A program made the position numbers and the translations under genes. The notes beneath the pieces were generated by a model. The model saw only the letters and a list, made by a program, of their open reading frames with translations, searched no databases and was not told where the DNA came from. This document shows, in pieces, positions 1 through 64,000 of a stretch of 64,000 nucleotides of DNA (within the stretch, counting starts at the first letter, position 1; each line of letters begins with the position of its first letter). Origin of the DNA: Deltaproteobacteria bacterium (GTDB lineage: Bacteria > Desulfobacterota > Syntrophobacteria > BM002); contig CP070689.1 in NCBI GenBank assembly GCA_020353155.1, positions 3,105,299 to 3,169,298 on the forward strand, read 5' to 3'.

Positions 1-150
1 ATGCTGGGCTATGCCAACCATCTTGGTCTTTACGCTGAAGAGACCGGTCCAAGAGGCGAAGCCCTCGGAAACTTTCCTCAGGCTTTCACTCACTTGGCCC
101 TGATCAGCGCTGCTTTCAATCTCGATAGGGCTCTGGGCACGAGGGGCTAG
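1..150 (+). CDS. 3' end of a glycoside hydrolase family 15 (glucoamylase/trehalase-like) gene; the 5' part lies outside the window
   Basis: Frame 1 is open from the window edge to TAG at 148-150. The tail ...[38 protein letters not shown] carries the GNFPQAF(S/T)HLALI motif typical of GH15 C-termini. Confidence 0.6.
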
Positions 151-277
151 CCTGGGGAATTCGGGTAGGGTCTCGATCAGAGGAGAGATTATATGGAACC
201 AGGCATAGGGTGACAGTATCGGGATTACATCCAACGTAGGGAACGACACCTAATACATTCGGTTTCTTAAGCGCAGG

Positions 278-286
278 TGGTATAAT
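278..286 (+). promoter_or_regulatory. candidate extended -10 promoter element (TGgTATAAT) for the 345-1982 gene
   Basis: TGGTATAAT at 278-286 sits in an AT-rich spacer about 60 nt upstream of the GTG start. There is no convincing -35. Confidence 0.35.
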
Positions 287-344
287 AATAATTTATGTTA
301 ATTAATAATTTACTTTTTCCACTTCCAAGCTCAAAAGAATCACT

Positions 345-1982
345 GTGATAAAGGGAAATAGGAACAGTGATACCGTTGGTCAAGCCGCGGTCCTGACGAT
401 CCTCAAGGACCCAGAATTCTATCCCCATCCCGTAACTGCCATTCACATTGAAGAGACCCACATTTCAACAGTTTTTCTAACCGGTGACTTCGTCTACAAG
501 ATCAAAAAGCCGGTGGATTTTGGCTTTTTGGACTATACGACTCTGGAAAAACGATACCAATACTGCAAGCAGGAGGTCCTGCTCAATAGACGTCTCAGTG
601 AAGACGTATATCTCGATGTGGTGTCCATTACTGAAGAATCAACAGGGTACACTCTCAATGGTTCGGGCGAACCAGTGGAGTACGCGGTGAAAATGCGCCA
701 ACTCCCGAAAAAGAGGACGATGCTCCAACTGCTGCGACGGGGTGCATTCAACCTTGACATGCTAGGGGATCTGGTCCAGATGTTGGTGAGGTTTTACCAA
801 AAGACCGACAAAGGGCCAGAGATTGATGCCATGGGTTCCAGGGAGCTTATCTGGGTTAACATCGAAGAGGATTTCATCCAGACAAATCCTTTTGTTTCAA
901 CCGTCCTGGACAAGGTGCAATTCTCTGAGCTGCACAGGAGGGTAAGGACTTTTCTCAATTCTAATGCGGAGATTTTTGACCGTCGGGTACAAAGAGGCCG
1001 CATTCGCGACTGTCATGGTGATCTGCGCTTGGGCCACATATACTTTACGGACTCTATATCCATTATCGACTGCATAGAGTTCAATGAACGGTTCCGGTAC
1101 GGTGATGTGGCTTCTGATCTGGCTTTTCTTGCCATGGACCTGGACTACAACGGCTTTGCAGATATTGGGCAAAAATTGCTTGCCGAGTATGCCCGTTCGG
1201 CCGAAGATTCAGAGATCTTCCTGCTTGTTGATTTCTACAAGTGCTATAGGGCTCATGTGCGCTGCAAGGTAGAGTGTCTGAGGTATGAGGCAGGCGACCT
1301 TTCAAAAACAGAGGCAAGTTTAGCTAAAGCAAGAGCCCAGCACTATTTCGATCTGGCCTGGAGGTATGCAGAGTCTTTTAGTCGTCGGACCATCTGGATC
1401 GTCTGCGGCTTGAGCGGTAGCGGCAAGAGCACCATAGCCGCAGAGTTGGGGAAAAGAATGAACCTACAGTATTATAGATCCGATGTTGTCCGGAAAAGAC
1501 TATTTGGGTTTAGTCCCGAGGAGCAGGTTGTAGCACCCTTTGGTGAGTTGATTTACACACCAGCCGCGGGCGACAAGACTTACGAGCAGTTGCTGCTAGA
1601 AGCACGAAAAACCATTTCCCGAGGTAGGTCGGTTATTTTGGATGCTACTTTTGGCAGACTCCAGCACAGAGTATTGGCTCGGAGGCTTGCCGAGGAAATG
1701 GAGGCAAATGTAATCTTTGTCGAGTGCCGATGTAGGCAATCGCTTTTGCGCCAAAGGCTGAGCGCGCGGGAACAGCGAAAATCAATATCAGATGCACGGT
1801 TACAGCATTTGGATGCTCAAAGCCAAGCATTTGAGCCACTGGATGAGTTGTGGGACAGTTTGCATCTACCAATCGACACCGAACAACCGCTCCACCAGTG
1901 TGTACACGAGATCCTATCCAAGGGGTATTTGCTGCAAAGTCAACAAGGGGATGCCCGTAGAAAACAGCAAGAGACCAGTTAG
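345..1982 (+). CDS. bifunctional APH-like kinase domain / P-loop ATP-binding protein
   Basis: 545-aa ORF. The N-terminal two thirds has aminoglycoside/choline-kinase-type catalytic signatures (CHGDLRLGHIYF, IDCIEFNERFRYGD). The C-terminal third has Walker A GLSGSGKST and an adenylate/gluconate-kinase-like fold pattern. Confidence 0.75.
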   Translation: MIKGNRNSDTVGQAAVLTILKDPEFYPHPVTAIHIEETHISTVFLTGDFVYKIKKPVDFGFLDYTTLEKRYQYCKQEVLLNRRLSEDVYLDVVSITEESTGYTLNGSGEPVEYAVKMRQLPKKRTMLQLLRRGAFNLDMLGDLVQMLVRFYQKTDKGPEIDAMGSRELIWVNIEEDFIQTNPFVSTVLDKVQFSELHRRVRTFLNSNAEIFDRRVQRGRIRDCHGDLRLGHIYFTDSISIIDCIEFNERFRYGDVASDLAFLAMDLDYNGFADIGQKLLAEYARSAEDSEIFLLVDFYKCYRAHVRCKVECLRYEAGDLSKTEASLAKARAQHYFDLAWRYAESFSRRTIWIVCGLSGSGKSTIAAELGKRMNLQYYRSDVVRKRLFGFSPEEQVVAPFGELIYTPAAGDKTYEQLLLEARKTISRGRSVILDATFGRLQHRVLARRLAEEMEANVIFVECRCRQSLLRQRLSAREQRKSISDARLQHLDAQSQAFEPLDELWDSLHLPIDTEQPLHQCVHEILSKGYLLQSQQGDARRKQQETS

Positions 1983-1994
1983 CAGCTCTTTCAA

Positions 1995-2140
1995 CTAGGC
2001 ACTAAGGACTAAGCACTAGGCACGAAGGTGCTGAGAAGTCAAAGGTCGGAAGTCGGAGATCAGTATTGCCCCTGACATCTACCGTCTGATCTCTGACTTC
2101 TGACTTCTTGCTCCATGCTCCGTGCTCTATGCTCCATGCT
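1995..2140. repeat. word-array hairpin (GCACTAAG-type array | GAAGTCGGA-type array | loop | CTGACTTC array | CTCCATGC-type array)
   Basis: Inner arms at 2036-2063 and 2085-2108 are complementary: GAAGTCGGAGATCAG versus the reverse complement GAAGTCAGAGATCAG, with one G.U. The outer arms are tandem 8-mers. The element lies between convergent genes. Confidence 0.7.
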
Positions 2141-2218
2141 TTATCCGAGAGCTACATCGAAAAAATAGGAGAGCAAGGGTTGGTAGATATTGATCCTGAT
2201 CCAAGAGGTGCTACCATC

Positions 2219-2419
2219 TCAGCAAGTGGTGCACATGGGGCGACTTGGCGTGGATGGTATCTTACTACCCCCGCTGTCAGATGCTCCAACGGCAAAGGTT
2301 GACATTAGCTTCTTTACCTCTCCTTGACAGAGTGGGCAGTTCACCTCAGTTTCCTGGTGCATCACCAGTTTGTCGAAAGTATACTTACAACTTTTACAGC
2401 TATATTCAAAAATTGGCAT
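2219..2419 (-). CDS. FmdB-family zinc-ribbon putative regulatory protein
   Basis: 66 aa. N-terminus MPIFEYSCKSCKYTFDKLV...CPLCQG is the CxxC...CxxC FmdB/CxxC_CxxC_SSSS signature. GGGAG RBS upstream. Confidence 0.8.
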   Translation of the reverse strand: MPIFEYSCKSCKYTFDKLVMHQETEVNCPLCQGEVKKLMSTFAVGASDSGGSKIPSTPSRPMCTTC

Positions 2420-2496
2420 TTTATTACTCCCTATTTACTAGGAATTTGCCTAAATATAATACCTGGATCATGTTTCTTCAAGAGCAAGGGGAAATC

Positions 2497-2584
2497 ACCA
2501 GGAGATAGAATAGAGGAGTCAGGAGCTAGGAGGTCAAGAGAATCGCACTCATATTTTTTCTCCTGGCTTCTGTCTCCTGGCTAC
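2497..2584. repeat. word-array hairpin (CAGGAG-type words versus CTCCTGG words)
   Basis: Left arm caccaggagatagaatagaggagtcaggagctaggaggtcaagag, right arm ctcctggcttctgtctcctggcta. The pairing is imperfect. It lies in the divergent spacer between 2219-2419(-) and xth(+). Confidence 0.5.
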
Positions 2585-2630
2585 TAAGAGGGTAAGCTTA
2601 AAGACAAGTAACTAAAGGATCTTGCTTGTC

Positions 2631-3416
2631 ATGAAAATCGCGACGTGGAATGTGAACTCCATACGGGTACGGCTGGAAGCAGTCTTGAACTGGATAGACC
2701 AAGAGCAGCCAGACGTTCTTTGCCTACAAGAAATAAAGGTAACAGATGAACTGTTTCCCGCCGAACCGTTTGAGGCTCTCGGCTATCAAATAGCCGTCAG
2801 CGGGCAAAAAACCTACAACGGGGTTGCCATCCTCAGCAGGTACGAGGTCACCGAGGTTCTGGCAGGATTCCCTGACTATGATGCCGAAGGGCAGAAACGG
2901 TTAATTGCCGCAACGGTGGGCCGGGTGAGGGTGGTGAACGTCTATGTTCCTAATGGTTCAGCTCCCGATTCCCCTAAGTTCATCTATAAGCTGGAATTCA
3001 TAAAGCAGCTAAGTAATTATATGGAACGGTTGCACCTAATTGGAGAGAACCTGGTTTTAGTTGGAGATTTTAACATCGCTCCCGAACCTCGCGACGTCTA
3101 TGATGCCAAAGAGATGGAAGGTGAGATTGGCTTTCACCCCGAAGAGCGGTCCGCCCTGGCAGAATTAAAGAATTGGGGATTTGAGGATGTCTTCCGCCGA
3201 CACCATGAGGAAGGTGGTCTTTATAGCTGGTGGGACTATCGGGCTGGCGCCTTCCGCCGTGACCTGGGTTTGAGGATCGATCACATCTGGGCTTCACCGC
3301 CCCTGGCTTGTCTAAGTCTGGAATGTTCCATGGACAAAAAGCAGCGTTCTCTGCCCAAGCCATCCGACCACATTCCCGTCTGGGCCATCTTCGATCTTAG
3401 TTGGCATAGGGCATAG
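2631..3416 (+). CDS. xth: exodeoxyribonuclease III
   Basis: MKIATWNVNSIRVRL...LCLQEIK...DHIW...SDHIPV are classic ExoIII/AP-endonuclease motifs. ATG at 2631 is preferred over the TTG at 2622 used by the track. Confidence 0.9.
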   Translation: MKIATWNVNSIRVRLEAVLNWIDQEQPDVLCLQEIKVTDELFPAEPFEALGYQIAVSGQKTYNGVAILSRYEVTEVLAGFPDYDAEGQKRLIAATVGRVRVVNVYVPNGSAPDSPKFIYKLEFIKQLSNYMERLHLIGENLVLVGDFNIAPEPRDVYDAKEMEGEIGFHPEERSALAELKNWGFEDVFRRHHEEGGLYSWWDYRAGAFRRDLGLRIDHIWASPPLACLSLECSMDKKQRSLPKPSDHIPVWAIFDLSWHRA

Positions 3417-3543
3417 AGCATGGAGCATAGAGTAAGGAGCCAGGTTTCAGTGTTCAGGTTTCAGCCTTTTTGTTTTTTTCCCTGACACCTGAAACCTGAC
3501 ACCGTGGAAATTGGTGCCTAGTGCTTAGTTCCTGGTGCCTAGT
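3404..3543. repeat. word-array hairpin (GCATAGAG array | CAGGTTTCAG array | T-rich loop | CTGAAACCTG array | GTGCCTAGTGC array)
   Basis: Arms at 3441-3464 and 3482-3502 are complementary, and the outer arms are tandem 8-mers. The first words overlap the last three codons and the TAG stop of xth. Confidence 0.7.
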
Positions 3544-3603
3544 TGAAGAAGCTGCTAGCTTTTGTCTGCCCTTCGGAAAAAGTACTCCCCTTATCTACCA
3601 GTA

Positions 3604-4269
3604 CTAGATCTTTACCAAGAAAAGAAGCGTCCTTCCTCCCCGGCCCAGGGGAAGTTCCAGTGAGACCACTCGCTTAAGTTCGAGACTTTCAGCCAGGGCG
3701 CAATCCGCGTGTCTATGATGATCTTCGGTAGCTGTCGGACCCAACATGGCAACAAGCGTATTACCAGGTTCCATGAGGGGAGAAACAATTTTAACCAGCG
3801 GTTCGAGGTGAGCAAAAGCGCGGGAAATGATAGTGTCGAAAGATTCGTCTGGAAGTTCCGCATCCTCAACGCGACTGTGCATAGCAGCCACTGACTCCAG
3901 CTTGAGGGTGCGTATAATGTGCTTGAGAAATGAAACCTTTTTGCGGCTTGCTTCCACAAGTTGAACCTTAAGTCCAGGAGCAGCAATCTTGAGGGGAATT
4001 GAGGGGAACCCAGCTCCTGGGCCAATATCCAGTAGTCGAGCAAAAGGTTCCAAGTAGGGTAAAGGAGTGAGCGAATCCACAAAGTGCTTGATGACAATAT
4101 CTTCGGGATCTCTAATCCCGGTAAGATTGAAAGTTTTGTTCCACTCCAATAGCTCCTGCAAGTAGACCCCAAAAAGCTCGATCTGTAGGTCTTCCAGGGA
4201 GACGCCCACCTCTAGTGAACCCTGCCGGAGCAAGTCTCCAACTCTGACCTTGAGCAATTTATCCTCCAA
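3604..4269 (-). CDS. rsmG: 16S rRNA (guanine527-N7)-methyltransferase RsmG (GidB)
   Basis: 221 aa. It has WNKTFNLTGI, the SAM-binding LLDIGPGAGFPSIPLKI motif and overall GidB layout. Confidence 0.9.
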   Translation of the reverse strand: MEDKLLKVRVGDLLRQGSLEVGVSLEDLQIELFGVYLQELLEWNKTFNLTGIRDPEDIVIKHFVDSLTPLPYLEPFARLLDIGPGAGFPSIPLKIAAPGLKVQLVEASRKKVSFLKHIIRTLKLESVAAMHSRVEDAELPDESFDTIISRAFAHLEPLVKIVSPLMEPGNTLVAMLGPTATEDHHRHADCALAESLELKRVVSLELPLGRGGRTLLFLVKI

Positions 4270-4395
4270 TTAACCAGATCCTCGTGGGGTTTAACCTAGA
4301 TTGTAAGCCATCGGACTTGCCCAATTACCCCTGAAAACATGCTATTTTCTTACCCCTATATTAGTGACGTCTTTCTTTCTGGGATTTTTCTCACT

Positions 4396-4423
4396 CTTTG
4401 ACCTATTTGTCTATTTGTCAAAG
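4396..4423. promoter_or_regulatory. operator-like palindrome CTTTGAC-N14-GTCAAAG containing the direct repeat CTATTTGT x2
   Basis: Seen at 4396-4402 and 4417-4423 in the divergent spacer between rsmG(-) and the 4523 zinc-ribbon gene(+). It includes a TTGACC -35-like hexamer. Confidence 0.3.
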
Positions 4424-4522
4424 TAACTGAGACCAGTAATCCATTTGTGTTGCGCTTAGGCTAGCAATCTGGTAAGAAATTTTCTAATATCAAGACGAGA
4501 GACAAAAATCAGGAGGTTTAAA

Positions 4523-4735
4523 GTGTCCAAGGCCAAAGAAATTCATGTACGCTGCATGCGTTGCCGCGAATGGGTTCCTACCTCAATTACTTTCAAAGAC
4601 AAGAAAAGCTTTGATCTGGATGGATTGGTCAAGAATCGGCCTCCCTGCCCGAGATGCGGCGAAATGACGAGTTACAACAAAGAAAATCTATGTATCCGTG
4701 ACGGAAGTGGTGATTTTGTTTGTATTGAAATGTAA
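4523..4735 (+). CDS. small zinc-ribbon protein, function unknown
   Basis: 70 aa. GTG start is preceded by AGGAGG. Two CxxC pairs (CMRC...CPRC). Confidence 0.6.
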   Translation: MSKAKEIHVRCMRCREWVPTSITFKDKKSFDLDGLVKNRPPCPRCGEMTSYNKENLCIRDGSGDFVCIEM

Positions 4736-4858
4736 TTAGCGTCCATCCGAAAACTACCAACGGTCATATTAATCCCTTCCGGTCACTAGGAGCTTGTCGA
4801 TGGGGCAGAGCAAGCGAAGATTCCCTGCTGCCCTTGCATCTATGAGATTTTTCGTTTT

Positions 4859-6253
4859 TTACTTCCCAAGGCAAAATTGGCTGAAGATTTGATCCAGCAA
4901 ATCCTCAGTAGTGGTCAAACCAATAACCTCTCCCAGGTTAGCCAAGGCCTCCTGTACTTCCAGAGCAATCAGTTCGGCTGAAGATTGGCTGTCGAGAAGC
5001 TGCAAAGCCCGATTCACTGCCTCAAGACTGCGCTCGAGGCAGATCTTGTGGCGCAAGTTGGGGGCTACCACTGAAGTCTCTGTGTCCAGTCTTCGACCTA
5101 GTATGGTATGGAAAACGGCGTCCTTCAACTGTTCCATACCGTCACCATGGAGGGCGGAGATTTCAACTAATGTCTCTTCCGGAAAGCGGTCACCGATGGC
5201 GCCAAAATCTGGATGAGGATCTAGATCGATCTTGTTTAAAACGACAACTCTGGGCTTGCTGTCAATGTCTTCATAGATCTTCAAATCTTCCGAAGTCAGC
5301 GAGCTACTTCGGTCCAAAACGAAAAGCACCAGATCAGCTTGGGACAACCGCTCTCTGGTGAACTCCATACCTAGTTTTTCCACAAGATCGTCCGGTTGGC
5401 GCAGGCCAGCAGTATCCACCAGCCGCAGTGGAATTCCTCTGAGACTCAGGCTCTCTTCAATAACATCACGGGTAGTGCCGGGAACGGGAGTTACCAGGGC
5501 ACGGTTGGAGCGGAGGAGATTATTGAGGAGGCTGGATTTTCCAACATTTGGTTTGCCAGCGATGATAACAGACAAACCCTCTCTTAAGATCCGACCGTCC
5601 TCGTAATGGTCTAACAGTCTGGTTATGGGCTCTTTGACCTGCTGGCGCACCCGAGTTGAAAGGTCTGTTTCTGAAAGAATTTCTAAATCTTCGTCTGGAA
5701 AGTCGATGGCAGCCTCTACCATGGCCAAGGTCTCCAGCAGATGGCTGCGCAGTTCTGTAATTATAGTTTGCAGGCCCCCTTTTAGGTGTTCGCTGGCAAG
5801 ATGAAGGCTACGTCTAGTTTTCGAACTAACCAGGTCCAAGACTGCTTCCGCCTGGGTCAAATCGATACGCCCATTCAAGAAGGCCCGCCGGGTGAACTCG
5901 CCGGGTTCAGCCAGCCGTGCACCAGACCGAATTACCAATTCGAGAATGCGGTCTAGCACGGCGAGGCCGCTGTGACAATTAATCTCGACAACGTCTTCCC
6001 GCGTATAAGTTGCCGGCCCGCGCATGAAGCTCACTAGCACTTCGTCTACGGTCTTATCAGTTCCAGGCTCAAAAATGTGGCCGTGATAGAGGTGGTGAGA
6101 TTGTATGGCTTCCGGGGATCCAGACAGGTGAAGGAGATGGCGGCCCATGGCCCAGGCCTCAGGGCCGCTGATCTTTATAACGCCGATACCACCAGTTCCT
6201 ATGGGGGTGGCTATGGCGGCAATGGTATCCTCTAGGGGTTCACAGACTTTCAT
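4859..6253 (-). CDS. mnmE: tRNA modification GTPase MnmE (TrmE)
   Basis: 464 aa. G-domain GKPNVGKSSLLN, DTAGLR, NKIDL, and C-terminal ...CLGK motif. Confidence 0.95.
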   Translation of the reverse strand: MKVCEPLEDTIAAIATPIGTGGIGVIKISGPEAWAMGRHLLHLSGSPEAIQSHHLYHGHIFEPGTDKTVDEVLVSFMRGPATYTREDVVEINCHSGLAVLDRILELVIRSGARLAEPGEFTRRAFLNGRIDLTQAEAVLDLVSSKTRRSLHLASEHLKGGLQTIITELRSHLLETLAMVEAAIDFPDEDLEILSETDLSTRVRQQVKEPITRLLDHYEDGRILREGLSVIIAGKPNVGKSSLLNNLLRSNRALVTPVPGTTRDVIEESLSLRGIPLRLVDTAGLRQPDDLVEKLGMEFTRERLSQADLVLFVLDRSSSLTSEDLKIYEDIDSKPRVVVLNKIDLDPHPDFGAIGDRFPEETLVEISALHGDGMEQLKDAVFHTILGRRLDTETSVVAPNLRHKICLERSLEAVNRALQLLDSQSSAELIALEVQEALANLGEVIGLTTTEDLLDQIFSQFCLGK

Positions 6254-6975
6254 TTCTCCCCGGAACCACTTGGGTCGGATGGGGAACGGGTCGAGGAGTG
6301 ATGCCGGTTGCTCCGCTTTCTTGAGGAAAGCTCTTTTTTCACTGGAAAAACTACTACTTTGCGCAAGGCCCCATCCCCCTTACTTTTAGTCCGCACCTGG
6401 CGATCATCTTTCAGAGCCAGATGAATGATGCGGCGGTCGTATGCGCTTAGAGGGCTACTGGTTGCCGGCCTAGCAGATTTTTTGGCCCGGCTTGCCAAAT
6501 TCAGAGCAACTTCGGTAAGAGCCTGGCGTCTCCTTTCCCGATAATTCTCGGTATCTATAATAATGTGAGCCTTCTTAGATGCTAGGCGGTTATACATCTT
6601 GTTTACTATAAACTGCATAGAGTGGAGAGTCTGGCCCCGCTTGCCTATTAGCAAACCAGAGCCGTTACTCGATATGTCCAATCTGATCCGATTTTCCTCC
6701 CAGTTAGCCTCTACCGTGGCTGGAATCTGAATGTGGTTTAGAATGTTTTCCAGTATCTCTTTAGCTTGTTCGAGGGAGGTTTCGTCACCGGATTCTTTTG
6801 GGGATACGATAATCTTGGCGTTTCTGGTACCAATACCGAAGATCCCCGATGAGCCATGGGAGACAATTTCAATTTCGAGCTGATCTGCAGGAAGGCTTAG
6901 ACGTTGACAGGCCGTTTCGATGGCCTCTTCAACTGATTTTCCCTCGATTTCCATTGCAGACATGATTTCCTCCAT
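6250..6975 (-). CDS. jag: Jag/KhpB RNA-binding protein (KH + R3H domains)
   Basis: 241 aa. R3H motif RRIIHLALKDD. It has a 4-nt overlap with mnmE and the conserved position after yidC. Confidence 0.85.
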   Translation of the reverse strand: MEEIMSAMEIEGKSVEEAIETACQRLSLPADQLEIEIVSHGSSGIFGIGTRNAKIIVSPKESGDETSLEQAKEILENILNHIQIPATVEANWEENRIRLDISSNGSGLLIGKRGQTLHSMQFIVNKMYNRLASKKAHIIIDTENYRERRRQALTEVALNLASRAKKSARPATSSPLSAYDRRIIHLALKDDRQVRTKSKGDGALRKVVVFPVKKELSSRKRSNRHHSSTRSPSDPSGSGEK

Positions 6976-7028
6976 AATTCAGAAAGCAATATGAACATGA
7001 GTTAAAAAAGTATCAGCAATAATCACCC

Positions 7029-8699
7029 TCAGGCTGCTTTCTTGTTGATGTAATACTGCTGACCAATAGACAGTACGTTGTTGACCAACCAGTAAAGCAC
7101 CAGACCGCTGGGAAAGTTAACAAAAAAGACGGTGAAGACCACAGGCATCATCAGCATCATTTTTTCTTGCCTGGGGTCACCAGTGGTGGGTGACATTTTC
7201 TGCTGGGCGAACATTGAGACGCCCATAAGCAGAGTTAACACAGGAAGCCCCCCGAGATAGGGGATGTCGAAGCCCAAATACAAACGATCTGGCGCCGCCA
7301 GGTCGTTGATCCACAACATAAAAGGCGCGTGACGGATGGCTAAGGCGCTGTAAAGAACTCTATAGAGGGCGAAAAAAACCGGGATCTGCAAAAGCATGGG
7401 TAAACAGCCGCCCACAGGATTTACCTTATGGGTCCTATACATTTGCATGATTTCCTGGTTCATCTTTTCTTTGTCATCTTTATATTTCTCCCGTATCTTT
7501 TGCATCTTAGGCTGCAGTTTTTTCATTTGCTTCATAGATACATAGCTTTTGTGGGTGAGGGGCCAGAAAAGAAGTTTAATAAGGACAGTCAGTATGATGA
7601 TGTCCACCCCGTAGTTGTGAGTAACCCGGTTGGTGAGTTTGAGGAACTTGAGAAGGGGTTGGGCAATGACATCAAACCAGCCGTAGTTAATCATGTCCTT
7701 CAGCTTGGGATCAGCGGCCTTCAAGTAGCTCTCTTCCTTGGGTCCCATGTAGAGCTTGTAGCGAAATTCCTGCTGGACTCCAGGCTGCAGAGTTATCTTG
7801 GGGCCAACCAAGGTGCTTTCCACCATCTGCCGTTCAGTATCTAGGGCTTTGAGCTGAGAATGATTAGGGGCCAGATCTATAGGAACCATGGCCATGGTGA
7901 AGTACTGACTGGTATAAGCCACCCAAGCAATGGGCCCGGGAAACTGCGTCTCTCCTTTGATCTTTTTGATCTTCACCTCTTGTAATTCGTTGTTGGAAAA
8001 GAGAGCGGGCCCTTGGAAGGCGTAGCGGCTTCCACCCGAGGAGGAAATAGGCAAATTGATTAAGCTCAAAGTGGGGGCATTTTCCCACGCCTGACTGCTT
8101 AGGTTTTCGACATTGATGTTGAGGTCGATAAGGTATTTATCCGGATAAAACAGATAATTACGGGTAATTTTCAGCCAACCCGGTGCCTCGTATCGGAAGG
8201 TAAGAGGAATGTTTTCGCCCTCAACGACCTTTATACGCGCCTTATCGGCTACGTAGGGGGCCAGGTTTAAGGCTGCTACCGGGTTATTGACAAAATTGAA
8301 TGGGAGAGGTAACTCTTCGATTCTGCTGGTCTTGACCAGTTCCTTTCCTGGGGAGTTTTTATCTATGGTTTCCCGAAAGTTTTTGAGAACAAAGCTTTTA
8401 AGCCGAGCTCCCGTTTCAGTGAATACCGCACGGTAAAGCGGAGTTTCTACCACCACATCCTTACCTGTGTGAACCGCCTGAGAGGGAAAGGAAGGAGTCG
8501 ATACTGGGGGAGTTTCACTAACAGGAGGCTGAGGCTGCTGCGGGCTTACTGTGTCTGGCTTCACCGGGGTAGGGGTAGTTTTTTCAATCTCGGGAGAGGT
8601 AGTGGGGGGCGTAGGTTTCCGTTTGGGAACAAAAAACTTCTCCCACAATACAAGCACAATTACGCAGAGAACAATGGCTAACAGGACACGCTTTTCCAT
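7029..8699 (-). CDS. yidC: membrane protein insertase YidC
   Basis: 556 aa. N-terminal TM, P/T-rich linker, large periplasmic domain, and a C-terminal 60-kDa-IMP core (GGCLPMLLQIPVFFALY). Confidence 0.95.
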   Translation of the reverse strand: MEKRVLLAIVLCVIVLVLWEKFFVPKRKPTPPTTSPEIEKTTPTPVKPDTVSPQQPQPPVSETPPVSTPSFPSQAVHTGKDVVVETPLYRAVFTETGARLKSFVLKNFRETIDKNSPGKELVKTSRIEELPLPFNFVNNPVAALNLAPYVADKARIKVVEGENIPLTFRYEAPGWLKITRNYLFYPDKYLIDLNINVENLSSQAWENAPTLSLINLPISSSGGSRYAFQGPALFSNNELQEVKIKKIKGETQFPGPIAWVAYTSQYFTMAMVPIDLAPNHSQLKALDTERQMVESTLVGPKITLQPGVQQEFRYKLYMGPKEESYLKAADPKLKDMINYGWFDVIAQPLLKFLKLTNRVTHNYGVDIIILTVLIKLLFWPLTHKSYVSMKQMKKLQPKMQKIREKYKDDKEKMNQEIMQMYRTHKVNPVGGCLPMLLQIPVFFALYRVLYSALAIRHAPFMLWINDLAAPDRLYLGFDIPYLGGLPVLTLLMGVSMFAQQKMSPTTGDPRQEKMMLMMPVVFTVFFVNFPSGLVLYWLVNNVLSIGQQYYINKKAA

Positions 8700-8816
8700 A
8701 ATTTGTGAACTCCTGCCGCAGACGACAAAGGATGAATTAGAGCGAGTCTTATGGTTAAATCACCACAGAGAGAAAGGATCTCGCTCCAGTACAAGTAGTA
8801 CAGTTAAGTCTTTGGA

Positions 8817-9038
8817 TCACCGATAGTTGTCCACTGGATCATAACCACCGGCGTGGAACGGATGGCAGCGCAGGAGTCGTCGGGCGGTGAGGACCAGGCC
8901 TCGGACAACACCGTAGGTGCTAATGGCCTGGCGGGAAAATTCAGAACAAGTGGGGGTAAAACGGCAGGACGGGCGTGTCCATGGCGAAATTATGAGCTGG
9001 TAAGCTCGAATAGATGCGAGCAAAAAACCTCTGATCAT
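8817..9038 (-). CDS. yidD: membrane protein insertion efficiency factor YidD
   Basis: 73 aa. SCRFTPTCSEF...CHPFHAGGYDPV is the YidD signature. Confidence 0.9.
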   Translation of the reverse strand: MIRGFLLASIRAYQLIISPWTRPSCRFTPTCSEFSRQAISTYGVVRGLVLTARRLLRCHPFHAGGYDPVDNYR

Positions 9039-9421
9039 AAATAATTGTTTCCCATAAGCACGGCCGCTAATTCATCGCGCACGTCGTTATAAGCAAGGGT
9101 TGCCGCGTTTTCTTTAGCTATTATCACCACATCATGTGATGGTGGCAACTTGTGCTTATGTAAACGAAAAAACTCGCGAAGATAGCGTTTCACTCGATTT
9201 CGCTTGACTGCGTTACCTACCTTTTTACCAACCGTAACCCCTAGTCGCGAGAACTGCAGTCCATTTGACCTCAGGATGATGGCGAAGTTTTTAGTATGGC
9301 GGCGGCTTCCGTGGCGGAAGGCTAGGTCGAAATCCTTCCGGCGTCGCAACCGTTCGTGTTTTTTGAGAAAAAATCGTGTTTGTATAAACGGAGCCGACGC
9401 CACCATACGGATCCTGGGCAA
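9035..9421 (-). CDS. rnpA: ribonuclease P protein component
   Basis: Basic 128-aa ORF with LKKHERLRRRKDF and the RNR-like motif KRNRVKRYLRE, downstream of rpmH. The true start may be the ATG at 9406. Confidence 0.85.
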   Translation of the reverse strand: MPRIRMVASAPFIQTRFFLKKHERLRRRKDFDLAFRHGSRRHTKNFAIILRSNGLQFSRLGVTVGKKVGNAVKRNRVKRYLREFFRLHKHKLPPSHDVVIIAKENAATLAYNDVRDELAAVLMGNNYL

Positions 9422-9462
9422 GGTCTCGCTTTACCTGACTCGTACCAATCCGTCCCATTCGT

Positions 9463-9597
9463 TCAGACGGCGAGCCTTTTCCTCCCCTTTGCCCTTCTGC
9501 GGCTGATTACCTTCCGGCCCGACTTTTTGCGCATGCGGACCAGAAAGCCATGGGTCCTTTTCCTCCGAGTGTTGCTTGGTTGATACGTTCTTTTCAT
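9463..9597 (-). CDS. rpmH: 50S ribosomal protein L34
   Basis: Hand translation of the minus strand gives [44 protein letters not shown] (44 aa). It falls below the 60-aa cutoff of the ORF track and sits in the canonical position upstream of rnpA. Confidence 0.95.
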
Positions 9598-9710
9598 CTC
9601 TTACTGTTCCGTTATTAGCCGCTTCTTTGTCCCACTCCTGTGACGGCTTTTAGATGTTGTTGCAAAGGGAAAAGCTCAGAGCGGGAATTAACATGACCAT
9701 AAAGGCGTTT

Positions 9711-9740
9711 TTAATAAACACATAGGTGAGGTTTTGTCAA
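9711..9740 (-). promoter_or_regulatory. candidate sigma70-type promoter of the rpmH-rnpA-yidD-yidC-jag-mnmE operon
   Basis: The minus strand reads TTGACA (9740-9735), a 17-18 nt spacer, then TATTAA/TTATTA, about 110 nt upstream of the rpmH ATG. Confidence 0.45.
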
Positions 9741-9760
9741 GTGGAAAGGCATATTATGCT

Positions 9761-9902
9761 AGATGTGAGATGTGAGATGTGAGATATGGGATTGCAGATT
9801 TGGGAATAAAGAAATTGCGGGATTAGGGAATTGAGGAATTAGAAAATTAGCAGATAATGCTTCCTTTTTCTTAATCCCTGAATTCCAGAATTCCTTAATT
9901 TC
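9761..9902. repeat. word-array hairpin (GAGATGT x3, then GATTGCA/GATTTGG, then GGAATTG-type words | loop | complementary AATTCC-type words)
   Basis: 9761-9850 contains only 2 C in 90 nt, and 9861-9910 contains only 2 G in 50 nt (hand count). The words drift gradually from one family to the next. Confidence 0.75.
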
Positions 9903-9911
9903 TTTTAATTT

Positions 9912-10808
9912 TTACTTATCTCGGTTTTCTAGGAGGAAATCGACAAAGGCCTGTCCCAGTGGTGATCTGGACCGCTTTTTGTGAGTGACCAGATAGAAAT
10001 GGCGGGTGAAAGAAAGTTCTCTTATAGGGACTTGCAGCAGTTTCCTAAAATCTAACTCGTCGGCAATGGCCCGGCGGGACAGAATCGAGACTCCGACTTC
10101 GGCCTTAATCGCCTGGCGGATAGCATCAGTGCTGCCCATCTCAGCCACAACATTTAACCTCTGGAGGTCGAAATCCGCTTGCTCAAGGATTTGTAACATT
10201 ATCATCCTGGTTCCGGAGCCTTGCTCGCGCATTATAAAAGGAGCGTCAGCAAGTTCATCCAAGCTGATAGACGAACGCTCTGACCACTGATGATTGGGTG
10301 ATATGGCCAATACGAGTTCATCGTCGAATAGTCGGTCAAATTCCAGTTTGTTATTCTTCATTCTGGCCCCTACCACGCCCAATTCCAAAGAGCCTTCCAG
10401 GACCATATTAGTAATATTCATAGTATCGGCAATGACGAGTTTTATCCTGATGTCAGCGAAGCTTTGTTTAAATTTGCCTATAAGTAATGGGAGAATATAC
10501 TGGCCCGGTATAGTACTGCCGCCTAGCTCCAATTCACCTGACATTTTCCCCCGATACATTTCTAGAGTGCGGGTTACCTCTCGTCTGAGATTGAGCATGC
10601 GCTGAGCGTAGTCATAGAGGATCTCACCAGCGCGGGTGGGCACCACTTGCCGTCCGAGACGATCGAAGAGTTGCACGTCTAAAAAAGTCTCGAGATAGCG
10701 AATGTGCTCACTTACAGTGGGTTGGGAGAGCATGCATGCCTTGCCGCCGCGAGAGAAACTCTTCAATTCATAGACTTTGCAAAAGACCTCTAGCCGATGC
10801 AAATCCAT
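9912..10808 (-). CDS. LysR-family transcriptional regulator
   Basis: 298 aa. N-terminal wHTH (FSRGGKACMLSQPTVSEHIRYLE) and a LysR substrate-binding domain. It is divergent from the qrc-like operon. Confidence 0.9.
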   Translation of the reverse strand: MDLHRLEVFCKVYELKSFSRGGKACMLSQPTVSEHIRYLETFLDVQLFDRLGRQVVPTRAGEILYDYAQRMLNLRREVTRTLEMYRGKMSGELELGGSTIPGQYILPLLIGKFKQSFADIRIKLVIADTMNITNMVLEGSLELGVVGARMKNNKLEFDRLFDDELVLAISPNHQWSERSSISLDELADAPFIMREQGSGTRMIMLQILEQADFDLQRLNVVAEMGSTDAIRQAIKAEVGVSILSRRAIADELDFRKLLQVPIRELSFTRHFYLVTHKKRSRSPLGQAFVDFLLENRDK

Positions 10809-10888
10809 CTCCCATCCTTTCGAGGATAAGTCACCGATATAGAAAGCTCACCCGTTAGCCGGGCGCTACAGGATAAAACGGCGTAAAC

Positions 10889-10975
10889 GCATAGGGCATA
10901 GAGCCAGCCTATTTCGGATTTCGGATTTTTATATTCGAAGTTCGAATTTTGGACTCCATGCTCCATGCCCTCTGC
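10889..10975. repeat. word-array hairpin (GCATAGGGCATAGAG | TTTCGGATTTCGGA | loop | TTCGAAGTTCGAAT | CTCCATGCTCCATGCCCTCTGC)
   Basis: Hand alignment of 10912-10925 against the reverse complement of 10934-10947 gives 10 Watson-Crick pairs, 3 G.U and 1 mismatch. The outer arms are complementary 8-mer arrays. It lies in a divergent promoter region. Confidence 0.7.
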
Positions 10976-11266
10976 CCATCAACAGAGAGATCAATATCAG
11001 AATAAGAAAACTCTTGCCCCTGTGTCAAGGCAGGTAAGATTTAAGGTCTGTAGACCACGAATAACCTGTCTTTTGCAAACCTTTTCGCTTGACAAGGGCT
11101 AAGGAAATCGGTAGAAAAGTACAGATTTATCTTGTGAAAAAAAGCTTAATATGGCGTGATCCTGGCTCCATTCCCCGGTGCGAGTTGCAGCCCGGGAAGC
11201 GCGATCTCGCTAGAGTGTCTCACCTTTCATTCCTTAAACCTACACTCCAAAATACCGAGGCGTTCC

Positions 11267-11833
11267 ATGACCGGAGAAAACAAGCAACAGAATTCGGGTC
11301 TCCTAGGTTGGGCTCTATTTGTCGTTGGCTTCGCTGGTGCCTTGTTCGTTGGTTGGATAGTTTTCCCACAACTTCTCTATTCCACCAAGTACCAGCCGAT
11401 CAACTACAATCACGCCATTCACCAAGAAGAGGCAGGTATGAGCTGTGAGGATTGCCACTTCTTCCGTGAGGACGGAACTTATGCTGGCAAACCCAAGCTG
11501 GCTGCTTGCGCAGAGTGCCACTCAGAACCTCAAGGTGAAACCGAAGACGAGGCGAAGCTGGTTTCAGAGTATGTGGAGCCTGAAAAAGAGATTCCCTGGA
11601 TTTCCTATTCCAGGCAACCAGACAACGTCTTTTTCTCACATGCGGCTCATGTGAAGATGGCTGAGATGGATTGCACAGACTGCCATCGGGATGTTGAGGG
11701 GCAGACTAAGGCTCCTCCGGTCAAAATAAACCGTCTCACCGGGTACCCTAATGAAGTTATGAAGATGTACGTGTGTGAAGACTGTCATGCCCAGGAAAAT
11801 GTTTCTAACGCCTGTGACGTTTGTCATAAATAG
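11267..11833 (+). CDS. qrcA: membrane-anchored pentahaem cytochrome c (QrcA-like)
   Basis: Five CxxCH motifs (CEDCH, CAECH, CTDCH, CEDCH, CDVCH) after an N-terminal anchor LLGWALFVVGFAGALFVGWIVF. ATG at 11267 is preferred over the 5'-extended ORF that starts at 11156. Confidence 0.7.
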   Translation: MTGENKQQNSGLLGWALFVVGFAGALFVGWIVFPQLLYSTKYQPINYNHAIHQEEAGMSCEDCHFFREDGTYAGKPKLAACAECHSEPQGETEDEAKLVSEYVEPEKEIPWISYSRQPDNVFFSHAAHVKMAEMDCTDCHRDVEGQTKAPPVKINRLTGYPNEVMKMYVCEDCHAQENVSNACDVCHK

Positions 11834-11868
11834 CAGATTGGGAAATTTACAGTGAGGGGAAGGATCTC

Positions 11869-14241
11869 ATGAAATTAGACAGAAGAGCCTTCGTTAAACT
11901 GATAGCAGGAGGGGTGGGCGGCACACTTTTGTCGCCTCTGCCGTGGAAAATGGCAGATGATACAGCTATCTGGAGCCAGAACTGGTTCTGGCGACCTTCG
12001 CCGGAAAGAGGTGGCGCCACAACGGTGAATACGGTTTGTCAGCTTTGCCCAGGTGGTTGTGGTATCAGGGTTAGACTCATTGAAGACAAAAATGCGGTAA
12101 GGATTGATGGCAATCCCAGCCATCCGGTAAATCAAGGGGGTATTTGCCCTCTTGGCGCTTCCGGACTTCAGTATCTCTATGGTCCCAGCCGTATCGAGAC
12201 GCCCCTCAAGCAAACGGGCCAACGGGGGGATGTCACGACCCTGAAACCTATAAGCTGGGATGAGGCCCTGGAGATTCTAGCCACCAAATTGCGGGGCATG
12301 CGGCAAAAAGCCAGAGGCCTCGTCTGCGTAAGCGGCAAGCGGCAAGGTACTGTTTCTGAGCTTTTTGCTCGCTTCCTCCGTGCCTATGGCTCGCCAAACT
12401 ACATGTTAATGCCGGCGGCGGCTGACGCAGAATCGCTTGGTATGCTCTTCAGTCAGGGGCAAAGCAGACTTCCGGGCTATGACCTGGAAAATGCCAAGAT
12501 GATTGTCAGCTTTGGCAGTAGCTACATTGAAGGCTGGGGCACCCCGGCCCGCATGCTATTAGCTTTTGGTAACTGGCGCAAAAATGCCGAGAGCGACCAG
12601 GTCAAAATAGTTCAGGTGGAGACCAGAGGATCGCTTAGTGGTTCGAAGGCAGATGATTGGGTGGCAGTGGCACCGGGGACAGAGGCGGCATTTGCCCTGG
12701 GTCTCGCCCAGGTAATCATAAGCGAGGGTCGCTACGACCGTGCCTTTGTCAATCAATATAGTCACGGATTCGACGAGTTTAGAAGACTGTTGCAAAGGAA
12801 CTATACTCCGGAGAAGGTGACTGCCATCACTGAAGTTCCGAAAGAAAAAATAACAGCGCTCGCCAGAGAGTTCGCCCAGGCTAAGCCAGCTGTAGCCCTA
12901 AGTGGCTGGGGCCAAGGTAGAATGCAAGGAAGCATCTACGATTTCCTTGCTGTTCAGAGCCTCAATGCACTGGTGGGAAGCCTGCACAAACCTGGTGGAG
13001 TAACGAGAACACCTTCGGTACCTTTGGCTCCATGGCCTGAAGTCGTCCTGGATGCAATGAGTCTAGAAGGGGAGAAGGAACCCAGGTTGGACGGAGCTAG
13101 TGAGTTCCAGCCACCTTTGCCAGCAAACCTTTTCTATAACTTTGTGAAGAACGTTAACGAGGGGAAGCCATATCGGGCACAGATGCTCTGGGTCTACGAG
13201 GCCAATCCGGCCCACGACTTGGCTGATGTCAAACCCTTCATCGAGGCTTTGAGCAAAATAGAGACAGTTGTCTCCTTCTCTTCTTTTATGGATGAGACTA
13301 CCCAGCTTGCCGATCTGGTGCTTCCAGGCCCCACTTACCTGGAAAGGTTGGAGGACGTTGCTACCCCTCCAGGATTGCAATACGCTGTATTCGGCCTGAG
13401 CAAACCGGTTTTGATGCCGCGATTTGCAGCCATCCATCCCGGCGATATACTAATTCAGCTGGCAAAATCGCTGGGCGGTGGCGTTGCCTCCAGTTTCCCC
13501 TGGTCCGACTATGAAACGGCTTTGAAAGAAAGGGTGCAGGGACTGGCGGAAAGGGGCAGCGGTAGAGTGGCAGACGAGCCTGGGGTTGAGCCGTGGAAAG
13601 GTGGGCAAGGAAACACTTTAGCTTCCAACTATGATTCTTTTGACGACCTTTGGGAGAAATTGGGCGAACATGGTTGCTGGTTTGACACCTCCGCAGCCAT
13701 GCCTTCCTGGGATTCGGCTTTCAAGACCCCTTCTGGCAAGTTTGAGTTCTACAGCCAGAAAATGCGTCAAATTGGCATAAGGGGTAACGATCTCACCTAT
13801 TTGCCCCATTTCGAGCAGGTGGAACCAGCCGGCGATCCGAATGAATATCCACTGCTTCTCATGCCCTATGAAACCTTGATCATAACCAACGGCCCGCTGG
13901 CCAACTCTCCCTTCATGACCAAGATGCTTTTTGATTTCGAACTAAAAGGTGATGATTGCTTTGTTGAGATCAATGGCAAGACCGCTGCCGACTTGGGCCT
14001 CAAGGAGGGCGATAGGGTTGCACTTCAGACCGAACGGGGTTCGCTCGAGGCTCGTGTTCACTTGACTGGAGCTGCCCGGCCTGATGTGGTCTTTATTCCC
14101 ACCGGTTTGGGACACAGTGGTTTCGATTCTTATATCAGGGGCAAGGGGGTCAACGCCAACGCAATCTTGGTGGCCCAGCAGGAGAAGGTCACCGGCCTTG
14201 CCACCTGGTGGGGAACTCGGGTGAAAATCTACAAAGTATGA
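11869..14241 (+). CDS. qrcB: molybdopterin-oxidoreductase-family large subunit (QrcB-like), Tat-exported
   Basis: 790 aa. Twin-arginine signal MKLDRRAFVKL, N-terminal Cys cluster CQLCPGGCGIRV, and CISM-family length and layout. Confidence 0.7.
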   Translation: MKLDRRAFVKLIAGGVGGTLLSPLPWKMADDTAIWSQNWFWRPSPERGGATTVNTVCQLCPGGCGIRVRLIEDKNAVRIDGNPSHPVNQGGICPLGASGLQYLYGPSRIETPLKQTGQRGDVTTLKPISWDEALEILATKLRGMRQKARGLVCVSGKRQGTVSELFARFLRAYGSPNYMLMPAAADAESLGMLFSQGQSRLPGYDLENAKMIVSFGSSYIEGWGTPARMLLAFGNWRKNAESDQVKIVQVETRGSLSGSKADDWVAVAPGTEAAFALGLAQVIISEGRYDRAFVNQYSHGFDEFRRLLQRNYTPEKVTAITEVPKEKITALAREFAQAKPAVALSGWGQGRMQGSIYDFLAVQSLNALVGSLHKPGGVTRTPSVPLAPWPEVVLDAMSLEGEKEPRLDGASEFQPPLPANLFYNFVKNVNEGKPYRAQMLWVYEANPAHDLADVKPFIEALSKIETVVSFSSFMDETTQLADLVLPGPTYLERLEDVATPPGLQYAVFGLSKPVLMPRFAAIHPGDILIQLAKSLGGGVASSFPWSDYETALKERVQGLAERGSGRVADEPGVEPWKGGQGNTLASNYDSFDDLWEKLGEHGCWFDTSAAMPSWDSAFKTPSGKFEFYSQKMRQIGIRGNDLTYLPHFEQVEPAGDPNEYPLLLMPYETLIITNGPLANSPFMTKMLFDFELKGDDCFVEINGKTAADLGLKEGDRVALQTERGSLEARVHLTGAARPDVVFIPTGLGHSGFDSYIRGKGVNANAILVAQQEKVTGLATWWGTRVKIYKV

Positions 14242-14249
14242 GGTAGGAA

Positions 14250-14999
14250 ATGAGTGGGAACAAGTCAGGGAAACTTAGCTACGGCATGGTAATCGATGTG
14301 GACAAGTGCACCGGGTGCATGACTTGTGCAGTGGCCTGCCAGCAGGAAAACAATGTTCCATTCAGAGAGGATGAGACCAACAAGGTGCGCTCTATTACCT
14401 GGCTGGAGGTCTTTTATCTCGACAATGGGAAATCTTATCCGGACCATCGCAAGGCCTACTTGCCCAGACCGTGTCTCCAATGCGACGCGGACCCCTACCC
14501 ACCGTGCACCTTTGTCTGCCCGGTAAATGCCACCCAGCGCGATGAAGAGACCGGCTTGGTAAGCCACATTCCCGTACGCTGCATTGGCTGCAGATACTGT
14601 ATCTCTGCCTGCTCTTACCATGCCCGCTACTTCAATTGGTGGGATCCAAAGTGGCCCAAACCCATGGAAGAGATGCTTACTCCAGAGGTCTCCACCAGGA
14701 TGCGGGGGGTGGTGGAGAAGTGCACCTTCTGCGTCCACCGGTTGCAGCTGGCTAAAGACAAGGCCTTCGCGGAGGGTCGGCGGGAGCTGGACGACGGAGA
14801 ATACGTGCCAGCATGTGTTGAGGCCTGCCCGGCCAAGGCCATGGTTTTTGGCAATTTATCTGATTCCCATAGCGAGGTGGCCAAGCTGGCCAAGAGCCCA
14901 AAGGCCTTTCGCCTTTTAGAAAGGCTCGGAACCAAACCAAAGGTAATCTACCTGAGCGGCCAGGAATGGATTCACAAGCTGGCTGATAATGTGATTTAG
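14250..14999 (+). CDS. qrcC: four-cluster 4Fe-4S ferredoxin subunit (QrcC-like)
   Basis: 249 aa with repeated ferredoxin Cys motifs (CTGCMTCAVAC, CIGCRYCISAC, CTFCVHR, CVEACP). Confidence 0.75.
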   Translation: MSGNKSGKLSYGMVIDVDKCTGCMTCAVACQQENNVPFREDETNKVRSITWLEVFYLDNGKSYPDHRKAYLPRPCLQCDADPYPPCTFVCPVNATQRDEETGLVSHIPVRCIGCRYCISACSYHARYFNWWDPKWPKPMEEMLTPEVSTRMRGVVEKCTFCVHRLQLAKDKAFAEGRRELDDGEYVPACVEACPAKAMVFGNLSDSHSEVAKLAKSPKAFRLLERLGTKPKVIYLSGQEWIHKLADNVI

Positions 15000-15036
15000 G
15001 CTAGATTAGAACCACCATGGACAAGAGAGGAAAACC

Positions 15037-16269
15037 ATGGATTCAGCACTCATTCCCGAAGGGGTAAGACGTTGTTCTTTTAAAGCTTTTTGCCTTTGGC
15101 TGCTGGTGATATTCGCCGTAATCGGCTGGGGCGTATTGGGCGGTTTCCTGGTGCTGTGGAAGGGACTGAACGTTACCGGCCTGAACGATTATTTTGGCTT
15201 CGGCCTGTATATTACTGCAGACCTGGCAGTTATTGCTTTAGGGGCGGGAGCTTTTTTTACCGGCTTTCTTACTTATGTGATCGGTAAAAAGGAACTCAAA
15301 GATATTATCAACCTGGCCGTGGTCGTTGGGTTTATCTGCTATACTGGTGCTCAGCTGGTGTTACTCCTGGAAATTGGTCAGCCCATCCGCGGCTGGTTTT
15401 CCTTCTGGCACCCCAATGTTCACTCAATGCTCACAGAAGTGATCTTCTGCATCACCTGCTACACCATAGTGCTTACCATAGAGTTCCTACCTTTGATTCT
15501 TGAAAATCGACAATTGGACAAGGTGCCGGAATTCCACTTTTTCAGCCACAATCTCCACGAGATCATGGTGGTTTTTGCTGCAACGGGTACCTTTTTGAGC
15601 TTTTTTCACCAAGGCTCCCTGGGTGGTCTCTATGGTGTGATGTTTGCCCGGCCATTCGCCTTCCGTGAGGGATTTTTCATCTGGCCCTGGACCTTTTTCC
15701 TCTTTGTGGCATCGGCCATTGCTTCGGGCCCGGCCCTCACCATCCTGGTAACCATGATGGTACAGGGTATTACGCGGAAAAAACTAGTCCGTCGTGAGGC
15801 CATCTCTCTTCTGGCCAAGGTGACCGGCTACTTGCTTGCTTTTTATATGTTGGTCAAAATTCTCGACACTTGGTGGTGGGCGACTCACACGGCACCCAAT
15901 ATGGGAGTGAGTTTCAGCGAGTTCTTCCAGGCACCCTATGGATTATGGCTCCTTTTTGCCGAGATAGTAGTTTGCGGAATTATACCAGCCATCATCTTTC
16001 TCACGCCGAAAGCAAGGGCGGATGATGTCTTGCTCATTGTCGCCTGTGTACTGGACTGCGCCGGCATAGTCATAAATCGCTTCGTTTTTACCGTGCAGAA
16101 CTTAGCACTGCCGGTAATGCCCTTTGACCGTTTGGAAATTTATGTTCCCACCTGGCAGGAATGGGCACCTACTCTTGCCTTAATTGCCTATGGTGCCTTG
16201 ATAGTTTCACTTTCCTATCGATACCTGCCTGTGTTTCCAAGGGAGCGAGAGCTGAATCCTATTGATTGA
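15037..16269 (+). CDS. qrcD: NrfD/PsrC-family integral membrane quinone-interacting subunit (QrcD-like)
   Basis: 410 aa, highly hydrophobic with about 10 predicted TM segments. It is the last gene of the cytochrome/Mo-like/FeS/NrfD module. Confidence 0.75.
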   Translation: MDSALIPEGVRRCSFKAFCLWLLVIFAVIGWGVLGGFLVLWKGLNVTGLNDYFGFGLYITADLAVIALGAGAFFTGFLTYVIGKKELKDIINLAVVVGFICYTGAQLVLLLEIGQPIRGWFSFWHPNVHSMLTEVIFCITCYTIVLTIEFLPLILENRQLDKVPEFHFFSHNLHEIMVVFAATGTFLSFFHQGSLGGLYGVMFARPFAFREGFFIWPWTFFLFVASAIASGPALTILVTMMVQGITRKKLVRREAISLLAKVTGYLLAFYMLVKILDTWWWATHTAPNMGVSFSEFFQAPYGLWLLFAEIVVCGIIPAIIFLTPKARADDVLLIVACVLDCAGIVINRFVFTVQNLALPVMPFDRLEIYVPTWQEWAPTLALIAYGALIVSLSYRYLPVFPRERELNPID

Positions 16270-16297
16270 TCTTCTCTGAATAGAGATAGCGAAAAAG

Positions 16298-16327
16298 AAA
16301 AGCCCCGGATTTTCCGGGGCTTTTTTT
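16298..16327 (+). terminator. intrinsic terminator of the qrc-like operon
   Basis: GCCCCGG-ATTTT-CCGGGGC stem-loop (16302-16320) followed by T7 (16321-16327). Confidence 0.85.
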
Positions 16328-16344
16328 ATCCGCAAAGATTTTCA

Positions 16345-16593
16345 AGATGTGAGATATGAGATGTGCGATTTGAGATTGCGGATTTAGGATTGCAGATTGA
16401 TTGCCACATGGCACACAGCGCAGAGCGCATGATACATGACGGGAGGTCGGGCGAGACGAGCGAGACGGGATTAGTAGACGGCGGACATAAGTTACATAAT
16501 TTTGGATTTAGAATTGCGGAATCGGCTTTTTACTCTATGCCCTATGCTCTATGCCCCATGCGAAATCCCACATCCCACATCCCATATCATATC
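16345..16593. repeat. large nested word-array hairpin (GAGATGT | GATTGCGGATTT | CATGGCAC/GCGCAGAG ... centre ... GGATTTAGAATTGCGG | CTCTATGCCCTATGC | CCCACATCCCACATC)
   Basis: Outer left arm 16345-16375 is complementary to 16565-16593. Segment 16407-16431 is partly complementary to 16534-16560. The right end abuts the nadB stop codon. Confidence 0.75.
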
Positions 16594-18229
16594 AGGTCCA
16601 TTGATCCAGGCGGATTATGGTGTCCCGTTGCCAGCGCTCGTCGTCCTTCTGGGGGTGGTCGACGTTAAAATGAAGGCCCCGGCTTTCGCGACGCTTGAGA
16701 GCACAGGTCACGATCAACTCCGCAACGGTGGCCAGATTTCTCAGTTCGATGAGATCACTGTTTAGGCTGATATTGGGGTAGTGTTCGTTGATTTCTCGCT
16801 GCACCTGGGCCAGGTGATTTTGTGCCAGGTTTAACCGGCTGTCTTTACGGACGATGCCCACGTAGTTCCACATAAGGCGACGAATTATGTCCCAGTTGTA
16901 GGCTATGAGCACCATTTCGCTATCGTTGGCATTAAGTGGCATCTCCAAAGGAGGAACTTCTGGGAGAGAGATCTTTTTTCTCGGGGACAGGGGTTCGCTG
17001 TTAATCTGTTCAGCTGCTTTATGGGAAAAAACCAGGGCTTCAAGGAGGGAATTGCTGGCCAGCCGGTTGGCACCGTGAAGCCCGGTACAGGCAGATTCAC
17101 CCAAAGTATAAAGATGCTGGATGCTCGTGCGTCCATGCTTGTCAGTGCGCACTCCACCGCATATGTAGTGGGCTGCTGGCACCACAGGTATGGGCTCTTT
17201 GGTAAGGTCGATGCCAAGGGAAAAACATTTGTCATAAATACCGGGAAAACGCTGTCGCAGGAAATCAGCGTCCCGATGACTGATGTCAAGATAAACACAA
17301 TCGTCCCCACTCTGTTTGATCTCAGTGTCAATCGCGCGAGCCACTATATCTCGGCAAGCCAGATCCTTTAGGGGGTGGTATTTGGACATGAAGGCCTGTC
17401 CACGTTTGTCTATCAGCCGCCCCCCTTCTCCCCTTACCGCCTCTGAGATGAGGAAGTTTTTTGCGTGGGGGTGATAAAGACAGGTAGGGTGAAACTGGAC
17501 AAATTCCATATTTGCAACTTCTGCTCCTGCTCGGTAGGCCATGGCCACACCGTCACCGGTGGCCACATCAGGGTTGCTGGTGTAAACGTATACCTTGCCG
17601 GCACCGCCTGTGCACAATAGGGTATCCTTGGCCAGGAAGGTCAGGATACGATTTCCCTCGATATCCAGAACGTAAGCACCCCAGCACCTTTCCTGCCGCT
17701 GGGTGGTCAGCAACCCCCTTTTGAGCAGCTGACATTCGACGATCAAGTCGATGGCAATGTGATTTTCAAAAATAGAAATGTTGGGGTGCTGCTCGGCCAT
17801 GGAGACCAAGACTCGTTCCACTTCTCTGCCAGTCATATCCTGGGCGTGGACTATCCTGCTGCGAGAGTGACCCCCCTCGCGAGCTAAATCGAAGGGCACG
17901 GATTCCTGCTGTCCTCGCTGGAAGCGCACACCCATTTCGGCCAACTCCCTAATGCGGTCAGGGCCACCTTTAATCACCATGGCCACCACATCGGGATGAC
18001 AGAGCCCATCACCAGAGCTCAAGGTATCCTGAATGTGTAGATCGAAAGAATCCTCGGGGCCAAGCACCGAGGCAATCCCACCTTGGGCATAATTGGTGCT
18101 GGTTTCTACACTTTCCTTCTTGGTCACCACTGCGACCTTGCGGGTTGATGCTACCTTAAGGGCGAAAGTGAGACCAGCGATCCCGCTCCCAACCACCAGG
18201 GTATCGAATTCCATTATGTCAGTTGTCAT
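16592..18229 (-). CDS. nadB: L-aspartate oxidase
   Basis: 545 aa. FAD-binding DTLVVGSGIAGL, and succinate-dehydrogenase/fumarate-reductase flavoprotein-like motifs (GGIASV, HPTCL, GEGG). Confidence 0.9.
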   Translation of the reverse strand: MTTDIMEFDTLVVGSGIAGLTFALKVASTRKVAVVTKKESVETSTNYAQGGIASVLGPEDSFDLHIQDTLSSGDGLCHPDVVAMVIKGGPDRIRELAEMGVRFQRGQQESVPFDLAREGGHSRSRIVHAQDMTGREVERVLVSMAEQHPNISIFENHIAIDLIVECQLLKRGLLTTQRQERCWGAYVLDIEGNRILTFLAKDTLLCTGGAGKVYVYTSNPDVATGDGVAMAYRAGAEVANMEFVQFHPTCLYHPHAKNFLISEAVRGEGGRLIDKRGQAFMSKYHPLKDLACRDIVARAIDTEIKQSGDDCVYLDISHRDADFLRQRFPGIYDKCFSLGIDLTKEPIPVVPAAHYICGGVRTDKHGRTSIQHLYTLGESACTGLHGANRLASNSLLEALVFSHKAAEQINSEPLSPRKKISLPEVPPLEMPLNANDSEMVLIAYNWDIIRRLMWNYVGIVRKDSRLNLAQNHLAQVQREINEHYPNISLNSDLIELRNLATVAELIVTCALKRRESRGLHFNVDHPQKDDERWQRDTIIRLDQWT

Positions 18230-18387
18230 TTTTCATCTCGCATTTCGCCTACTTGGGTAGGACCAATATAGTAGGCTTATATTAAAATTATAAATCATAA
18301 CTTAAAAATGAAAAATGCGAAACTGGGAACCCGCTTGCGGGACTGAGCGGAGCAAAGCGAGCGCGAAGAAATGAAAAATGCGAAATG
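18227..18387. repeat. word arrays (CATTTTCATCTCGCATTTCGCC, and two 17-nt direct copies of AAATGAAAAATGCGAAA) flanking a GC-rich core hairpin
   Basis: The direct copies lie at about 18306-18322 and 18369-18385. The core is ctGGGAACCCGCttGCGGGACtgagcgg. The first word contains the nadB start codon. Confidence 0.7.
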
Positions 18388-18488
18388 TTGTTTTCACCTA
18401 CCACTTGAGATTTTCCTCTTCATTAGCCCTTTGAAAAAAATCCGGCCTCGTGATATATAGCTGCACGGATTGCTGCTGACAAGTTACT

Positions 18489-18743
18489 TTGGAGGTAAGC
18501 ATGGACACAGATCAGGTCGAGAAGAAAGAGCAGGTTGAAGAGGTTGAACAGGAAGAATCTGAATCTGCAATAGAATCGGTGGACCTGAACAGGGTCTTTC
18601 AGGAGGAAGAGCGCGATCTTAACACCATGTTTCCTGATGGTGAGATGAGGAAATTTCTCAGGCAGGTTGATAAAAATAGGCGCAGTAACCAAAGATTTCT
18701 CAAGGGGATGAAAAGGGACAAACTTTGGGAGGAAGATGAGTAG
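18489..18743 (+). CDS. hypothetical acidic protein
   Basis: 84 aa, E/D-rich. GGAGGT RBS 6 nt upstream. It overlaps the next gene by 8 nt (coupling). Confidence 0.55.
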   Translation: MEVSMDTDQVEKKEQVEEVEQEESESAIESVDLNRVFQEEERDLNTMFPDGEMRKFLRQVDKNRRSNQRFLKGMKRDKLWEEDE

Positions 18744-19404
18744 CACCAACTCCAAGACGATAGCGTCGCACCACGATGGAGCCATAAGAGCTGTAATATT
18801 TGACTGTGATGGTGTAATAGTAGATTCTCGTAAAGCAAATGCCTACCTTTACAATCAATTCCTCTCCCACTTCAACAAAGGGACTCTCAGCGAGGAGCAA
18901 ATCGATTATGTACACTGTCACACGCTGCAGGAGTCTCTGGAGTATTTGCTCGTCGATGACAGGCTAATTGAGGAGGCAAAGCGGCTTTGGCAGGAAATGG
19001 ACTATGGGCCTCTCATAGATTTACTTGCCTTAGAACCTGGATTGATAGAGTGTTTGGAAAAACTCACAGCCCGTTATAGAACTGCCATTGCCACAAGCCG
19101 AACACGGACGATGAAACAGTTACTGCAAAGATTTGGACTCGAACCGTACTTCGACATGGTAGTGACATCTCTTGATGTGCGCCATCCCAAGCCTCACCCG
19201 GAATCCCTCAATAAAATCCTTTCCTCTTTCGAGATCCCACCTCAGGCAGCTTGCTATGTCGGAGACTCCGATGTGGATCGGGAAACTAGCCAACGTGCGG
19301 GCGTACTTTTTATCGCTTACCGCAATGAAGAGCTCAAGGCAGACCATTATATCTCCCACTTCAATGAACTTATCCCATTGCTGGCAAAATACGGACAGAT
19401 ATAG
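18736..19404 (+). CDS. HAD-superfamily hydrolase (phosphoglycolate-phosphatase-like)
   Basis: HAD motif I VIFDCDGVIVDS, motif II ATSR, motif III/IV K...GDSDVD. Confidence 0.85.
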   Translation: MSSTNSKTIASHHDGAIRAVIFDCDGVIVDSRKANAYLYNQFLSHFNKGTLSEEQIDYVHCHTLQESLEYLLVDDRLIEEAKRLWQEMDYGPLIDLLALEPGLIECLEKLTARYRTAIATSRTRTMKQLLQRFGLEPYFDMVVTSLDVRHPKPHPESLNKILSSFEIPPQAACYVGDSDVDRETSQRAGVLFIAYRNEELKADHYISHFNELIPLLAKYGQI

Positions 19405-19428
19405 GGTGGGCACCGCCGTTCTATAACC

Positions 19429-19493
19429 AGGCACTAAGCACTAAGCACATTTTAATTTCACATTTTTCATTGCGCATTTCTCATTTTACATTT
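19429..19493. repeat. word arrays (GCACTAAG x2, then CATTTTTCATTGCGCATTTCTCATTTTACATTT)
   Basis: Two different word families are juxtaposed with no local complementary partner. The element lies between the HAD gene and the 19507 gene. Confidence 0.6.
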
Positions 19494-19506
19494 GAAATTG
19501 GGTGAA

Positions 19507-20250
19507 ATGCCGGACAAAGAACTACTTTTAATAGGTACGGTCCATAGGGATCCTGATGGCCCGGTCAAGCTGAGAAAGCTTCTGGCAGAAGAGCGCCCAG
19601 TAGCACTGGCAGTGGAGGTTAGTCCCTATGGGCTTTTCTACAGAAGAAGAAACTTCCGCCAATTGCGAAGGCGTCTTGTAAGAAGAGTAAAGAGGTTGGC
19701 TCTGGAGCTTGAGGTTTCCTGGCGAGACTGGGGACAGATCAATGCCATACAGCTTCAACTCGCAGTGCCCTTCGAATACCGCATGGGCCAGAAATATTGC
19801 CGAGATTCCGGTGCTGCACTCGCTTGCATAGACTCTTCGCTCTGGAGCAAAGAATGGATACATAAGCATTGGCAACTATTGCTAAGCAGCGAGAATCTCG
19901 AGGCCCTGCTGCAATGCTCTCCTGAGACACTTTCAAAAGAGGTTGCAAGGGAATACAAGATTGCCGCATTTCTCCTGAGCGAGAAAGATCAGTCATTTGC
20001 TTCAGCTTTCACTGGAACCTTTTATGCTGACTCCCGATGGCAGCAGCGAGAGGTAGAATTAGCACAAGTTCTAGAGGAAACTTACGCTCGAGTCCACGAG
20101 GGGCGAGTGGCCTATGTGGGAGGCTGGCAGCACTTGCTTCGCCCAAATAGTGGTGGCACTCTATATGATCGTCTTAAACATTTACAGCCCCGAAGAATTT
20201 TGCTCAATGACACCACTGGAGCAGGAAGAAGAGCACAATCAGCGAAGTAG
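19507..20250 (+). CDS. hypothetical protein, weakly TraB/GumN-like
   Basis: ORF with an ATG at 19507. N-terminal LLLIGTVHRDP and C-terminal VAYVGGWQHL resemble the GTxH...GxxH pattern of TraB/GumN proteins. The similarity is weak. Confidence 0.5.
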   Translation: MPDKELLLIGTVHRDPDGPVKLRKLLAEERPVALAVEVSPYGLFYRRRNFRQLRRRLVRRVKRLALELEVSWRDWGQINAIQLQLAVPFEYRMGQKYCRDSGAALACIDSSLWSKEWIHKHWQLLLSSENLEALLQCSPETLSKEVAREYKIAAFLLSEKDQSFASAFTGTFYADSRWQQREVELAQVLEETYARVHEGRVAYVGGWQHLLRPNSGGTLYDRLKHLQPRRILLNDTTGAGRRAQSAK

Positions 20251-20374
20251 GGGAAAGGTAAAGAGATGCGGGATGTGAGAATTGTCTTAGGTTTCTAAAT
20301 TTGGATCAAGGACTCATCAACCATAAATTGTGTTCCCTAAGTCCTTTGTGGTAGCATTCCCATCTCAGCCAAGC

Positions 20375-20380
20375 TAGAAT
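20375..20380 (+). promoter_or_regulatory. candidate -10 box (TAGAAT) for the SRP RNA
   Basis: TAGAAT ends 8 nt before the predicted RNA 5' end (20389). No good -35. Confidence 0.35.
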
Positions 20381-20388
20381 AAATGTGG

Positions 20389-20663
20389 CCCTTGGTCGTG
20401 CTAGATGGGGAGTTAGCGGTGCCCTGTAACCCGAAATCCGCTTATGCGGGATTGAATTCCCTGCAGAGAGTTACAGTTAGACCGGGGCCTGTCTGTGCTT
20501 GTTGCTGATTGGACACCGCGCAACAAACGGATACGAACCCCGTCAGGTCCGGGAGGAAGCAGCGGTAAGTATTGCAGTTTGTGTCGTGGTTACCTCTGAT
20601 CAGAGCTGCAACGCGGACGGTCCATGGGAAAGCTGAGCCCGAAGTGGGGTGCACGACCAAGGG
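20389..20663 (+). ncRNA. ffs: signal recognition particle RNA, long (Alu-domain-containing, Bacillus/archaeal-like) type
   Basis: Domain IV motif GTCAGGTCCGGGAGGAAGCAGCGGTAAG at about 20543-20570. 5' Alu-like motifs GGTGCCCTGTAACCC and GATTGAATTCC. A perfect 13-bp terminal helix joins 20389-20401 (cccttggtcgtgc) and 20651-20663 (gcacgaccaaggg). Confidence 0.85.
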
Positions 20664-20677
20664 TTTCTTCTATCTTA

Positions 20678-20704
20678 CCGCTGAGATCGCAGAGTACGCA
20701 GAGC
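20678..20704. repeat. left arm of the inverted repeat bracketing the GxxExxY gene (CGCAGAG-type words)
   Basis: ccgctgagatcgcagagtacgcagag matches the reverse complement of 21097-21122 at 20 of 26 positions (hand alignment). It ends 2 nt before the gene's stop codon. Confidence 0.7.
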
Positions 20705-20706
20705 TT

Positions 20707-21096
20707 TTATTCCTCAAGGTTCAAAACTAACCTGCGTATTCCTTTCCTAAGAACTTTTACATTAAAATTAAGCAATAATCCGACTTGGCAGCCGGAAAGC
20801 TTTAGATATGACAACAGCTGTGCCTCGTGTATCGGCTGCAATCTATCAACTGTCTTTAGCTCCACTATCACTTGTCCCTCTACAAGCAAATCCAACCGAT
20901 ACCCGCAGTCGAGTTTAACGCCTCTGTATCGCACTGGCATCGCCTTTTGTTGTTCCACCGCCAACCGACGTTCGGCCAGTTCGAAAGCCAGGCATGCCTC
21001 GTAGGCCGACTCCAACAAACCAGGCCCTAGTGCTTTGTGAACAGCCATCGCTGCACCGATGATAGCCTCTGTAATGGTATTTATATCTTTTGCCAT
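20707..21096 (-). CDS. GxxExxY-family protein (PD-(D/E)XK nuclease-like fold)
   Basis: 129 aa. [13 protein letters not shown] (GxxExxY), then D...E.K-like [16 protein letters not shown], and the typical C-terminal [19 protein letters not shown]. Confidence 0.85.
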
Positions 21097-21122
21097 CTCT
21101 GCGCCCTCACCGCTCTCTGCGG
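21097..21122. repeat. right arm of the inverted repeat bracketing the GxxExxY gene
   Basis: ctctgcgccctcaccgctctctgcgg starts immediately after the start codon (21096) and ends 14 nt before the mazG stop. Confidence 0.7.
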
Positions 21123-21136
21123 TAATTCCTCAGGCT

Positions 21137-21907
21137 TCAAATTTCCCAGAGCGCTCTCTCTTCTTCCTTGGAAAGGTCCGGCCAGTCTTTTCCATTACTG
21201 ACAAAATTGGCTTCTATTTTCTCAATTTGGTTACAGAATTTTTCCATGGCCCCTGTAAGAGCTTCCTCTGCCCGAATCCCTGCGGGGACTGTAAGGGCCA
21301 CTAGGAGGAGCAGGAGCCTGCCAAGGTCGGCCGTGACCGCAGAGGCATCATTTTCGCCCTCCTGCACTAATAATATCGAAAAAGATCGGTGCAGTTCAGA
21401 AAGTAGGACCTCCCGGCTAAGGGGACGTTTCAATGTCCGGCCCAGTCGGGAAAGCATTCGGTATGCCCGCATGAGAGCGGGAAGTGCGCGTGGTATATCT
21501 TTGAAATTAGCACTTAGGGGCTTTTGTGGTTTTTCCTGCTGCTTAATCTCCTCCCAGTTGAGCTTGACCTGGCTAGCGGAATCTACCTTGCGATCCCCAA
21601 ACACATGGGGATGTCGACGCACCATTTTGTCGCCCACCCTGCGAAGTACCTGGTCCATCTGGAACTGCCCTTCTTCGCCATAGAGATGGGCTAGAAAAAT
21701 CGCCATGAAAATTAGATCGCCGAGTTCGTCAGCAACCTGATCTGGAGCTTGATGATCCACCGCATCTACAACTTCATAAACTTCCTCAAGAAGGTAGCGC
21801 TTAATGGTGGCGGGCGTCTGGTCACGATCCCAGGGGCAGCCATCCTCAGCCCGGAGTCGAGCCATTAACTCCATCAACCCTTCGAACTCTTTACCTGTTT
21901 CAGACAT
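21137..21907 (-). CDS. mazG: nucleoside triphosphate pyrophosphohydrolase MazG
   Basis: Tandem MazG domains (CPWDRDQT, EEVYEVVDAV, ELGDLIF). ATG at 21907 is preferred over the 5' hydrophobic extension. Confidence 0.85.
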   Translation of the reverse strand: MSETGKEFEGLMELMARLRAEDGCPWDRDQTPATIKRYLLEEVYEVVDAVDHQAPDQVADELGDLIFMAIFLAHLYGEEGQFQMDQVLRRVGDKMVRRHPHVFGDRKVDSASQVKLNWEEIKQQEKPQKPLSANFKDIPRALPALMRAYRMLSRLGRTLKRPLSREVLLSELHRSFSILLVQEGENDASAVTADLGRLLLLLVALTVPAGIRAEEALTGAMEKFCNQIEKIEANFVSNGKDWPDLSKEEERALWEI

Positions 21908-22084
21908 AATGTCACCTTGAGCAATGATGAGTTGTAAAGATTTAATCACAAAGAGCACAGAGAATATCATATGGCCCAGGATGATCATATTGATTTTGAC
22001 TTTTTCGGGGGAGATTTAAAAAAATGAGAATCTGACAGGGGAAATGGCTTTGTAAACCATATGCTCCCGGGAGGCAGGGAGAGT

Positions 22085-22645
22085 TCACTTTTTGATTTTT
22101 TTCTTTATCGATTCTGTGATCTTCTGTTGTTCCAGCCGACGGACGAGAGTTTCATGTCTTTTTTTATAACGGTCCCGCAGTTCCTTAGGGGTCAATTGCA
22201 CAAAATAATACCCCACCCTTTGGACATGCACGCATAGGAGGGAATCTGACAGGACGCGAGATTTGCCTGGAAGAAACAAAGTTAGCACCGCAACCAGCAT
22301 CACTGCTGTCACCAGACCCTTGAAAAACCCCAAAATGCCGCCAAGAAGACGGTCCGCCCACGCCATGAGCATAGCTCGACTAAGTTTAACAAACAGATAT
22401 CCTAGCAACACCACGGCCAACCAGGTAGCAGTATAGACAGCCAAGTAAGTAAAAACCTCGAGGTAGGAAAGTGAAGGAAAGTAACGCTTAAATAAGGGGA
22501 TTAGCCGGACGTAAAGATGACCAGCCACAACAAAGCCAGCAATAAGCCCTAACAGGGAAGCGACCTGTCGAATCATGCCGCGAATAAGTCCACGGATTAG
22601 GGCTATAGCCAATATCGTCAGGAGTATAAAATCGAGGATGTTCAT
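22085..22645 (-). CDS. cvpA: CvpA-family membrane protein
   Basis: 186 aa. N-terminus MNILDFILLTILAIALIRGLIRG and four TM segments are typical of CvpA. Confidence 0.8.
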   Translation of the reverse strand: MNILDFILLTILAIALIRGLIRGMIRQVASLLGLIAGFVVAGHLYVRLIPLFKRYFPSLSYLEVFTYLAVYTATWLAVVLLGYLFVKLSRAMLMAWADRLLGGILGFFKGLVTAVMLVAVLTLFLPGKSRVLSDSLLCVHVQRVGYYFVQLTPKELRDRYKKRHETLVRRLEQQKITESIKKKIKK

Positions 22646-22661
22646 AGCGTTTCCAAGAAGA

Positions 22662-22800
22662 GTCCGTTGTCAGTTGTCAGTTGGGTAAAAAAGAGAGCGA
22701 ATTGGGTGTGGAGCGCTAAAAAAAATGAGATGAATTCTTCTTAACGCGTCATCTCGTGGACATTAAGGGCAACTGACCACGGACCATGGACAACTTACCC
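22662..22800. repeat. complementary word tracts (GTCAGTTG / GTCCGT / GGGTAA versus CAACTGAC / ACGGAC / TTACCC)
   Basis: The left tract (22662-22688) and right tract (22768-22800) share complementary words. Their order is not that of a simple hairpin, so only local stems of 8-10 bp are supported. Confidence 0.45.
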
Positions 22801-22990
22801 GCGGATGGCGTAGGACGTACCAGATTCACACCAGGTCGTCAAGGATAAATGGCTTTTTTTATTGATGGAAGAGGAAATCGACAGACCAATGTCGCCCTCT
22901 CCGACTTGCAGCCGCTTGTAGTTTATGTTAGATATCCAAGCTGATTGGCAAGAAGAAGGAATAAGGAAAACCAAGTATGGCGCATGGGGA

Positions 22991-23054
22991 GGAAATTGCG
23001 AATTTCAAACTTAGAAATTAGGAATATTGGAACTCTATGCCCTATGCTCTTTGC
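22991..23054. repeat. word arrays (GGAAATTGCGAATTTC / GAAATTAGGAATATTGG, then CTCTATGCCCTATGCTCT)
   Basis: The same word families as at 9800-9850 and 16534-16560. It lies upstream of yjbQ. Confidence 0.6.
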
Positions 23055-23093
23055 CAACTGAGGGAATTGAGAAGCCAAGCGAGTTGAGAGATA

Positions 23094-23525
23094 ATGGACG
23101 TGGCTTTAGTTACTGAAACTGTTGAGATAAACAGCAAAATCGGTACAGACATCATTGACATAACTGGACTGGTAGGTCAGCATCTGACCCAGAGTGGCAT
23201 TATAAGCGGAACAGTGATTCTTTTTGTTCCTGGTTCGACAGGAGCACTCACCACTATCGAATATGAGAGCGGCGTCATCCGAGATCTTGCTGAGGCCATC
23301 GAGCGGTTAGTGCCGCGCGACATCCCCTACGCCCATGATCAGCGCTGGGGTGATGGTAACGGTTACTCTCATGTCCGTGCAGCCCTGTTGGGCCCCTCTT
23401 TACATATTCCTGTGGTGGATGGAAGGTTGAGCCTTGGTACCTGGCAGCAGATAGTGCTTATCAATTTCGACAACCGGGCGCGCCGCAGACGCCTGATTAT
23501 TCAGATCATGGGAGAAAAGGGATAG
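23094..23525 (+). CDS. yjbQ: YjbQ/UPF0047 family protein (secondary thiamine-phosphate synthase)
   Basis: 143 aa. Family pattern ...DITGLV..., [38 protein letters not shown]. Confidence 0.85.
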
Positions 23526-23535
23526 AGAGTGGTCC

Positions 23536-24516
23536 ATGAGTTTTAATTCTAGTGAAAATGGCTCTATACTCAGCTTTGACGATAACGCTCTTCTTCAAAA
23601 CCTCTGCGGCGAGAGAAACAGCAACCTTAAGCTCATTGAAGAAGCTCTCCAGGTAAAGCTCAACCTCCGTGGCGACCAGATTACCCTGTTTGGGGAAGAG
23701 GCAGATGTTAAGCTGGCACGAAGGGTCTTGAAAGAGCTTTACGGCTTGCTCAGAGAAGGCTATCCTCTCTATCCGAGTGATATCAACCATGCAATCCAGA
23801 TTTTAAGCGGCCAATTCAAGGCTCGTCTCAAAGATATCTTCCTAGATGCTGTCTATGTCACCTCCAAGAAAAGAATAATCACCCCTAAGTCTCTTGCTCA
23901 GAAAGACTACATAGAGGCTATTCGGAACTATGATATCGTATTTGGCATAGGTCCGGCGGGCACAGGAAAAACCTATTTGGCCATGGCTACTGCCATATCG
24001 GCCCTCAACGCTGGTAAAATCAATCGTATCATCCTGGTGCGTCCGGCGGTTGAAGCTGGTGAGAAACTGGGTTTTCTTCCCGGAGATCTAGCGGAAAAGG
24101 TAAACCCCTACCTGCGTCCGCTCTATGATGCCCTCCATGATATGGTTGATTTTGATCAGACTTCCGCCTTGCTGCAGCGAGGTGTCATTGAGGTAGCTCC
24201 TTTAGCCTTTATGAGAGGCCGCACCCTAAACGATTGTTTCGTTATTCTGGATGAAGCCCAAAACACAACTTCAGAGCAGATGAAAATGTTTTTGACCCGT
24301 CTGGGGATAAGTTCCAAGGCGGTAATCACTGGAGATATTACTCAGATTGATCTACCGAACGGGACAACTTCGGGGCTAATTGAGACCATGAAGATACTTG
24401 CCGGTATCCAAGGATTGAAATTCGTCTACTTTACTGATAAAGATGTCATTCGCCATCGACTGGTTCAAGATATAATCAAAGCATACGAAAAGGCTGAAAG
24501 AAAGAAGCGAAACTAA
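23536..24516 (+). CDS. phoH: PhoH-family ATPase
   Basis: 326 aa. Walker [12 protein letters not shown], and PhoH motifs [18 protein letters not shown] and FMRGRTL. Confidence 0.9.
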
Positions 24517-24631
24517 ACAGTTACAGAGATATACTGGTCAACATCCGTGGCAGCAAAGGTGGAAATGGCTCACAATTTGCTTGCTCAAAAATAGCACCTA
24601 ATACTTTTTTCTTCCTGGGGCAAGGAACACT

Positions 24632-27115
24632 ATGGCGGTTCTAAAAAAACGACGACAGCAGAGCGGTGAATCCACGAGACGGTCAGCTAGCCATGATCGC
24701 CGTGATAGCGCTCAACCAACTGACAAAACTCTTACCCTTCTGTGGCAAAGGGTGCTTCTTCTTGTTGGTTTCAGTTTAATATTGGGAGTCTTGGTTACCC
24801 CTCACTATATTGTCCTGCCAGTCAACTTTCAGGTGGGAGATGTGGCAGACCATGATATCAAGGCAGCCCACGATTTCCTAGTGACAGACGAAGCAGCCAC
24901 CCAGAGAAAGAAAGAAGAGGCGGCGCAACAGTCTCTTACCGTGTATGATCTAGACGAAGAGACAGTCCAAAATCTGCATCAGAGACTCGGGGCTGTTTTT
25001 ACCCCCATGCGTTCTCTCTTTCACCAACCAGCCGAATCGAGTGTGGCGGCGAAGGGATCAAGCGCCAAGGGTCTCAGCGGAATCCATAAGTCCGGCAAAG
25101 AGCTGGCCCTGGAGCAAAAGAAGGATTTCGAGACCCAACTCGGCATAAACATCTCCGATACGGACTATGCCATTCTGATCAAAGAGAAATTTGATCCACG
25201 CATTGAGAACTCTATAATTGAACTGGTAGACAGTGTTTTAGCGGGCGGTGTAGTTGGCAATAAATCCTTTCTGCTCAGTCAGATCCAGAAGGGAATAATT
25301 CTTAGAAGCGTTCAAACCGGCGAGGAATCCAGGGTCATGGATCTCCTCAGATTTTTGAGCGCCGAGGATGCTCGACGGCAGCTCCGACTGAGAGCCGGTT
25401 CCATACTCGAAGAGGATGACAGGAGAGTGCGCACTGCGGTCGTGCATCTGGCCCAAGCACTGCTTCCGCCGAATGTAACTTTCAATCGCAATGAGACCGA
25501 ACTGCGCAGACAAAAGGCGGTAGAAGCCGTCAAGCCCGTCTTTTTTCAGGTAAAAAAAGGGGAGATGATTGTTCGCGAGGGCCAAAGGCTAGGTCAAGAG
25601 CAGGTGCTTAAGCTGCAAATGCAAGCCCAGGGCAAATTTGAGCGTGGGGTCATCTTTACCATGCTGGGCATTGCTTTGGTGGGCGGACTTCTCCTCTTGC
25701 TAACCGTTAACGTGGCGGGTAAATACGTCCGACAATTTCCAACCAAGATCAAGGATCTGCTATTTCTTGCCGTAGTGCTCACCATTTTACTCATACTCGC
25801 CAAACTCTCTGTAGGTGTGGCAGATGCAATACACAGTGGTTTTTCCTTTATCAGCCAGGAGGCCATCTTTTATATGCTGCCAATGGCTGCCGGGGCAATG
25901 CTGGTAACAATCTTCTTCGGCCCCACGATCGCCATCATATTCACCTTCTTCCTTGCTTTACTAGCTGCGTTAGTTCTAGACCGTCAGCTTGATTTATTGT
26001 TCTACTACCTCATTGGCTCTCTTGTAGCTGTTCAGGGAGTGGTAGTTTGCAGGGATCGCAGCACGCCCTTGAGGGCTGGGCTGACCGTCGGTTTAACCAA
26101 TGCTGTGGTCATACTTTTTATGACTTTCGCTTACCAAAAGTTGTTAACCACTCAGACGGGGGTTGCTCTGATTTTCGGCATCCTCGGAGGCATCCTGGCA
26201 GGTGTGGTCACCACCGGCTTGGGTCCCCTTGCCGAAATAGGATTTGGCTACACTACCGATGTTAAGCTTCTTGAGCTAGCCAGTATGGATCAGCCCTTGC
26301 TGAGACAACTCATGGTGCAGGTACCCGGCACCTATCATCACAGTATCGTGGTGGGCAACTTGGTAGAGGCGGCGGCCAAATCTATCGGAGCAAATTCGCT
26401 TCTAGCCAGAGTGTCTGCCTACTACCATGATATTGGCAAGATCAAGAAGCCCCTTTATTTTGTCGAGAATCAGGGAAGGGGAGAAAACAAGCACGAACGA
26501 TTGGCTCCGTCCATGAGCAGCCTTATTCTAATTTCACATGTTAAAGATGGAGTGGATCTGGCCAAGAATTATCGACTGGGTGAGGCAATTCAGGATATCA
26601 TCCAGCAGCACCATGGCACCAGTCTCATCACCTTTTTTTATCAAAAGGCGATAGATTTGCAGGAAAAGCTCAAGAGCAGCAAAGGAGGCGATGCACCGCC
26701 TGTTTCAGAACAGGACTATCGCTACCCCGGACCTAAACCGCAAACCAAAGAGGCCGGCCTGGTACTACTGGCAGATGCGGTGGAGGCGGCCTCCCGTACT
26801 CTTACTGATCCAACGGCTGCCAGGATTCAGGGACTGGTTCAGAAGATTGTCAACAGGATCTTCTCGGATGGGCAACTGGACGAATGCGAGCTGACACTCA
26901 AAGATCTGCATGAAATAGCAAAGAGCTTTATTCAGATTCTTATGGGAATATCACATCAGCGAATTGAATATCCCGAGCCTGCCGCCAAAGGTTCAGAAGG
27001 AAAAGCTCGCGCCAATGGAGATCCAGGTCAACGACCAACAAAACGAGATCGCAACGGAGCTCGAGAAGATAAAGACGAAGGCGAGGAAGATCTTAAACGC
27101 CTTGGCATGCTATGA
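24632..27115 (+). CDS. 7TM-receptor / HD(HDIG)-domain membrane phosphohydrolase (PgpH/YqfF-like)
   Basis: 827 aa. Extracellular N-domain, a 7-TM block, and a C-terminal HD domain (HHSIVVGNL, YYHDIGK, QHHGT). It holds the conserved position between phoH and ybeY. Confidence 0.85.
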   Translation: MAVLKKRRQQSGESTRRSASHDRRDSAQPTDKTLTLLWQRVLLLVGFSLILGVLVTPHYIVLPVNFQVGDVADHDIKAAHDFLVTDEAATQRKKEEAAQQSLTVYDLDEETVQNLHQRLGAVFTPMRSLFHQPAESSVAAKGSSAKGLSGIHKSGKELALEQKKDFETQLGINISDTDYAILIKEKFDPRIENSIIELVDSVLAGGVVGNKSFLLSQIQKGIILRSVQTGEESRVMDLLRFLSAEDARRQLRLRAGSILEEDDRRVRTAVVHLAQALLPPNVTFNRNETELRRQKAVEAVKPVFFQVKKGEMIVREGQRLGQEQVLKLQMQAQGKFERGVIFTMLGIALVGGLLLLLTVNVAGKYVRQFPTKIKDLLFLAVVLTILLILAKLSVGVADAIHSGFSFISQEAIFYMLPMAAGAMLVTIFFGPTIAIIFTFFLALLAALVLDRQLDLLFYYLIGSLVAVQGVVVCRDRSTPLRAGLTVGLTNAVVILFMTFAYQKLLTTQTGVALIFGILGGILAGVVTTGLGPLAEIGFGYTTDVKLLELASMDQPLLRQLMVQVPGTYHHSIVVGNLVEAAAKSIGANSLLARVSAYYHDIGKIKKPLYFVENQGRGENKHERLAPSMSSLILISHVKDGVDLAKNYRLGEAIQDIIQQHHGTSLITFFYQKAIDLQEKLKSSKGGDAPPVSEQDYRYPGPKPQTKEAGLVLLADAVEAASRTLTDPTAARIQGLVQKIVNRIFSDGQLDECELTLKDLHEIAKSFIQILMGISHQRIEYPEPAAKGSEGKARANGDPGQRPTKRDRNGAREDKDEGEEDLKRLGML

Positions 27116-27449
27116 GAGCGAACTGAGCATTGTCTTGGTGGATGATGACCAGATGAGTTCGCTTAACGAGAAGTACAGAAACCGCCAAGGCACTACCAAT
27201 GTTCTAGCCTTTGCAATGCGTGAGGGAGAGTTTGGTGAAATCTCCCCAGAACTTCTCGGCGACGTTATAATTTCCCTTCCCACAGCCCAGCGGGAGGCCG
27301 AAGAGGCGGGCATTTCCCTCGACAGCATGATCTCTCGTCTTTTAATTCATGGTATTTTACACCTAGTGGGTTTCGAGCACGATCGAGGCGAGGATGCAGC
27401 CCGAGAAATGGAACAGCGAAGCTCCGAACTGCTAGCGATAATCGATTAA
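27015..27449 (+). CDS. ybeY: rRNA maturation endoribonuclease YbeY
   Basis: ELSIVLVDDDQM...TNVLAF and the metal site HGILHLVGFEHD. ATG at 27015 gives a normal-length N-terminus (MEIQVNDQ...) but overlaps the upstream gene by 101 nt. Confidence 0.85.
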   Translation: MEIQVNDQQNEIATELEKIKTKARKILNALACYESELSIVLVDDDQMSSLNEKYRNRQGTTNVLAFAMREGEFGEISPELLGDVIISLPTAQREAEEAGISLDSMISRLLIHGILHLVGFEHDRGEDAAREMEQRSSELLAIID

Positions 27450-27486
27450 CACTGTCCGTTTTAGAAAACGCATAGCGCCTATAAAA

Positions 27487-27656
27487 CTAGGCACTAGGCA
27501 GTAAGCACTAAGCACTACAACTCGGAACGAAGAGCGGGGAACGCTGAATTATGGACAAAACTGATTGAAATTTCCAATGTCGAAACATTCCGAGTTTCTC
27601 GTTCCGAATTCCGCTTTATTTCCCTTGGTGTCTAGTCCCTAGTGCATAGTGCCTAG
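27487..27656. repeat. word-array hairpin (GCACTAGG/GCACTAAG array | CGGAAnn array | centre | complementary TTCCG array | CCTAGTGC array)
   Basis: Hand alignment of the outer 32 nt (27487-27518 against the reverse complement of 27625-27656) gives 24 Watson-Crick pairs, 2 G.U and 6 mismatches. The inner arms are complementary tandem CGGAA words. Confidence 0.8.
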
Positions 27657-27717
27657 TGAGGACGGCTCTGTGCTCTAAGCGTCTTTGAAACACAAACACT
27701 GATTGGAGGTGAGAGGC

Positions 27718-28461
27718 GTGGCTAAGTTGGCAGTGAATGTGGATCATGTGGCTACATTACGGGAAGCGCGCCGAACGGCAGAACCTGACCCGGTAACCGC
27801 CGCGGCCTTGGCCGAACTCGCGGGCGCCCAAGGAATCGTCGTGCACTTGCGCGAAGATAGGCGGCATATTCAGGATCGTGATCTACACCTTCTCAGACAG
27901 ACGGTGAAGACCAAATTGAACCTGGAGATGACTGCAACGCAAGAAATGCTTAAGACAGCTTTGAGCGTGAAGCCAGACATGGTCACCCTGGTGCCTGAGA
28001 GAAGGGAGGAACTCACAACTGAAGGCGGTCTAGAGGTTCAGCTCAATAGGGAAAATCTGAAGAAGTACGTTAGACTGTTTAAGGACGCTGACATCATAGT
28101 AAGCCTTGTGATCAACCCCGACCTGGATCAGATAAAGGCGGCCCAGTGGGTAGAGGCGGATTATATCGAAGTGCACGCAGGTTCTTTTTGTGAAGCCCGG
28201 ACACTTACCGAAAGGCAAGAAGAATTTGACCGGATCCAAAACGCGGTAAAACTGGCCCATAAAGTAGGACTGGGGGTAAATGTAGGTCACAGATTGGATC
28301 ATAGTAATATCGGTTGGTTGGTGGACGTTGCTGAAATCGAAGAGTTTGTTATTGGCCACGCCATTGTTGCTCGGGCGGTTCTGGTTGGCTTTGAACGAGC
28401 TGTTCGCGAAATGGTAGAGTTAATCAACTGGGGCGCTGGTTGGCGGCGGACTGGCCCATGA
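27718..28461 (+). CDS. pdxJ: pyridoxine 5'-phosphate synthase
   Basis: LAVNVDHVATLREARR and EVHAG motifs. GTG at 27718 follows the GGAGGTGAG RBS; the track starts at TTG 27703. Confidence 0.9.
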   Translation: MAKLAVNVDHVATLREARRTAEPDPVTAAALAELAGAQGIVVHLREDRRHIQDRDLHLLRQTVKTKLNLEMTATQEMLKTALSVKPDMVTLVPERREELTTEGGLEVQLNRENLKKYVRLFKDADIIVSLVINPDLDQIKAAQWVEADYIEVHAGSFCEARTLTERQEEFDRIQNAVKLAHKVGLGVNVGHRLDHSNIGWLVDVAEIEEFVIGHAIVARAVLVGFERAVREMVELINWGAGWRRTGP

Positions 28462-28835
28462 TTAAAGGAATCGGTGTTGACATAGTCAATATACACCGTA
28501 TGGAGCGGGCGGTAGAACGCTGGGGCTCTCGTTTCTTGAAGCGCATTTTTACTTCGGCTGAGATCGAACGCTGTAGGCAAAGAGCCCGGCCGGCACAATG
28601 CCTCGCCTCTCGCTTCGCTGCCAAAGAGGCTTTCGCCAAGGCTTTGGGCCTAGGTATGCGGGAAGGTCTACGCTGGCGTGACATCGAAGTTGTCCGAGAC
28701 CATCTTGGCAAACCAGGTCTGCAGTTGCACAATCGGGCTCAAGAATTGTTGGAGGCCATGGAAGCTAAGAGAACTTGGTTGAGTCTCTCCGATGAACGGG
28801 ACTCCGCCCTTGCGGTAGTAGTGCTTGAAGGATAG
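28458..28835 (+). CDS. acpS: holo-[acyl-carrier-protein] synthase
   Basis: MIKGIGVDIV...FAAKEAFAKA. The ATG overlaps the pdxJ stop (ATGA). Confidence 0.9.
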   Translation: MIKGIGVDIVNIHRMERAVERWGSRFLKRIFTSAEIERCRQRARPAQCLASRFAAKEAFAKALGLGMREGLRWRDIEVVRDHLGKPGLQLHNRAQELLEAMEAKRTWLSLSDERDSALAVVVLEG

Positions 28836-28840
28836 AGAGA

Positions 28841-30412
28841 ATGAGAGCGGTGACAGCTGAAGAAATGGCAGATATGGATCGCACCGCCATCGAAGTCTTG
28901 GGCATCCCTGGCGTTGTTCTAATGGAGAATGCCGGTCGTGGTGCCACCGAGGTCTTGTGGCGTTACTTCCCCGATCTCGGGAGGAAACGGGTGGCGGTGC
29001 TGGCTGGCGGTGGTAATAACGGGGGCGATGGCTTCGTTATTGCTCGCCATCTCTGGCAACAGCGAGTGGATGTCACCGTCTACCTGCTAAAAAAGGGAAA
29101 GAGCTACAGGGGTGACGCCAAGGTCAATCTGGAGATTGTTGAGAAGCTCGGCCTTCGGGTGGAGGAGTACACCGATAACAAATCTCTTGCGGGGCTGAAG
29201 AGAAAATTGGCGAAAGCCGACATCTTAGTGGATGCTGTTTTTGGAACCGGACTCAATGCTCCCGTTCGAGGTTTCTATCGATCAATCATAGAACTGGTTA
29301 ACCAGCTTGGACGGCCGGTACTTGCCGTGGATTTGCCTTCCGGGCTTAGTGCCAGCAGCGGAGCTCCATTGGGGGCCTGTATACAGGCCACCGTGACCGC
29401 CACCTTTGGGCTTCCCAAGGTGGGTCAGCTTGTAACCCCAGGCTGTACCTACGTGGGCCATCTAGAGGTGGTTGACATTGGTCTGCCGAGAAGTGTTACA
29501 GAGGCTGCAACGCCGCCAAGGCTCTGGTTGGAAGCAAGGGATGTTGCTACCCTTTTACCCTCCAGGTCTATTGTTAGTCACAAAGGTTCATTCGGTCATG
29601 TTCTAGTTGTGGGCGGCTCAGTGGGCAAGACGGGAGCTGGTGCCATGGCCGGTTTGGGTGCGGCACGAGCCGGTGCCGGTTTAGTGACCCTTGCGGTGCC
29701 CACTTCTCTTCACGGTTTAATGGAGATCAAGCTTACAGAGGTCATGACAGAGCCTTTAGCGGAAACGGCTGATCAAACGGTTGCTACGGCAGCTTTGCCT
29801 CGTTTGCATGCACTGCTCAAGGGAAAGCAAGCACTGGCTTTGGGGCCAGGGCTCTCCGTCGACGAAGAGACGATGGATGTGGTAGTGGAACTGGTGGAGA
29901 ACTGCCCGTGCCCGATTGTCCTCGATGCCGATGGGGTTACTGCCCTGGCGGGTCGTTTAGATGCGCTAAAGAGAGCTCGAGCACCGGTGATTTTGACGCC
30001 TCATCCGGGGGAGATGGGACGTCTGGTTAAACGTAGTGCCGAGGAAGTTCAGAATGAAAGGCTTTCTCTGGTTCAGTCCTTTAGCAAACAATACGGGGTA
30101 ACTCTTGTACTCAAAGGTGCTAGAACCTTGATCGGCAGTTCTGAAGGCAGACTGGCAATAAATAGCAGCGGTAATCCCGGGCTGGCCAGTGGCGGCACAG
30201 GAGACGTACTAACCGGTTTGATCGCCGGCTTTTTGGCTCAGGGACTTTCGCCCTTTGATGCGGCCTGCGCCGGTGTGTATTGTCACGGGATGGCGGCCGA
30301 TCGTTTAGCTAGGCGGTGGGGTGATCGGGGCATTCTGGCAACGGATCTGCTACCGGAAATACCGGTTGTCCTCAAATCATTGGTCGAGCAGCCTAACATA
30401 GCCGGCAGCTAG
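28841..30412 (+). CDS. nnr: bifunctional NAD(P)H-hydrate repair enzyme (epimerase/ADP-dependent dehydratase)
   Basis: 523 aa. N-terminal YjeF_N (GGGNNGGDGFV) and C-terminal carbohydrate-kinase-like domain (GGTGDVLTG). Confidence 0.9.
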   Translation: MRAVTAEEMADMDRTAIEVLGIPGVVLMENAGRGATEVLWRYFPDLGRKRVAVLAGGGNNGGDGFVIARHLWQQRVDVTVYLLKKGKSYRGDAKVNLEIVEKLGLRVEEYTDNKSLAGLKRKLAKADILVDAVFGTGLNAPVRGFYRSIIELVNQLGRPVLAVDLPSGLSASSGAPLGACIQATVTATFGLPKVGQLVTPGCTYVGHLEVVDIGLPRSVTEAATPPRLWLEARDVATLLPSRSIVSHKGSFGHVLVVGGSVGKTGAGAMAGLGAARAGAGLVTLAVPTSLHGLMEIKLTEVMTEPLAETADQTVATAALPRLHALLKGKQALALGPGLSVDEETMDVVVELVENCPCPIVLDADGVTALAGRLDALKRARAPVILTPHPGEMGRLVKRSAEEVQNERLSLVQSFSKQYGVTLVLKGARTLIGSSEGRLAINSSGNPGLASGGTGDVLTGLIAGFLAQGLSPFDAACAGVYCHGMAADRLARRWGDRGILATDLLPEIPVVLKSLVEQPNIAGS

Positions 30413-30545
30413 GTCATTTCCCATTTTGCATTGCCCATTTCTCATTTAACATTTCTCATCAATGTGAATTTGGACAGATGACTCTTGTACTGAGTTGATA
30501 ATGATAAATGATGAATGACCAATGAGAAATGAGAAATGAGAAATG
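30413..30545. repeat. word-array hairpin (CATTTCTC-type array | centre | GAGAAATG-type array)
   Basis: The left arm 30413-30460 has 3 G in 48 nt. The right arm 30498-30545 has 2 C in 48 nt. The period-7 array AATGAGA x3 contains the tsaE start codon. Confidence 0.8.
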
Positions 30546-31048
30546 AACAACCTCTCCTAAGGTGGACTACCCAGACATTAAGCCCTGAAGCAACTCAGTC
30601 TCTTGCCGAGCGACTGGGAAGATTGCTCCGGCCAGGTGATGTAGTTGCCTTGATAGGTGAGTTAGGAAGCGGTAAAACCGTTTTCTCTCAAGGCCTGGCT
30701 CGCGGCTTGGGGGTGCCGAAGACTTTCTATATTACCAGCCCAACCTTTGCCATCATAAACGAGTATCCTGGTAGAGTCCCCTTTTATCATCTGGATTTAT
30801 ATCGAGTGAGCGGTCCTGGCGAGTTGTCAGAACTGGGACTTGAGGAAATTCTTTACGGGCAAGGGGCAGTGGCAATTGAATGGGCTGAAAGACTAGACAA
30901 AGAATTGCCAGCGGAGCGGCTGGAAGTCCACTTGACATTTCTGAACGAAATGGGAAGAAATATTGCCTTCTCTGCATTTGGAGACAAATTAGAAAAGCGA
31001 CTGGCCACACTCGTCAGCTTTTATAAAAGCGCCAACGAGAGAAGCTAA
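30536..31048 (+). CDS. tsaE: tRNA t6A37 biosynthesis ATPase TsaE
   Basis: GELGSGKT Walker A, SPTFAIINEY, and YHLDLYR motifs. Confidence 0.9.
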   Translation: MRNEQPLLRWTTQTLSPEATQSLAERLGRLLRPGDVVALIGELGSGKTVFSQGLARGLGVPKTFYITSPTFAIINEYPGRVPFYHLDLYRVSGPGELSELGLEEILYGQGAVAIEWAERLDKELPAERLEVHLTFLNEMGRNIAFSAFGDKLEKRLATLVSFYKSANERS

Positions 31049-31078
31049 ATCCTAAGCATTAAACAAACTTGGTTTGCC

Positions 31079-31155
31079 GATGTGAGATAGTTTTTTGCAA
31101 AGGTGTTCCAGCAGATTGTCAGTACCTCCCATCCCACATCCCATATCTCACATCT
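31079..31155. repeat. word-array hairpin remnant (GATGTGAGATA ... CCCATCCCACATCCCATATCTCACATC)
   Basis: A short G-rich left arm and a longer complementary right array. Confidence 0.6.
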
Positions 31156-31342
31156 AGATATTACGGATACTTCTGAATAGCCATTTTCCTATCCGTCCCC
31201 CTTTTTTCCATTGACACTTCAAAAGGTATGGGTCATTTTTATAACTTTATGAGTTAATATAAGTTAAATTTGCTTAAATTGATAAATTTTCCAGCCGCAA
31301 CAGTTTAGTTTATGCTTCTACTGCTCTGTTGGAAACAGTTCC

Positions 31343-32584
31343 ATGGCGCTTATTGTTCAAAAATACGGGGGCACCTCGGTGGCCCACCCGGAAAGAATTA
31401 AGGCGGTCGCTAAAAGGGTCATACAGACCCGCGAGGCCGGCGATGATGTAGTAGTGGTGCTCTCCGCCATGGCCGGAGAGACAGACAGGCTCATTGAACT
31501 GGCCCATAAGATGGCGGAAGAGCCGGACCCCCGGGAGCAGGATGTGCTCCTCGCCACGGGCGAGCAAGTTACCATTTCTCTCTTTTGTATTGCCATCAAA
31601 AACATGGGTTATGAGGCCCAGTCCCTATTGGGCCATCAGGCCCGTATTTACACAGATCGCGCCTATGGACGAGCGCGCATAAGTGAAATTCGTACAGAAC
31701 CCATCTGGCATAATATATACAAGGGTTGTATTCCGGTTATAGCCGGCTTCCAGGGTTTAGATGAGAGAGGTAACATTACCACCCTTGGCCGGGGAGGTTC
31801 CGACACCACAGCCGTGGCGGTTGCTGCAGCCTTGGCAGCTGAGGTGTGTGAAATTTACACTGATGTAGCAGGTGTCTATACCACTGATCCAAATATTTAC
31901 CACAAAGCGAGGAAACTGCAGCGCATTTCCTACGATGAGATGCTGGAGATGGCCAGCATGGGGGCCAAGGTGCTGCATATCCGCTCGGTGGAATTTGCCA
32001 AGAAATATAATGTACCCGTTCATGTCAGATCTTCTTTTGTGGACGAGCCTGGTACCATGGTGGTAAAGGAGGATAAGTCCATGGAACAAGTGATGGTTTC
32101 AGGTGTGGCCTACAGCAAGGGTGACGCTCGCATAACCCTAGCAGGTTTGCCTGACGTGCCCGGCGTTGCCGCCAGGATATTTACCGAGATCGCCAGTGAA
32201 GGGATCGTGGTGGATATGATCATTCAGGGGAGCACAGGCGACACGAATCTGGCCAATCTGAGCTTCACTGTGCCGCGATTGGATCGCCAGGCAGCTATAC
32301 GCGTTCTAGAGGAGATGAAAAAAGAGTGGAAAGATCTGCGGATCTCCAGCGATGAAAATATCGCCAAGATCTCAGTCATAGGTGTAGGCATGCGCCACCA
32401 CGCCGGCGTTGCCGCTAAAATGTTCCAGGCGTTAGGCAAAGAGAATATCAATATCCATATGATCAGCACTTCGGAAATCAAGGTTTCCTGCGTGATTGAG
32501 GATCGACACACGGCGAAGGCGGTCCAAGTTCTGCACGATGTTTTTGAGCTAGATCAACCATTGCAGCACGAGATCCCAGGATAA
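31343..32584 (+). CDS. lysC: aspartate kinase
   Basis: ALIVQKYGGTSV, a GGSDTTA-like GRGGSDTTAV, and two C-terminal ACT domains. Confidence 0.95.
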   Translation: MALIVQKYGGTSVAHPERIKAVAKRVIQTREAGDDVVVVLSAMAGETDRLIELAHKMAEEPDPREQDVLLATGEQVTISLFCIAIKNMGYEAQSLLGHQARIYTDRAYGRARISEIRTEPIWHNIYKGCIPVIAGFQGLDERGNITTLGRGGSDTTAVAVAAALAAEVCEIYTDVAGVYTTDPNIYHKARKLQRISYDEMLEMASMGAKVLHIRSVEFAKKYNVPVHVRSSFVDEPGTMVVKEDKSMEQVMVSGVAYSKGDARITLAGLPDVPGVAARIFTEIASEGIVVDMIIQGSTGDTNLANLSFTVPRLDRQAAIRVLEEMKKEWKDLRISSDENIAKISVIGVGMRHHAGVAAKMFQALGKENINIHMISTSEIKVSCVIEDRHTAKAVQVLHDVFELDQPLQHEIPG

Positions 32585-32595
32585 AGCAGAACATC

Positions 32596-32674
32596 AGATG
32601 TGGGATGTGAGATTTGAGATGCGTGATGGTTAATTTTCCAAAAAAATGTTAAATCCCATATCGCACATCTCACA
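32596..32674. repeat. word-array hairpin (GATGTGGGATGTGAGATTTGAGATGCGTGATGG | loop | AAATCCCATATCGCACATCTCAC)
   Basis: Complementary GAGATGT/ACATCTC arrays lie directly after the lysC stop. Confidence 0.7.
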
Positions 32675-32787
32675 GCTAACTCGAATTTATTTGGTCCGCC
32701 TCCGGCGGAATGATATGCGGATTACATAACGTTGTTGGTATAACAAACATCCAGTCGATAATAAAACTCGAAAAATAGGAAAGACAT

Positions 32788-34371
32788 ATGCGCAAGATTG
32801 AAATCTATGACACCACATTGAGAGATGGGACCCAGGCTGAGGACTTCAACCTTTCCCTGGAAGACAAAATTCGCTGTTCCAAGAAGCTCGACGAGTTGGG
32901 GATCCACTATATTGAAGGTGGCTGGCCGGGCTCAAATCCAAAAGATGTTGCCTATTTCAAGGAAATCAAGAACTACGAGCTGAAAACTTCCAAGGTGGCA
33001 GCCTTTGGCAGCACCCACAATCCAAGGGCCTCGGCAGAAAAAGACCGCAACTTGGGCGCTCTCCTTAAAGCAAAAACAGAGGTGATTACTATCTTCGGCA
33101 AAAGTTGGACCGTCCATGTGCGGGACGCCCTGCGAACGACTCTGGAGCGCAATGTTGAGATCATCCGCGACTCTCTGGCCTACGTGCGGCCAAAGATATG
33201 GAAGCTCATCTATGATGCCGAGCACTTTTTCGATGGCTTCAAGTCCGATCCCGAATATGCTCTTGCGACCCTCAAGGCTGCACTGGAGGGAGGAGCCGAT
33301 TGCCTTGTCCTCTGCGACACCAATGGTGGAACCCTGACCACAGACCTCCAGAAGATCATCAAGCGAGTCAAGAAGGAGTTTCCCAAAGCAGAGCTTGGCA
33401 TCCACACCCACAACGACTCCGAGTTGGCTGTAGCCAACTCGTTGGCGGCGGTGCAGTTGGGCGCAAACCAGGTGCAAGGCACCATGAATGGGGTGGGGGA
33501 GCGCTGTGGCAATGCTAATTTGTGTAGCATAATTCCAGCTATTAAGTTGAAGTTGAAGATGGATTGCATTACAGATGAACAGCTCGCTCGACTGCGTGAG
33601 ACTTCTCGTTACATCCTCGAACTGGCTAATGTTCGGCCATTCAGGTACCAGCCTTATGTGGGGAGGAGTGCCTTTGCCCACAAAGGTGGCATACACGTTG
33701 CTGCAGTTGAACGAAACCCGGAAACCTACGAACACATTTACCCTGAGCTGGTTGGCAACCGCCGACGTGTTTTAGTGTCAGACCTCTCGGGTCGCAGCAC
33801 CATAAAGCAAAAGGCAGAGCAGTACGGCATTGAGATCTCCACCAAAGATCCGGTTGCCATGCAGGTCCTGGAAGAGCTCAAACAGCTTGAGCACGAGGGA
33901 TTTCAATACGAGGCGGCGGAAGGGTCTTTTGAGCTCTTGTTGAACCAGGCCCTCGGAAGGGTGAAAAGGTACTTTGAGCTAGTGGGCTTCAGGGTCCTGG
34001 TATCCAAGACTGATGAAACTCAACCTTCCGAGTCTGAAGCTACGGTGATGGTCAAAGTTGGAGGAAAGGTGGAGCACACAGCTGCCACAGGCGTGGGGCC
34101 GGTGAATGCTTTGGACAACGCTCTGCGCAAAGCCTTGGAGAAATTTTACCCTGAGCTTGCCCACATGAGACTCAATGACTACAAAGTACGCGTTTTGCCG
34201 GGCAAGGAAGGAACGGCCGCCAAGGTCAGGGTGCTCATCGAATCTGTAGACAAGGACAACATCTGGGGCACGGTGGGAGTTTCGGAAAACATTCTTGAGG
34301 CAAGCTGGTTGGCCCTGGTGGATAGCATCAACTATAAGATGTTCAAGGACGAAAAAGGGCATAAGAAGTAA
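32788..34371 (+). CDS. cimA: (R)-citramalate synthase
   Basis: 527 aa. IYDTTLRDGTQ, an HxH site (IHTHND), and the long CimA-type C-terminal regulatory domain. Confidence 0.85.
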   Translation: MRKIEIYDTTLRDGTQAEDFNLSLEDKIRCSKKLDELGIHYIEGGWPGSNPKDVAYFKEIKNYELKTSKVAAFGSTHNPRASAEKDRNLGALLKAKTEVITIFGKSWTVHVRDALRTTLERNVEIIRDSLAYVRPKIWKLIYDAEHFFDGFKSDPEYALATLKAALEGGADCLVLCDTNGGTLTTDLQKIIKRVKKEFPKAELGIHTHNDSELAVANSLAAVQLGANQVQGTMNGVGERCGNANLCSIIPAIKLKLKMDCITDEQLARLRETSRYILELANVRPFRYQPYVGRSAFAHKGGIHVAAVERNPETYEHIYPELVGNRRRVLVSDLSGRSTIKQKAEQYGIEISTKDPVAMQVLEELKQLEHEGFQYEAAEGSFELLLNQALGRVKRYFELVGFRVLVSKTDETQPSESEATVMVKVGGKVEHTAATGVGPVNALDNALRKALEKFYPELAHMRLNDYKVRVLPGKEGTAAKVRVLIESVDKDNIWGTVGVSENILEASWLALVDSINYKMFKDEKGHKK

Positions 34372-34443
34372 AGTTCTACCTTTTGGTTCATGGGGGCACT
34401 CCTTTCTCACTCCGTGGTCGGCTTCTGATCACAGTAAGAGCAA

Positions 34444-35025
34444 ATGAATTTTCTTTCCCGGTCTCAACCCGGCGCTGTTTTATTGGTGGCACTCGTTCTG
34501 CTGTCTGTCTACAGCTTGAGTCACCATACCCAGCATGGCAAGTCGAGAAAATCCACTGAAGTCTCCGCGAAATACATCTTTATCCAGGTGGTGGGCAAGG
34601 TAAAAAGTCCGGGGATATACTGCTTCGATCAAGGGGTTACAGTAGGTGAGGCGTTAGCTCGGGCTGGAGGACCACTGTCATCGTTAAGTCACGGCGACGA
34701 ATTGACATGGGCTAAAGTTCAAACACTAAACGGCAGCAGAATTCAAATTATAACTGAGCCAAGGGGAGTCGCCGTTTTGAAATTGGGGTGGATGGCGGTG
34801 CCCATCCGCCTGGCTTTAGGGGTGCCACTGGATATCAATCAGGCCTCTGTAGCTGATTTGACCCAAGTGCCTGGCATCAATGACGAGTTGGCGGATAGGA
34901 TTGTGGCTCTGAGGGTACGTAGGGGGGGATTCTCCAAATTAGATAGTCTTTGCGAGGTAAAGGGTATAGGGCCGGCCACGGTCAGGCGGCTCAAGCCCTA
35001 CCTTGCACTAGGCACTAAGCACTAG
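34444..35025 (+). CDS. comEA: ComEA-family helix-hairpin-helix DNA-binding protein
   Basis: Signal/anchor, SLBB-like region, and C-terminal HhH pair (INQASVADLTQVPGI...VKGIGPATVRRL). Confidence 0.85.
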   Translation: MNFLSRSQPGAVLLVALVLLSVYSLSHHTQHGKSRKSTEVSAKYIFIQVVGKVKSPGIYCFDQGVTVGEALARAGGPLSSLSHGDELTWAKVQTLNGSRIQIITEPRGVAVLKLGWMAVPIRLALGVPLDINQASVADLTQVPGINDELADRIVALRVRRGGFSKLDSLCEVKGIGPATVRRLKPYLALGTKH

Positions 35026-35073
35026 GCACCATGCACCGCGGAGCAGGCAGCGAGCAGCGGACAGCAGGCAGTA
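35005..35073. repeat. word arrays (GCACTAGG/GCACTAAG x3, then GCAGGCAG/GAGCAGCG-type words)
   Basis: The first 21 nt encode the last six residues (ALGTKH) and the TAG stop of comEA. No local complementary arm. Confidence 0.65.
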
Positions 35074-35135
35074 GTGTGATGATCTAATTACATTCAAGAA
35101 TTTTGCTAGCTTGTAGCCGGCCGTTGTCAGCAGGT

Positions 35136-36257
35136 TTACAATCGTCTTACCCTAATCGGTCTGCGCTTCTCTCGCGGGATCTCTAAGGTAACCGTAGTTC
35201 CCTTACCGACTGCGCTGTCAATCTCAATACTTCCGCCGTGATCGTGCACGATTCTCTGGCTTATTGTAAGGCCGAGACCGACGTGCTCGTTTTTTGTGGT
35301 GAAAAGAGGGTCAAAAACAAGGGGTAGGTTCTCCGGTTTAATCCCGCGGCCGTCGTCACGGACGCTAAAGCGAATGCGGTCTTCCCTTTCTTCCACAAGA
35401 AAATTGATCAGCACAGACGGATCTCCGGATTCCAAGGCATTGGTGAAGATGTTGGCCAAACATTGGGCGAGGATTTCCACATCCATAAAGGCGCGGATCG
35501 AGCGTAGTTTTTCGCTAGGGGGTGTTTGCCAATCCGAAGCTGCCGCCAATAAAGTCTTGGGAACCATATCCTTAGATCGTTTCAGCAGGTTGTCGAAATT
35601 GTCTTCTGCCATAGTGGGGAGAGGTAGGGTGGTGAAACTGGCCAGATTCTTTAGCAGGTTGTCCAGCCTGCTGGCTTCCTGATAAATGATTTCCTTGTAG
35701 AGCTGTCTGTCTTTGTCGCCCAGCCCCATTTTGAGTAAACGGGCGGCAAATCCACCAATTGCAGCGATTGGGTTGCGTATATGATGAGCCATCTGATCGA
35801 CCACCTTTGCCATGGACCTCACTCGCTCCGTTTCGATGGACTCGCGCTGAAGGGTTTTTAGAGTTCCAATATCCTGAATGGTTAAAACAATAACATCCTT
35901 GTGACTGCCGCAGTAAAGGAAGGTGGTGAGGTAGGCGAAAAACTTTTGATCTTTCCGGTCCCGGAGAAGAGCCTCTCCCTCAAAGCTTCCTTTTTCCAAA
36001 GTCAGTTTTATTATGTTGGGCAGAAAGATGTCGTAGTCATCTTCCAGGAACAAGGAGGAGATCGCATGGTCAATCCACTCGTCTGGCCGAAATCCGAATA
36101 GCTGCTCAGAGAAATTGTTGGCAAATAAAATTTTTCCTGAGGGCTCAAAGAGGACAATTCCGTGGGGTATTGACTGGAGAACCGCTTCGAGTAAGGCCTG
36201 ATCGAGAATGCTGGAGTCGGTCATCGCTATTTTCCGGGAAGGTTGGAAGTCGAACAA
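35136..36257 (-). CDS. PAS-domain sensor histidine kinase (orphan)
   Basis: 373 aa. PAS region, H-box MAHHIRNP, N/G boxes (NALES, DDGRGI, GLGLTISQ). Confidence 0.9.
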   Translation of the reverse strand: MFDFQPSRKIAMTDSSILDQALLEAVLQSIPHGIVLFEPSGKILFANNFSEQLFGFRPDEWIDHAISSLFLEDDYDIFLPNIIKLTLEKGSFEGEALLRDRKDQKFFAYLTTFLYCGSHKDVIVLTIQDIGTLKTLQRESIETERVRSMAKVVDQMAHHIRNPIAAIGGFAARLLKMGLGDKDRQLYKEIIYQEASRLDNLLKNLASFTTLPLPTMAEDNFDNLLKRSKDMVPKTLLAAASDWQTPPSEKLRSIRAFMDVEILAQCLANIFTNALESGDPSVLINFLVEEREDRIRFSVRDDGRGIKPENLPLVFDPLFTTKNEHVGLGLTISQRIVHDHGGSIEIDSAVGKGTTVTLEIPREKRRPIRVRRL

Positions 36258-36328
36258 GGGACAGACACAGGACGATTCTAGAACGGAAAAAACTCTGAGT
36301 CAACGGGGGCAGGATAGAAAGATCCTGC

Positions 36329-37321
36329 CTAACCACCTATGGCGACCATTGGTCGGCTTTGGCATTTACGGAATACATCAGGCTGGAGGCTGTGTTTTTC
36401 GGGTTTGTTGACAATAGAAGCTCTGAGAAATTGAGAGAGCTCAGAATCTGTCGCTCCTTGGCGGAGAGGTGATTTAATGTCCAATTCCTGGTCAGAAAAA
36501 AGACAGTTACGCAACTTGCCGTCGGCGGTGAGGCGTATCCGATTGCAAGAGGGACAAAAGTGGTGACTTATTGGACTTATTATGCCGATCATCCCTAGCG
36601 CATCCGGCCAGCGGAAATGGCGAGCAGGGCCGTTGGTGTGCTGGGCGGCAACTTGCTCTAGCGAGCCCACTTTGCTGAGCTTCGCCAGAATCTCATCGGC
36701 GCTGAAGTAATGCTGGAGGGTCCATTGGCTATCGTTGTTAAAGCCCATGAACTCAATAAAGCGAATGTGATAAGGGCGGTGGAGGCTTAGTCTCGCAAGA
36801 TCCAAAACTTCGTCATCATTGATCCCCCGCATTACCACTACATTGATTTTTACTGGATTGAACCCGAGTCGCTCGGCAGCCTGGATGCCCCGCCAGACTC
36901 TATCGAACTCATCACGGCGGGTGATGCGAAGAAATTTCTCACGCTGGAGAGTGTCAAGGCTAACATTGATGCGGCGAATGCCGGCGGCGTAAAGTTCCTG
37001 GGCGAGTTCTTCCAGTAGTACTCCGTTAGTGGTGAGGCTTAGGCTCTGCAGATCGGAGATTCCGGTCAAACGGCGGCAGAAGTCAACAACTCCCTTGCGG
37101 ACGAGCGGTTCTCCGCCCGTAAGCCGGACCTTATTTATACCCATCTTCACCGCTATTTCAATGAGGCGGAGAAACTCCTCATATGAGAGGATATCTTCAT
37201 GATCCAGCTTGACTGCACCCCCTAAGGGCATGCAATAAAGACATCGCAGGTTGCAACGGTCGGTAATGGAAACCCTGAGGTAGTCAATAGGTCGTTCATA
37301 GCGATCAGTGAGCAGGGTCAT
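36329..37321 (-). CDS. moaA: GTP 3',8-cyclase MoaA
   Basis: Radical-SAM CNLRCLYC, C-terminal CxxCxxxR...C cluster (CPSCNRIRLTADG), and a GG tail. ATG at 37321 is preferred over the TTG at 37345 in the track. Confidence 0.9.
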   Translation of the reverse strand: MTLLTDRYERPIDYLRVSITDRCNLRCLYCMPLGGAVKLDHEDILSYEEFLRLIEIAVKMGINKVRLTGGEPLVRKGVVDFCRRLTGISDLQSLSLTTNGVLLEELAQELYAAGIRRINVSLDTLQREKFLRITRRDEFDRVWRGIQAAERLGFNPVKINVVVMRGINDDEVLDLARLSLHRPYHIRFIEFMGFNNDSQWTLQHYFSADEILAKLSKVGSLEQVAAQHTNGPARHFRWPDALGMIGIISPISHHFCPSCNRIRLTADGKLRNCLFSDQELDIKSPLRQGATDSELSQFLRASIVNKPEKHSLQPDVFRKCQSRPMVAIGG

Positions 37322-37447
37322 TGAAATCTTCCAAGAACTAGTCAAGGATAAGCCAGAAGAATTGAAAAAAGGTTTCTTTATGTCATTTTTGTCATAATAA
37401 AAGAGGAGGTGGGCGAAGTCAAGAAATTAACCATCTGAGGGAGCGGC

Positions 37448-37602
37448 TTTCTCATTTGTCATTGCGCATTTGTCATTGCGCATTTATCATTACACATCGC
37501 AAATGATTTTGCTGATGTCGTTCTAATTAAATTCGCAATCCGAAATCGGGAACCCGCCCGAAGGGTGGGAGTCCGAAGGACAAATTCAGAATTCACAATT
37601 GC
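37448..37602. repeat. word arrays (CATTTGTCATTGCGCATT x2-3; AATCCGAAAT / AATTCAGAATTCACAATTGC) flanking a GC-rich core hairpin
   Basis: The core is cgaaatcGGGAACCCGCCCgaaGGGTGGGAGTCCgaagg at 37541-37580. It shares the 10-mer GGGAACCCGC with 18325-18334. Confidence 0.7.
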
Positions 37603-37631
37603 AGAAACAATGGATATTTAGAGGGAAACCG

Positions 37632-38702
37632 TTGATAGTACTCGGCATTGAGAGTTCTTGTGATGAAACCGCTGCAGCTGTGGTGGAAGATGGGTGGCGC
37701 ATTCTTTCCAGTGTAGTTTCCTCTCAGATTACAATTCATCGCCCCTATGGTGGTGTGGTCCCCGAACTGGCCTCCAGACAGCACGTCAAAGTCATCATCC
37801 CGGTTATTGCCGAAGCCCTGCAACGAGCAGATCTGGAGATGTCATCGGTAGATGTTATCGCAGTTACACAGGGACCAGGACTGGTGGGATCACTCCTGGT
37901 AGGCATTGGGGTGGCCAAGGGGTTGGCCTATGCTAGCGGTAAACCGCTGGTCGCCGTGAACCATCTTGAGGGCCACATTCAGGCCGCTTTTATGAATGAG
38001 GCGCAGCCTTCCTTTCCCATTGTTGCCCTGGTAGTTTCCGGGGGCCACACTAACCTTTATCTTGTTAAGGATTATGGCAGTATTGATCTGGTGGGGCGGA
38101 CAAGGGATGACGCTGCTGGTGAGGCTTTTGATAAAGTGGCCAAATTTTTGGACCTTGGCTATCCTGGTGGGGTGGTTATTGATAGTCTTGCCAGGAAGGG
38201 AAATCCGCAAGCGATTTCTTTTCCCCGAGCCTATTTGGAAAGGGACTCCCTGGATTTTAGTTTCAGTGGCATCAAAACTGCCGTAGTCAATTTTGTTCGC
38301 AAATATGCTCAAACCAACCAGCCAAATGAATCCTCCAAACCTGGAGTTAGCGGGGTTGCGGCAAAGGAGCTCCCCCTGCCGGTTGCTGATATCGTGGCCA
38401 GCTTCCAGGAGGCGGTAGTTGAGGTTTTGGTGGAAAAGACTTGCACTGCAGCGAAAAGATTCCAGGTGCGTCAGGTGGTGGTGGCAGGTGGAGTGGCGGC
38501 CAACAGCCGTCTTCGCCAGCGGCTGCAGGAAGAGGTGGGTGGTCTGGGCCTTTTCTTGAATTTGCCCGCGCCGGAGCTTTGCACTGACAACGCAGCCATG
38601 ATAGCTGCTGCCGGGTTTCATAAACTCAAGCATGGGGACCCGCCCTGGGAGCTGAATTTCGACGCTATTTCTCGCTGGCCGGATGTTCCAGCAGGCAGCT
38701 AA
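37632..38702 (+). CDS. tsaD: tRNA N6-adenosine threonylcarbamoyltransferase TsaD
   Basis: (M)IVLGIESSCDETAAAVV, HLEGH, and GGVAAN motifs. TTG at 37632 has a GAGGG RBS 6 nt upstream and gives the canonical N-terminus; the track begins at TTG 37599. Confidence 0.9.
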   Translation: MIVLGIESSCDETAAAVVEDGWRILSSVVSSQITIHRPYGGVVPELASRQHVKVIIPVIAEALQRADLEMSSVDVIAVTQGPGLVGSLLVGIGVAKGLAYASGKPLVAVNHLEGHIQAAFMNEAQPSFPIVALVVSGGHTNLYLVKDYGSIDLVGRTRDDAAGEAFDKVAKFLDLGYPGGVVIDSLARKGNPQAISFPRAYLERDSLDFSFSGIKTAVVNFVRKYAQTNQPNESSKPGVSGVAAKELPLPVADIVASFQEAVVEVLVEKTCTAAKRFQVRQVVVAGGVAANSRLRQRLQEEVGGLGLFLNLPAPELCTDNAAMIAAAGFHKLKHGDPPWELNFDAISRWPDVPAGS

Positions 38703-38710
38703 TAGGAAGA

Positions 38711-38741
38711 ACTAGGCAATAAGGACTAAACACTAGGCACC
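38711..38741. repeat. short word array (ACTAGGCA ATAAGGACTAAACACTAGGCAC)
   Basis: Degenerate GCACTAAG-family words between tsaD and the SDR gene. Confidence 0.5.
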
Positions 38742-38756
38742 GATAGGAGATTAACA

Positions 38757-39734
38757 GTGATGGCTGAAATAACCGGTAAGATACTATTAACAGGGGCCAC
38801 GGGTTTTGTGGGGGGTCGTTTGCTCCATGCCCTCACGGGACATGGGATGAAGGTGCGATGCCTCGTGCGTTCTCCTGAAAAACTCCGTGGCAAACTCTTT
38901 TCAGAGGAAGAGATAGAAATAGCCACGGGTGATCTGCTTCAAGAAGACACATTGGATTCGGCCCTCGAGGGGATTGAGGTAGCCTATTATCTGGTTCACT
39001 CCATGGGTGGTCGCACCATTGGTGAGAACAAGATCTTTGCAGAGCGGGACCGTGTCGCGGCGAGAAATTTTATCCGAACAGCAGATAAGGCCGGAGTGAG
39101 CCGTGTCATTTACCTGGGAGGTCTTGGTGAGACCGGCGATCAACTTTCCAAACACCTAGCCAGCCGGCAAGAAGTAGGCGAAATATTATCTTCAGGTCGA
39201 GGACAAGCTACCGAACTCCGAGCGCCCAACATCATGGGCGCAGGTGGAGCGCCCTTTGAAATGCTTCGATATTTGGTTGAACGGCTTCCAGTAATGGTTT
39301 GTCCCAGATGGATCGAAACGCGCTGTCAACCCATAGACATTCGGGACATGGTAAACTATCTTCTCGGTTGTATGCGGGAACCTGCCACTGCTGGCCTTTC
39401 CTTTGATGTCGGGGGCCCTGATATTGTCACCTATCGGGAGATGATGGAAATATACGCAAAGGTTCGCGGTCTCAAGCGGCTGATTATCACAGTACCAGTC
39501 CTAACACCTCGGCTTTCCACCTATTGGGTTAACATGGTAACGCCGGTTCCTTCAGGTGTTGTCAACCCCTTGGTGGAGGGGTTGAAAAACGAGGTGATAT
39601 GCAGGGAAAATCGCATCCGTGAACTCATTCCCATGAAGCTCACGACTCTTGAGGAGTCAATCTGTATTGCTTTACAAGAAGTGGAAAAAGGCCCGGGCAA
39701 ATTGATCTCCCGACAGACCTGTTTACTAAAATGA
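38757..39734 (+). CDS. NAD(P)-binding SDR/NmrA-like oxidoreductase
   Basis: 325 aa. Rossmann motif LLTGATGFVGGRLL. The start is GTG 38757 or ATG 38760, after the RBS TAGGAGA. Confidence 0.8.
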   Translation: MMAEITGKILLTGATGFVGGRLLHALTGHGMKVRCLVRSPEKLRGKLFSEEEIEIATGDLLQEDTLDSALEGIEVAYYLVHSMGGRTIGENKIFAERDRVAARNFIRTADKAGVSRVIYLGGLGETGDQLSKHLASRQEVGEILSSGRGQATELRAPNIMGAGGAPFEMLRYLVERLPVMVCPRWIETRCQPIDIRDMVNYLLGCMREPATAGLSFDVGGPDIVTYREMMEIYAKVRGLKRLIITVPVLTPRLSTYWVNMVTPVPSGVVNPLVEGLKNEVICRENRIRELIPMKLTTLEESICIALQEVEKGPGKLISRQTCLLK

Positions 39735-39754
39735 ATCTCTCCCCCAAATAAAAA

Positions 39755-39779
39755 CCCCCCTTCCTTGGCGGAAGGGGGG
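39755..39779. terminator. bidirectional intrinsic terminator
   Basis: A 10-bp GC-rich stem, CCCCCCTTCC (39755-39764) with GGAAGGGGGG (39770-39779). It is flanked by an A-run upstream and TGTTTCTT downstream, between convergent genes. Confidence 0.8.
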
Positions 39780-39814
39780 ATGTTTCTTAGTGATACAAAG
39801 GGTTACTCATAAAT

Positions 39815-40003
39815 TTAGCCGTTGTGGTAACCTTTGCCACAAAATGGACTGGCTGCCAGGGTCGGAATGCTACATTCCAGATGCCTCCTGGCGTTCTGGC
39901 GCATGGAGCGCCACATTACATAATCATCCTCTTCAGGCCAAATCTCTATACCAGGACCAGCCCAACCAGACTCCATAATTTCCTTCTCTTTGTGATCTTT
40001 CAT
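39815..40003 (-). CDS. hypothetical small Trp-rich protein
   Basis: 62 aa. Strong RBS GGGAGGAATATAAAATG. It ends next to the bidirectional terminator. No recognisable family. Confidence 0.5.
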   Translation of the reverse strand: MKDHKEKEIMESGWAGPGIEIWPEEDDYVMWRSMRQNARRHLECSIPTLAASPFCGKGYHNG

Positions 40004-40057
40004 TTTATATTCCTCCCTATGGTTCTTATTAAAGGTTAAATGTCGATAGTTAAGTAT

Positions 40058-40885
40058 TTACCCTTTGAATGGATGGTCTGTCTTCAAATGGTCATCTTCA
40101 ACCAGGAAATTTTCCTTGTGGTCTCCGAGTTCATCTAAAATTAACTCCTCTACAATGGCCCAGACCTCCGGGTCAGCGTCCATCATACTATGGGGCGTCG
40201 AAAAAAGCCTTCTTTGCCAGGGCTGAGCCGTCATATCAACTTCCTTGTTGGAATAATCAAACTCGATATTTGCTAATATACTGGTTGCCTCAGGATCTAG
40301 AGCCAGAATTTCATTCTCACCTCTAAAAATCCAATCGTTGCTCTGAAAAAGATTAGCTGCTTTTAATACGTTGGAAGGTATCAGGTGGTCGTTGAATCCC
40401 ACACTATCCACCTGAACAGTCAAAAGAACAGGAATGTCTAATTTCTCCAAATCTTTAGAAAGCTTTACTACCGTTGAACCACCGAGGCTCTGTCCGTAAA
40501 GAATAAGACGAGCAGAAGCTCGCTCCTGTGAACCAAGATTATCGTCCTCGTTTCGATCGAGAGCCTTGTGGATGAATTCCATGGCTAAGTCGCGCCTTCT
40601 GTTCTGAAAAGTCTCTATTTCTACCTTTGGTAGACTCATCTCATCAAGCTTGACTGCCAATTGTCTTACCCCGCGAGAGTCGTCATCCCATCGCTGCCTT
40701 CCCCCAAGAAATCCAATTACCAGAGTCTGATCGTCGTTTAGGGGTGTGGGTGTAGTTAAATGGAAATGCTGCTGTTCGGTTAGATAGGCACAACCGGTTT
40801 GTAGAGACATAGTCAAAACCACGAATACAAAGACTAATAAGCGTGATTTCCGAATATTTTTAACCTTTGCTTTCTTGTCTTCCAT
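40058..40885 (-). CDS. putative lipoprotein with alpha/beta-hydrolase-like nucleophile elbow
   Basis: Signal peptide plus LQTGC lipobox-like site. GQSLG (GxSxG) in LILYGQSLGGSTVV. ATG at 40885 is preferred over 40942. Confidence 0.55.
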   Translation of the reverse strand: MEDKKAKVKNIRKSRLLVFVFVVLTMSLQTGCAYLTEQQHFHLTTPTPLNDDQTLVIGFLGGRQRWDDDSRGVRQLAVKLDEMSLPKVEIETFQNRRRDLAMEFIHKALDRNEDDNLGSQERASARLILYGQSLGGSTVVKLSKDLEKLDIPVLLTVQVDSVGFNDHLIPSNVLKAANLFQSNDWIFRGENEILALDPEATSILANIEFDYSNKEVDMTAQPWQRRLFSTPHSMMDADPEVWAIVEELILDELGDHKENFLVEDDHLKTDHPFKG

Positions 40886-41008
40886 GATCTCTTCAACCTT
40901 TTGAGGAAAATTTCCTCTTTTAAAATAAAATACTTGAGTCATAAGTTAACCCTCATCTCGCGGACCGCAATGGTTAATTAAAGATAGTATAATGGTAGCA
41001 ATATACTA

Positions 41009-41965
41009 CTAGGAGAGAGACAATAGGTGGGTTCTAAGGTTGGCCTTCTTGTTCTTCAAACCGAGTTTTTGCCGAATGTTTTTTCGGTGGAAGTCCACCG
41101 CATTCATGGACAGATTCAACATTTCGGCTATTTCTTTTGTTGCTTTGCCTTCTTTAACTAGAGTGGCTACCTCAATTTCCCTTGGGGTAAGATTCAAATA
41201 CTTGGACGACAACTGGTGTAAGAAAGGAGAAATAATATCATTGAGGTTGGACTCAATGAGTTCCAGATGTGCTCTTTGCTGACGATCCAGTGAAGTATTT
41301 TTCAGTCTATTTAGATAGGGATTAACTAATTCTTTAACGTTTGACAAAACTTTTTCTTCCAGCTCCCCTTTATCTTCTTCCCGTTTTTTTAATAAAACTC
41401 TTAGGGCCGTATTGGCTTCCTCTAAGTTTTGCTTTTGCAGTTCCAGCTCAAGCTCCCTCTCTCTCAGAGCTTCCTCAACCAGCTTGATCGGCGTTACGTC
41501 TTCATGGCTTACTACCACCCTCAAGGGACCGGCACCTTCTAGTCGGTTGGCCCTAACGAAGCACCAGTGTTTTTCCGTGGGTGAATGGCAGGGGTAATCG
41601 GTGCCAAACTCATCTAGCTCACCTGCGATGATCTTTCTTATTCCTTCAGCAACCTCACGTGCTTTTTCCACTTCCTCCGGGGCTCCCACCGTGGAGTCGC
41701 ATATTTTTAAATAATTGAGACCTACAGTGTCAGCTGAACTTTCAATCTTGTTTTTTTGGCCGAATTGTTGCCATGAGCGATTAGTTTCCAAAATAACGCC
41801 ATTTTCATCCAGTATGGCTATGTTGGCTGAGAGGGAGTCTATTGCTACATTGATGTACTGTCCAGTGAGCCGTAAGGATTCAGCGGCTTCCCTGCACTTT
41901 GAAGCTTCTTCTTCCAACTCTTTTATTCGATTGAGGAGTTCCTCATAAGATGGGCTCGGCTTCAC
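41009..41965 (-). CDS. PAS-domain / LuxR-type HTH transcriptional regulator
   Basis: 318 aa. Coiled-coil regions, a PAS-like sensor, and a C-terminal GerE/LuxR HTH (LTPREIEVATLVKEGKATKEIAEMLNLSMNAVDFHRKNIRQKLG). Confidence 0.85.
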   Translation of the reverse strand: MKPSPSYEELLNRIKELEEEASKCREAAESLRLTGQYINVAIDSLSANIAILDENGVILETNRSWQQFGQKNKIESSADTVGLNYLKICDSTVGAPEEVEKAREVAEGIRKIIAGELDEFGTDYPCHSPTEKHWCFVRANRLEGAGPLRVVVSHEDVTPIKLVEEALRERELELELQKQNLEEANTALRVLLKKREEDKGELEEKVLSNVKELVNPYLNRLKNTSLDRQQRAHLELIESNLNDIISPFLHQLSSKYLNLTPREIEVATLVKEGKATKEIAEMLNLSMNAVDFHRKNIRQKLGLKNKKANLRTHLLSLS

Positions 41966-42014
41966 GGATTGATACCTTTCAGACCGAAAAATTACTCTTG
42001 TCGCAAAGGTTAAA

Positions 42015-42076
42015 CAGATCAGATTTCAGCAATGGTGTTTCTTCTTCCCGACACCTGAAAACTTACACCTAAAACC
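42015..42076. repeat. degenerate word tract (CAGATCAGATTTCAG ... CGACACCTGAAAACTTACACCTAAAACC)
   Basis: It resembles the CTGACACCTGAAACCTGACAC array at 3482-3502. It is the only such tract I saw inside the 39.8-58.9 kb block. Confidence 0.35.
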
Positions 42077-42077
42077 A

Positions 42078-43085
42078 TTAATCCACAATACCCTCTTTCA
42101 GAGCGTGGAGATTAGGAACGGGAACTGACATGCACTGGTTACGATCTGAGTTATAGGCGAAACGGTAAGACAATCCCATGTTGCCTTGGCGGTACATGAC
42201 CTCCCAGCCTCTAACCAGAAAAGGGCATGTATCGTTAAAACAGACATAGAGAAATTCCATGTCCCATTCGGTGAAAGGGTTCTGAGGCAATTCCCATTTC
42301 AGTAAAATCTCGTTGCAGTGGGGACACTGTAATGTATCGTTTACCGCTTTTTTCCTGCGCTCAAGTTCCTCTGGATCCGGGAGATCCGTGAGGGGCCAAA
42401 TCAATGAGAGGTCAGGCCTTTTGCTCCTCCCTCCTCCACTTTTCTCAGCGTATACTGCGTAAATGGGATCACTAGGGATATTAAGATGGGCGTACTTATC
42501 ATCCTTGGGCCTTGGTTTACCTTTTGAGACGAAAACCTGTGGACTGGTAAAGATCCCAGCCCGGTTGAAAAACTCTTCAACCAGCAAAACCCGCTCTTCC
42601 TCTCCAGACTGGCGCCAGATTTTGACCGCCTTTTGCTCGAACATGCGATTGGAAAAAATTATCAGGAACAACCCTCCTGGTCTTAGAATTCTGCCCACCT
42701 CGCGAAAGACGTCAATAGGTTTGGTTATATAGTCTACCGAAACCACGTTGAGGACAGCATCAAAAGTGGTATCTGGGAAAGGCAGAGAGGGATCCTTGTT
42801 CAGGTCGTGAATGCCATATTCCGTGAGAGCCTGGTTTTTCGAGAGCTCATTTCGATTGAGACCAAGCCCTACGACTTTCTGGGGTTGAATGGTCGAAGGA
42901 ATATGGGAGTCCCAGCCAGCCATCAAGTCCAAAATAACCGGATTATCCTCGATGACAAGTTCTCCAATTATCCTTTCCACCGTCTCCAGGGCAAGGGAAT
43001 CTATATGTTGAACGAATCGATCAGTGGTATAGAATATGGAATCATCTGATTCGTCCAGCCTGGAAAATGAATCATCACTGTTCAT
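42078..43085 (-). CDS. class I SAM-dependent methyltransferase fused to a C-terminal Cys-rich domain
   Basis: 335 aa. Methyltransf_11-like core (ILDLMAGWDSH, LRPGGLFLIIF). The roughly 100-aa C-terminal region carries CPHC...CFNDTC. Confidence 0.75.
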   Translation of the reverse strand: MNSDDSFSRLDESDDSIFYTTDRFVQHIDSLALETVERIIGELVIEDNPVILDLMAGWDSHIPSTIQPQKVVGLGLNRNELSKNQALTEYGIHDLNKDPSLPFPDTTFDAVLNVVSVDYITKPIDVFREVGRILRPGGLFLIIFSNRMFEQKAVKIWRQSGEEERVLLVEEFFNRAGIFTSPQVFVSKGKPRPKDDKYAHLNIPSDPIYAVYAEKSGGGRSKRPDLSLIWPLTDLPDPEELERRKKAVNDTLQCPHCNEILLKWELPQNPFTEWDMEFLYVCFNDTCPFLVRGWEVMYRQGNMGLSYRFAYNSDRNQCMSVPVPNLHALKEGIVD

Positions 43086-43086
43086 C

Positions 43087-43554
43087 TCACTCCTCCTCCA
43101 GGGCCTTGAGGGCTTTGGACACTGTATCTTTGGGACTGACCTTGTACCAGGTCTGCATTACTTTCCCCTCCTCGTCCAGAAGCAGGGCGGAGCGGATGAT
43201 GCCCTCGTACTTTTTGCCGTACATAGATTTCTCCCCCCAGGCGCCGTAGGCTTTGGCCACTTTGTTGTCCTGGTCAGATAACAGGGTAAAGCCCAGATCG
43301 TACTTGTCATCGAATTTTTTTTGCTTACCCGGGGCATCCGGACTGATTCCGATAACATCGACGCCTAGATCGGCTAGTTCCGCCCTGGCGTCTCTCACAC
43401 TACACGCCTGTTTAGTGCACCCAGGCGTATCCGCTTTAGGATAGAAATAGACAAGAATTTTTTTACCCCTGTAATCTTTAAGGTTAACTTCTTTTTCATT
43501 CTGATCTTTCAAGGCAAAATTTGCAGCCTTATCACCAGTATTTAGCTCAGTCAT
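43087..43554 (-). CDS. bcp: thiol peroxidase Bcp (peroxiredoxin)
   Basis: FYPKADTPGCTKQAC peroxidatic-Cys motif. ATG at 43554. It ends 1 nt before the methyltransferase start. Confidence 0.9.
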   Translation of the reverse strand: MTELNTGDKAANFALKDQNEKEVNLKDYRGKKILVYFYPKADTPGCTKQACSVRDARAELADLGVDVIGISPDAPGKQKKFDDKYDLGFTLLSDQDNKVAKAYGAWGEKSMYGKKYEGIIRSALLLDEEGKVMQTWYKVSPKDTVSKALKALEEE

Positions 43555-43722
43555 GGTAATGTCTCCCGTTCTATAAAAATTCAAAATTTTGTAATGAAAA
43601 TAAGCAGGCGTGCTTATTTGTCAATGCTGATGCAGCATGGCCATGTATTCTTTTAACGGTCTATCTTGTCGATATTTCAATAAATATTTATAGTGGAATC
43701 GCGGCCCATAGAAAAGGGAGAT

Positions 43723-45900
43723 CTAAGAGTGTTTGATTACAATCCCCAAATAGCCGTCTACGGTAAGTTCATCACCGGTGTGGATTAGGGAGGCAGCGTC
43801 TGGTATACCAGTAACGCAAGGAAGGCCGTATTCTCTAGCAATAATGGCGCCGTGGATGAGCATTCCGCCCCTGCGCTCTACTACACCGGCTGCAAGGGGC
43901 ACCACAAAGGTCATGTTCGGATCAACGGCGTCGCACACAAGAATCTCTCCCGCTTTAAAATCAAAGAGGTTCGACGGCTCAGTGATGACCCGTGCACTTG
44001 CCCGGACCACACCTGGACTTGCTGGTTGCCCCACAAGCTGTCTCGGCCTGATGTCAAAATGCGCCGACTCCTCCGGCATAGCCACAGCTTTCTGCGGTAT
44101 ATAATCTGGGTCATTCAGGGCTTCGATAACCTCAAAGGGATCTAAGGTCTCAACTTCCAGATTGCCGCGACCTGTCAAACGATTTTTGCTCTCTTCCAAG
44201 GCCGATCTCAGTTGATTTTGAATCATGCCAAGATAGATGTTGTCGTCATCTCTTAGCCTGTAACTGGCCCTGCCAAGATCCAATAGCTCTTCCATACTAA
44301 GTCTTTTCGCGCCCTCGAAGTGGGAGAGAAACCTTTCTCTTAATCTCTCGAGATCTGTGCTGCGGAAGCGTTCTTTTGCAGCAGGACGGGAAGCCAATTC
44401 CAGCAATAGCCTTATGATACCGTCCCGTCCCTGGACACAGAGCTCTGCCGAGCAGGAAAGATCGCCGAATCTCTCTATGAAAGAGTCCAATGCTTTGAAA
44501 AATGAATGGTCCGCCCCTGGATAGTCACGGTTTCTTATTTTGTCTGCCAGGACTGGATCTTCTCGAATCATACCAGCCATATCCTCCAGTCTTCTATTGC
44601 GCTCGAGACTTGCCATCTCGGTTGCACCTAGCAAGTCCATGAACTCATAGGGGTCATCAGGGCGAACCGTGTCATTATAGACCTGACCAAAGAGCCTTAT
44701 ACCATGGGCCAGGGGAATGAACTCGTCCCAGTATATTTGCAGCCATTTATCGTGGGCCTCCTGTCTTTGGTAGAGCTCCTTGGCTAATTCTGCATCGGTG
44801 AGTTCAGCAGGATTGCTCTGGGCAAAACTTTTGGCTTCACCCTCCATGGCAGGTATGAGCTCACCTTCTACCCTGCTCCGCAGTGCCTTCAAATTGTCGA
44901 AGCTCCTCCTCAAGGTAAAGTACCAGGCACGTTTATCACCTTTATTTTCCCCAGCCATAGTTGTGATTGGACGAGATTGCAGAACGTACAGTTCATCTCC
45001 TAAAAAGGTCCATTCCACATCCTGGGGAGAACCGAATAACTCTTCCAGCTCAAGAGCAAGGCGAAAAACCTTGGCCACCTCATTATCACTAAGGGGTGGA
45101 GCACTCTGCTTCTCGGCTGACAATTTTTCCAAACGGGTGGACCCTGTATGCGCGGAAACCGCCAGGTCCCGCTGTGCCGAATGGTGATTGATCATGGTGC
45201 CGCTCTTGCGGTCTAGGAGCCAGCGGTCAGGTTCAATGCTCCCTTCAACCAGTCCCTGGTTGAGACCGTAAACGCTTTCAACTACAGCCTGTGACGGGTC
45301 ATTAGGGTTCCTGCCAAAAGTGACACCAGAGCGTTCTCCAGCTATGAGCTCCTGGATGACAACCGCCATGGAACTCCGGTGAACATCCAACCCCAGTTCT
45401 TGCCGGTATAGCAAAGCCCGGTCTGACCAGAGGGAAGCCCACACAAGTCTGATGTGCTCCAAGATGGAATCTATCCCCAGGATGTTTACGAAGGATTCAT
45501 GTAGACCGGCAAAAGATGCGTGGGAGGAGTCTTCGCCGGGGGCGGATGAACGCACCACCAGAGGTTTGCCAGAGAGTTCAGATTCTAAAGAAGATTCAAT
45601 TAAGCTGCGCAAGTCTCCCGGTATGGGTGTTTTGATGAAAAGATTGCGAATCCTCAAGGAGACATCCCACATTTCTTCCCATCTCACTTCGGCAAAATCC
45701 TTACGGTCGAGCTCCATCAAAATTCTGGCGCCGAGACCTGTTTCAGCCAAATAACGATTGTAACCATCCACTGCGATACAGAGCCCGTCAGGTACTTTCA
45801 ACCCTTTTTTGATCATAGTGGCCAGGGCAAATCCCTTGCCGCCGACTCGCTCTCGGTCGCTAACCGTTATATGCTCCAGCCTCAGGACAGATCTCATCAT
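43723..45900 (-). CDS. PEP-utilizing-enzyme family protein: ATP-grasp (PPDK_N) domain, middle domain and swivel phosphohistidine domain, with no PEP/pyruvate TIM-barrel domain
   Basis: 725 aa. N-terminal VGGKGFALATM...VPDG. The C-terminal mobile domain is GGMLIHGAIIAREYGLPCVTGI, and the protein ends about 45 aa later. Confidence 0.8.
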   Translation of the reverse strand: MMRSVLRLEHITVSDRERVGGKGFALATMIKKGLKVPDGLCIAVDGYNRYLAETGLGARILMELDRKDFAEVRWEEMWDVSLRIRNLFIKTPIPGDLRSLIESSLESELSGKPLVVRSSAPGEDSSHASFAGLHESFVNILGIDSILEHIRLVWASLWSDRALLYRQELGLDVHRSSMAVVIQELIAGERSGVTFGRNPNDPSQAVVESVYGLNQGLVEGSIEPDRWLLDRKSGTMINHHSAQRDLAVSAHTGSTRLEKLSAEKQSAPPLSDNEVAKVFRLALELEELFGSPQDVEWTFLGDELYVLQSRPITTMAGENKGDKRAWYFTLRRSFDNLKALRSRVEGELIPAMEGEAKSFAQSNPAELTDAELAKELYQRQEAHDKWLQIYWDEFIPLAHGIRLFGQVYNDTVRPDDPYEFMDLLGATEMASLERNRRLEDMAGMIREDPVLADKIRNRDYPGADHSFFKALDSFIERFGDLSCSAELCVQGRDGIIRLLLELASRPAAKERFRSTDLERLRERFLSHFEGAKRLSMEELLDLGRASYRLRDDDNIYLGMIQNQLRSALEESKNRLTGRGNLEVETLDPFEVIEALNDPDYIPQKAVAMPEESAHFDIRPRQLVGQPASPGVVRASARVITEPSNLFDFKAGEILVCDAVDPNMTFVVPLAAGVVERRGGMLIHGAIIAREYGLPCVTGIPDAASLIHTGDELTVDGYLGIVIKHS

Positions 45901-46388
45901 TTGACATGAAGCTCCATGACGTTTTGGAATCTCCTCACCAGGTAGTAGGTTTGCACCTCCACCCGCAGAAGAGCGCAGGTTGGGGATCGGACAAACTCTT
46001 CCAACATTGGATGTTTGGTCAGGTAAATGGCGAGGACCTCATCTCGCTTGGAATCCACCAACTCTCTGGCGGTGCCAGTTGCGGTAACAGCAGCAGCTTG
46101 AGAAAAATCAGAGTCTTCATTCGAGCGATTGTCAATCAAAACTGTTACTCTGGCATCAGCCTCGATGTTGGCATACTTGCGGGTGGCGCGAGCTGTGGCA
46201 AAGTACAAGCTCTTCAGGTCGTCGCTAGCGGCAAAAGCTATGAGGTTGGCATAGGGCTGCCCCTTGTTTTGGGTGCCCAGTACTGCGAGTTTTTGCGACT
46301 CAAACAATTCTCTTATCAATTGTTCCAGCTCCGATTCCTCTCTCAAAAGGGCCTTTTTCCTGGAACCTGAATCAGTAATTTGTGCCAC
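45897..46388 (-). CDS. pyridoxamine 5'-phosphate oxidase-like FMN-binding split-barrel protein
   Basis: 163 aa. The pattern LAVLGTQNKGQPYANLIAFA...LYFATARATRKYANI is typical of the PNPOx-like family. It has a 4-nt overlap with the downstream gene. Confidence 0.7.
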   Translation of the reverse strand: MAQITDSGSRKKALLREESELEQLIRELFESQKLAVLGTQNKGQPYANLIAFAASDDLKSLYFATARATRKYANIEADARVTVLIDNRSNEDSDFSQAAAVTATGTARELVDSKRDEVLAIYLTKHPMLEEFVRSPTCALLRVEVQTYYLVRRFQNVMELHVK

Positions 46389-46400
46389 CGCTCACCTCCA

Positions 46401-46820
46401 CTACGGATTTTGTCTTGCCTCTAGTCTATAAAGAATCACTTTGTAAAGAGCCAAAAGCTCATCCCCGGCGGGGATATTCTCTGCCGAAGCCAATGCCGCT
46501 GAAACTTCCTCTTGATCCACGCCAAACTGGTCACAAAGCAAACGTGCCTGATGGTAAGTTGGCAGCCAGACCAACTTCTTGGAGATTTCCTCGGGTGAGC
46601 CGAAGATCCTGAGAAAGTGGCCTAAATTTAAAATGAAATATGTGCGGCCTGGGAAAGGAGAGGTCACCTCAATGATTTCATCAGGATCCCAGACAAAGCA
46701 GCCTACGTGCGGGGTCCATGATAAGCCCCTTTCCTTGAGTTGGGCAGCAGCCTGGCAATGTCGCAGGTCAAAAGGAATTGGAGGTAGATCCGTCTCTGGA
46801 TTAAATGGAGTAGGCTTCAT
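46401..46820 (-). CDS. hypothetical protein
   Basis: 139 aa. It has a 4-nt overlap with uvdE upstream. No recognisable motif. Confidence 0.55.
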   Translation of the reverse strand: MKPTPFNPETDLPPIPFDLRHCQAAAQLKERGLSWTPHVGCFVWDPDEIIEVTSPFPGRTYFILNLGHFLRIFGSPEEISKKLVWLPTYHQARLLCDQFGVDQEEVSAALASAENIPAGDELLALYKVILYRLEARQNP

Positions 46821-47725
46821 GCGACTAAAATGATTTCCTTTCCCTTCTGAAATTCTCTCATGATCTTGAGGGCTTTTAAGGCGCTGGTTTCCTTGTCCTT
46901 TATCTCCAGCATTAAATCAAAGTCTAATCCTCTGGTCTCTCGGAGAAACTTTTTGAACATTTCTTTGTTCAGCGTTTTTGCGTGTGACCCAGGCCGCTGA
47001 CCTCTCTGCTGACTACTGAAGTCTACCATAGGAATGCCATCTGCTTCTTTCCAGGTACTGGCAGATAGTTCCAAGCCTCGTCGCAATGTTTCACCGTTGT
47101 TGAGGCATTGGTGGTGAAAAACGTCGAATATTATGGGAATGCCAATTTTTTGGTGTACCGACAAACAATCGTCCAGGCTATATGACCTGTCGTCGTTCTC
47201 GATAACCAACCTGCTTTTGAGGGACTTACTCAAAGAGTTGTAAGTAGCAATAAACCTATCCATGGCGGATTGCTTGTCGCCGTACACCCCACCCAGATGA
47301 ATCTGGATCTTTGCGGTGCTGTCCAAGGCCATTTTGTCGAGGACGGTAAGGTGATATTCAAGTTCCCTTAAACTTCTCTCCACCACATCCTCTTTGAGCG
47401 CGTTAATAATTACAAATTGATCAGGATGCATGGAAATTCTTATGTTGTGCTCTTTTATAAACTCGCCAATTTCTCTAAATTGTCCCGAAAAATGGCCGGC
47501 CCAATCAAAGGTGCAAACGGGGTGTGAGGCGAAAGGGATCAGGTCAGAGCTGATTCTAAAAAAGTAGAAACCCTTCTGAACATTGTACTGCAAAATCTTA
47601 GAGAGACAGTTTAAATTGTTTTCCACCTTCTGAACTAAACGCTCCTCTGAATAAGAGGCCAGTCTGAAAGTGGAATTGCTTGTGCACCCGATGCCACGAT
47701 TTATACAGGGGTATCCTACTTTCAT
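46817..47725 (-). CDS. uvdE: UV damage endonuclease UvdE/UvsE
   Basis: 302 aa. MKVGYPCIN...FRLASY, RISSDLIPFASHP, and HPDQF are UvdE TIM-barrel signatures. Confidence 0.85.
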   Translation of the reverse strand: MKVGYPCINRGIGCTSNSTFRLASYSEERLVQKVENNLNCLSKILQYNVQKGFYFFRISSDLIPFASHPVCTFDWAGHFSGQFREIGEFIKEHNIRISMHPDQFVIINALKEDVVERSLRELEYHLTVLDKMALDSTAKIQIHLGGVYGDKQSAMDRFIATYNSLSKSLKSRLVIENDDRSYSLDDCLSVHQKIGIPIIFDVFHHQCLNNGETLRRGLELSASTWKEADGIPMVDFSSQQRGQRPGSHAKTLNKEMFKKFLRETRGLDFDLMLEIKDKETSALKALKIMREFQKGKEIILVA

Positions 47726-47899
47726 AATATTTTCCTGGAAGTCTGAAAAAAATCGGATAGTATTAATATAGTGTCGACCTCTTGAACTTACAACAACCCC
47801 GGTATGACAGAATTTGTTGGAAACTGAGCAGTCGGGTGCCTAAGAAAGGGAGATAAGACTAAATTTCGTCTGGACCAGAGAAAAATTTTTTATAATCAC

Positions 47900-47928
47900 T
47901 TGACGGACCGAAATGGAGTTCTTACATT
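47900..47928 (+). promoter_or_regulatory. candidate sigma70-type promoter for the 48017 small gene
   Basis: TTGACG (47900-47905), a 17-nt spacer, then TACATT (47923-47928). This leaves a leader of about 85 nt rich in A/C (aactcaaaacaaaacaaaataaag). Confidence 0.4.
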
Positions 47929-48016
47929 TTCGAACAAATGGAATTAATCCAACTTAAGATTTTCTAAGTCCAACGCTAACTCAAAACAAAACAAAATAAA
48001 GACAGGGAGGTTAATC

Positions 48017-48178
48017 ATGGCTGAGGCAACGAAAGGTTCAATGGTGTATGTTTACGACAAAGACGGAAATGCTTACATCTGCGACATCGAAGATTTAAGG
48101 GATGCATCAACTGTAAGTGATGAAGAGAAAGCTACCTGTACTGATTTAGATAGGGGTGGATTCAGCAGGAACGAATAA
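48017..48178 (+). CDS. hypothetical small acidic protein (53 aa)
   Basis: Hand translation gives MAEATKGSMVYVYDKDGNAYICDIEDLRDASTVSDEEKATCTDLDRGGFSRNE*. RBS GGGAGG 7 nt upstream. It has its own terminator and is below the ORF-track cutoff. Confidence 0.55.
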   Translation: MAEATKGSMVYVYDKDGNAYICDIEDLRDASTVSDEEKATCTDLDRGGFSRNE

Positions 48179-48208
48179 GTCGTAAGAACTTCACCCATAA
48201 CAAACGCA

Positions 48209-48236
48209 GGCGAGTTATAGTCCACTCGCCTTTTTT
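48209..48236 (+). terminator. intrinsic terminator
   Basis: GGCGAGT-tatagtcc-ACTCGCC followed by T6 (48231-48236). Confidence 0.8.
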
Positions 48237-48436
48237 GTTTTCAACCTCCAGACGTAAGCCAACTTATTGCCCTAGACTTGTCTGCCAAAGTTCATTCCCC
48301 GACTTTCCTTGGTACGCCAATTCCTTGACATGAACCCTGCAGTGATTATTAAATCACTATCCGGTAAGTCGCTGGTCGAAAAAATATTTTAAACCTTGGT
48401 GAAGATTGCTAGCTGGTCGGACGAGCAAGAGGAAAC

Positions 48437-49861
48437 ATGGGAAATTTTAACAAGAAGATGAAAAGTAGCGAAACAGACAGAGTTCCAATTGCAAAAAAAC
48501 TGGCCTATGCGGCTCCAGCCTTTGCCCTAGCTATTGTGGGAATACCGGTATACGTTTACATCCCCAAATTCTACACTGACGTGGTGGGGGTAAATATCGC
48601 TATGCTGGGTTATTTGCTTTTGGCGGTGCGACTTTTCGACGCAGTGACTGACCCGGCAATTGGCTTTCTTTCCGACAAGACAAAGACCCGCTTCGGCAGG
48701 CGTAGACCTTACATTGCCGTTGGGGCAATCTTTCTCTCACTGTCGATGTATTTTCTCTTTAATCCACCCGAGGCTTCTCCTTATTTCGAGACTATCTGGT
48801 TCGGCGTGACGATTTTCTGTTTGTTTCTTTTCTGGACGGCAATTGTGGTTCCCTACGAGTCTCTTGGGCCTGAGATCACCTTTGATTATGACGAACGAAC
48901 CACCCTGCTCGGCATGAGAGATGGAGCCCTTATCGCGGGAACTCTCGCAGCGGCAAGTTCACCGGCAGCCGTGGCCTGGGCCTTTAGTCTTTCGCCAACC
49001 AACGAAGGTGAGCGGGCCAAGTTTTTTTGGATTGCGGTGCTCTATACGCCTTTGTTAGTTGCCTTCTGTTGGTGGTGTGTTTTGTCGATTCGCGAAAGGC
49101 CACAACTTTTCCGAGGAGATAAGCAAGGACTGCTGCAGGGACTCAGAGAGGTATCACAAAACAGGCCCTTTATAATTCTGCTGATCTCTTACATTGTAGC
49201 TGCCTTTGGTAGCAATCTGCCGGCTACTTTGATTCTCTACTATGTGGAATACGTGCTCCAATCAAAGCAAGCTGATCTATTCCTTCTCATTTACTTTGCT
49301 ACAGGCGTCTTTTTTCTGCCTGGCTGGATTTATATGGCACGGAAGCTGGAGAAAAAGGTTGCCTGGCTTACTGCCATGGTAATAAACACCGGCGCCTTTT
49401 TAGGCGTTTTTTTCCTTGGGCCGGGTGACGCTCACATCTACGGGGTCCTGGTCTTTCTCTCGGGAATCGGCTTGGGTGCAACCCTTGCCATACCCTCGGC
49501 CATGCAAGCTGATGTTATTGACTATGACGAGCTTATCTCAGGCCAGAGACGAGAGGGCCAATACATCGGCATATGGTCTATAACCAAAAAGCTTGCCGCT
49601 GCACTGGGGGTTGGCTTGGCACTATCTATTCTGGGCGCTGTAGGTTATACCCCAAATGTTGAGCAATCAGAACAGGTGCAGTTCACTCTCAGAGTTTTAT
49701 ACGCTCTAGTGCCTTCGCTTTGTAATGTTGCGGCTTTAGTCATAGCCTTGGCCTATCCTATTAGCCGCAGGATGCACAAAGATATTTTGGCAGCCATTGA
49801 AGGGCGGCGCGCGGGACAGCCTGTTACAGACCCTCTACGACATGGTCGAATACTCAGCTGA
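48437..49861 (+). CDS. MFS transporter of the glycoside-pentoside-hexuronide (GPH) type
   Basis: 474 aa, 12 TM. GPH signature DAVTDPAIGFLSDKTKTRFGRRRPY. Confidence 0.8.
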   Translation: MGNFNKKMKSSETDRVPIAKKLAYAAPAFALAIVGIPVYVYIPKFYTDVVGVNIAMLGYLLLAVRLFDAVTDPAIGFLSDKTKTRFGRRRPYIAVGAIFLSLSMYFLFNPPEASPYFETIWFGVTIFCLFLFWTAIVVPYESLGPEITFDYDERTTLLGMRDGALIAGTLAAASSPAAVAWAFSLSPTNEGERAKFFWIAVLYTPLLVAFCWWCVLSIRERPQLFRGDKQGLLQGLREVSQNRPFIILLISYIVAAFGSNLPATLILYYVEYVLQSKQADLFLLIYFATGVFFLPGWIYMARKLEKKVAWLTAMVINTGAFLGVFFLGPGDAHIYGVLVFLSGIGLGATLAIPSAMQADVIDYDELISGQRREGQYIGIWSITKKLAAALGVGLALSILGAVGYTPNVEQSEQVQFTLRVLYALVPSLCNVAALVIALAYPISRRMHKDILAAIEGRRAGQPVTDPLRHGRILS

Positions 49862-49899
49862 TCTCATGGTGGGAGCAAGTGTAGTCAGAGGAGAAATAA

Positions 49900-50691
49900 A
49901 TGGAGTATTTATGGTCCATTTTCGTCACTAACTTGTTTGCTGTAATGGTGATGATGTTTGGAGTCTGGGTACTTAGTCTGATTAAACGGGATGCGAGCAT
50001 AGTGGACGTGTTCTGGGGACTGGGTTTCGTTGTGGTTGCCTGGCTCACTTTCCTGCAAACGGACGGCTACCTGGGTCGAAAAATTCTGATAACCTTGCTC
50101 ACCACCCTTTGGGGACTCCGTTTAGCCATGCACATTCTCATAAGAGATTGGGGTCATGGTGAGGATCGCCGCTACCAGGCCTGGAGAGCCCAATATGGCG
50201 CCCGGTTCTGGTGGGTAAGTTTGTTTACCGTATTCGGCCTGCAAGGGGTCCTTTTGTGGGCTATCTCCCTCATCCTGCAAGTTGGGCAGATGTCAGCAAT
50301 TCCTGCGAGGCTGGTGATACTCGACTTTCTGGGGACGATTGTCTGGACCGTTGGTTTCATATTCGAGGCGGTAGCCGATTGGCAATTGTACCGCTTCAAG
50401 GCAGATCCAGAGAACAAAGGCAAAGTGATGAAAAAGGGGCTATGGGCTTACAGCCGACACCCCAATTATTTTGGTGAATCACTGATTTGGTGGGGCCTGT
50501 TCTTAATCACCCTGGCAACCCCAGGTAGCTTCTGGACGGTTATCAGTCCCATGGTCATAACTTTTCTATTACTAAAGGTTTCGGGAGTTACCCTGTTGGA
50601 GAAAACTATAGTTGATTCCAGACCTGAATATCGGGACTATATAGAATCCACCAGCAGTTTCATTCCCCGGCTTCCGCGAAAAAGGCATTAG
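49900..50691 (+). CDS. DUF1295 / steroid-5-alpha-reductase-like membrane protein
   Basis: 263 aa polytopic. C-terminal GLWAYSRHPNYFGE motif. Confidence 0.75.
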   Translation: MEYLWSIFVTNLFAVMVMMFGVWVLSLIKRDASIVDVFWGLGFVVVAWLTFLQTDGYLGRKILITLLTTLWGLRLAMHILIRDWGHGEDRRYQAWRAQYGARFWWVSLFTVFGLQGVLLWAISLILQVGQMSAIPARLVILDFLGTIVWTVGFIFEAVADWQLYRFKADPENKGKVMKKGLWAYSRHPNYFGESLIWWGLFLITLATPGSFWTVISPMVITFLLLKVSGVTLLEKTIVDSRPEYRDYIESTSSFIPRLPRKRH

Positions 50692-50809
50692 TGATGAGGG
50701 TCATGGCATATTTTGTTTTTAGTATGTGCCGAGTTTTGCAGGAATGAAAATGGCCAGCAGTGGCTGGTATCCCACTACCGGTTGAAGAAGTCAAAAGGGG
50801 TTGCGATCG

Positions 50810-51217
50810 TTAGAGAAAGCGCGTGGCAACAAGAAAGCCGCCTGCTGAAACAAGGCCACAGAGCACCATTCCCCAGAGGATATCCACCACTACAATTTTC
50901 ACCGGCCAATCTTTGAGGGTAGCCAGATTGGTGAGATCATAGGTTGCGTAGGTGAACAGACCGTAGAGCATACCCAGGATGACGGTTCGAGCAAATGAAC
51001 CACTATTGATTCCAGGTAATAGGGCGAAGACCAGTATTCCAAGAATGTAAAGAGAATAGAATATGCTGGCAGCAGTCCAATTGACCCGCTCTCTAAAAAA
51101 GCGGCCCAAATGCTTATTGTAAAAAGTCTTGGCAATGACACCCAACCAGAGACTGTCGATAGCGAAAAATAAAATGGCCGATGCTATATAGAGCTGAACA
51201 AGTTTTGCTGCAACCAT
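50810..51217 (-). CDS. DUF2177-family membrane protein
   Basis: 135 aa, 4 TM. The N-terminal pattern AILFFAIDSLWLGVIAKTFY matches my recollection of DUF2177. Confidence 0.65.
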   Translation of the reverse strand: MVAAKLVQLYIASAILFFAIDSLWLGVIAKTFYNKHLGRFFRERVNWTAASIFYSLYILGILVFALLPGINSGSFARTVILGMLYGLFTYATYDLTNLATLKDWPVKIVVVDILWGMVLCGLVSAGGFLVATRFL

Positions 51218-51314
51218 AAGCTTCCCTTTACTTTTGCTGTTTTGGATTAACTGCTCAACTTAGGTGGTTCTCTTAGTTGCCGCCGCCGAGGGAAGGACAG
51301 AGGGAACATGTCAC

Positions 51315-52085
51315 CTAGCTTTCATGGGAATAAGTAATAGTCACTTTTTTGTGTTTACCTGCAATATCTTCAAGGTTAGAAATTCCCTCATAGCGAAGGA
51401 GGTGACGATTCTTCAAGTCGTAATCAACATCGATATGGGGCGCGAAGGGTCTGAGCAACCAGTTGTCAACTTCAAGCCGGATATACAGGGTGTCACCATT
51501 GATCTTTCGTTTGCGAATTCTAAACTCATATTGGTCCAGCCTTGATGGCAATACTAGCCGAACCTGGAAAACTTCCCCTTGGGCTATCTGCTCGAGATTG
51601 TGGACAATAAACTGATGAAAACCTTGGCCTACTATTTGATCTGTTTCTTTGGGCAAATACTTTTCTTCAATATCATATTCGGGACTTTTCTTTCTAAATA
51701 GCCAAATCCTATCCTTTGCCACTTTTGCACCGTCCTGGTATTGGGCACGGATATCTCTGAAATCGTAGCTGCCAAACTGAGGACCGGAAGAATATTCTGA
51801 AATTAACTCTCCAATTTTATTGTTATTGGCGTCGTAATAAATAGTTTGGATCTCACTGACTTTGCCGTTTACGTGCGTAACAGTATGATACTCAACATAT
51901 TCCAAGGTGCCTTTGGAATCTACTGCTTTGCCTGCAAATTTTTCCCCGTGAGCTAGGGTTCCGAAACAACTTAGATTGAGGGCAGTGAAAAAAAGGAGTG
52001 ACCAAACTATGAGTATATATTTTCTATCTGTACCAGAAACATCCCTAAATCGCATATCTAAGAAATCCCCTGTGAAGCAATCCAT
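51315..52085 (-). CDS. hypothetical exported protein
   Basis: 256 aa. Signal-like segment ILIVWSLLFFTALNLSCFG. The start may be the ATG at 52055. No family recognised. Confidence 0.55.
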   Translation of the reverse strand: MDCFTGDFLDMRFRDVSGTDRKYILIVWSLLFFTALNLSCFGTLAHGEKFAGKAVDSKGTLEYVEYHTVTHVNGKVSEIQTIYYDANNNKIGELISEYSSGPQFGSYDFRDIRAQYQDGAKVAKDRIWLFRKKSPEYDIEEKYLPKETDQIVGQGFHQFIVHNLEQIAQGEVFQVRLVLPSRLDQYEFRIRKRKINGDTLYIRLEVDNWLLRPFAPHIDVDYDLKNRHLLRYEGISNLEDIAGKHKKVTITYSHES

Positions 52086-52150
52086 TTGAAAGTGTAAATT
52101 AGTTAAGTTTTTGCAAAATAAGACTTAGATTGTAAATGTCAAATATGAAG

Positions 52151-52191
52151 AAAAAACTAGTAGTATTAAACTACCATTTTGCTAGTTTTTT
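52151..52191. promoter_or_regulatory. perfect 10-bp inverted repeat AAAAAACTAG-N21-CTAGTTTTTT in a divergent promoter spacer
   Basis: The repeat arms are 52151-52160 and 52182-52191, with an inner TAGT-attaa-ACTA mini-hairpin. TAGTATT is repeated at 52161 and 52194. Confidence 0.4.
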
Positions 52192-52267
52192 ATTAGTATT
52201 GTTTTGTCTGTGTTCGCAACTATCATCTAAAATATATTTATTTTATTAAAATCAAAAATTAGGAGTT

Positions 52268-52621
52268 ATGTCGATGGAGAGATCAACTCATTATTTTCTA
52301 GCAGCGCTTTTTACCTTTGTTCTTTTAGCCATGCTTTCCATAACAATAACTGCGAGCATTGACCAGAACATTTTCGAGGCAGTGGGAAACATGTGGCCCA
52401 ACTGGTGGTTTAAAGCCACATTGGTGGATGCTTACTTCGGATTCCTTACCTTCTTCATTTGGGTAGCTTATAAGGAGCTCAGGCTCTGGCGCAAGCTACT
52501 TTGGTTTGCCCTCATCATGCTCTTGGGAAATTTGGCAATTCCAGCATACATGCTGATTGAAATCTATAAACTACAAGCTGGGGACACTTTTGCAACCTTG
52601 CTTACGAGGCGTAATGGCTAA
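52268..52621 (+). CDS. DUF1475-family membrane protein
   Basis: 117 aa, 4 TM. The motif WWFKATLVDAYFGFLTFFIWVAYKE matches my recollection of DUF1475. Confidence 0.6.
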   Translation: MSMERSTHYFLAALFTFVLLAMLSITITASIDQNIFEAVGNMWPNWWFKATLVDAYFGFLTFFIWVAYKELRLWRKLLWFALIMLLGNLAIPAYMLIEIYKLQAGDTFATLLTRRNG

Positions 52622-53100
52622 TGATTACAGGACTTCTCTATAGGAAAATAGTTGAACCTTTACTGACACTAATCAAACAGGGTATTTCTCCTGAGAAAAT
52701 TTCTCTGGGCATGACGTGCGGAATTGTACTCGGTGTATTCCCGGTTTTGGGTTCAACCACTATTTTATGCGGGCTCGCAGCAATTATTTTCCGGTTGAAC
52801 CTCCCGGCAATTCAGCTAGTAAATTATATAGTCTATCCCTTGCAGATCATGCTCCTAATTCCGTTTTTTCACCTTGGTGACCTCTTGTTTCAAGTAGAGC
52901 CTCTTCCTCTTTCAGCTCAAGAGCTCATCACCTTATTGCAGGCTGATTTGTGGGGTACCATCCGAGCCTTCTGGAACACCACCCTGCGAGCCATAGTAGC
53001 CTGGCTTCTGGCGAGCCTGCCAATTTTCTTAATCTTGCATTTCACTCTTATTCGGCTTATAAAGACATCTAGCTTTGCAAACATGGGAGCCAAGAGGTAA
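52621..53100 (+). CDS. DUF2062-family membrane protein
   Basis: 159 aa. GISPEKISLGMTCGIVLGVFPVLGSTT pattern. Its start overlaps the upstream stop (TAATG). Confidence 0.6.
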   Translation: MITGLLYRKIVEPLLTLIKQGISPEKISLGMTCGIVLGVFPVLGSTTILCGLAAIIFRLNLPAIQLVNYIVYPLQIMLLIPFFHLGDLLFQVEPLPLSAQELITLLQADLWGTIRAFWNTTLRAIVAWLLASLPIFLILHFTLIRLIKTSSFANMGAKR

Positions 53101-53299
53101 CACCGTTAAGGTCTTGGGGCTAATCCCCGAGCGCCAATCTTAGCCTGTACAACACGGCAAAAATCGAATCATCAAAGAAACTTCTAAGCGATCCATTCTG
53201 GTAGAACTCGGCTGCAAGTCATGTACTTGAAAATGGAAAGCGTAGCAGAAACTTTTGAATTTTCCGCATGAGTTTCTCCGTAAGGGAAGGGATGGCCAA

Positions 53300-53836
53300 A
53301 TGAAAAAGGTTTGGTCCATTGCCAAAGCATCTGTCATGCTGCTACTCCTCGGATGCACGACCATTCCTGATGGCCTGCAACCAGTGACAGGCTTCGAGCT
53401 TGAAAGGTATCTGGGCAAATGGTACGAGATCGCCAGGCTTGATCACTCCTTCGAGCGCAACCTATCCAAAGTGACTGCCCAGTACTCCCTGAGGCAGGAT
53501 GGTGGGGTTGAGGTGGTGAACCAGGGTTTTAACCAGAAATCCGGTAAGTGGGAGATGGTTACCGGTAAAGCCTACTTTATTGGAAAAGAAAGTGTTGGTA
53601 GTCTCAAGGTATCCTTTTTCGGCCCCTTTTATGGTGGTTATCACATCATTGCCTTAGACCAGCAAGATTACAGGTACGCCATGGTTACGGGTCCGAGTCG
53701 TTCATATCTCTGGATTTTATCGAGGGACATGACCTTGGACAATGTCATACTATTAGAACTTGTCGGCAAGGCCAAGCAATGGGGCTTCGAGACAGATAAG
53801 CTCATCTATGTAGACCATAACCTGTCTGAAACATAA
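53300..53836 (+). CDS. blc: bacterial lipocalin (Blc-like outer-membrane lipoprotein)
   Basis: Lipobox LLLGC and the lipocalin signature LERYLGKWYEIARLDHSFER. ATG at 53300. Confidence 0.85.
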   Translation: MKKVWSIAKASVMLLLLGCTTIPDGLQPVTGFELERYLGKWYEIARLDHSFERNLSKVTAQYSLRQDGGVEVVNQGFNQKSGKWEMVTGKAYFIGKESVGSLKVSFFGPFYGGYHIIALDQQDYRYAMVTGPSRSYLWILSRDMTLDNVILLELVGKAKQWGFETDKLIYVDHNLSET

Positions 53837-53930
53837 CTATAAGCCGGACGCAACCAACTCGTGTCGAAGACATACTAGTAAGAGTAGTATTGACAGATGG
53901 CTGCAAAAAAGTGTGGTGAGGAGCATGCTC

Positions 53931-55694
53931 ATGGATCGGCCTAAACTTTTGCTTACCACGGTATTCGGACCATACGGCATAAAGAACAAATATGCCGAAG
54001 GTGTCGGTATGCAGATGGAACTCTTTAACAACCAAATTACTCGCGAACAGGGTGTGCATTCACCCCGGGCAAATTACTGGACCTTTCCCCTTTACTTCCT
54101 GGCAGAAAACCTCTCCGCCGTTCCCACAACTGTACTCGATTTTCCTACCTGGAAAGACTACATCAGAGAACTGAAAAAAGGATACACCCATGTGGGTATT
54201 TCCTTTACCCAGCAAAATGTTATCAAAGCGAAGAGAATGACTAAGTATCTGCGAGAACAGTATCCGGAAACGAACATCATCTTGGGCGGCTATGGCACCA
54301 TGCTACCTGACCTGGAGGATATTGTTCCCTGTGATGAGATTTGCCGGGGGGAAGGAGTAGGCTGGCTTCGAGAATACTTCGGCGAAAATCCTGAGGCACC
54401 GATCAAGCATCCTATAATGCACGGTGTTTCTCAGAAGTACCTCTACGGTTTCAGAGACGTCATCGATGATAGCGGGGTGCTCTTTCCGGGACTCGGCTGC
54501 ACCAATGGTTGTTTTTTCTGTTCCACTTCAAACAAATTCAACAACTCTTACATTGCCTTTTTGCCCACAGGAGAATCAGTTTTTGCAGTGTGCAGAGAGG
54601 CGCAAGAAAAGTTAGGTGTCGAAGGCTTCGCCATCCTTGATGAGAACTTTCTCAAAATGCCAGAGAGGGCGCGGGATTTATTGGTAGAAATGGAACAACA
54701 CCGCCGGCCTTACTCCTTTGCCATGTTCTCCTCGGCAGAAACCATAGCTGAAGTAGGAGTGGACTTCCTAGTCAGGCTCGGCGTTTGTCTTATTTGGGTG
54801 GGGGTTGAATCTAAAAAGACCATCTTCTCCAAGGTAAAAGACATCGATGTCCACTCCCTGATTGCTGAGTTGCAAGCCAAGGGTATTACGGTGATTTCGT
54901 CATCGATTCTTTTTGTGGAGCACCATGACAAAGTGACCCTTGAAGAGGAGATCAACTGGGCAATTGGGCTGGGTACAGATCTTCATCAGTTTATGCAGCT
55001 CATACCGTTTCCGGGAACGCCCCTATACAGTAAGTACGTTGCTGAGGGGAAGATGATCCCTGACTTTCCTTACACCAAGCTGCACGGACAGGATGAACTG
55101 GCCTTCTACCATCCACATTTCACCAGCAAAGAGGCAGGAAGAATCACCCGGGAGGCTTTTCGCAAGAAGTATGAAACGGACGGACCAGGTGTCCTAAACA
55201 TGGCCCTTACAGTCATTCGTGGCTACAAAAGGGCGAAGGGGGATATGAAGTCCAGGGAAGAAGCGGGGCTATTTTGGAATCCCCAAACTCTCCGCTACGA
55301 AAGATCGACCGGCTATCAAATTGATGAATTTATGAATCTTCGGATTGAGCAAATGCGCCAGCGCGCCCTCGAATTTCGTCCTTTGATTCCGAGTGCCAGG
55401 ATTTTCGCTCCCAATAATGGTTCTCGCAAAAAGGCCGCACAGGCAGCCGCACTCTATAATGAAACCCTCGGAAAGCCCACGCTAAGGGAGCGTATCAGAT
55501 CCTACGGGCTTGTCTGCTTCGCCACTATTGAATGGTTGCGTATCCGAGTAAGGAGACTTTTCAGTAGAGGGGAAATTGTGCGACAACCTCTAACCTGCAG
55601 GGTGGAGTACAACAGCGAGTGCTCCAACTTCTCACCGGTTGAAACGTCAAAAATCCCATCTGGTCTGCAACACCGCTGTAATCTTTCAAGTTAG
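53931..55694 (+). CDS. B12-binding-domain radical SAM enzyme (class B)
   Basis: N-terminal cobalamin-domain-like HVGISF...IILGGYG, then the CTNGCFFC (CxxxCxxC) cluster motif near residue 190. The start is ATG 53931 (or 53925) after the GGTGAGGAG RBS. Confidence 0.8.
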   Translation: MDRPKLLLTTVFGPYGIKNKYAEGVGMQMELFNNQITREQGVHSPRANYWTFPLYFLAENLSAVPTTVLDFPTWKDYIRELKKGYTHVGISFTQQNVIKAKRMTKYLREQYPETNIILGGYGTMLPDLEDIVPCDEICRGEGVGWLREYFGENPEAPIKHPIMHGVSQKYLYGFRDVIDDSGVLFPGLGCTNGCFFCSTSNKFNNSYIAFLPTGESVFAVCREAQEKLGVEGFAILDENFLKMPERARDLLVEMEQHRRPYSFAMFSSAETIAEVGVDFLVRLGVCLIWVGVESKKTIFSKVKDIDVHSLIAELQAKGITVISSSILFVEHHDKVTLEEEINWAIGLGTDLHQFMQLIPFPGTPLYSKYVAEGKMIPDFPYTKLHGQDELAFYHPHFTSKEAGRITREAFRKKYETDGPGVLNMALTVIRGYKRAKGDMKSREEAGLFWNPQTLRYERSTGYQIDEFMNLRIEQMRQRALEFRPLIPSARIFAPNNGSRKKAAQAAALYNETLGKPTLRERIRSYGLVCFATIEWLRIRVRRLFSRGEIVRQPLTCRVEYNSECSNFSPVETSKIPSGLQHRCNLSS

Positions 55695-55700
55695 TGCGGC

Positions 55701-56984
55701 CTAAACAACAAGGGGCGGTAATAGTGATGGGCGGCGGCAAAGGGGTTTAGTGAGAAGCATCTGTACGTCACCCAGGTAGCGCTCGGCAAAGCCAGCCTCG
55801 CAGTAACAAAGATAATAATCCCACATGCGAATGAAGGTCTCTGGATAGCCAAGATCGAGCACTTTGTCTAGGTTGGCAAAGAACCTTTGCCTCCAGGTTT
55901 GGAGGGTTCTGGCATAGTGAGTAGTTATATCCTCTAAGTGGAAAAGCTTTAAGTCGCTGGCGCGGGCAAGGGATCTACATATGGCCGTAATAGAGGGTAT
56001 GCAGCTTCCCGGAAAGATGTAGCGTTTGATGAAGTCTACACTCCGTTTGTGCCGGTCAAAAACTTGGTCTGCAATAGTTATGGCCTGAAGGAGCATCATG
56101 CCGTCTTCTTTCAAAAGTTTGCTACAAGAGCGGAAAAATGTGTCCAAATACTTATGGCCCACGGCCTCTATCATTTCGATGGAAACCAGCTTGTCGTACT
56201 TACCTCTAAGATCCCGATAATCCTCCAACAGCAGTTCTACCCTATGGGCCACTCCGGCTTTGTCGATTAGCTCTTTTGCCAGATCATATTGGGCTGTGGA
56301 AATTGTGGTTGTGGTTATGCGGCAGCCATAATTCTGTACTGCGTAGATGGCAAAACCACCCCAGCCAGAGCCGATTTCAACTACATGATCTTTTGAGGAC
56401 AGATCCAGCTTCTGGCAGATACGAGCGTATTTCGTCATGGACGCCTCTTTGAGGGTGCTGTCCTCGCACTCGAATATGCCGCAGGAGTAAGTGAGGGTCT
56501 CGTCGAGAAAGAGCTTATAGAAGTCGTTTCCCAGGTCGTAATGGGCAGCGATGTTGAGTCGACTTCCCTTTTTTGTGTTGCTCCGAAAAAGATGATAAAT
56601 CATGTGGAGAGGAGCTGTGAGCCAGGCCAGACCTTTTTCCATTGACTCCAGAACTCCTTGATTCAAGATGATGATACGCACCACCGTGGTCAAGTCATCG
56701 GTTGACCAGTAGCCTGCCATGAAAGCCTCGCTGGCGCCAATACTGCCGCCAAATACTATGGAGCTATAGAAGCGGGGATGATGAACGGTGATTGTGGCTT
56801 CAAGGGGGAATTGGCTGTTTTTTTCGCCGAAAAGACGACGGACAGAGCTGTCGATTATAGTGAGTTCTCCCCATCGCAGACCACGGAGGAGCGAAAAAAG
56901 TAATTTTTTTGCCAGCTGATCAAACCGACTTGGTTTAGTCTGCTCAATAGCTGAAGCTTCTGCTGGCACAATGGAGTCAGTCAT
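55701..56984 (-). CDS. cfa: cyclopropane-fatty-acyl-phospholipid-synthase-family SAM methyltransferase
   Basis: 427 aa. AHYDLGNDFY, SAM site VVEIGSGWGGFAIYA, and a C-terminal YLCYCEAGF motif. Confidence 0.85.
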   Translation of the reverse strand: MTDSIVPAEASAIEQTKPSRFDQLAKKLLFSLLRGLRWGELTIIDSSVRRLFGEKNSQFPLEATITVHHPRFYSSIVFGGSIGASEAFMAGYWSTDDLTTVVRIIILNQGVLESMEKGLAWLTAPLHMIYHLFRSNTKKGSRLNIAAHYDLGNDFYKLFLDETLTYSCGIFECEDSTLKEASMTKYARICQKLDLSSKDHVVEIGSGWGGFAIYAVQNYGCRITTTTISTAQYDLAKELIDKAGVAHRVELLLEDYRDLRGKYDKLVSIEMIEAVGHKYLDTFFRSCSKLLKEDGMMLLQAITIADQVFDRHKRSVDFIKRYIFPGSCIPSITAICRSLARASDLKLFHLEDITTHYARTLQTWRQRFFANLDKVLDLGYPETFIRMWDYYLCYCEAGFAERYLGDVQMLLTKPLCRRPSLLPPLVV

Positions 56985-56987
56985 AAT

Positions 56988-57746
56988 CTACTCTCTTTTG
57001 TCTGGGTGGACATAAAAAGGCACCCCCTTGGACCATAACCTAAGGGCCTGGAGATAAATCATAGTGGTGACCTTGAGGGTCATGAAGGGATAGGCCAATA
57101 AGACTCTGTTTAAACCATAGCTGTCAATCTCCCTTCGATTCAGGGTCAAGGTAGCATCGAAAAGCTTTTTCCCCTTTTCAAAGTTGTTCATATGCACACT
57201 CAATAGTTTGCCCGGCTCTCTAAATCTCCAATCATACCATATATCCATATCCATAAAGGGTGAGACGTGGAAATTCTTGCTGAACTGATAGCGCTTCCAC
57301 CCCCTAACAGGATGCTCATTCAGCTCCTCAGCAAGAACGTAGCAATATTCTTCACCCCACGGGGTGTTGTGAATCTCAACCACCATGGTTTCAACCTGCT
57401 GGCCTGATTGGTCATAACAGTAATAAAAACTTACAGGATTGAAACAGTACCCGAAGTATCTCAAGTGAGTGAGCATACGAATAGGGCCGGTGACCCGTTT
57501 TTGCAATCGATCTTCCACAAGGTCACTGACAGCTTGCTGGAGAGGAACTCTCGGGTCGCCCAGGTGATCGCGACGGCGTAGATAAGCAAGATTAACCCGA
57601 TCATGCGACCAGATAATATTCCTCTGGAACAGCCCCGGCAGTTCCTCCAGGTCTAGGAACATAAAAAAAACACGATAACGAAAGGAGTTCTCCACCGGAC
57701 GGAAGCGACGGTGGCGAACATGACCCTCGTAGATGCAGCTATTCAT
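56988..57746 (-). CDS. DUF1365-family protein
   Basis: 252 aa. The N-terminus CIYEGHVRHRRFRPVENSFRYRVFFMFLDLEEL is the characteristic DUF1365 opening. Confidence 0.8.
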   Translation of the reverse strand: MNSCIYEGHVRHRRFRPVENSFRYRVFFMFLDLEELPGLFQRNIIWSHDRVNLAYLRRRDHLGDPRVPLQQAVSDLVEDRLQKRVTGPIRMLTHLRYFGYCFNPVSFYYCYDQSGQQVETMVVEIHNTPWGEEYCYVLAEELNEHPVRGWKRYQFSKNFHVSPFMDMDIWYDWRFREPGKLLSVHMNNFEKGKKLFDATLTLNRREIDSYGLNRVLLAYPFMTLKVTTMIYLQALRLWSKGVPFYVHPDKRE

Positions 57747-57748
57747 GT

Positions 57749-58993
57749 TTAAATGGTTTTTCCGAAATGTTCACACACAGCCAGAGCACTGTTGACGCCG
57801 TCTTCATGGAATCCATAACCCCAGTAGGCACCGCAGAAATAGGTGCGATTGACACCGTTTATCTCCAGGCGACGCTTCTGGGCCATAAGACCCTGGGGTG
57901 TGTAAACTGGATGGTGATAGATGAACTCTCGAATGATCTTGCTTCGATCAATAATCTCAGGACGATTTAGGGTTACGCAGAAATCAGTCTGAGAGGTGAG
58001 GCTTTGGAGCATATTCATGTAATAGGTTAGAGCTACCCGCCCCAGTTCCTCCTGGGGAATAAGGTAGTTCCAGCTTGCCCAGGCGGCTTTTCTCTTAGGA
58101 AGAAGAGAGGAGTCAGTATGCAAGGTGGTGACATTTTCCTGATATGGGATTGATTCTAAAATCTCCTTTTCGGCATCAACCGGATCGGCCAGCATGGCAA
58201 GGGCCTGATCGCTGTGTGTTGCTATTACGACCTGATCAAACCTCTCAGGGTCACCATGACGCGGTATTATCTCCACCTGGTCAGGATGACGCTTTATCGA
58301 CTCCACCGGGCAATTGAGTCGCACTTTTTCTCTGTATGGCCTGGTAAGGGGTTCGACATAGCTCCTTGAGCCACCTTTGATTACCTGCCACTGGGGTTGG
58401 TCTTTCACGTTAAGGAATCCGTGGTTGTTGAAAAACTGGACAAAAGAATGGGCTGGAAACTCTTTGAATTTCTTGGGATCGGCCGACCATATGGCCGCGC
58501 CCATGGGGATGATGAAATGATTGATAAAGGGCCGAGAGTATCTTTTTTCCGCCAAGTAACCTCCGAGGGTAGTTTCGTAGTCCTTTGAGCGCAAAATTTC
58601 TTGAGCCTCCCGACGAAAGCGAAACACCTCAAAGAGCATACGGTAAAAAGAGGGGCGAAAGAGATTTCTTCTCTGGGCAAAGAGGGAATTCAGGGTGCTG
58701 GGGCAATACTCCAAGCCGGTTAGTTCACACTGCACACTGAAGCTCATGTTGGAAGGTTGATAGGTTACGCCCAACCGCTCCATCAGTTTGACAAAATTGG
58801 GGTAGTTTTCCTTGTTGAAAACTATGAAGCCGGTATCTACCCTATAATTCGCGCCATTGAGCTCAACATCCATAGTGTTGGTATGCCCACCAATGTAATC
58901 GTTTGCCTCGAAAACAACCACGTCGTGGTCTTCACACAACAGGTGGGCAGCAACCATTCCTGAAATACCAGCACCGACAATGGCGATTCTCAT
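57749..58993 (-). CDS. NAD(P)/FAD-dependent oxidoreductase (amine-oxidase/phytoene-desaturase-like)
   Basis: 414 aa. Dinucleotide fold MRIAIVGAGISGMVAAHLL. It is the first gene of the FAD-ox/DUF1365/cfa operon, with gaps of 2-3 nt. Confidence 0.85.
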   Translation of the reverse strand: MRIAIVGAGISGMVAAHLLCEDHDVVVFEANDYIGGHTNTMDVELNGANYRVDTGFIVFNKENYPNFVKLMERLGVTYQPSNMSFSVQCELTGLEYCPSTLNSLFAQRRNLFRPSFYRMLFEVFRFRREAQEILRSKDYETTLGGYLAEKRYSRPFINHFIIPMGAAIWSADPKKFKEFPAHSFVQFFNNHGFLNVKDQPQWQVIKGGSRSYVEPLTRPYREKVRLNCPVESIKRHPDQVEIIPRHGDPERFDQVVIATHSDQALAMLADPVDAEKEILESIPYQENVTTLHTDSSLLPKRKAAWASWNYLIPQEELGRVALTYYMNMLQSLTSQTDFCVTLNRPEIIDRSKIIREFIYHHPVYTPQGLMAQKRRLEINGVNRTYFCGAYWGYGFHEDGVNSALAVCEHFGKTI

Positions 58994-59018
58994 AGAAAAT
59001 CTACCTCAGGTGTCTAAT

Positions 59019-59147
59019 ATGGGTGATTGGCGATGGGTAATGGGGCATAGGTAGTGGATTATGGGATGTCTCTTACCTATTACCTAACGCGACGCTATTC
59101 TTTATGCTTTTAAAAATCCGCCATCCGAATTCCACAATCCGAAATCT
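59019..59147. repeat. word arrays (GGGTGATTGGCGATGGGTAATGGGG... versus CTTACCTATTACCTAAC; then AAATCCGCCATCCGAATTCCACAATCCGAAATC)
   Basis: A C-poor left tract, a complementary right tract, then an AATCCG-family array. It lies between the VWA gene and the FAD-oxidoreductase operon. Confidence 0.6.
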
Positions 59148-59166
59148 ACGGGCTGCTAGCTGCGAG

Positions 59167-60402
59167 CTAGCCCTGAGCCTGTCGAAGGGCTGCTATCTGC
59201 CTGCTTGCTTTTCTCGGTGGTGCCCCGGTATTCAGCCATTCCACCGACCGTCTTATGCCGGCCAGGGTGAGATCTTCCATGGGAAAGATCTCGCCTATTT
59301 GATAAATGGTCTGGCTTTCCTGAGGCCATCGGTTTCGGGGGATGGGGTTGAGCCACACGCTGTGACCGAAGTAGTTGCGCACTTGCCAGAGCCAGTCCCG
59401 TCCGGGCACTCTCACCTTGGAAAAATAATCCATAGCACCGTCGGAGAGCATGAGCTCGGCCGGAGCCATGTTGGCGTCACCTATGATGATCACCCGAGTT
59501 TCAGGGTCCCGTCTTAACATCTGGTAGATGGGATAGGGAGTCAAACGTTGGGGATCACTGTAGACGCAGCCGTAGATGCAGTTGTGGAAATAGTAGTAGT
59601 CCAGGTCCTTGAACTGATCGCGCATGAGGCCAAAGACCAGCTTTACCAGATCCAAATAAGGTCGCATGGAGGCGCCACCATTGTCCAACAATACCATAAG
59701 TTCAATGCGATCTTTCAATTCTCTTCTAAATACCAGTTCGATCTCCCCCCCGTTTCTGCAAGATTGATCTATGGTCTCATCAACATCTAGTTCGGTTGGT
59801 GGACCTGCCGGAGCCATGTGTTTGAGTGCCGCCAATACCTGGCGGAGGTTTTCGGCCCGCAGGGTAGCACTGGCAGTATAATCCACATATCGACGACCTT
59901 CTATCACCTTCAGGGCGGAGCCGTACAGGGAGTCGCCGTATACTCTAATTCCTTCCTGATCGCCACCGGAGTGACCAAAGTGGGAGGTTCCGCCTGTACC
60001 GACCCAGGTGGCACCGCCCTGGTGTTCTCCTCTCTGCTCCAGGGCGACTTCCCAGAAGCGCTGGAGCAGTTCCGACAGTGACAGTCGTTCCAGGGCGTCG
60101 TCCGGCAGAGAACCCTTGCCGATCTCTTCTTCCAGCCAGCGACGAAACAGGGTGTTCTCCCACTCCTGCCGGGAAAATCTTGTCCCCTCTGCCCCTTCAG
60201 TGCCAAAAAAATAGGCAGCGAAAGCTTGCTCAAAAACATCGAAATGCTCCACTTTCTTGACGAAAATCAGTCTCATCAAGAGAAAGAGCCGATCAAGGTC
60301 TGGGGCAAGTCCCTTCTTTAAGGCCTGATAGAATTCCAGTACGTATTTCAGGCTTACCGGAATACCCTGGTCGCGCAACTGGTAAAAGAAAGGAAGGAAC
60401 AT
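59167..60402 (-). CDS. VWA-domain protein of the CoxE type
   Basis: 411 aa. The N-terminal pattern FYQLRDQGIPVSLKYVLEFYQAL is typical of VWA_CoxE. The C-terminal region is VWA-like (LMVLLDNGGSM-like LLDNGGASM). Confidence 0.75.
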   Translation of the reverse strand: MFLPFFYQLRDQGIPVSLKYVLEFYQALKKGLAPDLDRLFLLMRLIFVKKVEHFDVFEQAFAAYFFGTEGAEGTRFSRQEWENTLFRRWLEEEIGKGSLPDDALERLSLSELLQRFWEVALEQRGEHQGGATWVGTGGTSHFGHSGGDQEGIRVYGDSLYGSALKVIEGRRYVDYTASATLRAENLRQVLAALKHMAPAGPPTELDVDETIDQSCRNGGEIELVFRRELKDRIELMVLLDNGGASMRPYLDLVKLVFGLMRDQFKDLDYYYFHNCIYGCVYSDPQRLTPYPIYQMLRRDPETRVIIIGDANMAPAELMLSDGAMDYFSKVRVPGRDWLWQVRNYFGHSVWLNPIPRNRWPQESQTIYQIGEIFPMEDLTLAGIRRSVEWLNTGAPPRKASRQIAALRQAQG

Positions 60403-60410
60403 GGCTGTCT

Positions 60411-61235
60411 CTAAGGTTTCTCTCGCTCAACGCCCTTGTGATGCAGCAAGTCCTGGGTACGCTTTAACAGGGTTCCGAGAAAAGGAACTGTATCTGGAGA
60501 AAGTGGTGGTTTCACGCCGTCGAGCTGCAAGGCGCCAAGCCAATCTAGCAGTTCTGCTGTGGCAGGTGGTTTTTCAAATCCCTGTTCTCTTAGATGATAG
60601 AAGATTGCCAGGGCCGAATCCATCAAGGGTGCCGAAATTTCAGGGTAGTGTAGCCGAACAATGCGGCTCATTTCTTCCATGTCCGGAAAGGGAATGTGAT
60701 GGCAATAGCAGCGCCGGAGGAAAGGATCGGAGAGCTCCCTTTTGGCATTGCTTGTAATGACGATGACAGGCATATATTTTGCCTTCACCTTATAATTTAT
60801 CTCACGAATGATGAAAGATCCATCTTCCAGCACGTCCAATAAGTTGTCTTGAGTGTCCGAATCAGTCTTGTCTATCTCGTCCAACAGAAGAACCCGCCTT
60901 TCGTCTGACATGAAAGCACGACCAATAGGACCGAAATTCAAATAATCCCAAATATTGTTAACATCTCTGCCGCTTTCTTCAGTGCCGAACCTCGAATCGT
61001 TGAGACGCAAGACCGTATCATAGACGTAGCAGAGTTCTTCTCCTTTAAAAGTCGACTTGCATCGAGCCTCTTCCAGGGTCAAGTCCAGAGCCCGAGAAAT
61101 TTGGAAGGCCAATTGAGTCTTGCCGGTGCCAGCCTCGCCAGTGACCAGCAAAGGTTTATCCATGGCCATGGCGATGTTGACAATTTCTTTTAGCTCGGGG
61201 TTGAGGTAGTATTTGTCAGTGCCATGAAACTGCAT
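60411..61235 (-). CDS. MoxR-like AAA+ ATPase (AAA_5)
   Basis: 274 aa. Walker A GEAGTGKTQLA and Walker B LLLDEIDK. It is paired with the downstream VWA gene. Confidence 0.85.
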   Translation of the reverse strand: MQFHGTDKYYLNPELKEIVNIAMAMDKPLLVTGEAGTGKTQLAFQISRALDLTLEEARCKSTFKGEELCYVYDTVLRLNDSRFGTEESGRDVNNIWDYLNFGPIGRAFMSDERRVLLLDEIDKTDSDTQDNLLDVLEDGSFIIREINYKVKAKYMPVIVITSNAKRELSDPFLRRCYCHHIPFPDMEEMSRIVRLHYPEISAPLMDSALAIFYHLREQGFEKPPATAELLDWLGALQLDGVKPPLSPDTVPFLGTLLKRTQDLLHHKGVEREKP

Positions 61236-61406
61236 TCATCCCTCTCTTATGGTTTTTGTCATGTTTTCCAAAGGTTAAGGTTATTCTAGCGAATTGAAAG
61301 GAAAAATGCAATTAAACCTCCTGTTTTTTGCATTGCCACCATGGGGCTACATACTTATAGTTAAGAGAGTCGACCCGAGAGGAAAAACTTGCCAAGGGAA
61401 GAAGTG

Positions 61407-61967
61407 ATGCCAGAAAGACGGATAGCACTTTCCAAAGATAAAATAGAATTTCTGGAAAGCTGGAAAGTTGAAAAGCATGACCACCTGCAGGAGATCATTC
61501 GACACGCAGAGTCTGACAGAAAACTCAAGAATCACTCCCATTCAATTGATTCAACTACCCATGACATATTCTATACCGGGCTTACTTTGCTGCCTCTTGA
61601 TGTGGCCAAGAAAGTCCTAAGCGAATGTACTTTTTTCACCTCTTATCTCCACAATTATAAGCCTGGATATTTCCTGGACGAGTCTGATATCAGTGGATAT
61701 CATTTGGTCGTTTTCCTCCTGCCCCATGGCGAATCCATTCCAAAGTACTGGAGCTATTTCCTCCATCAAATTGCCCATTATGTTCTAGGACATTTTGACT
61801 CCAACAGTGGTGGCCAAATTACGGAAGAGGAGGAGGCGGAAGCGAACAAGCTTGCTTGCAAATGGGTCAGTGAGTCTCCCTACCTAGTCCCTCGGGACAA
61901 TTTCACGCACTGCAGTTGTCCCCAAGAGACCATTAATTTTTGTAAAGCCCTGGCAACCAGTGCATGA
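61407..61967 (+). CDS. hypothetical protein with a degenerate ImmA/IrrE-like metallopeptidase motif (HQxxH)
   Basis: The C-terminal segment FLHQIAHYVLGH...EEEAEANKLACKWV parallels the ImmA/IrrE HExxH...E.EAN.FA pattern, but with Gln in place of the catalytic Glu. ATG at 61407. Confidence 0.5.
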   Translation: MPERRIALSKDKIEFLESWKVEKHDHLQEIIRHAESDRKLKNHSHSIDSTTHDIFYTGLTLLPLDVAKKVLSECTFFTSYLHNYKPGYFLDESDISGYHLVVFLLPHGESIPKYWSYFLHQIAHYVLGHFDSNSGGQITEEEEAEANKLACKWVSESPYLVPRDNFTHCSCPQETINFCKALATSA

Positions 61968-62061
61968 GATTCTAGACTATTCTTTGAACATATACAGGAT
62001 GTCCAATAAATCCTATAGCCGCGTTTCGAGCTAACTCATGAAAAGTAAAGGGGAGGATTCA

Positions 62062-62661
62062 ATGGCGAAGGTAAATATAGGGGATCAAGCATATGTCATG
62101 CCCATGGCCACCACCATCCTCGGTTCTCGCCTGGAAGACCGACCTAATTTCATGGCTCTGGGTTGGCTCACCAGAGTCAACTTTAAGCCGCCCATGCTTG
62201 GGGTGGCGGTAAGCCAGGGCCATGCTTCCCACAGGGCGATCGTGGAAACGGGGGAGTTCAGCGTCAACTTCCCCACCGTCGAAATGGTGGAGGTGACCGA
62301 TTATGTTGGGCTGGTATCAGGAAAAAGGGTAGATAAGTCCAACCTTTTCAATCTTTTCTACGGCGAACTAAAAAATGCTCCCATGATTAGCGAATGTCCA
62401 CTTACCATGGAGTGCAAACTCGTGAAAACGGTTGAATTGCCCACCAACTCTTTCTTCATCGGCGAGATTGTAGGAGCTTACTCCGAAGAGCGTTTTCTCA
62501 CCAACGGCGTGCCAGACATCAAAAAAATTAATCCTTTTTTGCTTACCATGCCGGATAATGGATACTGGTCGGTGGGTGAATTGATCGGTCGCGCCTGGAG
62601 CGATGGCAAGGCAATGCGAAAACGACTAAAAGAACAAACAGCGGCAGGAGATCCTCACTAG
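62062..62661 (+). CDS. flavin reductase-like FMN-binding protein
   Basis: About 199 aa. Flavin_Reduct-type split barrel pattern (PMATTILGS...NFMALGW...SHRAIVETGEFSVN). ATG at 62062 follows the GGGGAGG RBS. Confidence 0.75.
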   Translation: MAKVNIGDQAYVMPMATTILGSRLEDRPNFMALGWLTRVNFKPPMLGVAVSQGHASHRAIVETGEFSVNFPTVEMVEVTDYVGLVSGKRVDKSNLFNLFYGELKNAPMISECPLTMECKLVKTVELPTNSFFIGEIVGAYSEERFLTNGVPDIKKINPFLLTMPDNGYWSVGELIGRAWSDGKAMRKRLKEQTAAGDPH

Positions 62662-62670
62662 GAGTTGAAT

Positions 62671-63759
62671 ATGAAGCTTCTGTCTTCTTACAAATTGGGC
62701 CCCTACGAGCTGAAAAACCGCATGATCATGGCACCGATGACCCGAAACCGTGCCGGCAGAGGAAATGCTCCCCAGCCCATGAATGCGCTCTACTACGCGC
62801 AACGAGCAGGAGCTGGCCTCATCATCACCGAGGCCTCGCAAGTTTCACCCCAGGGGTTGGGCTACCCGGATATGCCAGGGATTTATTCGCCTGAGCAGAT
62901 TGCCGGCTGGCGGCTGGTTACAGATTTGGTGCATAAAAGGGGAGGCCTGATTTTTCTTCAACTCTTTCACTGCGGACGCATTTCCCATCCCTCGTTGCAG
63001 CCGGGAGGGGCAATTCCGGTTGCTCCCTCAGCCGTCAAACCGGAAGGAGAGGCGATGACCTACATAGGTCCTAGTCCCTTCGTTGAACCGCGAGCTTTGG
63101 AAACAGAAGAAATACCTGGGATTGTGGAGCAGTTTCGCCGGGGGGCGGAAAACGCTCGGGAGGCGGGTTTTGATGGGGTTGAGCTGCACGCAGCCAATGG
63201 CTATCTGCTGGATCAATTCCTCCGCGATGGCTCGAACCAAAGGACTGACCAATACGGCGGTAGTGAGGAGAATCGCACCAGGTTCTTATTTCAAGTGATC
63301 GAGGCTGTGGTAAATGTCCTGGGTGACGGGCGGGTAGGGATTCGTATCTCTCCTGAGAATCCTTTCAATGATATTTCCGATTCTAACTCTGAGGTACTTT
63401 TCAGCCACGTTGCTCAAGGACTGAACCGCTTTCCCCTCGCATACTTGCATGCTGTTGAGATCGATCTTACCAATCCAACTGATTACAGCGCTTCCTTGAA
63501 TCCTCTTACCCAGAAACTGCGAGGAATCTATAAGGGGGTCTACATGACCAACGGGGGATACGATCGAGACAGGGCAGAACGGGTGCTGGAAAGAGGTGAT
63601 GCCGACCTCGTCTCTTTTGGCAGACTCTTCCTGGCCAATCCGGATCTTCCAGAGCGATTCAAGAAAGGTGCACCTTTGAATGAACCGGATGAGAGAACCT
63701 TCTATGGCGGAGATGAAAAAGGCTACACAGACTATCCCTTCCTGGATTCTGCAAAATAA
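62671..63759 (+). CDS. Old Yellow Enzyme family NADH:flavin oxidoreductase / alkene reductase
   Basis: LKNRMIMAPMTR, HCGR, ELHAANGYLLDQF, and FGRLFLANPDLP are OYE signatures. ATG at 62671 follows the AGGAG RBS. Confidence 0.9.
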   Translation: MKLLSSYKLGPYELKNRMIMAPMTRNRAGRGNAPQPMNALYYAQRAGAGLIITEASQVSPQGLGYPDMPGIYSPEQIAGWRLVTDLVHKRGGLIFLQLFHCGRISHPSLQPGGAIPVAPSAVKPEGEAMTYIGPSPFVEPRALETEEIPGIVEQFRRGAENAREAGFDGVELHAANGYLLDQFLRDGSNQRTDQYGGSEENRTRFLFQVIEAVVNVLGDGRVGIRISPENPFNDISDSNSEVLFSHVAQGLNRFPLAYLHAVEIDLTNPTDYSASLNPLTQKLRGIYKGVYMTNGGYDRDRAERVLERGDADLVSFGRLFLANPDLPERFKKGAPLNEPDERTFYGGDEKGYTDYPFLDSAK

Positions 63760-63904
63760 AGTGTCCTTTATTCAATTTTTTCTTTACCAGAATAAAAAAA
63801 AACATCATAATTACCCGTCAATTTACTCAACAATATAAAGATACAGTAATATCAAAGATATATTTATAATATATTAAACATTTACTGTAGATTAGAGCGT
63901 TGAA

Positions 63905-64000
63905 ATGGCCCTTTCAGAGAAAATCAGAGAACAGTTGCACAAGATACTAGAGAATATGCGCCAGGAAATACTTGACGAGGTAAAAGTCCAAAAAGAAAAA
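63905..64000 (+). CDS. 5' end of a hypothetical gene that runs off the window
   Basis: An ATG at 63905 opens a frame (MALSEKIREQLHKILENMRQEILDEVKVQKEK...) after a 145-nt very AT-rich spacer. The RBS is weak. Confidence 0.3.
   Translation, partial: MALSEKIREQLHKILENMRQEILDEVKVQKEK

Follow-up and report, generated by a model that had tools for sequence, protein, structure and literature searches.

How does a gene set for oxygen-dependent fatty-acid modification come to lie in what looks like an anaerobe, and how far does the functional unit around it reach? We analysed a 64,000-nucleotide stretch of contig CP070689.1 (the window) from a deltaproteobacterium whose best named matches are Syntrophobacterales and Deltaproteobacteria MAGs. 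The window includes a Qrc-like set at 11156-16269 (cytochrome c3/c7, a molybdopterin protein, a 4Fe-4S protein and NrfD), and an anaerobic host of the sulfate-reducer type is plausible; it also codes for AhpC, an OYE-family enzyme and a flavin reductase (Pfam). An earlier note had described positions 48437-58993 as an eleven-gene membrane-lipid supercluster, and the ORF listing and Pfam matches bear out all eleven genes with the domains it gave them. We put at roughly 60% the probability that the region is the version, specific to a lineage of sulfate-reducer-type (Syntrophobacterales-like) Desulfobacterota, of a widespread membrane-lipid module for photo-oxidative and oxygen stress, with a core of the UfaD-UfaO-UfaM type. 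This core is a trio of genes:

57749..58993, minus strand: UfaD-like FAD oxidoreductase, first gene of the trio (Pfam Amino_oxidase 92.9 bits plus NAD_binding_8; amine-oxidase/phytoene-desaturase fold)
56988..57746, minus strand: UfaO-like DUF1365 protein (Pfam DUF1365 285.8 bits), with a predicted O2-dependent furan-forming step
55701..56984, minus strand: SAM methyltransferase of the CMAS family, trio type, candidate UfaM (Pfam CMAS 285.8 bits)

The intergenic gaps, previously put at 2-3 nt, measure 2 and 3 nt. Counts out of 80 below refer to 80 DUF1365 loci related to the window locus and drawn from many phyla. The FAD-oxidoreductase gene adjoins DUF1365 in 78 of these, nearly always upstream on the same strand, and a CMAS gene is found in 73, which strongly supports the proposed co-conservation of the trio; since the one-strand order FAD oxidoreductase-DUF1365-CMAS is kept in nearly all 80, the module is one already known. 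The nearest DUF1365 relatives come from Syntrophobacterales, Desulfobaccales, Desulfobacterales, Desulfocapsa, Geobacteraceae and Nitrospirae MAGs, and the trio is common among Desulfobacterota MAGs. The suggestion that it is unexpected in an anaerobic background is overstated: among DUF1365 relatives anaerobic lineages are not rare carriers, and furan fatty acids were reported earlier, according to the available account, in Dehalococcoides cultures (White 2005).

The FAD oxidoreductase, whose best solved structural relative is LkcE, is 40-50% identical to the first trio gene of Paracoccus, Azospirillum and Salinivibrio, where the trio is linked to sigma/ChrR or MerR/PhrB. The AlphaFold (AF2) model of the DUF1365 protein (pLDDT 87.5) is a calycin-like beta-barrel with a long helix, with weak Foldseek matches to FABP-like Ycf58, nitrobindin and the OssO spirocyclase. 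The methyltransferase scores 274 where the NCBIfam cut-offs for Cfa require 400, and at the position of H266 in E. coli Cfa all trio orthologs (56/56) have Q, as do the trio enzymes of Salinivibrio and Paracoccus. Judged by sequence, the trio methyltransferases are one orthologous group, marked by this invariant Q, and that of the window is not a canonical cyclopropane synthase. DUF1365 and CMAS are fused into one ORF in locus L110, and plants carry a fused UfaM and UfaD (PMC10940516).

The available text of PMC7380195 identifies UfaD as RSP1091 (a FAD protein), UfaO as RSP1090 (DUF1365) and UfaM as a CFA-synthase-like methylase, and gives O2 as a requirement for furan formation, as the earlier note had stated. 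The window trio shares families and gene order with UfaD-UfaO-UfaM of R. palustris (RPA2571-2569), which available accounts give as a proven furan-fatty-acid pathway; its likeness to the R. sphaeroides and R. palustris Ufa proteins is one of family and gene order rather than of sequence alignment, and its identity to alphaproteobacterial sigma/ChrR-linked trios is 28-44%. By the same text of PMC7380195, FuFA formation does not require the third gene of the R. sphaeroides operon, RSP1089 (402 aa, occupying the slot of the trio methyltransferase), and the UfaM gene lies outside the operon, so that a UfaM role for the window methyltransferase is not secure: the match to the Ufa enzymes stands for the UfaD and UfaO families, but which methylase corresponds to UfaM is ambiguous. 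UfaD and UfaO products, as far as the available accounts go, were observed under aerobic growth only, an observation that sits against a furan reading in a host resembling a strict anaerobe.

From gene content, family membership, synteny, co-occurrence and the active-site signature we infer the following catalytic steps and trigger. By analogy with RPA2571-2569, the methyltransferase would methylate a phospholipid acyl chain with one cis double bond, yielding a methyl-branched trans-olefin, the FAD enzyme would add a second double bond, and the DUF1365 barrel protein would insert O2-derived oxygen, closing the furan ring. The pathway would stay idle in this host until the anaerobe is exposed to O2 or oxidants; it would then consume O2 and yield radical-scavenging acyl chains. 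The accessory features are:

48437..49861, plus strand: GPH/MFS_2 transporter (Pfam MFS_2 321 bits; TIGR00792 above cut-off)
49900..50691, plus strand: DUF1295 membrane protein, steroid-5-alpha-reductase/ICMT-like (Pfam 256 bits; weaker Steroid_dh, PEMT and ICMT)
50704..50793, plus strand: relic of a second CMAS-family methyltransferase ('CMAS2'; tblastn), deleted but for its final ~30 codons
50810..51217, minus strand: DUF2177 membrane protein (Pfam 154.8 bits)
51315..52085, minus strand: exported or membrane-anchored protein with no Pfam family and a hydrophobic N-terminus
52268..52621, plus strand: DUF1475-like small membrane protein (Pfam 30 bits, weak)
52621..53100, plus strand: DUF2062 small membrane protein (Pfam 48 bits)
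53255..53836, plus strand: Blc-type outer-membrane lipocalin (Lipocalin_2 135 bits; NF007786 229 bits)
53913..55694, plus strand: class-B-like (B12-domain) radical-SAM enzyme, convergent with the methyltransferase gene, 6 nt between stops

The trio lies on the minus strand as described earlier, but DUF2177 and the exported protein, whose strand had gone unstated, lie there too; the region is thus not eight plus-strand genes followed by three minus-strand ones, and it comprises at least five transcription units of alternating direction. The DUF1475 stop and the DUF2062 start share base 52621, and the radical-SAM ORF starts in the ORF listing at GTG 53913 (vs 53931 in the earlier note).

DUF1295 is found at 54 of the 80 loci; it directly follows a radical-SAM gene in L112 and L176, follows radical-SAM and UvdE genes in L107, L108, L110 and L111, and lies just downstream of the radical-SAM gene, on the opposite strand, in L177. 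The lipocalin (22/80) is missing at the equivalent position in the close relatives L002-L005 and present in L094 and L105, while DUF2177 (8/80: six Desulfobacterota-type MAGs, Victivallales and Kiritimatiellae) is paired with DUF1295 beside a paralogous radical-SAM gene in L176 and L177. DUF1475 (5/80) and DUF2062 (1/80) are rare elsewhere, and in close relatives always lie upstream of the radical-SAM gene. The transporter is a sporadic member (2/80): L014 has a homolog of 67% identity upstream of its DUF1295 gene, and the MFS gene that comes after the methyltransferase in L092, a ChrR-linked Azospirillum cluster, shows 36% identity over nearly full length. The exported protein is kept only in close relatives, apart from one 23% match in L074 (1/80); hhalign showed no relationship of this protein to DUF6134. 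With the transporter, DUF1475, DUF2062 and the exported protein each at 5/80 loci at most, there is no conserved eleven-gene unit: across genomes the trio is co-conserved, the supercluster only partly, and the claimed recurrent neighbourhood stands for DUF1295 and the lipocalin, is limited to 8/80 for DUF2177, and is not supported for DUF1475 and DUF2062. DUF1295, DUF2177, the lipocalin and the transporter would serve the module as recurrent lipid-handling or membrane partners.

The translation of the relic, WHILFLVCAEFCRNENGQQWLVSHYRLKK, matches the C-terminus of CMAS2 (42-57% identity to four CMAS2 proteins by tblastn, E down to 1e-6). An intact CMAS2 follows DUF1295 in the close relative L101, and CMAS2 occurs at 48/80 loci; the parent methyltransferase was possibly FufM-like. 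Flanking the eleven genes are:

43723..45900, minus strand: PPDK_N/PEP-utilizers enzyme (Pfam), overlapping the end of the PNPOx gene by 4 nt
45897-46388, minus strand: PNPOx-like flavoprotein (Pfam)
within 45897..47725, minus strand: 139-aa protein between the UvdE and PNPOx-like genes (ORF)
46817-47725, minus strand: UvdE (Pfam), divergent from the MFS-DUF1295 unit
59167-60402, minus strand: VWA protein, CoxE-like (Pfam), sharing the strand of the trio and upstream of it
60411-61235, minus strand: MoxR-like AAA+ protein (Pfam), likewise upstream on the same strand

UvdE comes after the radical-SAM gene in L107, L108, L110 (with a 4-nt overlap) and L111. PNPOx does so in L006 and L106; in L176 it precedes the radical-SAM gene by three genes and is upstream of the trio, and L012, L013, L015 and L039 have it in the vicinity of the trio. 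In L012, L013 and L015 a 50-53% identical PPDK_N/PEP-utilizers homolog stands beside PNPOx and near the trio. Together with AhpC, UvdE and the PNPOx-like protein would make the wider locus a damage-response island.

The radical-SAM protein matches B12-binding and Radical_SAM, both under Pfam gathering scores; its CxxxCxxC motif (C196/C200/C203) is invariant across 29 homologs, and its AF2 model (pLDDT 85.5) has class-B radical-SAM architecture, with Foldseek matches to AprD4, CysS, TsrM, MgmA and TokK. Among loci with at least 3 kb of flank, orthologs of at least 57% identity are linked to module genes (UvdE, DUF1295, the trio) in 14/15 (6/6 at 72% or above, 8/9 at 57-61%), counts that are not phylogenetically independent since no more than about five lineages supply the linked loci. 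Below 57% identity the figure is 3/43, most such orthologs having no adjacent trio, and the L001 ortholog (76% identity) has no trio nearby. The order in L110 is radical-SAM-UvdE-DUF1295-DUF2878-Chalcone_3-DUF3833, then the trio. A paralogous subfamily (31% identity) lies inside the trio operons of L019 and L176, in the latter between the methyltransferase and DUF1295-DUF2177, which the L177 paralog also adjoins. In the window the gene is convergent with the trio and not co-transcribed with it. The extra B12-radical-SAM enzyme thus goes beyond what had been claimed, being recurrently linked to the module in several lineages; on these sequence data it is a genuine associate of the lipid module in a set of anaerobic lineages.

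The enzyme might instead have no part in lipid chemistry and repair or maintain damaged DNA or protein, for example by light-independent lesion repair with UvdE, in place of the photolyase of aerobic clusters; it would then only share a stress island, or its regulation, with the Ufa genes. The UvdE adjacencies and the overlap in L110 fit this, as do the rubrerythrin, Msr, AhpC and PNPOx genes beside radical-SAM orthologs, the absence of lipid neighbours at most distant orthologs, and the absence of photolyase, common in aerobic clusters, from the window and the radical-SAM loci searched (all but L176 and L177). However, the L174 gene overlaps a canonical Cfa gene by 4 nt, beside phospholipid genes (CDP-alcohol phosphatidyltransferase, LGT and MMPL genes among its neighbours), the L176 paralog is embedded among lipid genes, five distant orthologs adjoin a patatin-like phospholipase, and the fold resembles small-molecule class-B enzymes, spore-photoproduct lyase not being among the 50 matches listed. 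A repair role is accordingly improbable; most likely the enzyme would carry out a radical step, without O2, on the acyl chains that CMAS-type methyltransferases handle.

The eleven genes might also be unrelated units that came to lie side by side by chance in a single lineage, with the trio as sole functional unit and no function shared by the rest: the VWA/MoxR-like AAA+ pair, the flavin reductase, OYE and a 192-aa protein occur at 0/80 loci (the pair and the flavin genes being shared only with close relatives), and the low counts for the transporter, DUF2062 and the exported protein, the alternating transcription units and L001 point the same way. In L010, L121 and L122 a distant radical-SAM ortholog has an AAA5 and VWA_CoxE pair immediately downstream. 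Chance is nonetheless very improbable for the whole, given the recurrence of DUF1295, the lipocalin and DUF2177, the joint recurrence of radical-SAM, UvdE and PNPOx genes and module genes, both in the paralogous subfamily and in other lineages, and the co-induction of the same families by singlet oxygen in an alga, the Chlamydomonas 1O2 regulon comprising CFA2, DUF1365, DUF2177 (1O2-induced), DUF1295 and GPX5 (PMC4067076).

A further alternative is that the trio makes no furan and brings about an O2-independent acyl change (a mid-chain methyl or methylene branch, a conjugated diene or a cyclopropane derivative), the FAD enzyme, DUF1295 and the radical-SAM enzyme providing redox or radical steps. 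An anaerobic, sulfate-reducer-type host suits such chemistry, as does the Steroid_dh similarity of DUF1295; Desulfobacteraceae make 10-methyl-16:0 via the CFA-synthase-like TmpB and a flavoprotein (PMC7791843). Moreover, an O2-dependent fatty-acid desaturase, present at 40/80 other loci, is absent from the radical-SAM-linked loci searched (all but L176 and L177), and the L019 radical-SAM paralog lies directly upstream of the FAD gene, the slot of the desaturase in 34 loci. Against the tmpBA parallel, TmpA is geranylgeranyl-reductase-like whereas the window flavoprotein is of the amine-oxidase type, and tmpBA has the reverse gene order and lacks DUF1365 (PMC7791843). DUF1365 is always retained, and the family's only known function, in the available accounts, is O2-dependent furan formation; furthermore, an O2-dependent desaturase stands next to the trio in half of the closest loci, those of Desulfobaccales, Desulfosarcina and the Olavius Delta-3 symbiont among them, which argues that the module is built for work with O2. 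We therefore regard an O2-independent product as rather unlikely and favour the oxygen-stress furan module.

Its control would differ from that of characterised counterparts. Annotated comparator trios adjoin ECF sigma/ChrR or YbgA-MerR-PhrB (Paracoccus sigma/anti-sigma, Salinivibrio MerR/PhrB), whereas the window trio has no such regulator: a Pfam scan of the 62 window ORFs found no ECF sigma or anti-sigma factor, as the earlier note had said, and no sigmaE/ChrR pair, sigmaE promoter motif, photolyase or LitR was found in the window. Regulation is not through sigmaE/ChrR or LitR, and the lack of a known regulator counts against the favoured reading. The stress-related setting of the comparators speaks for it, as do the genes found across the 80 related loci: photolyase at 12, LitR at 19, glutathione peroxidase at 10 and the O2-dependent desaturase at 40.

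The trio itself is known, and the new element of the locus is the radical-SAM gene. On our reading, a known oxygen-scavenging furan-fatty-acid gene set would here serve an anaerobe, repeatedly joined, in this organism and in several anaerobic lineages, by a radical-SAM enzyme.

The earlier note had described a run of eleven genes at 48437-58993, and ORF listing with Pfam and NCBIfam searches confirmed that all eleven are present with the families then assigned:

48437-49861, + strand: MFS_2/GPH transporter (family match)
49900-50691, + strand: DUF1295 protein (family match)
50810-51217, - strand: DUF2177 protein (family match)
51315-52085, - strand: 256-aa protein with a hydrophobic N-terminus, no family
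52268-52621, + strand: DUF1475 protein (weak match)
52621-53100, + strand: DUF2062 protein (family match)
53255-53836, + strand: Blc lipocalin (family match)
53913-55694, + strand: radical-SAM protein, 593 aa (sub-threshold Pfam matches, motif and model)
55701-56984, - strand: CMAS methyltransferase (family match)
56988-57746, - strand: DUF1365 protein (family match)
57749-58993, - strand: FAD protein of the amine-oxidase type (family match)

The genes are adjacent in the order proposed, but two of those presented as consecutive (encoding DUF2177 and the 256-aa protein) are minus-strand genes, which divides the region into five transcription units or more. The possibility that the 256-aa exported protein is a divergent form of DUF6134, which gammaproteobacterial clusters have as their exported protein, was considered and rejected (hhalign probability 0.2%). 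The 712-bp divergent region between the UvdE and MFS genes contains a 53-codon ORF (48018-48179, +; MAEATKGSMVYVYDKDGNAYICDIEDL...) with a good Shine-Dalgarno sequence, 3' of which lies a strong terminator-like hairpin (48208-48231).

The last three genes listed (the trio) are arranged on one strand in the order ufaD-ufaO-ufaM, separated by 3 nt (CMAS/DUF1365) and 2 nt (DUF1365/FAD gene), the same order and tight packing as in Rhodopseudomonas palustris RPA2571-2570-2569. According to Lemke et al. 2020 (PMC7380195), the Rhodobacter sphaeroides pathway leading to 9M5-FuFA comprises UfaD (RSP1091, a FAD protein), UfaO (RSP1090, DUF1365) and UfaM (RSP2144, a CFA-synthase-like methylase whose product is a methyl-branched trans-olefin and not a cyclopropane); RSP1089 (402 aa), which occupies the methyltransferase position as third gene of the operon, is dispensable, UfaM being encoded elsewhere. 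The same study reports that the furan oxygen comes from O2, and that diene and furan are formed only under aerobic growth; on both the enzymes and the oxygen requirement, the earlier note was accurate. The characterized Ufa proteins have UniProt accessions Q3IYV7, Q3IYV8 and Q3J4I7.

The window proteins belong to the same three families and are of similar length (414/252/427 aa, vs. 430/250/402 aa for RSP1091/RSP1090/RSP1089). The DUF1365 protein matches PF07103, the UfaO family, over its full length (285.8 bits), while the FAD protein matches PF01593 and PF13450, with weak crtI/HpnE-type NCBIfam matches, as expected of a UfaD-type (phytoene-desaturase-like) NAD/FAD-binding protein. The predicted model of the DUF1365 protein is a calycin-like barrel with weak likeness to fatty-acid-binding Ycf58, nitrobindin and an ether-forming spirocyclase, a fold that would fit, without proving, a lipid-binding, cyclising enzyme. 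In L110, a related locus, a single 655-aa ORF (8060-10027) carries both the DUF1365 and CMAS Pfam domains, as apparently does a second ORF in related locus L113 (9840-11780); such fusions constitute a Rosetta-stone link between UfaO-like and UfaM-like functions, and in plants, UfaM-like and UfaD-like domains are fused (PMC10940516).

A DUF1365-alignment scan, covering one genome per GTDB species, returned at least 597 confirmed matches, the best 80 of which were analyzed as loci. These derive from Desulfobacterota, Nitrospirota, Gammaproteobacteria, Planctomycetota, Acidobacteriota, Gemmatimonadota, Latescibacterota, Kiritimatiellia and others; tblastn with the window proteins detected the FAD gene in 78/80 and the methyltransferase in 73/80, and nearly all retain the FAD-DUF1365-CMAS order on a single strand. 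In annotated comparators, the same trio adjoins ECF sigma/ChrR genes (Paracoccus, Azospirillum) or YbgA-MerR-PhrB genes (Salinivibrio), and the window proteins are 28–50% identical to these comparators. Using plasmid-borne annotated trios beside ECF sigma/ChrR as proxies for the characterized Ufa proteins, identity to the alphaproteobacterial sigma/ChrR-linked proteins is 28–44%. Judged by architecture and synteny, the trio appears to belong to the Ufa/singlet-oxygen lipid module. It differs from the Ufa pathway in its host (an anaerobic member of the Desulfobacterota), in having no sigmaE/ChrR control, in the attachment of a class-B-like radical-SAM gene, and in the apparent deletion of a second, perhaps FufM-like, methyltransferase.

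This deletion has left a relic: immediately downstream of the DUF1295 stop codon, approximately 30 codons (50704-50793, +) match the C-terminus of CMAS2, the CMAS-family methyltransferase encoded next to DUF1295 in related loci, with 42–57% identity. Since CMAS2 is intact at the same position in the close relative L101, the gene was probably deleted recently in the lineage of the window. CMAS2 is 22–28% identical to the trio methyltransferase, and FufM (Q6NBA4), the furan-ring methylase, is 26% identical to UfaM; CMAS2 may correspond to FufM.

The trio methyltransferase shares with Escherichia coli Cfa (PDB 6BQC) the CMAS fold, the SAM-binding motifs, and bicarbonate-site residues C139, E239 and Y317, but carries ~45 additional residues. 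Its NCBIfam Cfa scores do not reach the cut-offs (274 vs. 400 for NF008686; 281 vs. 600 for NF053839), and it lacks the combination of a curated score with a full bicarbonate site (C139, E239, H266, I268, Y317) that marks a Cfa equivalog. It is a CMAS-family enzyme, but not a canonical Cfa. The bicarbonate ligand H266 is replaced by glutamine (Q300 of the window enzyme) in 56/56 orthologs from trio loci, as well as in the enzymes of Paracoccus and Salinivibrio; His is retained at this position in CMAS2 and in a Cfa-like protein whose gene is coupled to a radical-SAM gene (locus L174). Glutamine at this position may be diagnostic of non-cyclopropanating enzymes.

The main rival to a Ufa-type function is that the trio makes an O2-independent product, a reading prompted by the methyl-branched lipids known from Desulfobacteraceae. 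Two systems that make 10-methyl fatty acids, BfaAB of actinomycetes and TmpBA of Desulfobacteraceae and Marinobacter (PMC7791843), likewise have a CFA-synthase-like methyltransferase and a flavoprotein that modify the acyl chains of phospholipids, and TmpBA is found in Desulfobacterota. The flavoproteins nevertheless belong to different families, TmpA being geranylgeranyl-reductase-like and BfaA unrelated to TmpA, whereas that of the window is of the amine-oxidase type; the gene order is opposite to that of TmpBA; and a DUF1365 gene, absent from both TmpBA and BfaAB, is interposed, so that methyltransferase and flavoprotein genes do not form a two-gene operon of this kind.

The host itself appears to be an anaerobe. 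A Qrc-like set of four genes (11156-16269, +) encodes a multihaem cytochrome c3/c7, a molybdopterin-family subunit, a 4Fe-4S protein and an NrfD membrane subunit, and for both the radical-SAM and the DUF1365 protein, the nearest named relatives come from Syntrophobacterales and Deltaproteobacteria MAGs. Qrc-type complexes are typical of sulfate-reducing Desulfobacterota, and cultured Syntrophobacterales are strictly anaerobic; the Qrc-like set and these relatives together point to a strictly anaerobic, sulfate-reducer-type organism. The window also encodes MoaA and the origin-proximal genes mnmE, yidC, jag and rsmG. The earlier note had called the trio unexpected in such a background, but it is less so given that, among the best 80 DUF1365 loci, the closest relatives of all three of its proteins come from MAGs, of Desulfobacterota and other groups, that stem from habitats which are typically anoxic; several of these MAGs carry an O2-dependent desaturase gene within the trio operon. 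Furan fatty acids are potent radical scavengers whose bacterial pathway was solved in 2020 in aerobic or facultative phototrophs, and they were reported from Dehalococcoides cultures in 2005. The simplest reading, preferred over an O2-independent product, is that the module would defend the membrane, when triggered by oxygen or oxidants, in organisms living at oxic–anoxic boundaries.

Beyond the trio, conservation is uneven. Neighbors were counted by tblastn, as ORF clustering in high-GC loci had given spurious antisense families. Among the best 80 DUF1365 loci, the most frequent partners are DUF1295 (54/80), the adjacent CMAS2 (48/80), a membrane fatty-acid desaturase (40/80, in 34 directly upstream of the FAD gene), a DUF2878-like protein (36/80), DUF6134 (23/80), lipocalin (22/80), a LitR-like MerR+B12 regulator (19/80), photolyase (12/80), YbgA (11/80) and glutathione peroxidase (10/80). 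Rarer are DUF2177 (8/80), DUF1475 (5/80), PNPOx (4/80), the PEP-utilising enzyme (3/80), MFS (2/80), and DUF2062, the exported protein and UvdE (1/80 each); VWA, AAA+, flavin reductase and OYE were found in 0/80. The proposed co-conserved supercluster therefore holds for the trio, DUF1295 and lipocalin, but the eleven-gene unit is mostly lineage-specific, its complete layout being retained in close relatives only. The MFS gene has a counterpart of 36% identity in the Azospirillum cluster linked to ChrR. A PPDK_N/PEP-utilizers enzyme and a PNPOx-like flavoprotein are encoded by genes with overlapping ends at 43723-46388 (-), and this pair is also found near the trio in L012, L013 and L015 (from Desulfobaccales, a delta MAG and a Nitrospirae MAG).

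The window was also compared with proteobacterial photo-oxidative clusters (rpoE-chrR; Vibrionaceae/P. syringae YbgA-MerR/LitR-PhrB-SDR-trio-DUF2878-DUF3833) and the Chlamydomonas SAK1 regulon. Shared features include the trio, DUF1295, DUF2177, lipocalin and peroxidase-type neighbors, with a DNA-damage gene in the same island; UvdE, a PNPOx-like protein and AhpC are encoded near the trio in the window. UvdE stands where those clusters have photolyase, the MerR/LitR, ChrR, SDR and NTF2 genes and the sigmaE promoter motif are lacking, and radical-SAM, DUF1475, DUF2062 and MoxR/VWA genes are present instead; tblastn with representatives detected no photolyase, LitR or desaturase in the window. 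In Chlamydomonas, singlet oxygen induces CFA2, DUF1365, DUF2177, DUF1295, GPX5, SOUL and MSRA (PMC4067076), and heliorhodopsin neighborhoods have previously been tied to DUF2177 and DUF1295; since the same families recur, both the module and its link with stress are already known in outline.

The regulatory elements of these systems were not detected in the window. As the earlier note had observed, no ECF sigma/anti-sigma pair is present, none being encoded among the 62 ORFs scanned. The sigmaE-ChrR promoter consensus TGATCC-N16-CGTA (PMC5507510), searched as TGATCC-N15-17-CGTA, gave 0 matches in the window, and a relaxed motif occurred at chance level and within genes only. Within the window there is accordingly neither an rpoE-chrR locus with its promoter nor a LitR/CarH or MerR-PhrB light-response cluster, and sigma-70 and terminator scans performed no better than on shuffled sequence. 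At the left edge of the island, a PAS and LuxR-type HTH regulator (41009-41965, -) was considered as a LOV light sensor and rejected, as the LOV-type flavin-binding cysteine motif was not seen by eye.

The feature that most clearly sets this locus apart is the radical-SAM gene, convergent with that of the trio methyltransferase. The encoded protein falls below the Pfam gathering score for B12-binding (21.6 vs. 32.1 bits) and matches no NCBIfam family over cut-off; the single sequence has no match in the PDB, and the family profile gives a marginal biotin-synthase match alone. Its assignment follows from sub-threshold Pfam matches, a CxxxCxxC motif invariant in 29 homologs, and a confident AlphaFold model (pLDDT 85.5), the closest folds to which are the class-B enzymes AprD4, CysS, TsrM, MgmA and TokK (Foldseek E 1e-13 to 1e-8). 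The likeness, a predicted N-terminal Rossmann-like domain, a CxxxCxxC radical-SAM barrel and a helical C-terminal domain, is at the level of architecture only, with 12–15% identity to these enzymes. AprD4, the best structural match, is not known to use cobalamin.

Inspection of four ortholog neighborhoods had given the first impression that the radical-SAM gene is unrelated to the module, a view overturned by a metagenome scan of 80 loci. Among radical-SAM loci with at least 3 kb of flank, module genes are present in all six at ≥72% identity, in eight of nine at 57–61%, and in 3/43 below 57% (all three with MoxR-like AAA+, and L010 and L122 also with VWA_CoxE, called or confirmed). The 57–61% group represents a different lineage (GC 55–65%; DUF1365 just 32–34% identical to that of the window). 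Within this group, L110 has the arrangement radical-SAM-UvdE (4-nt overlap)-DUF1295-DUF2878-Chalcone_3-DUF3833, continuing with glutathione peroxidase, the FAD gene and the fused DUF1365-CMAS gene; the trio lies downstream of the radical-SAM gene in L113, and PNPOx does so in L006 and L106. In L174 (10001-12822), a 58%-identical ortholog overlaps a canonical Cfa-like gene by 4 nt, and genes for CDP-alcohol phosphatidyltransferase, LGT and MMPL proteins lie beside it; although labeled Woesearchaeota, this contig is bacterial in appearance. Distant orthologs adjoin a patatin-like phospholipase in five cases and a TetR regulator in seven.

A paralogous subfamily, 31% identical to the window enzyme over its full length, is also linked to the module: L019 (Geobacteraceae) reads DUF1295-DUF2177-paralog-trio-CMAS2-lipocalin, L176 reads SOUL-DUF1499-Chalcone_3-PNPOx-ThiS-trio-paralog-DUF1295-DUF2177, and in L177 DUF2177-DUF1295 lie beside the paralog, while the neighborhoods of two further members have no module link. 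The L019 paralog is split by a frameshift at ~7396-7441; as the 84%-identical P0242 is full length (566 aa), the assembly is wrong at this point or the gene has recently become a pseudogene. MoxR-like AAA+ and CoxE-like VWA genes (59167-61235, -) flank the trio in the window, and homologous pairs lie just downstream of distant trio-less radical-SAM orthologs in L010, L121 and L122; because they accompany the enzyme where the trio is absent, the pair may serve the radical-SAM enzyme (perhaps in cofactor insertion) rather than the Ufa genes.

The radical-SAM family is thus a recurrent associate of the lipid module in several anaerobic lineages, the linked loci representing only approximately five lineages, and no paper in the literature searched connects ‘radical SAM’ to either furan fatty acids or DUF1365. 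The genomic context suggests that the enzyme most plausibly acts on acyl chains. Searches of every radical-SAM locus except L176 and L177 detected neither desaturase nor photolyase genes, and in L019 the paralog sits immediately upstream of the FAD gene, where 34 loci have the desaturase. That the class-B-like enzyme is the anaerobic counterpart of an O2-dependent step, either that of the desaturase preceding the trio in half of the other clusters or desaturation/oxygenation itself, is a proposal we consider improbable; it would parallel BchE vs. AcsF and HemN vs. HemF, and if true, it could enable strict anaerobes to make acyl chains without O2, whether methyl-branched, diene, furan-like or of another novel type.

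What appears to be new, on the sequence comparisons made here, is the anaerobe-type form that the module takes here, in which it has a conserved class-B-like radical-SAM partner and UvdE replaces photolyase. Ufa-type modules are common in sulfate-reducer-type and other anaerobic lineages, which suggests a membrane-level defence or O2-consuming response at oxic–anoxic interfaces. The recurrence of a well-conserved radical-SAM family with CFA-synthase-type lipid methyltransferases makes lipids a candidate substrate class for these enzymes, and their products may provide new lipid biomarkers for anoxic sediments.
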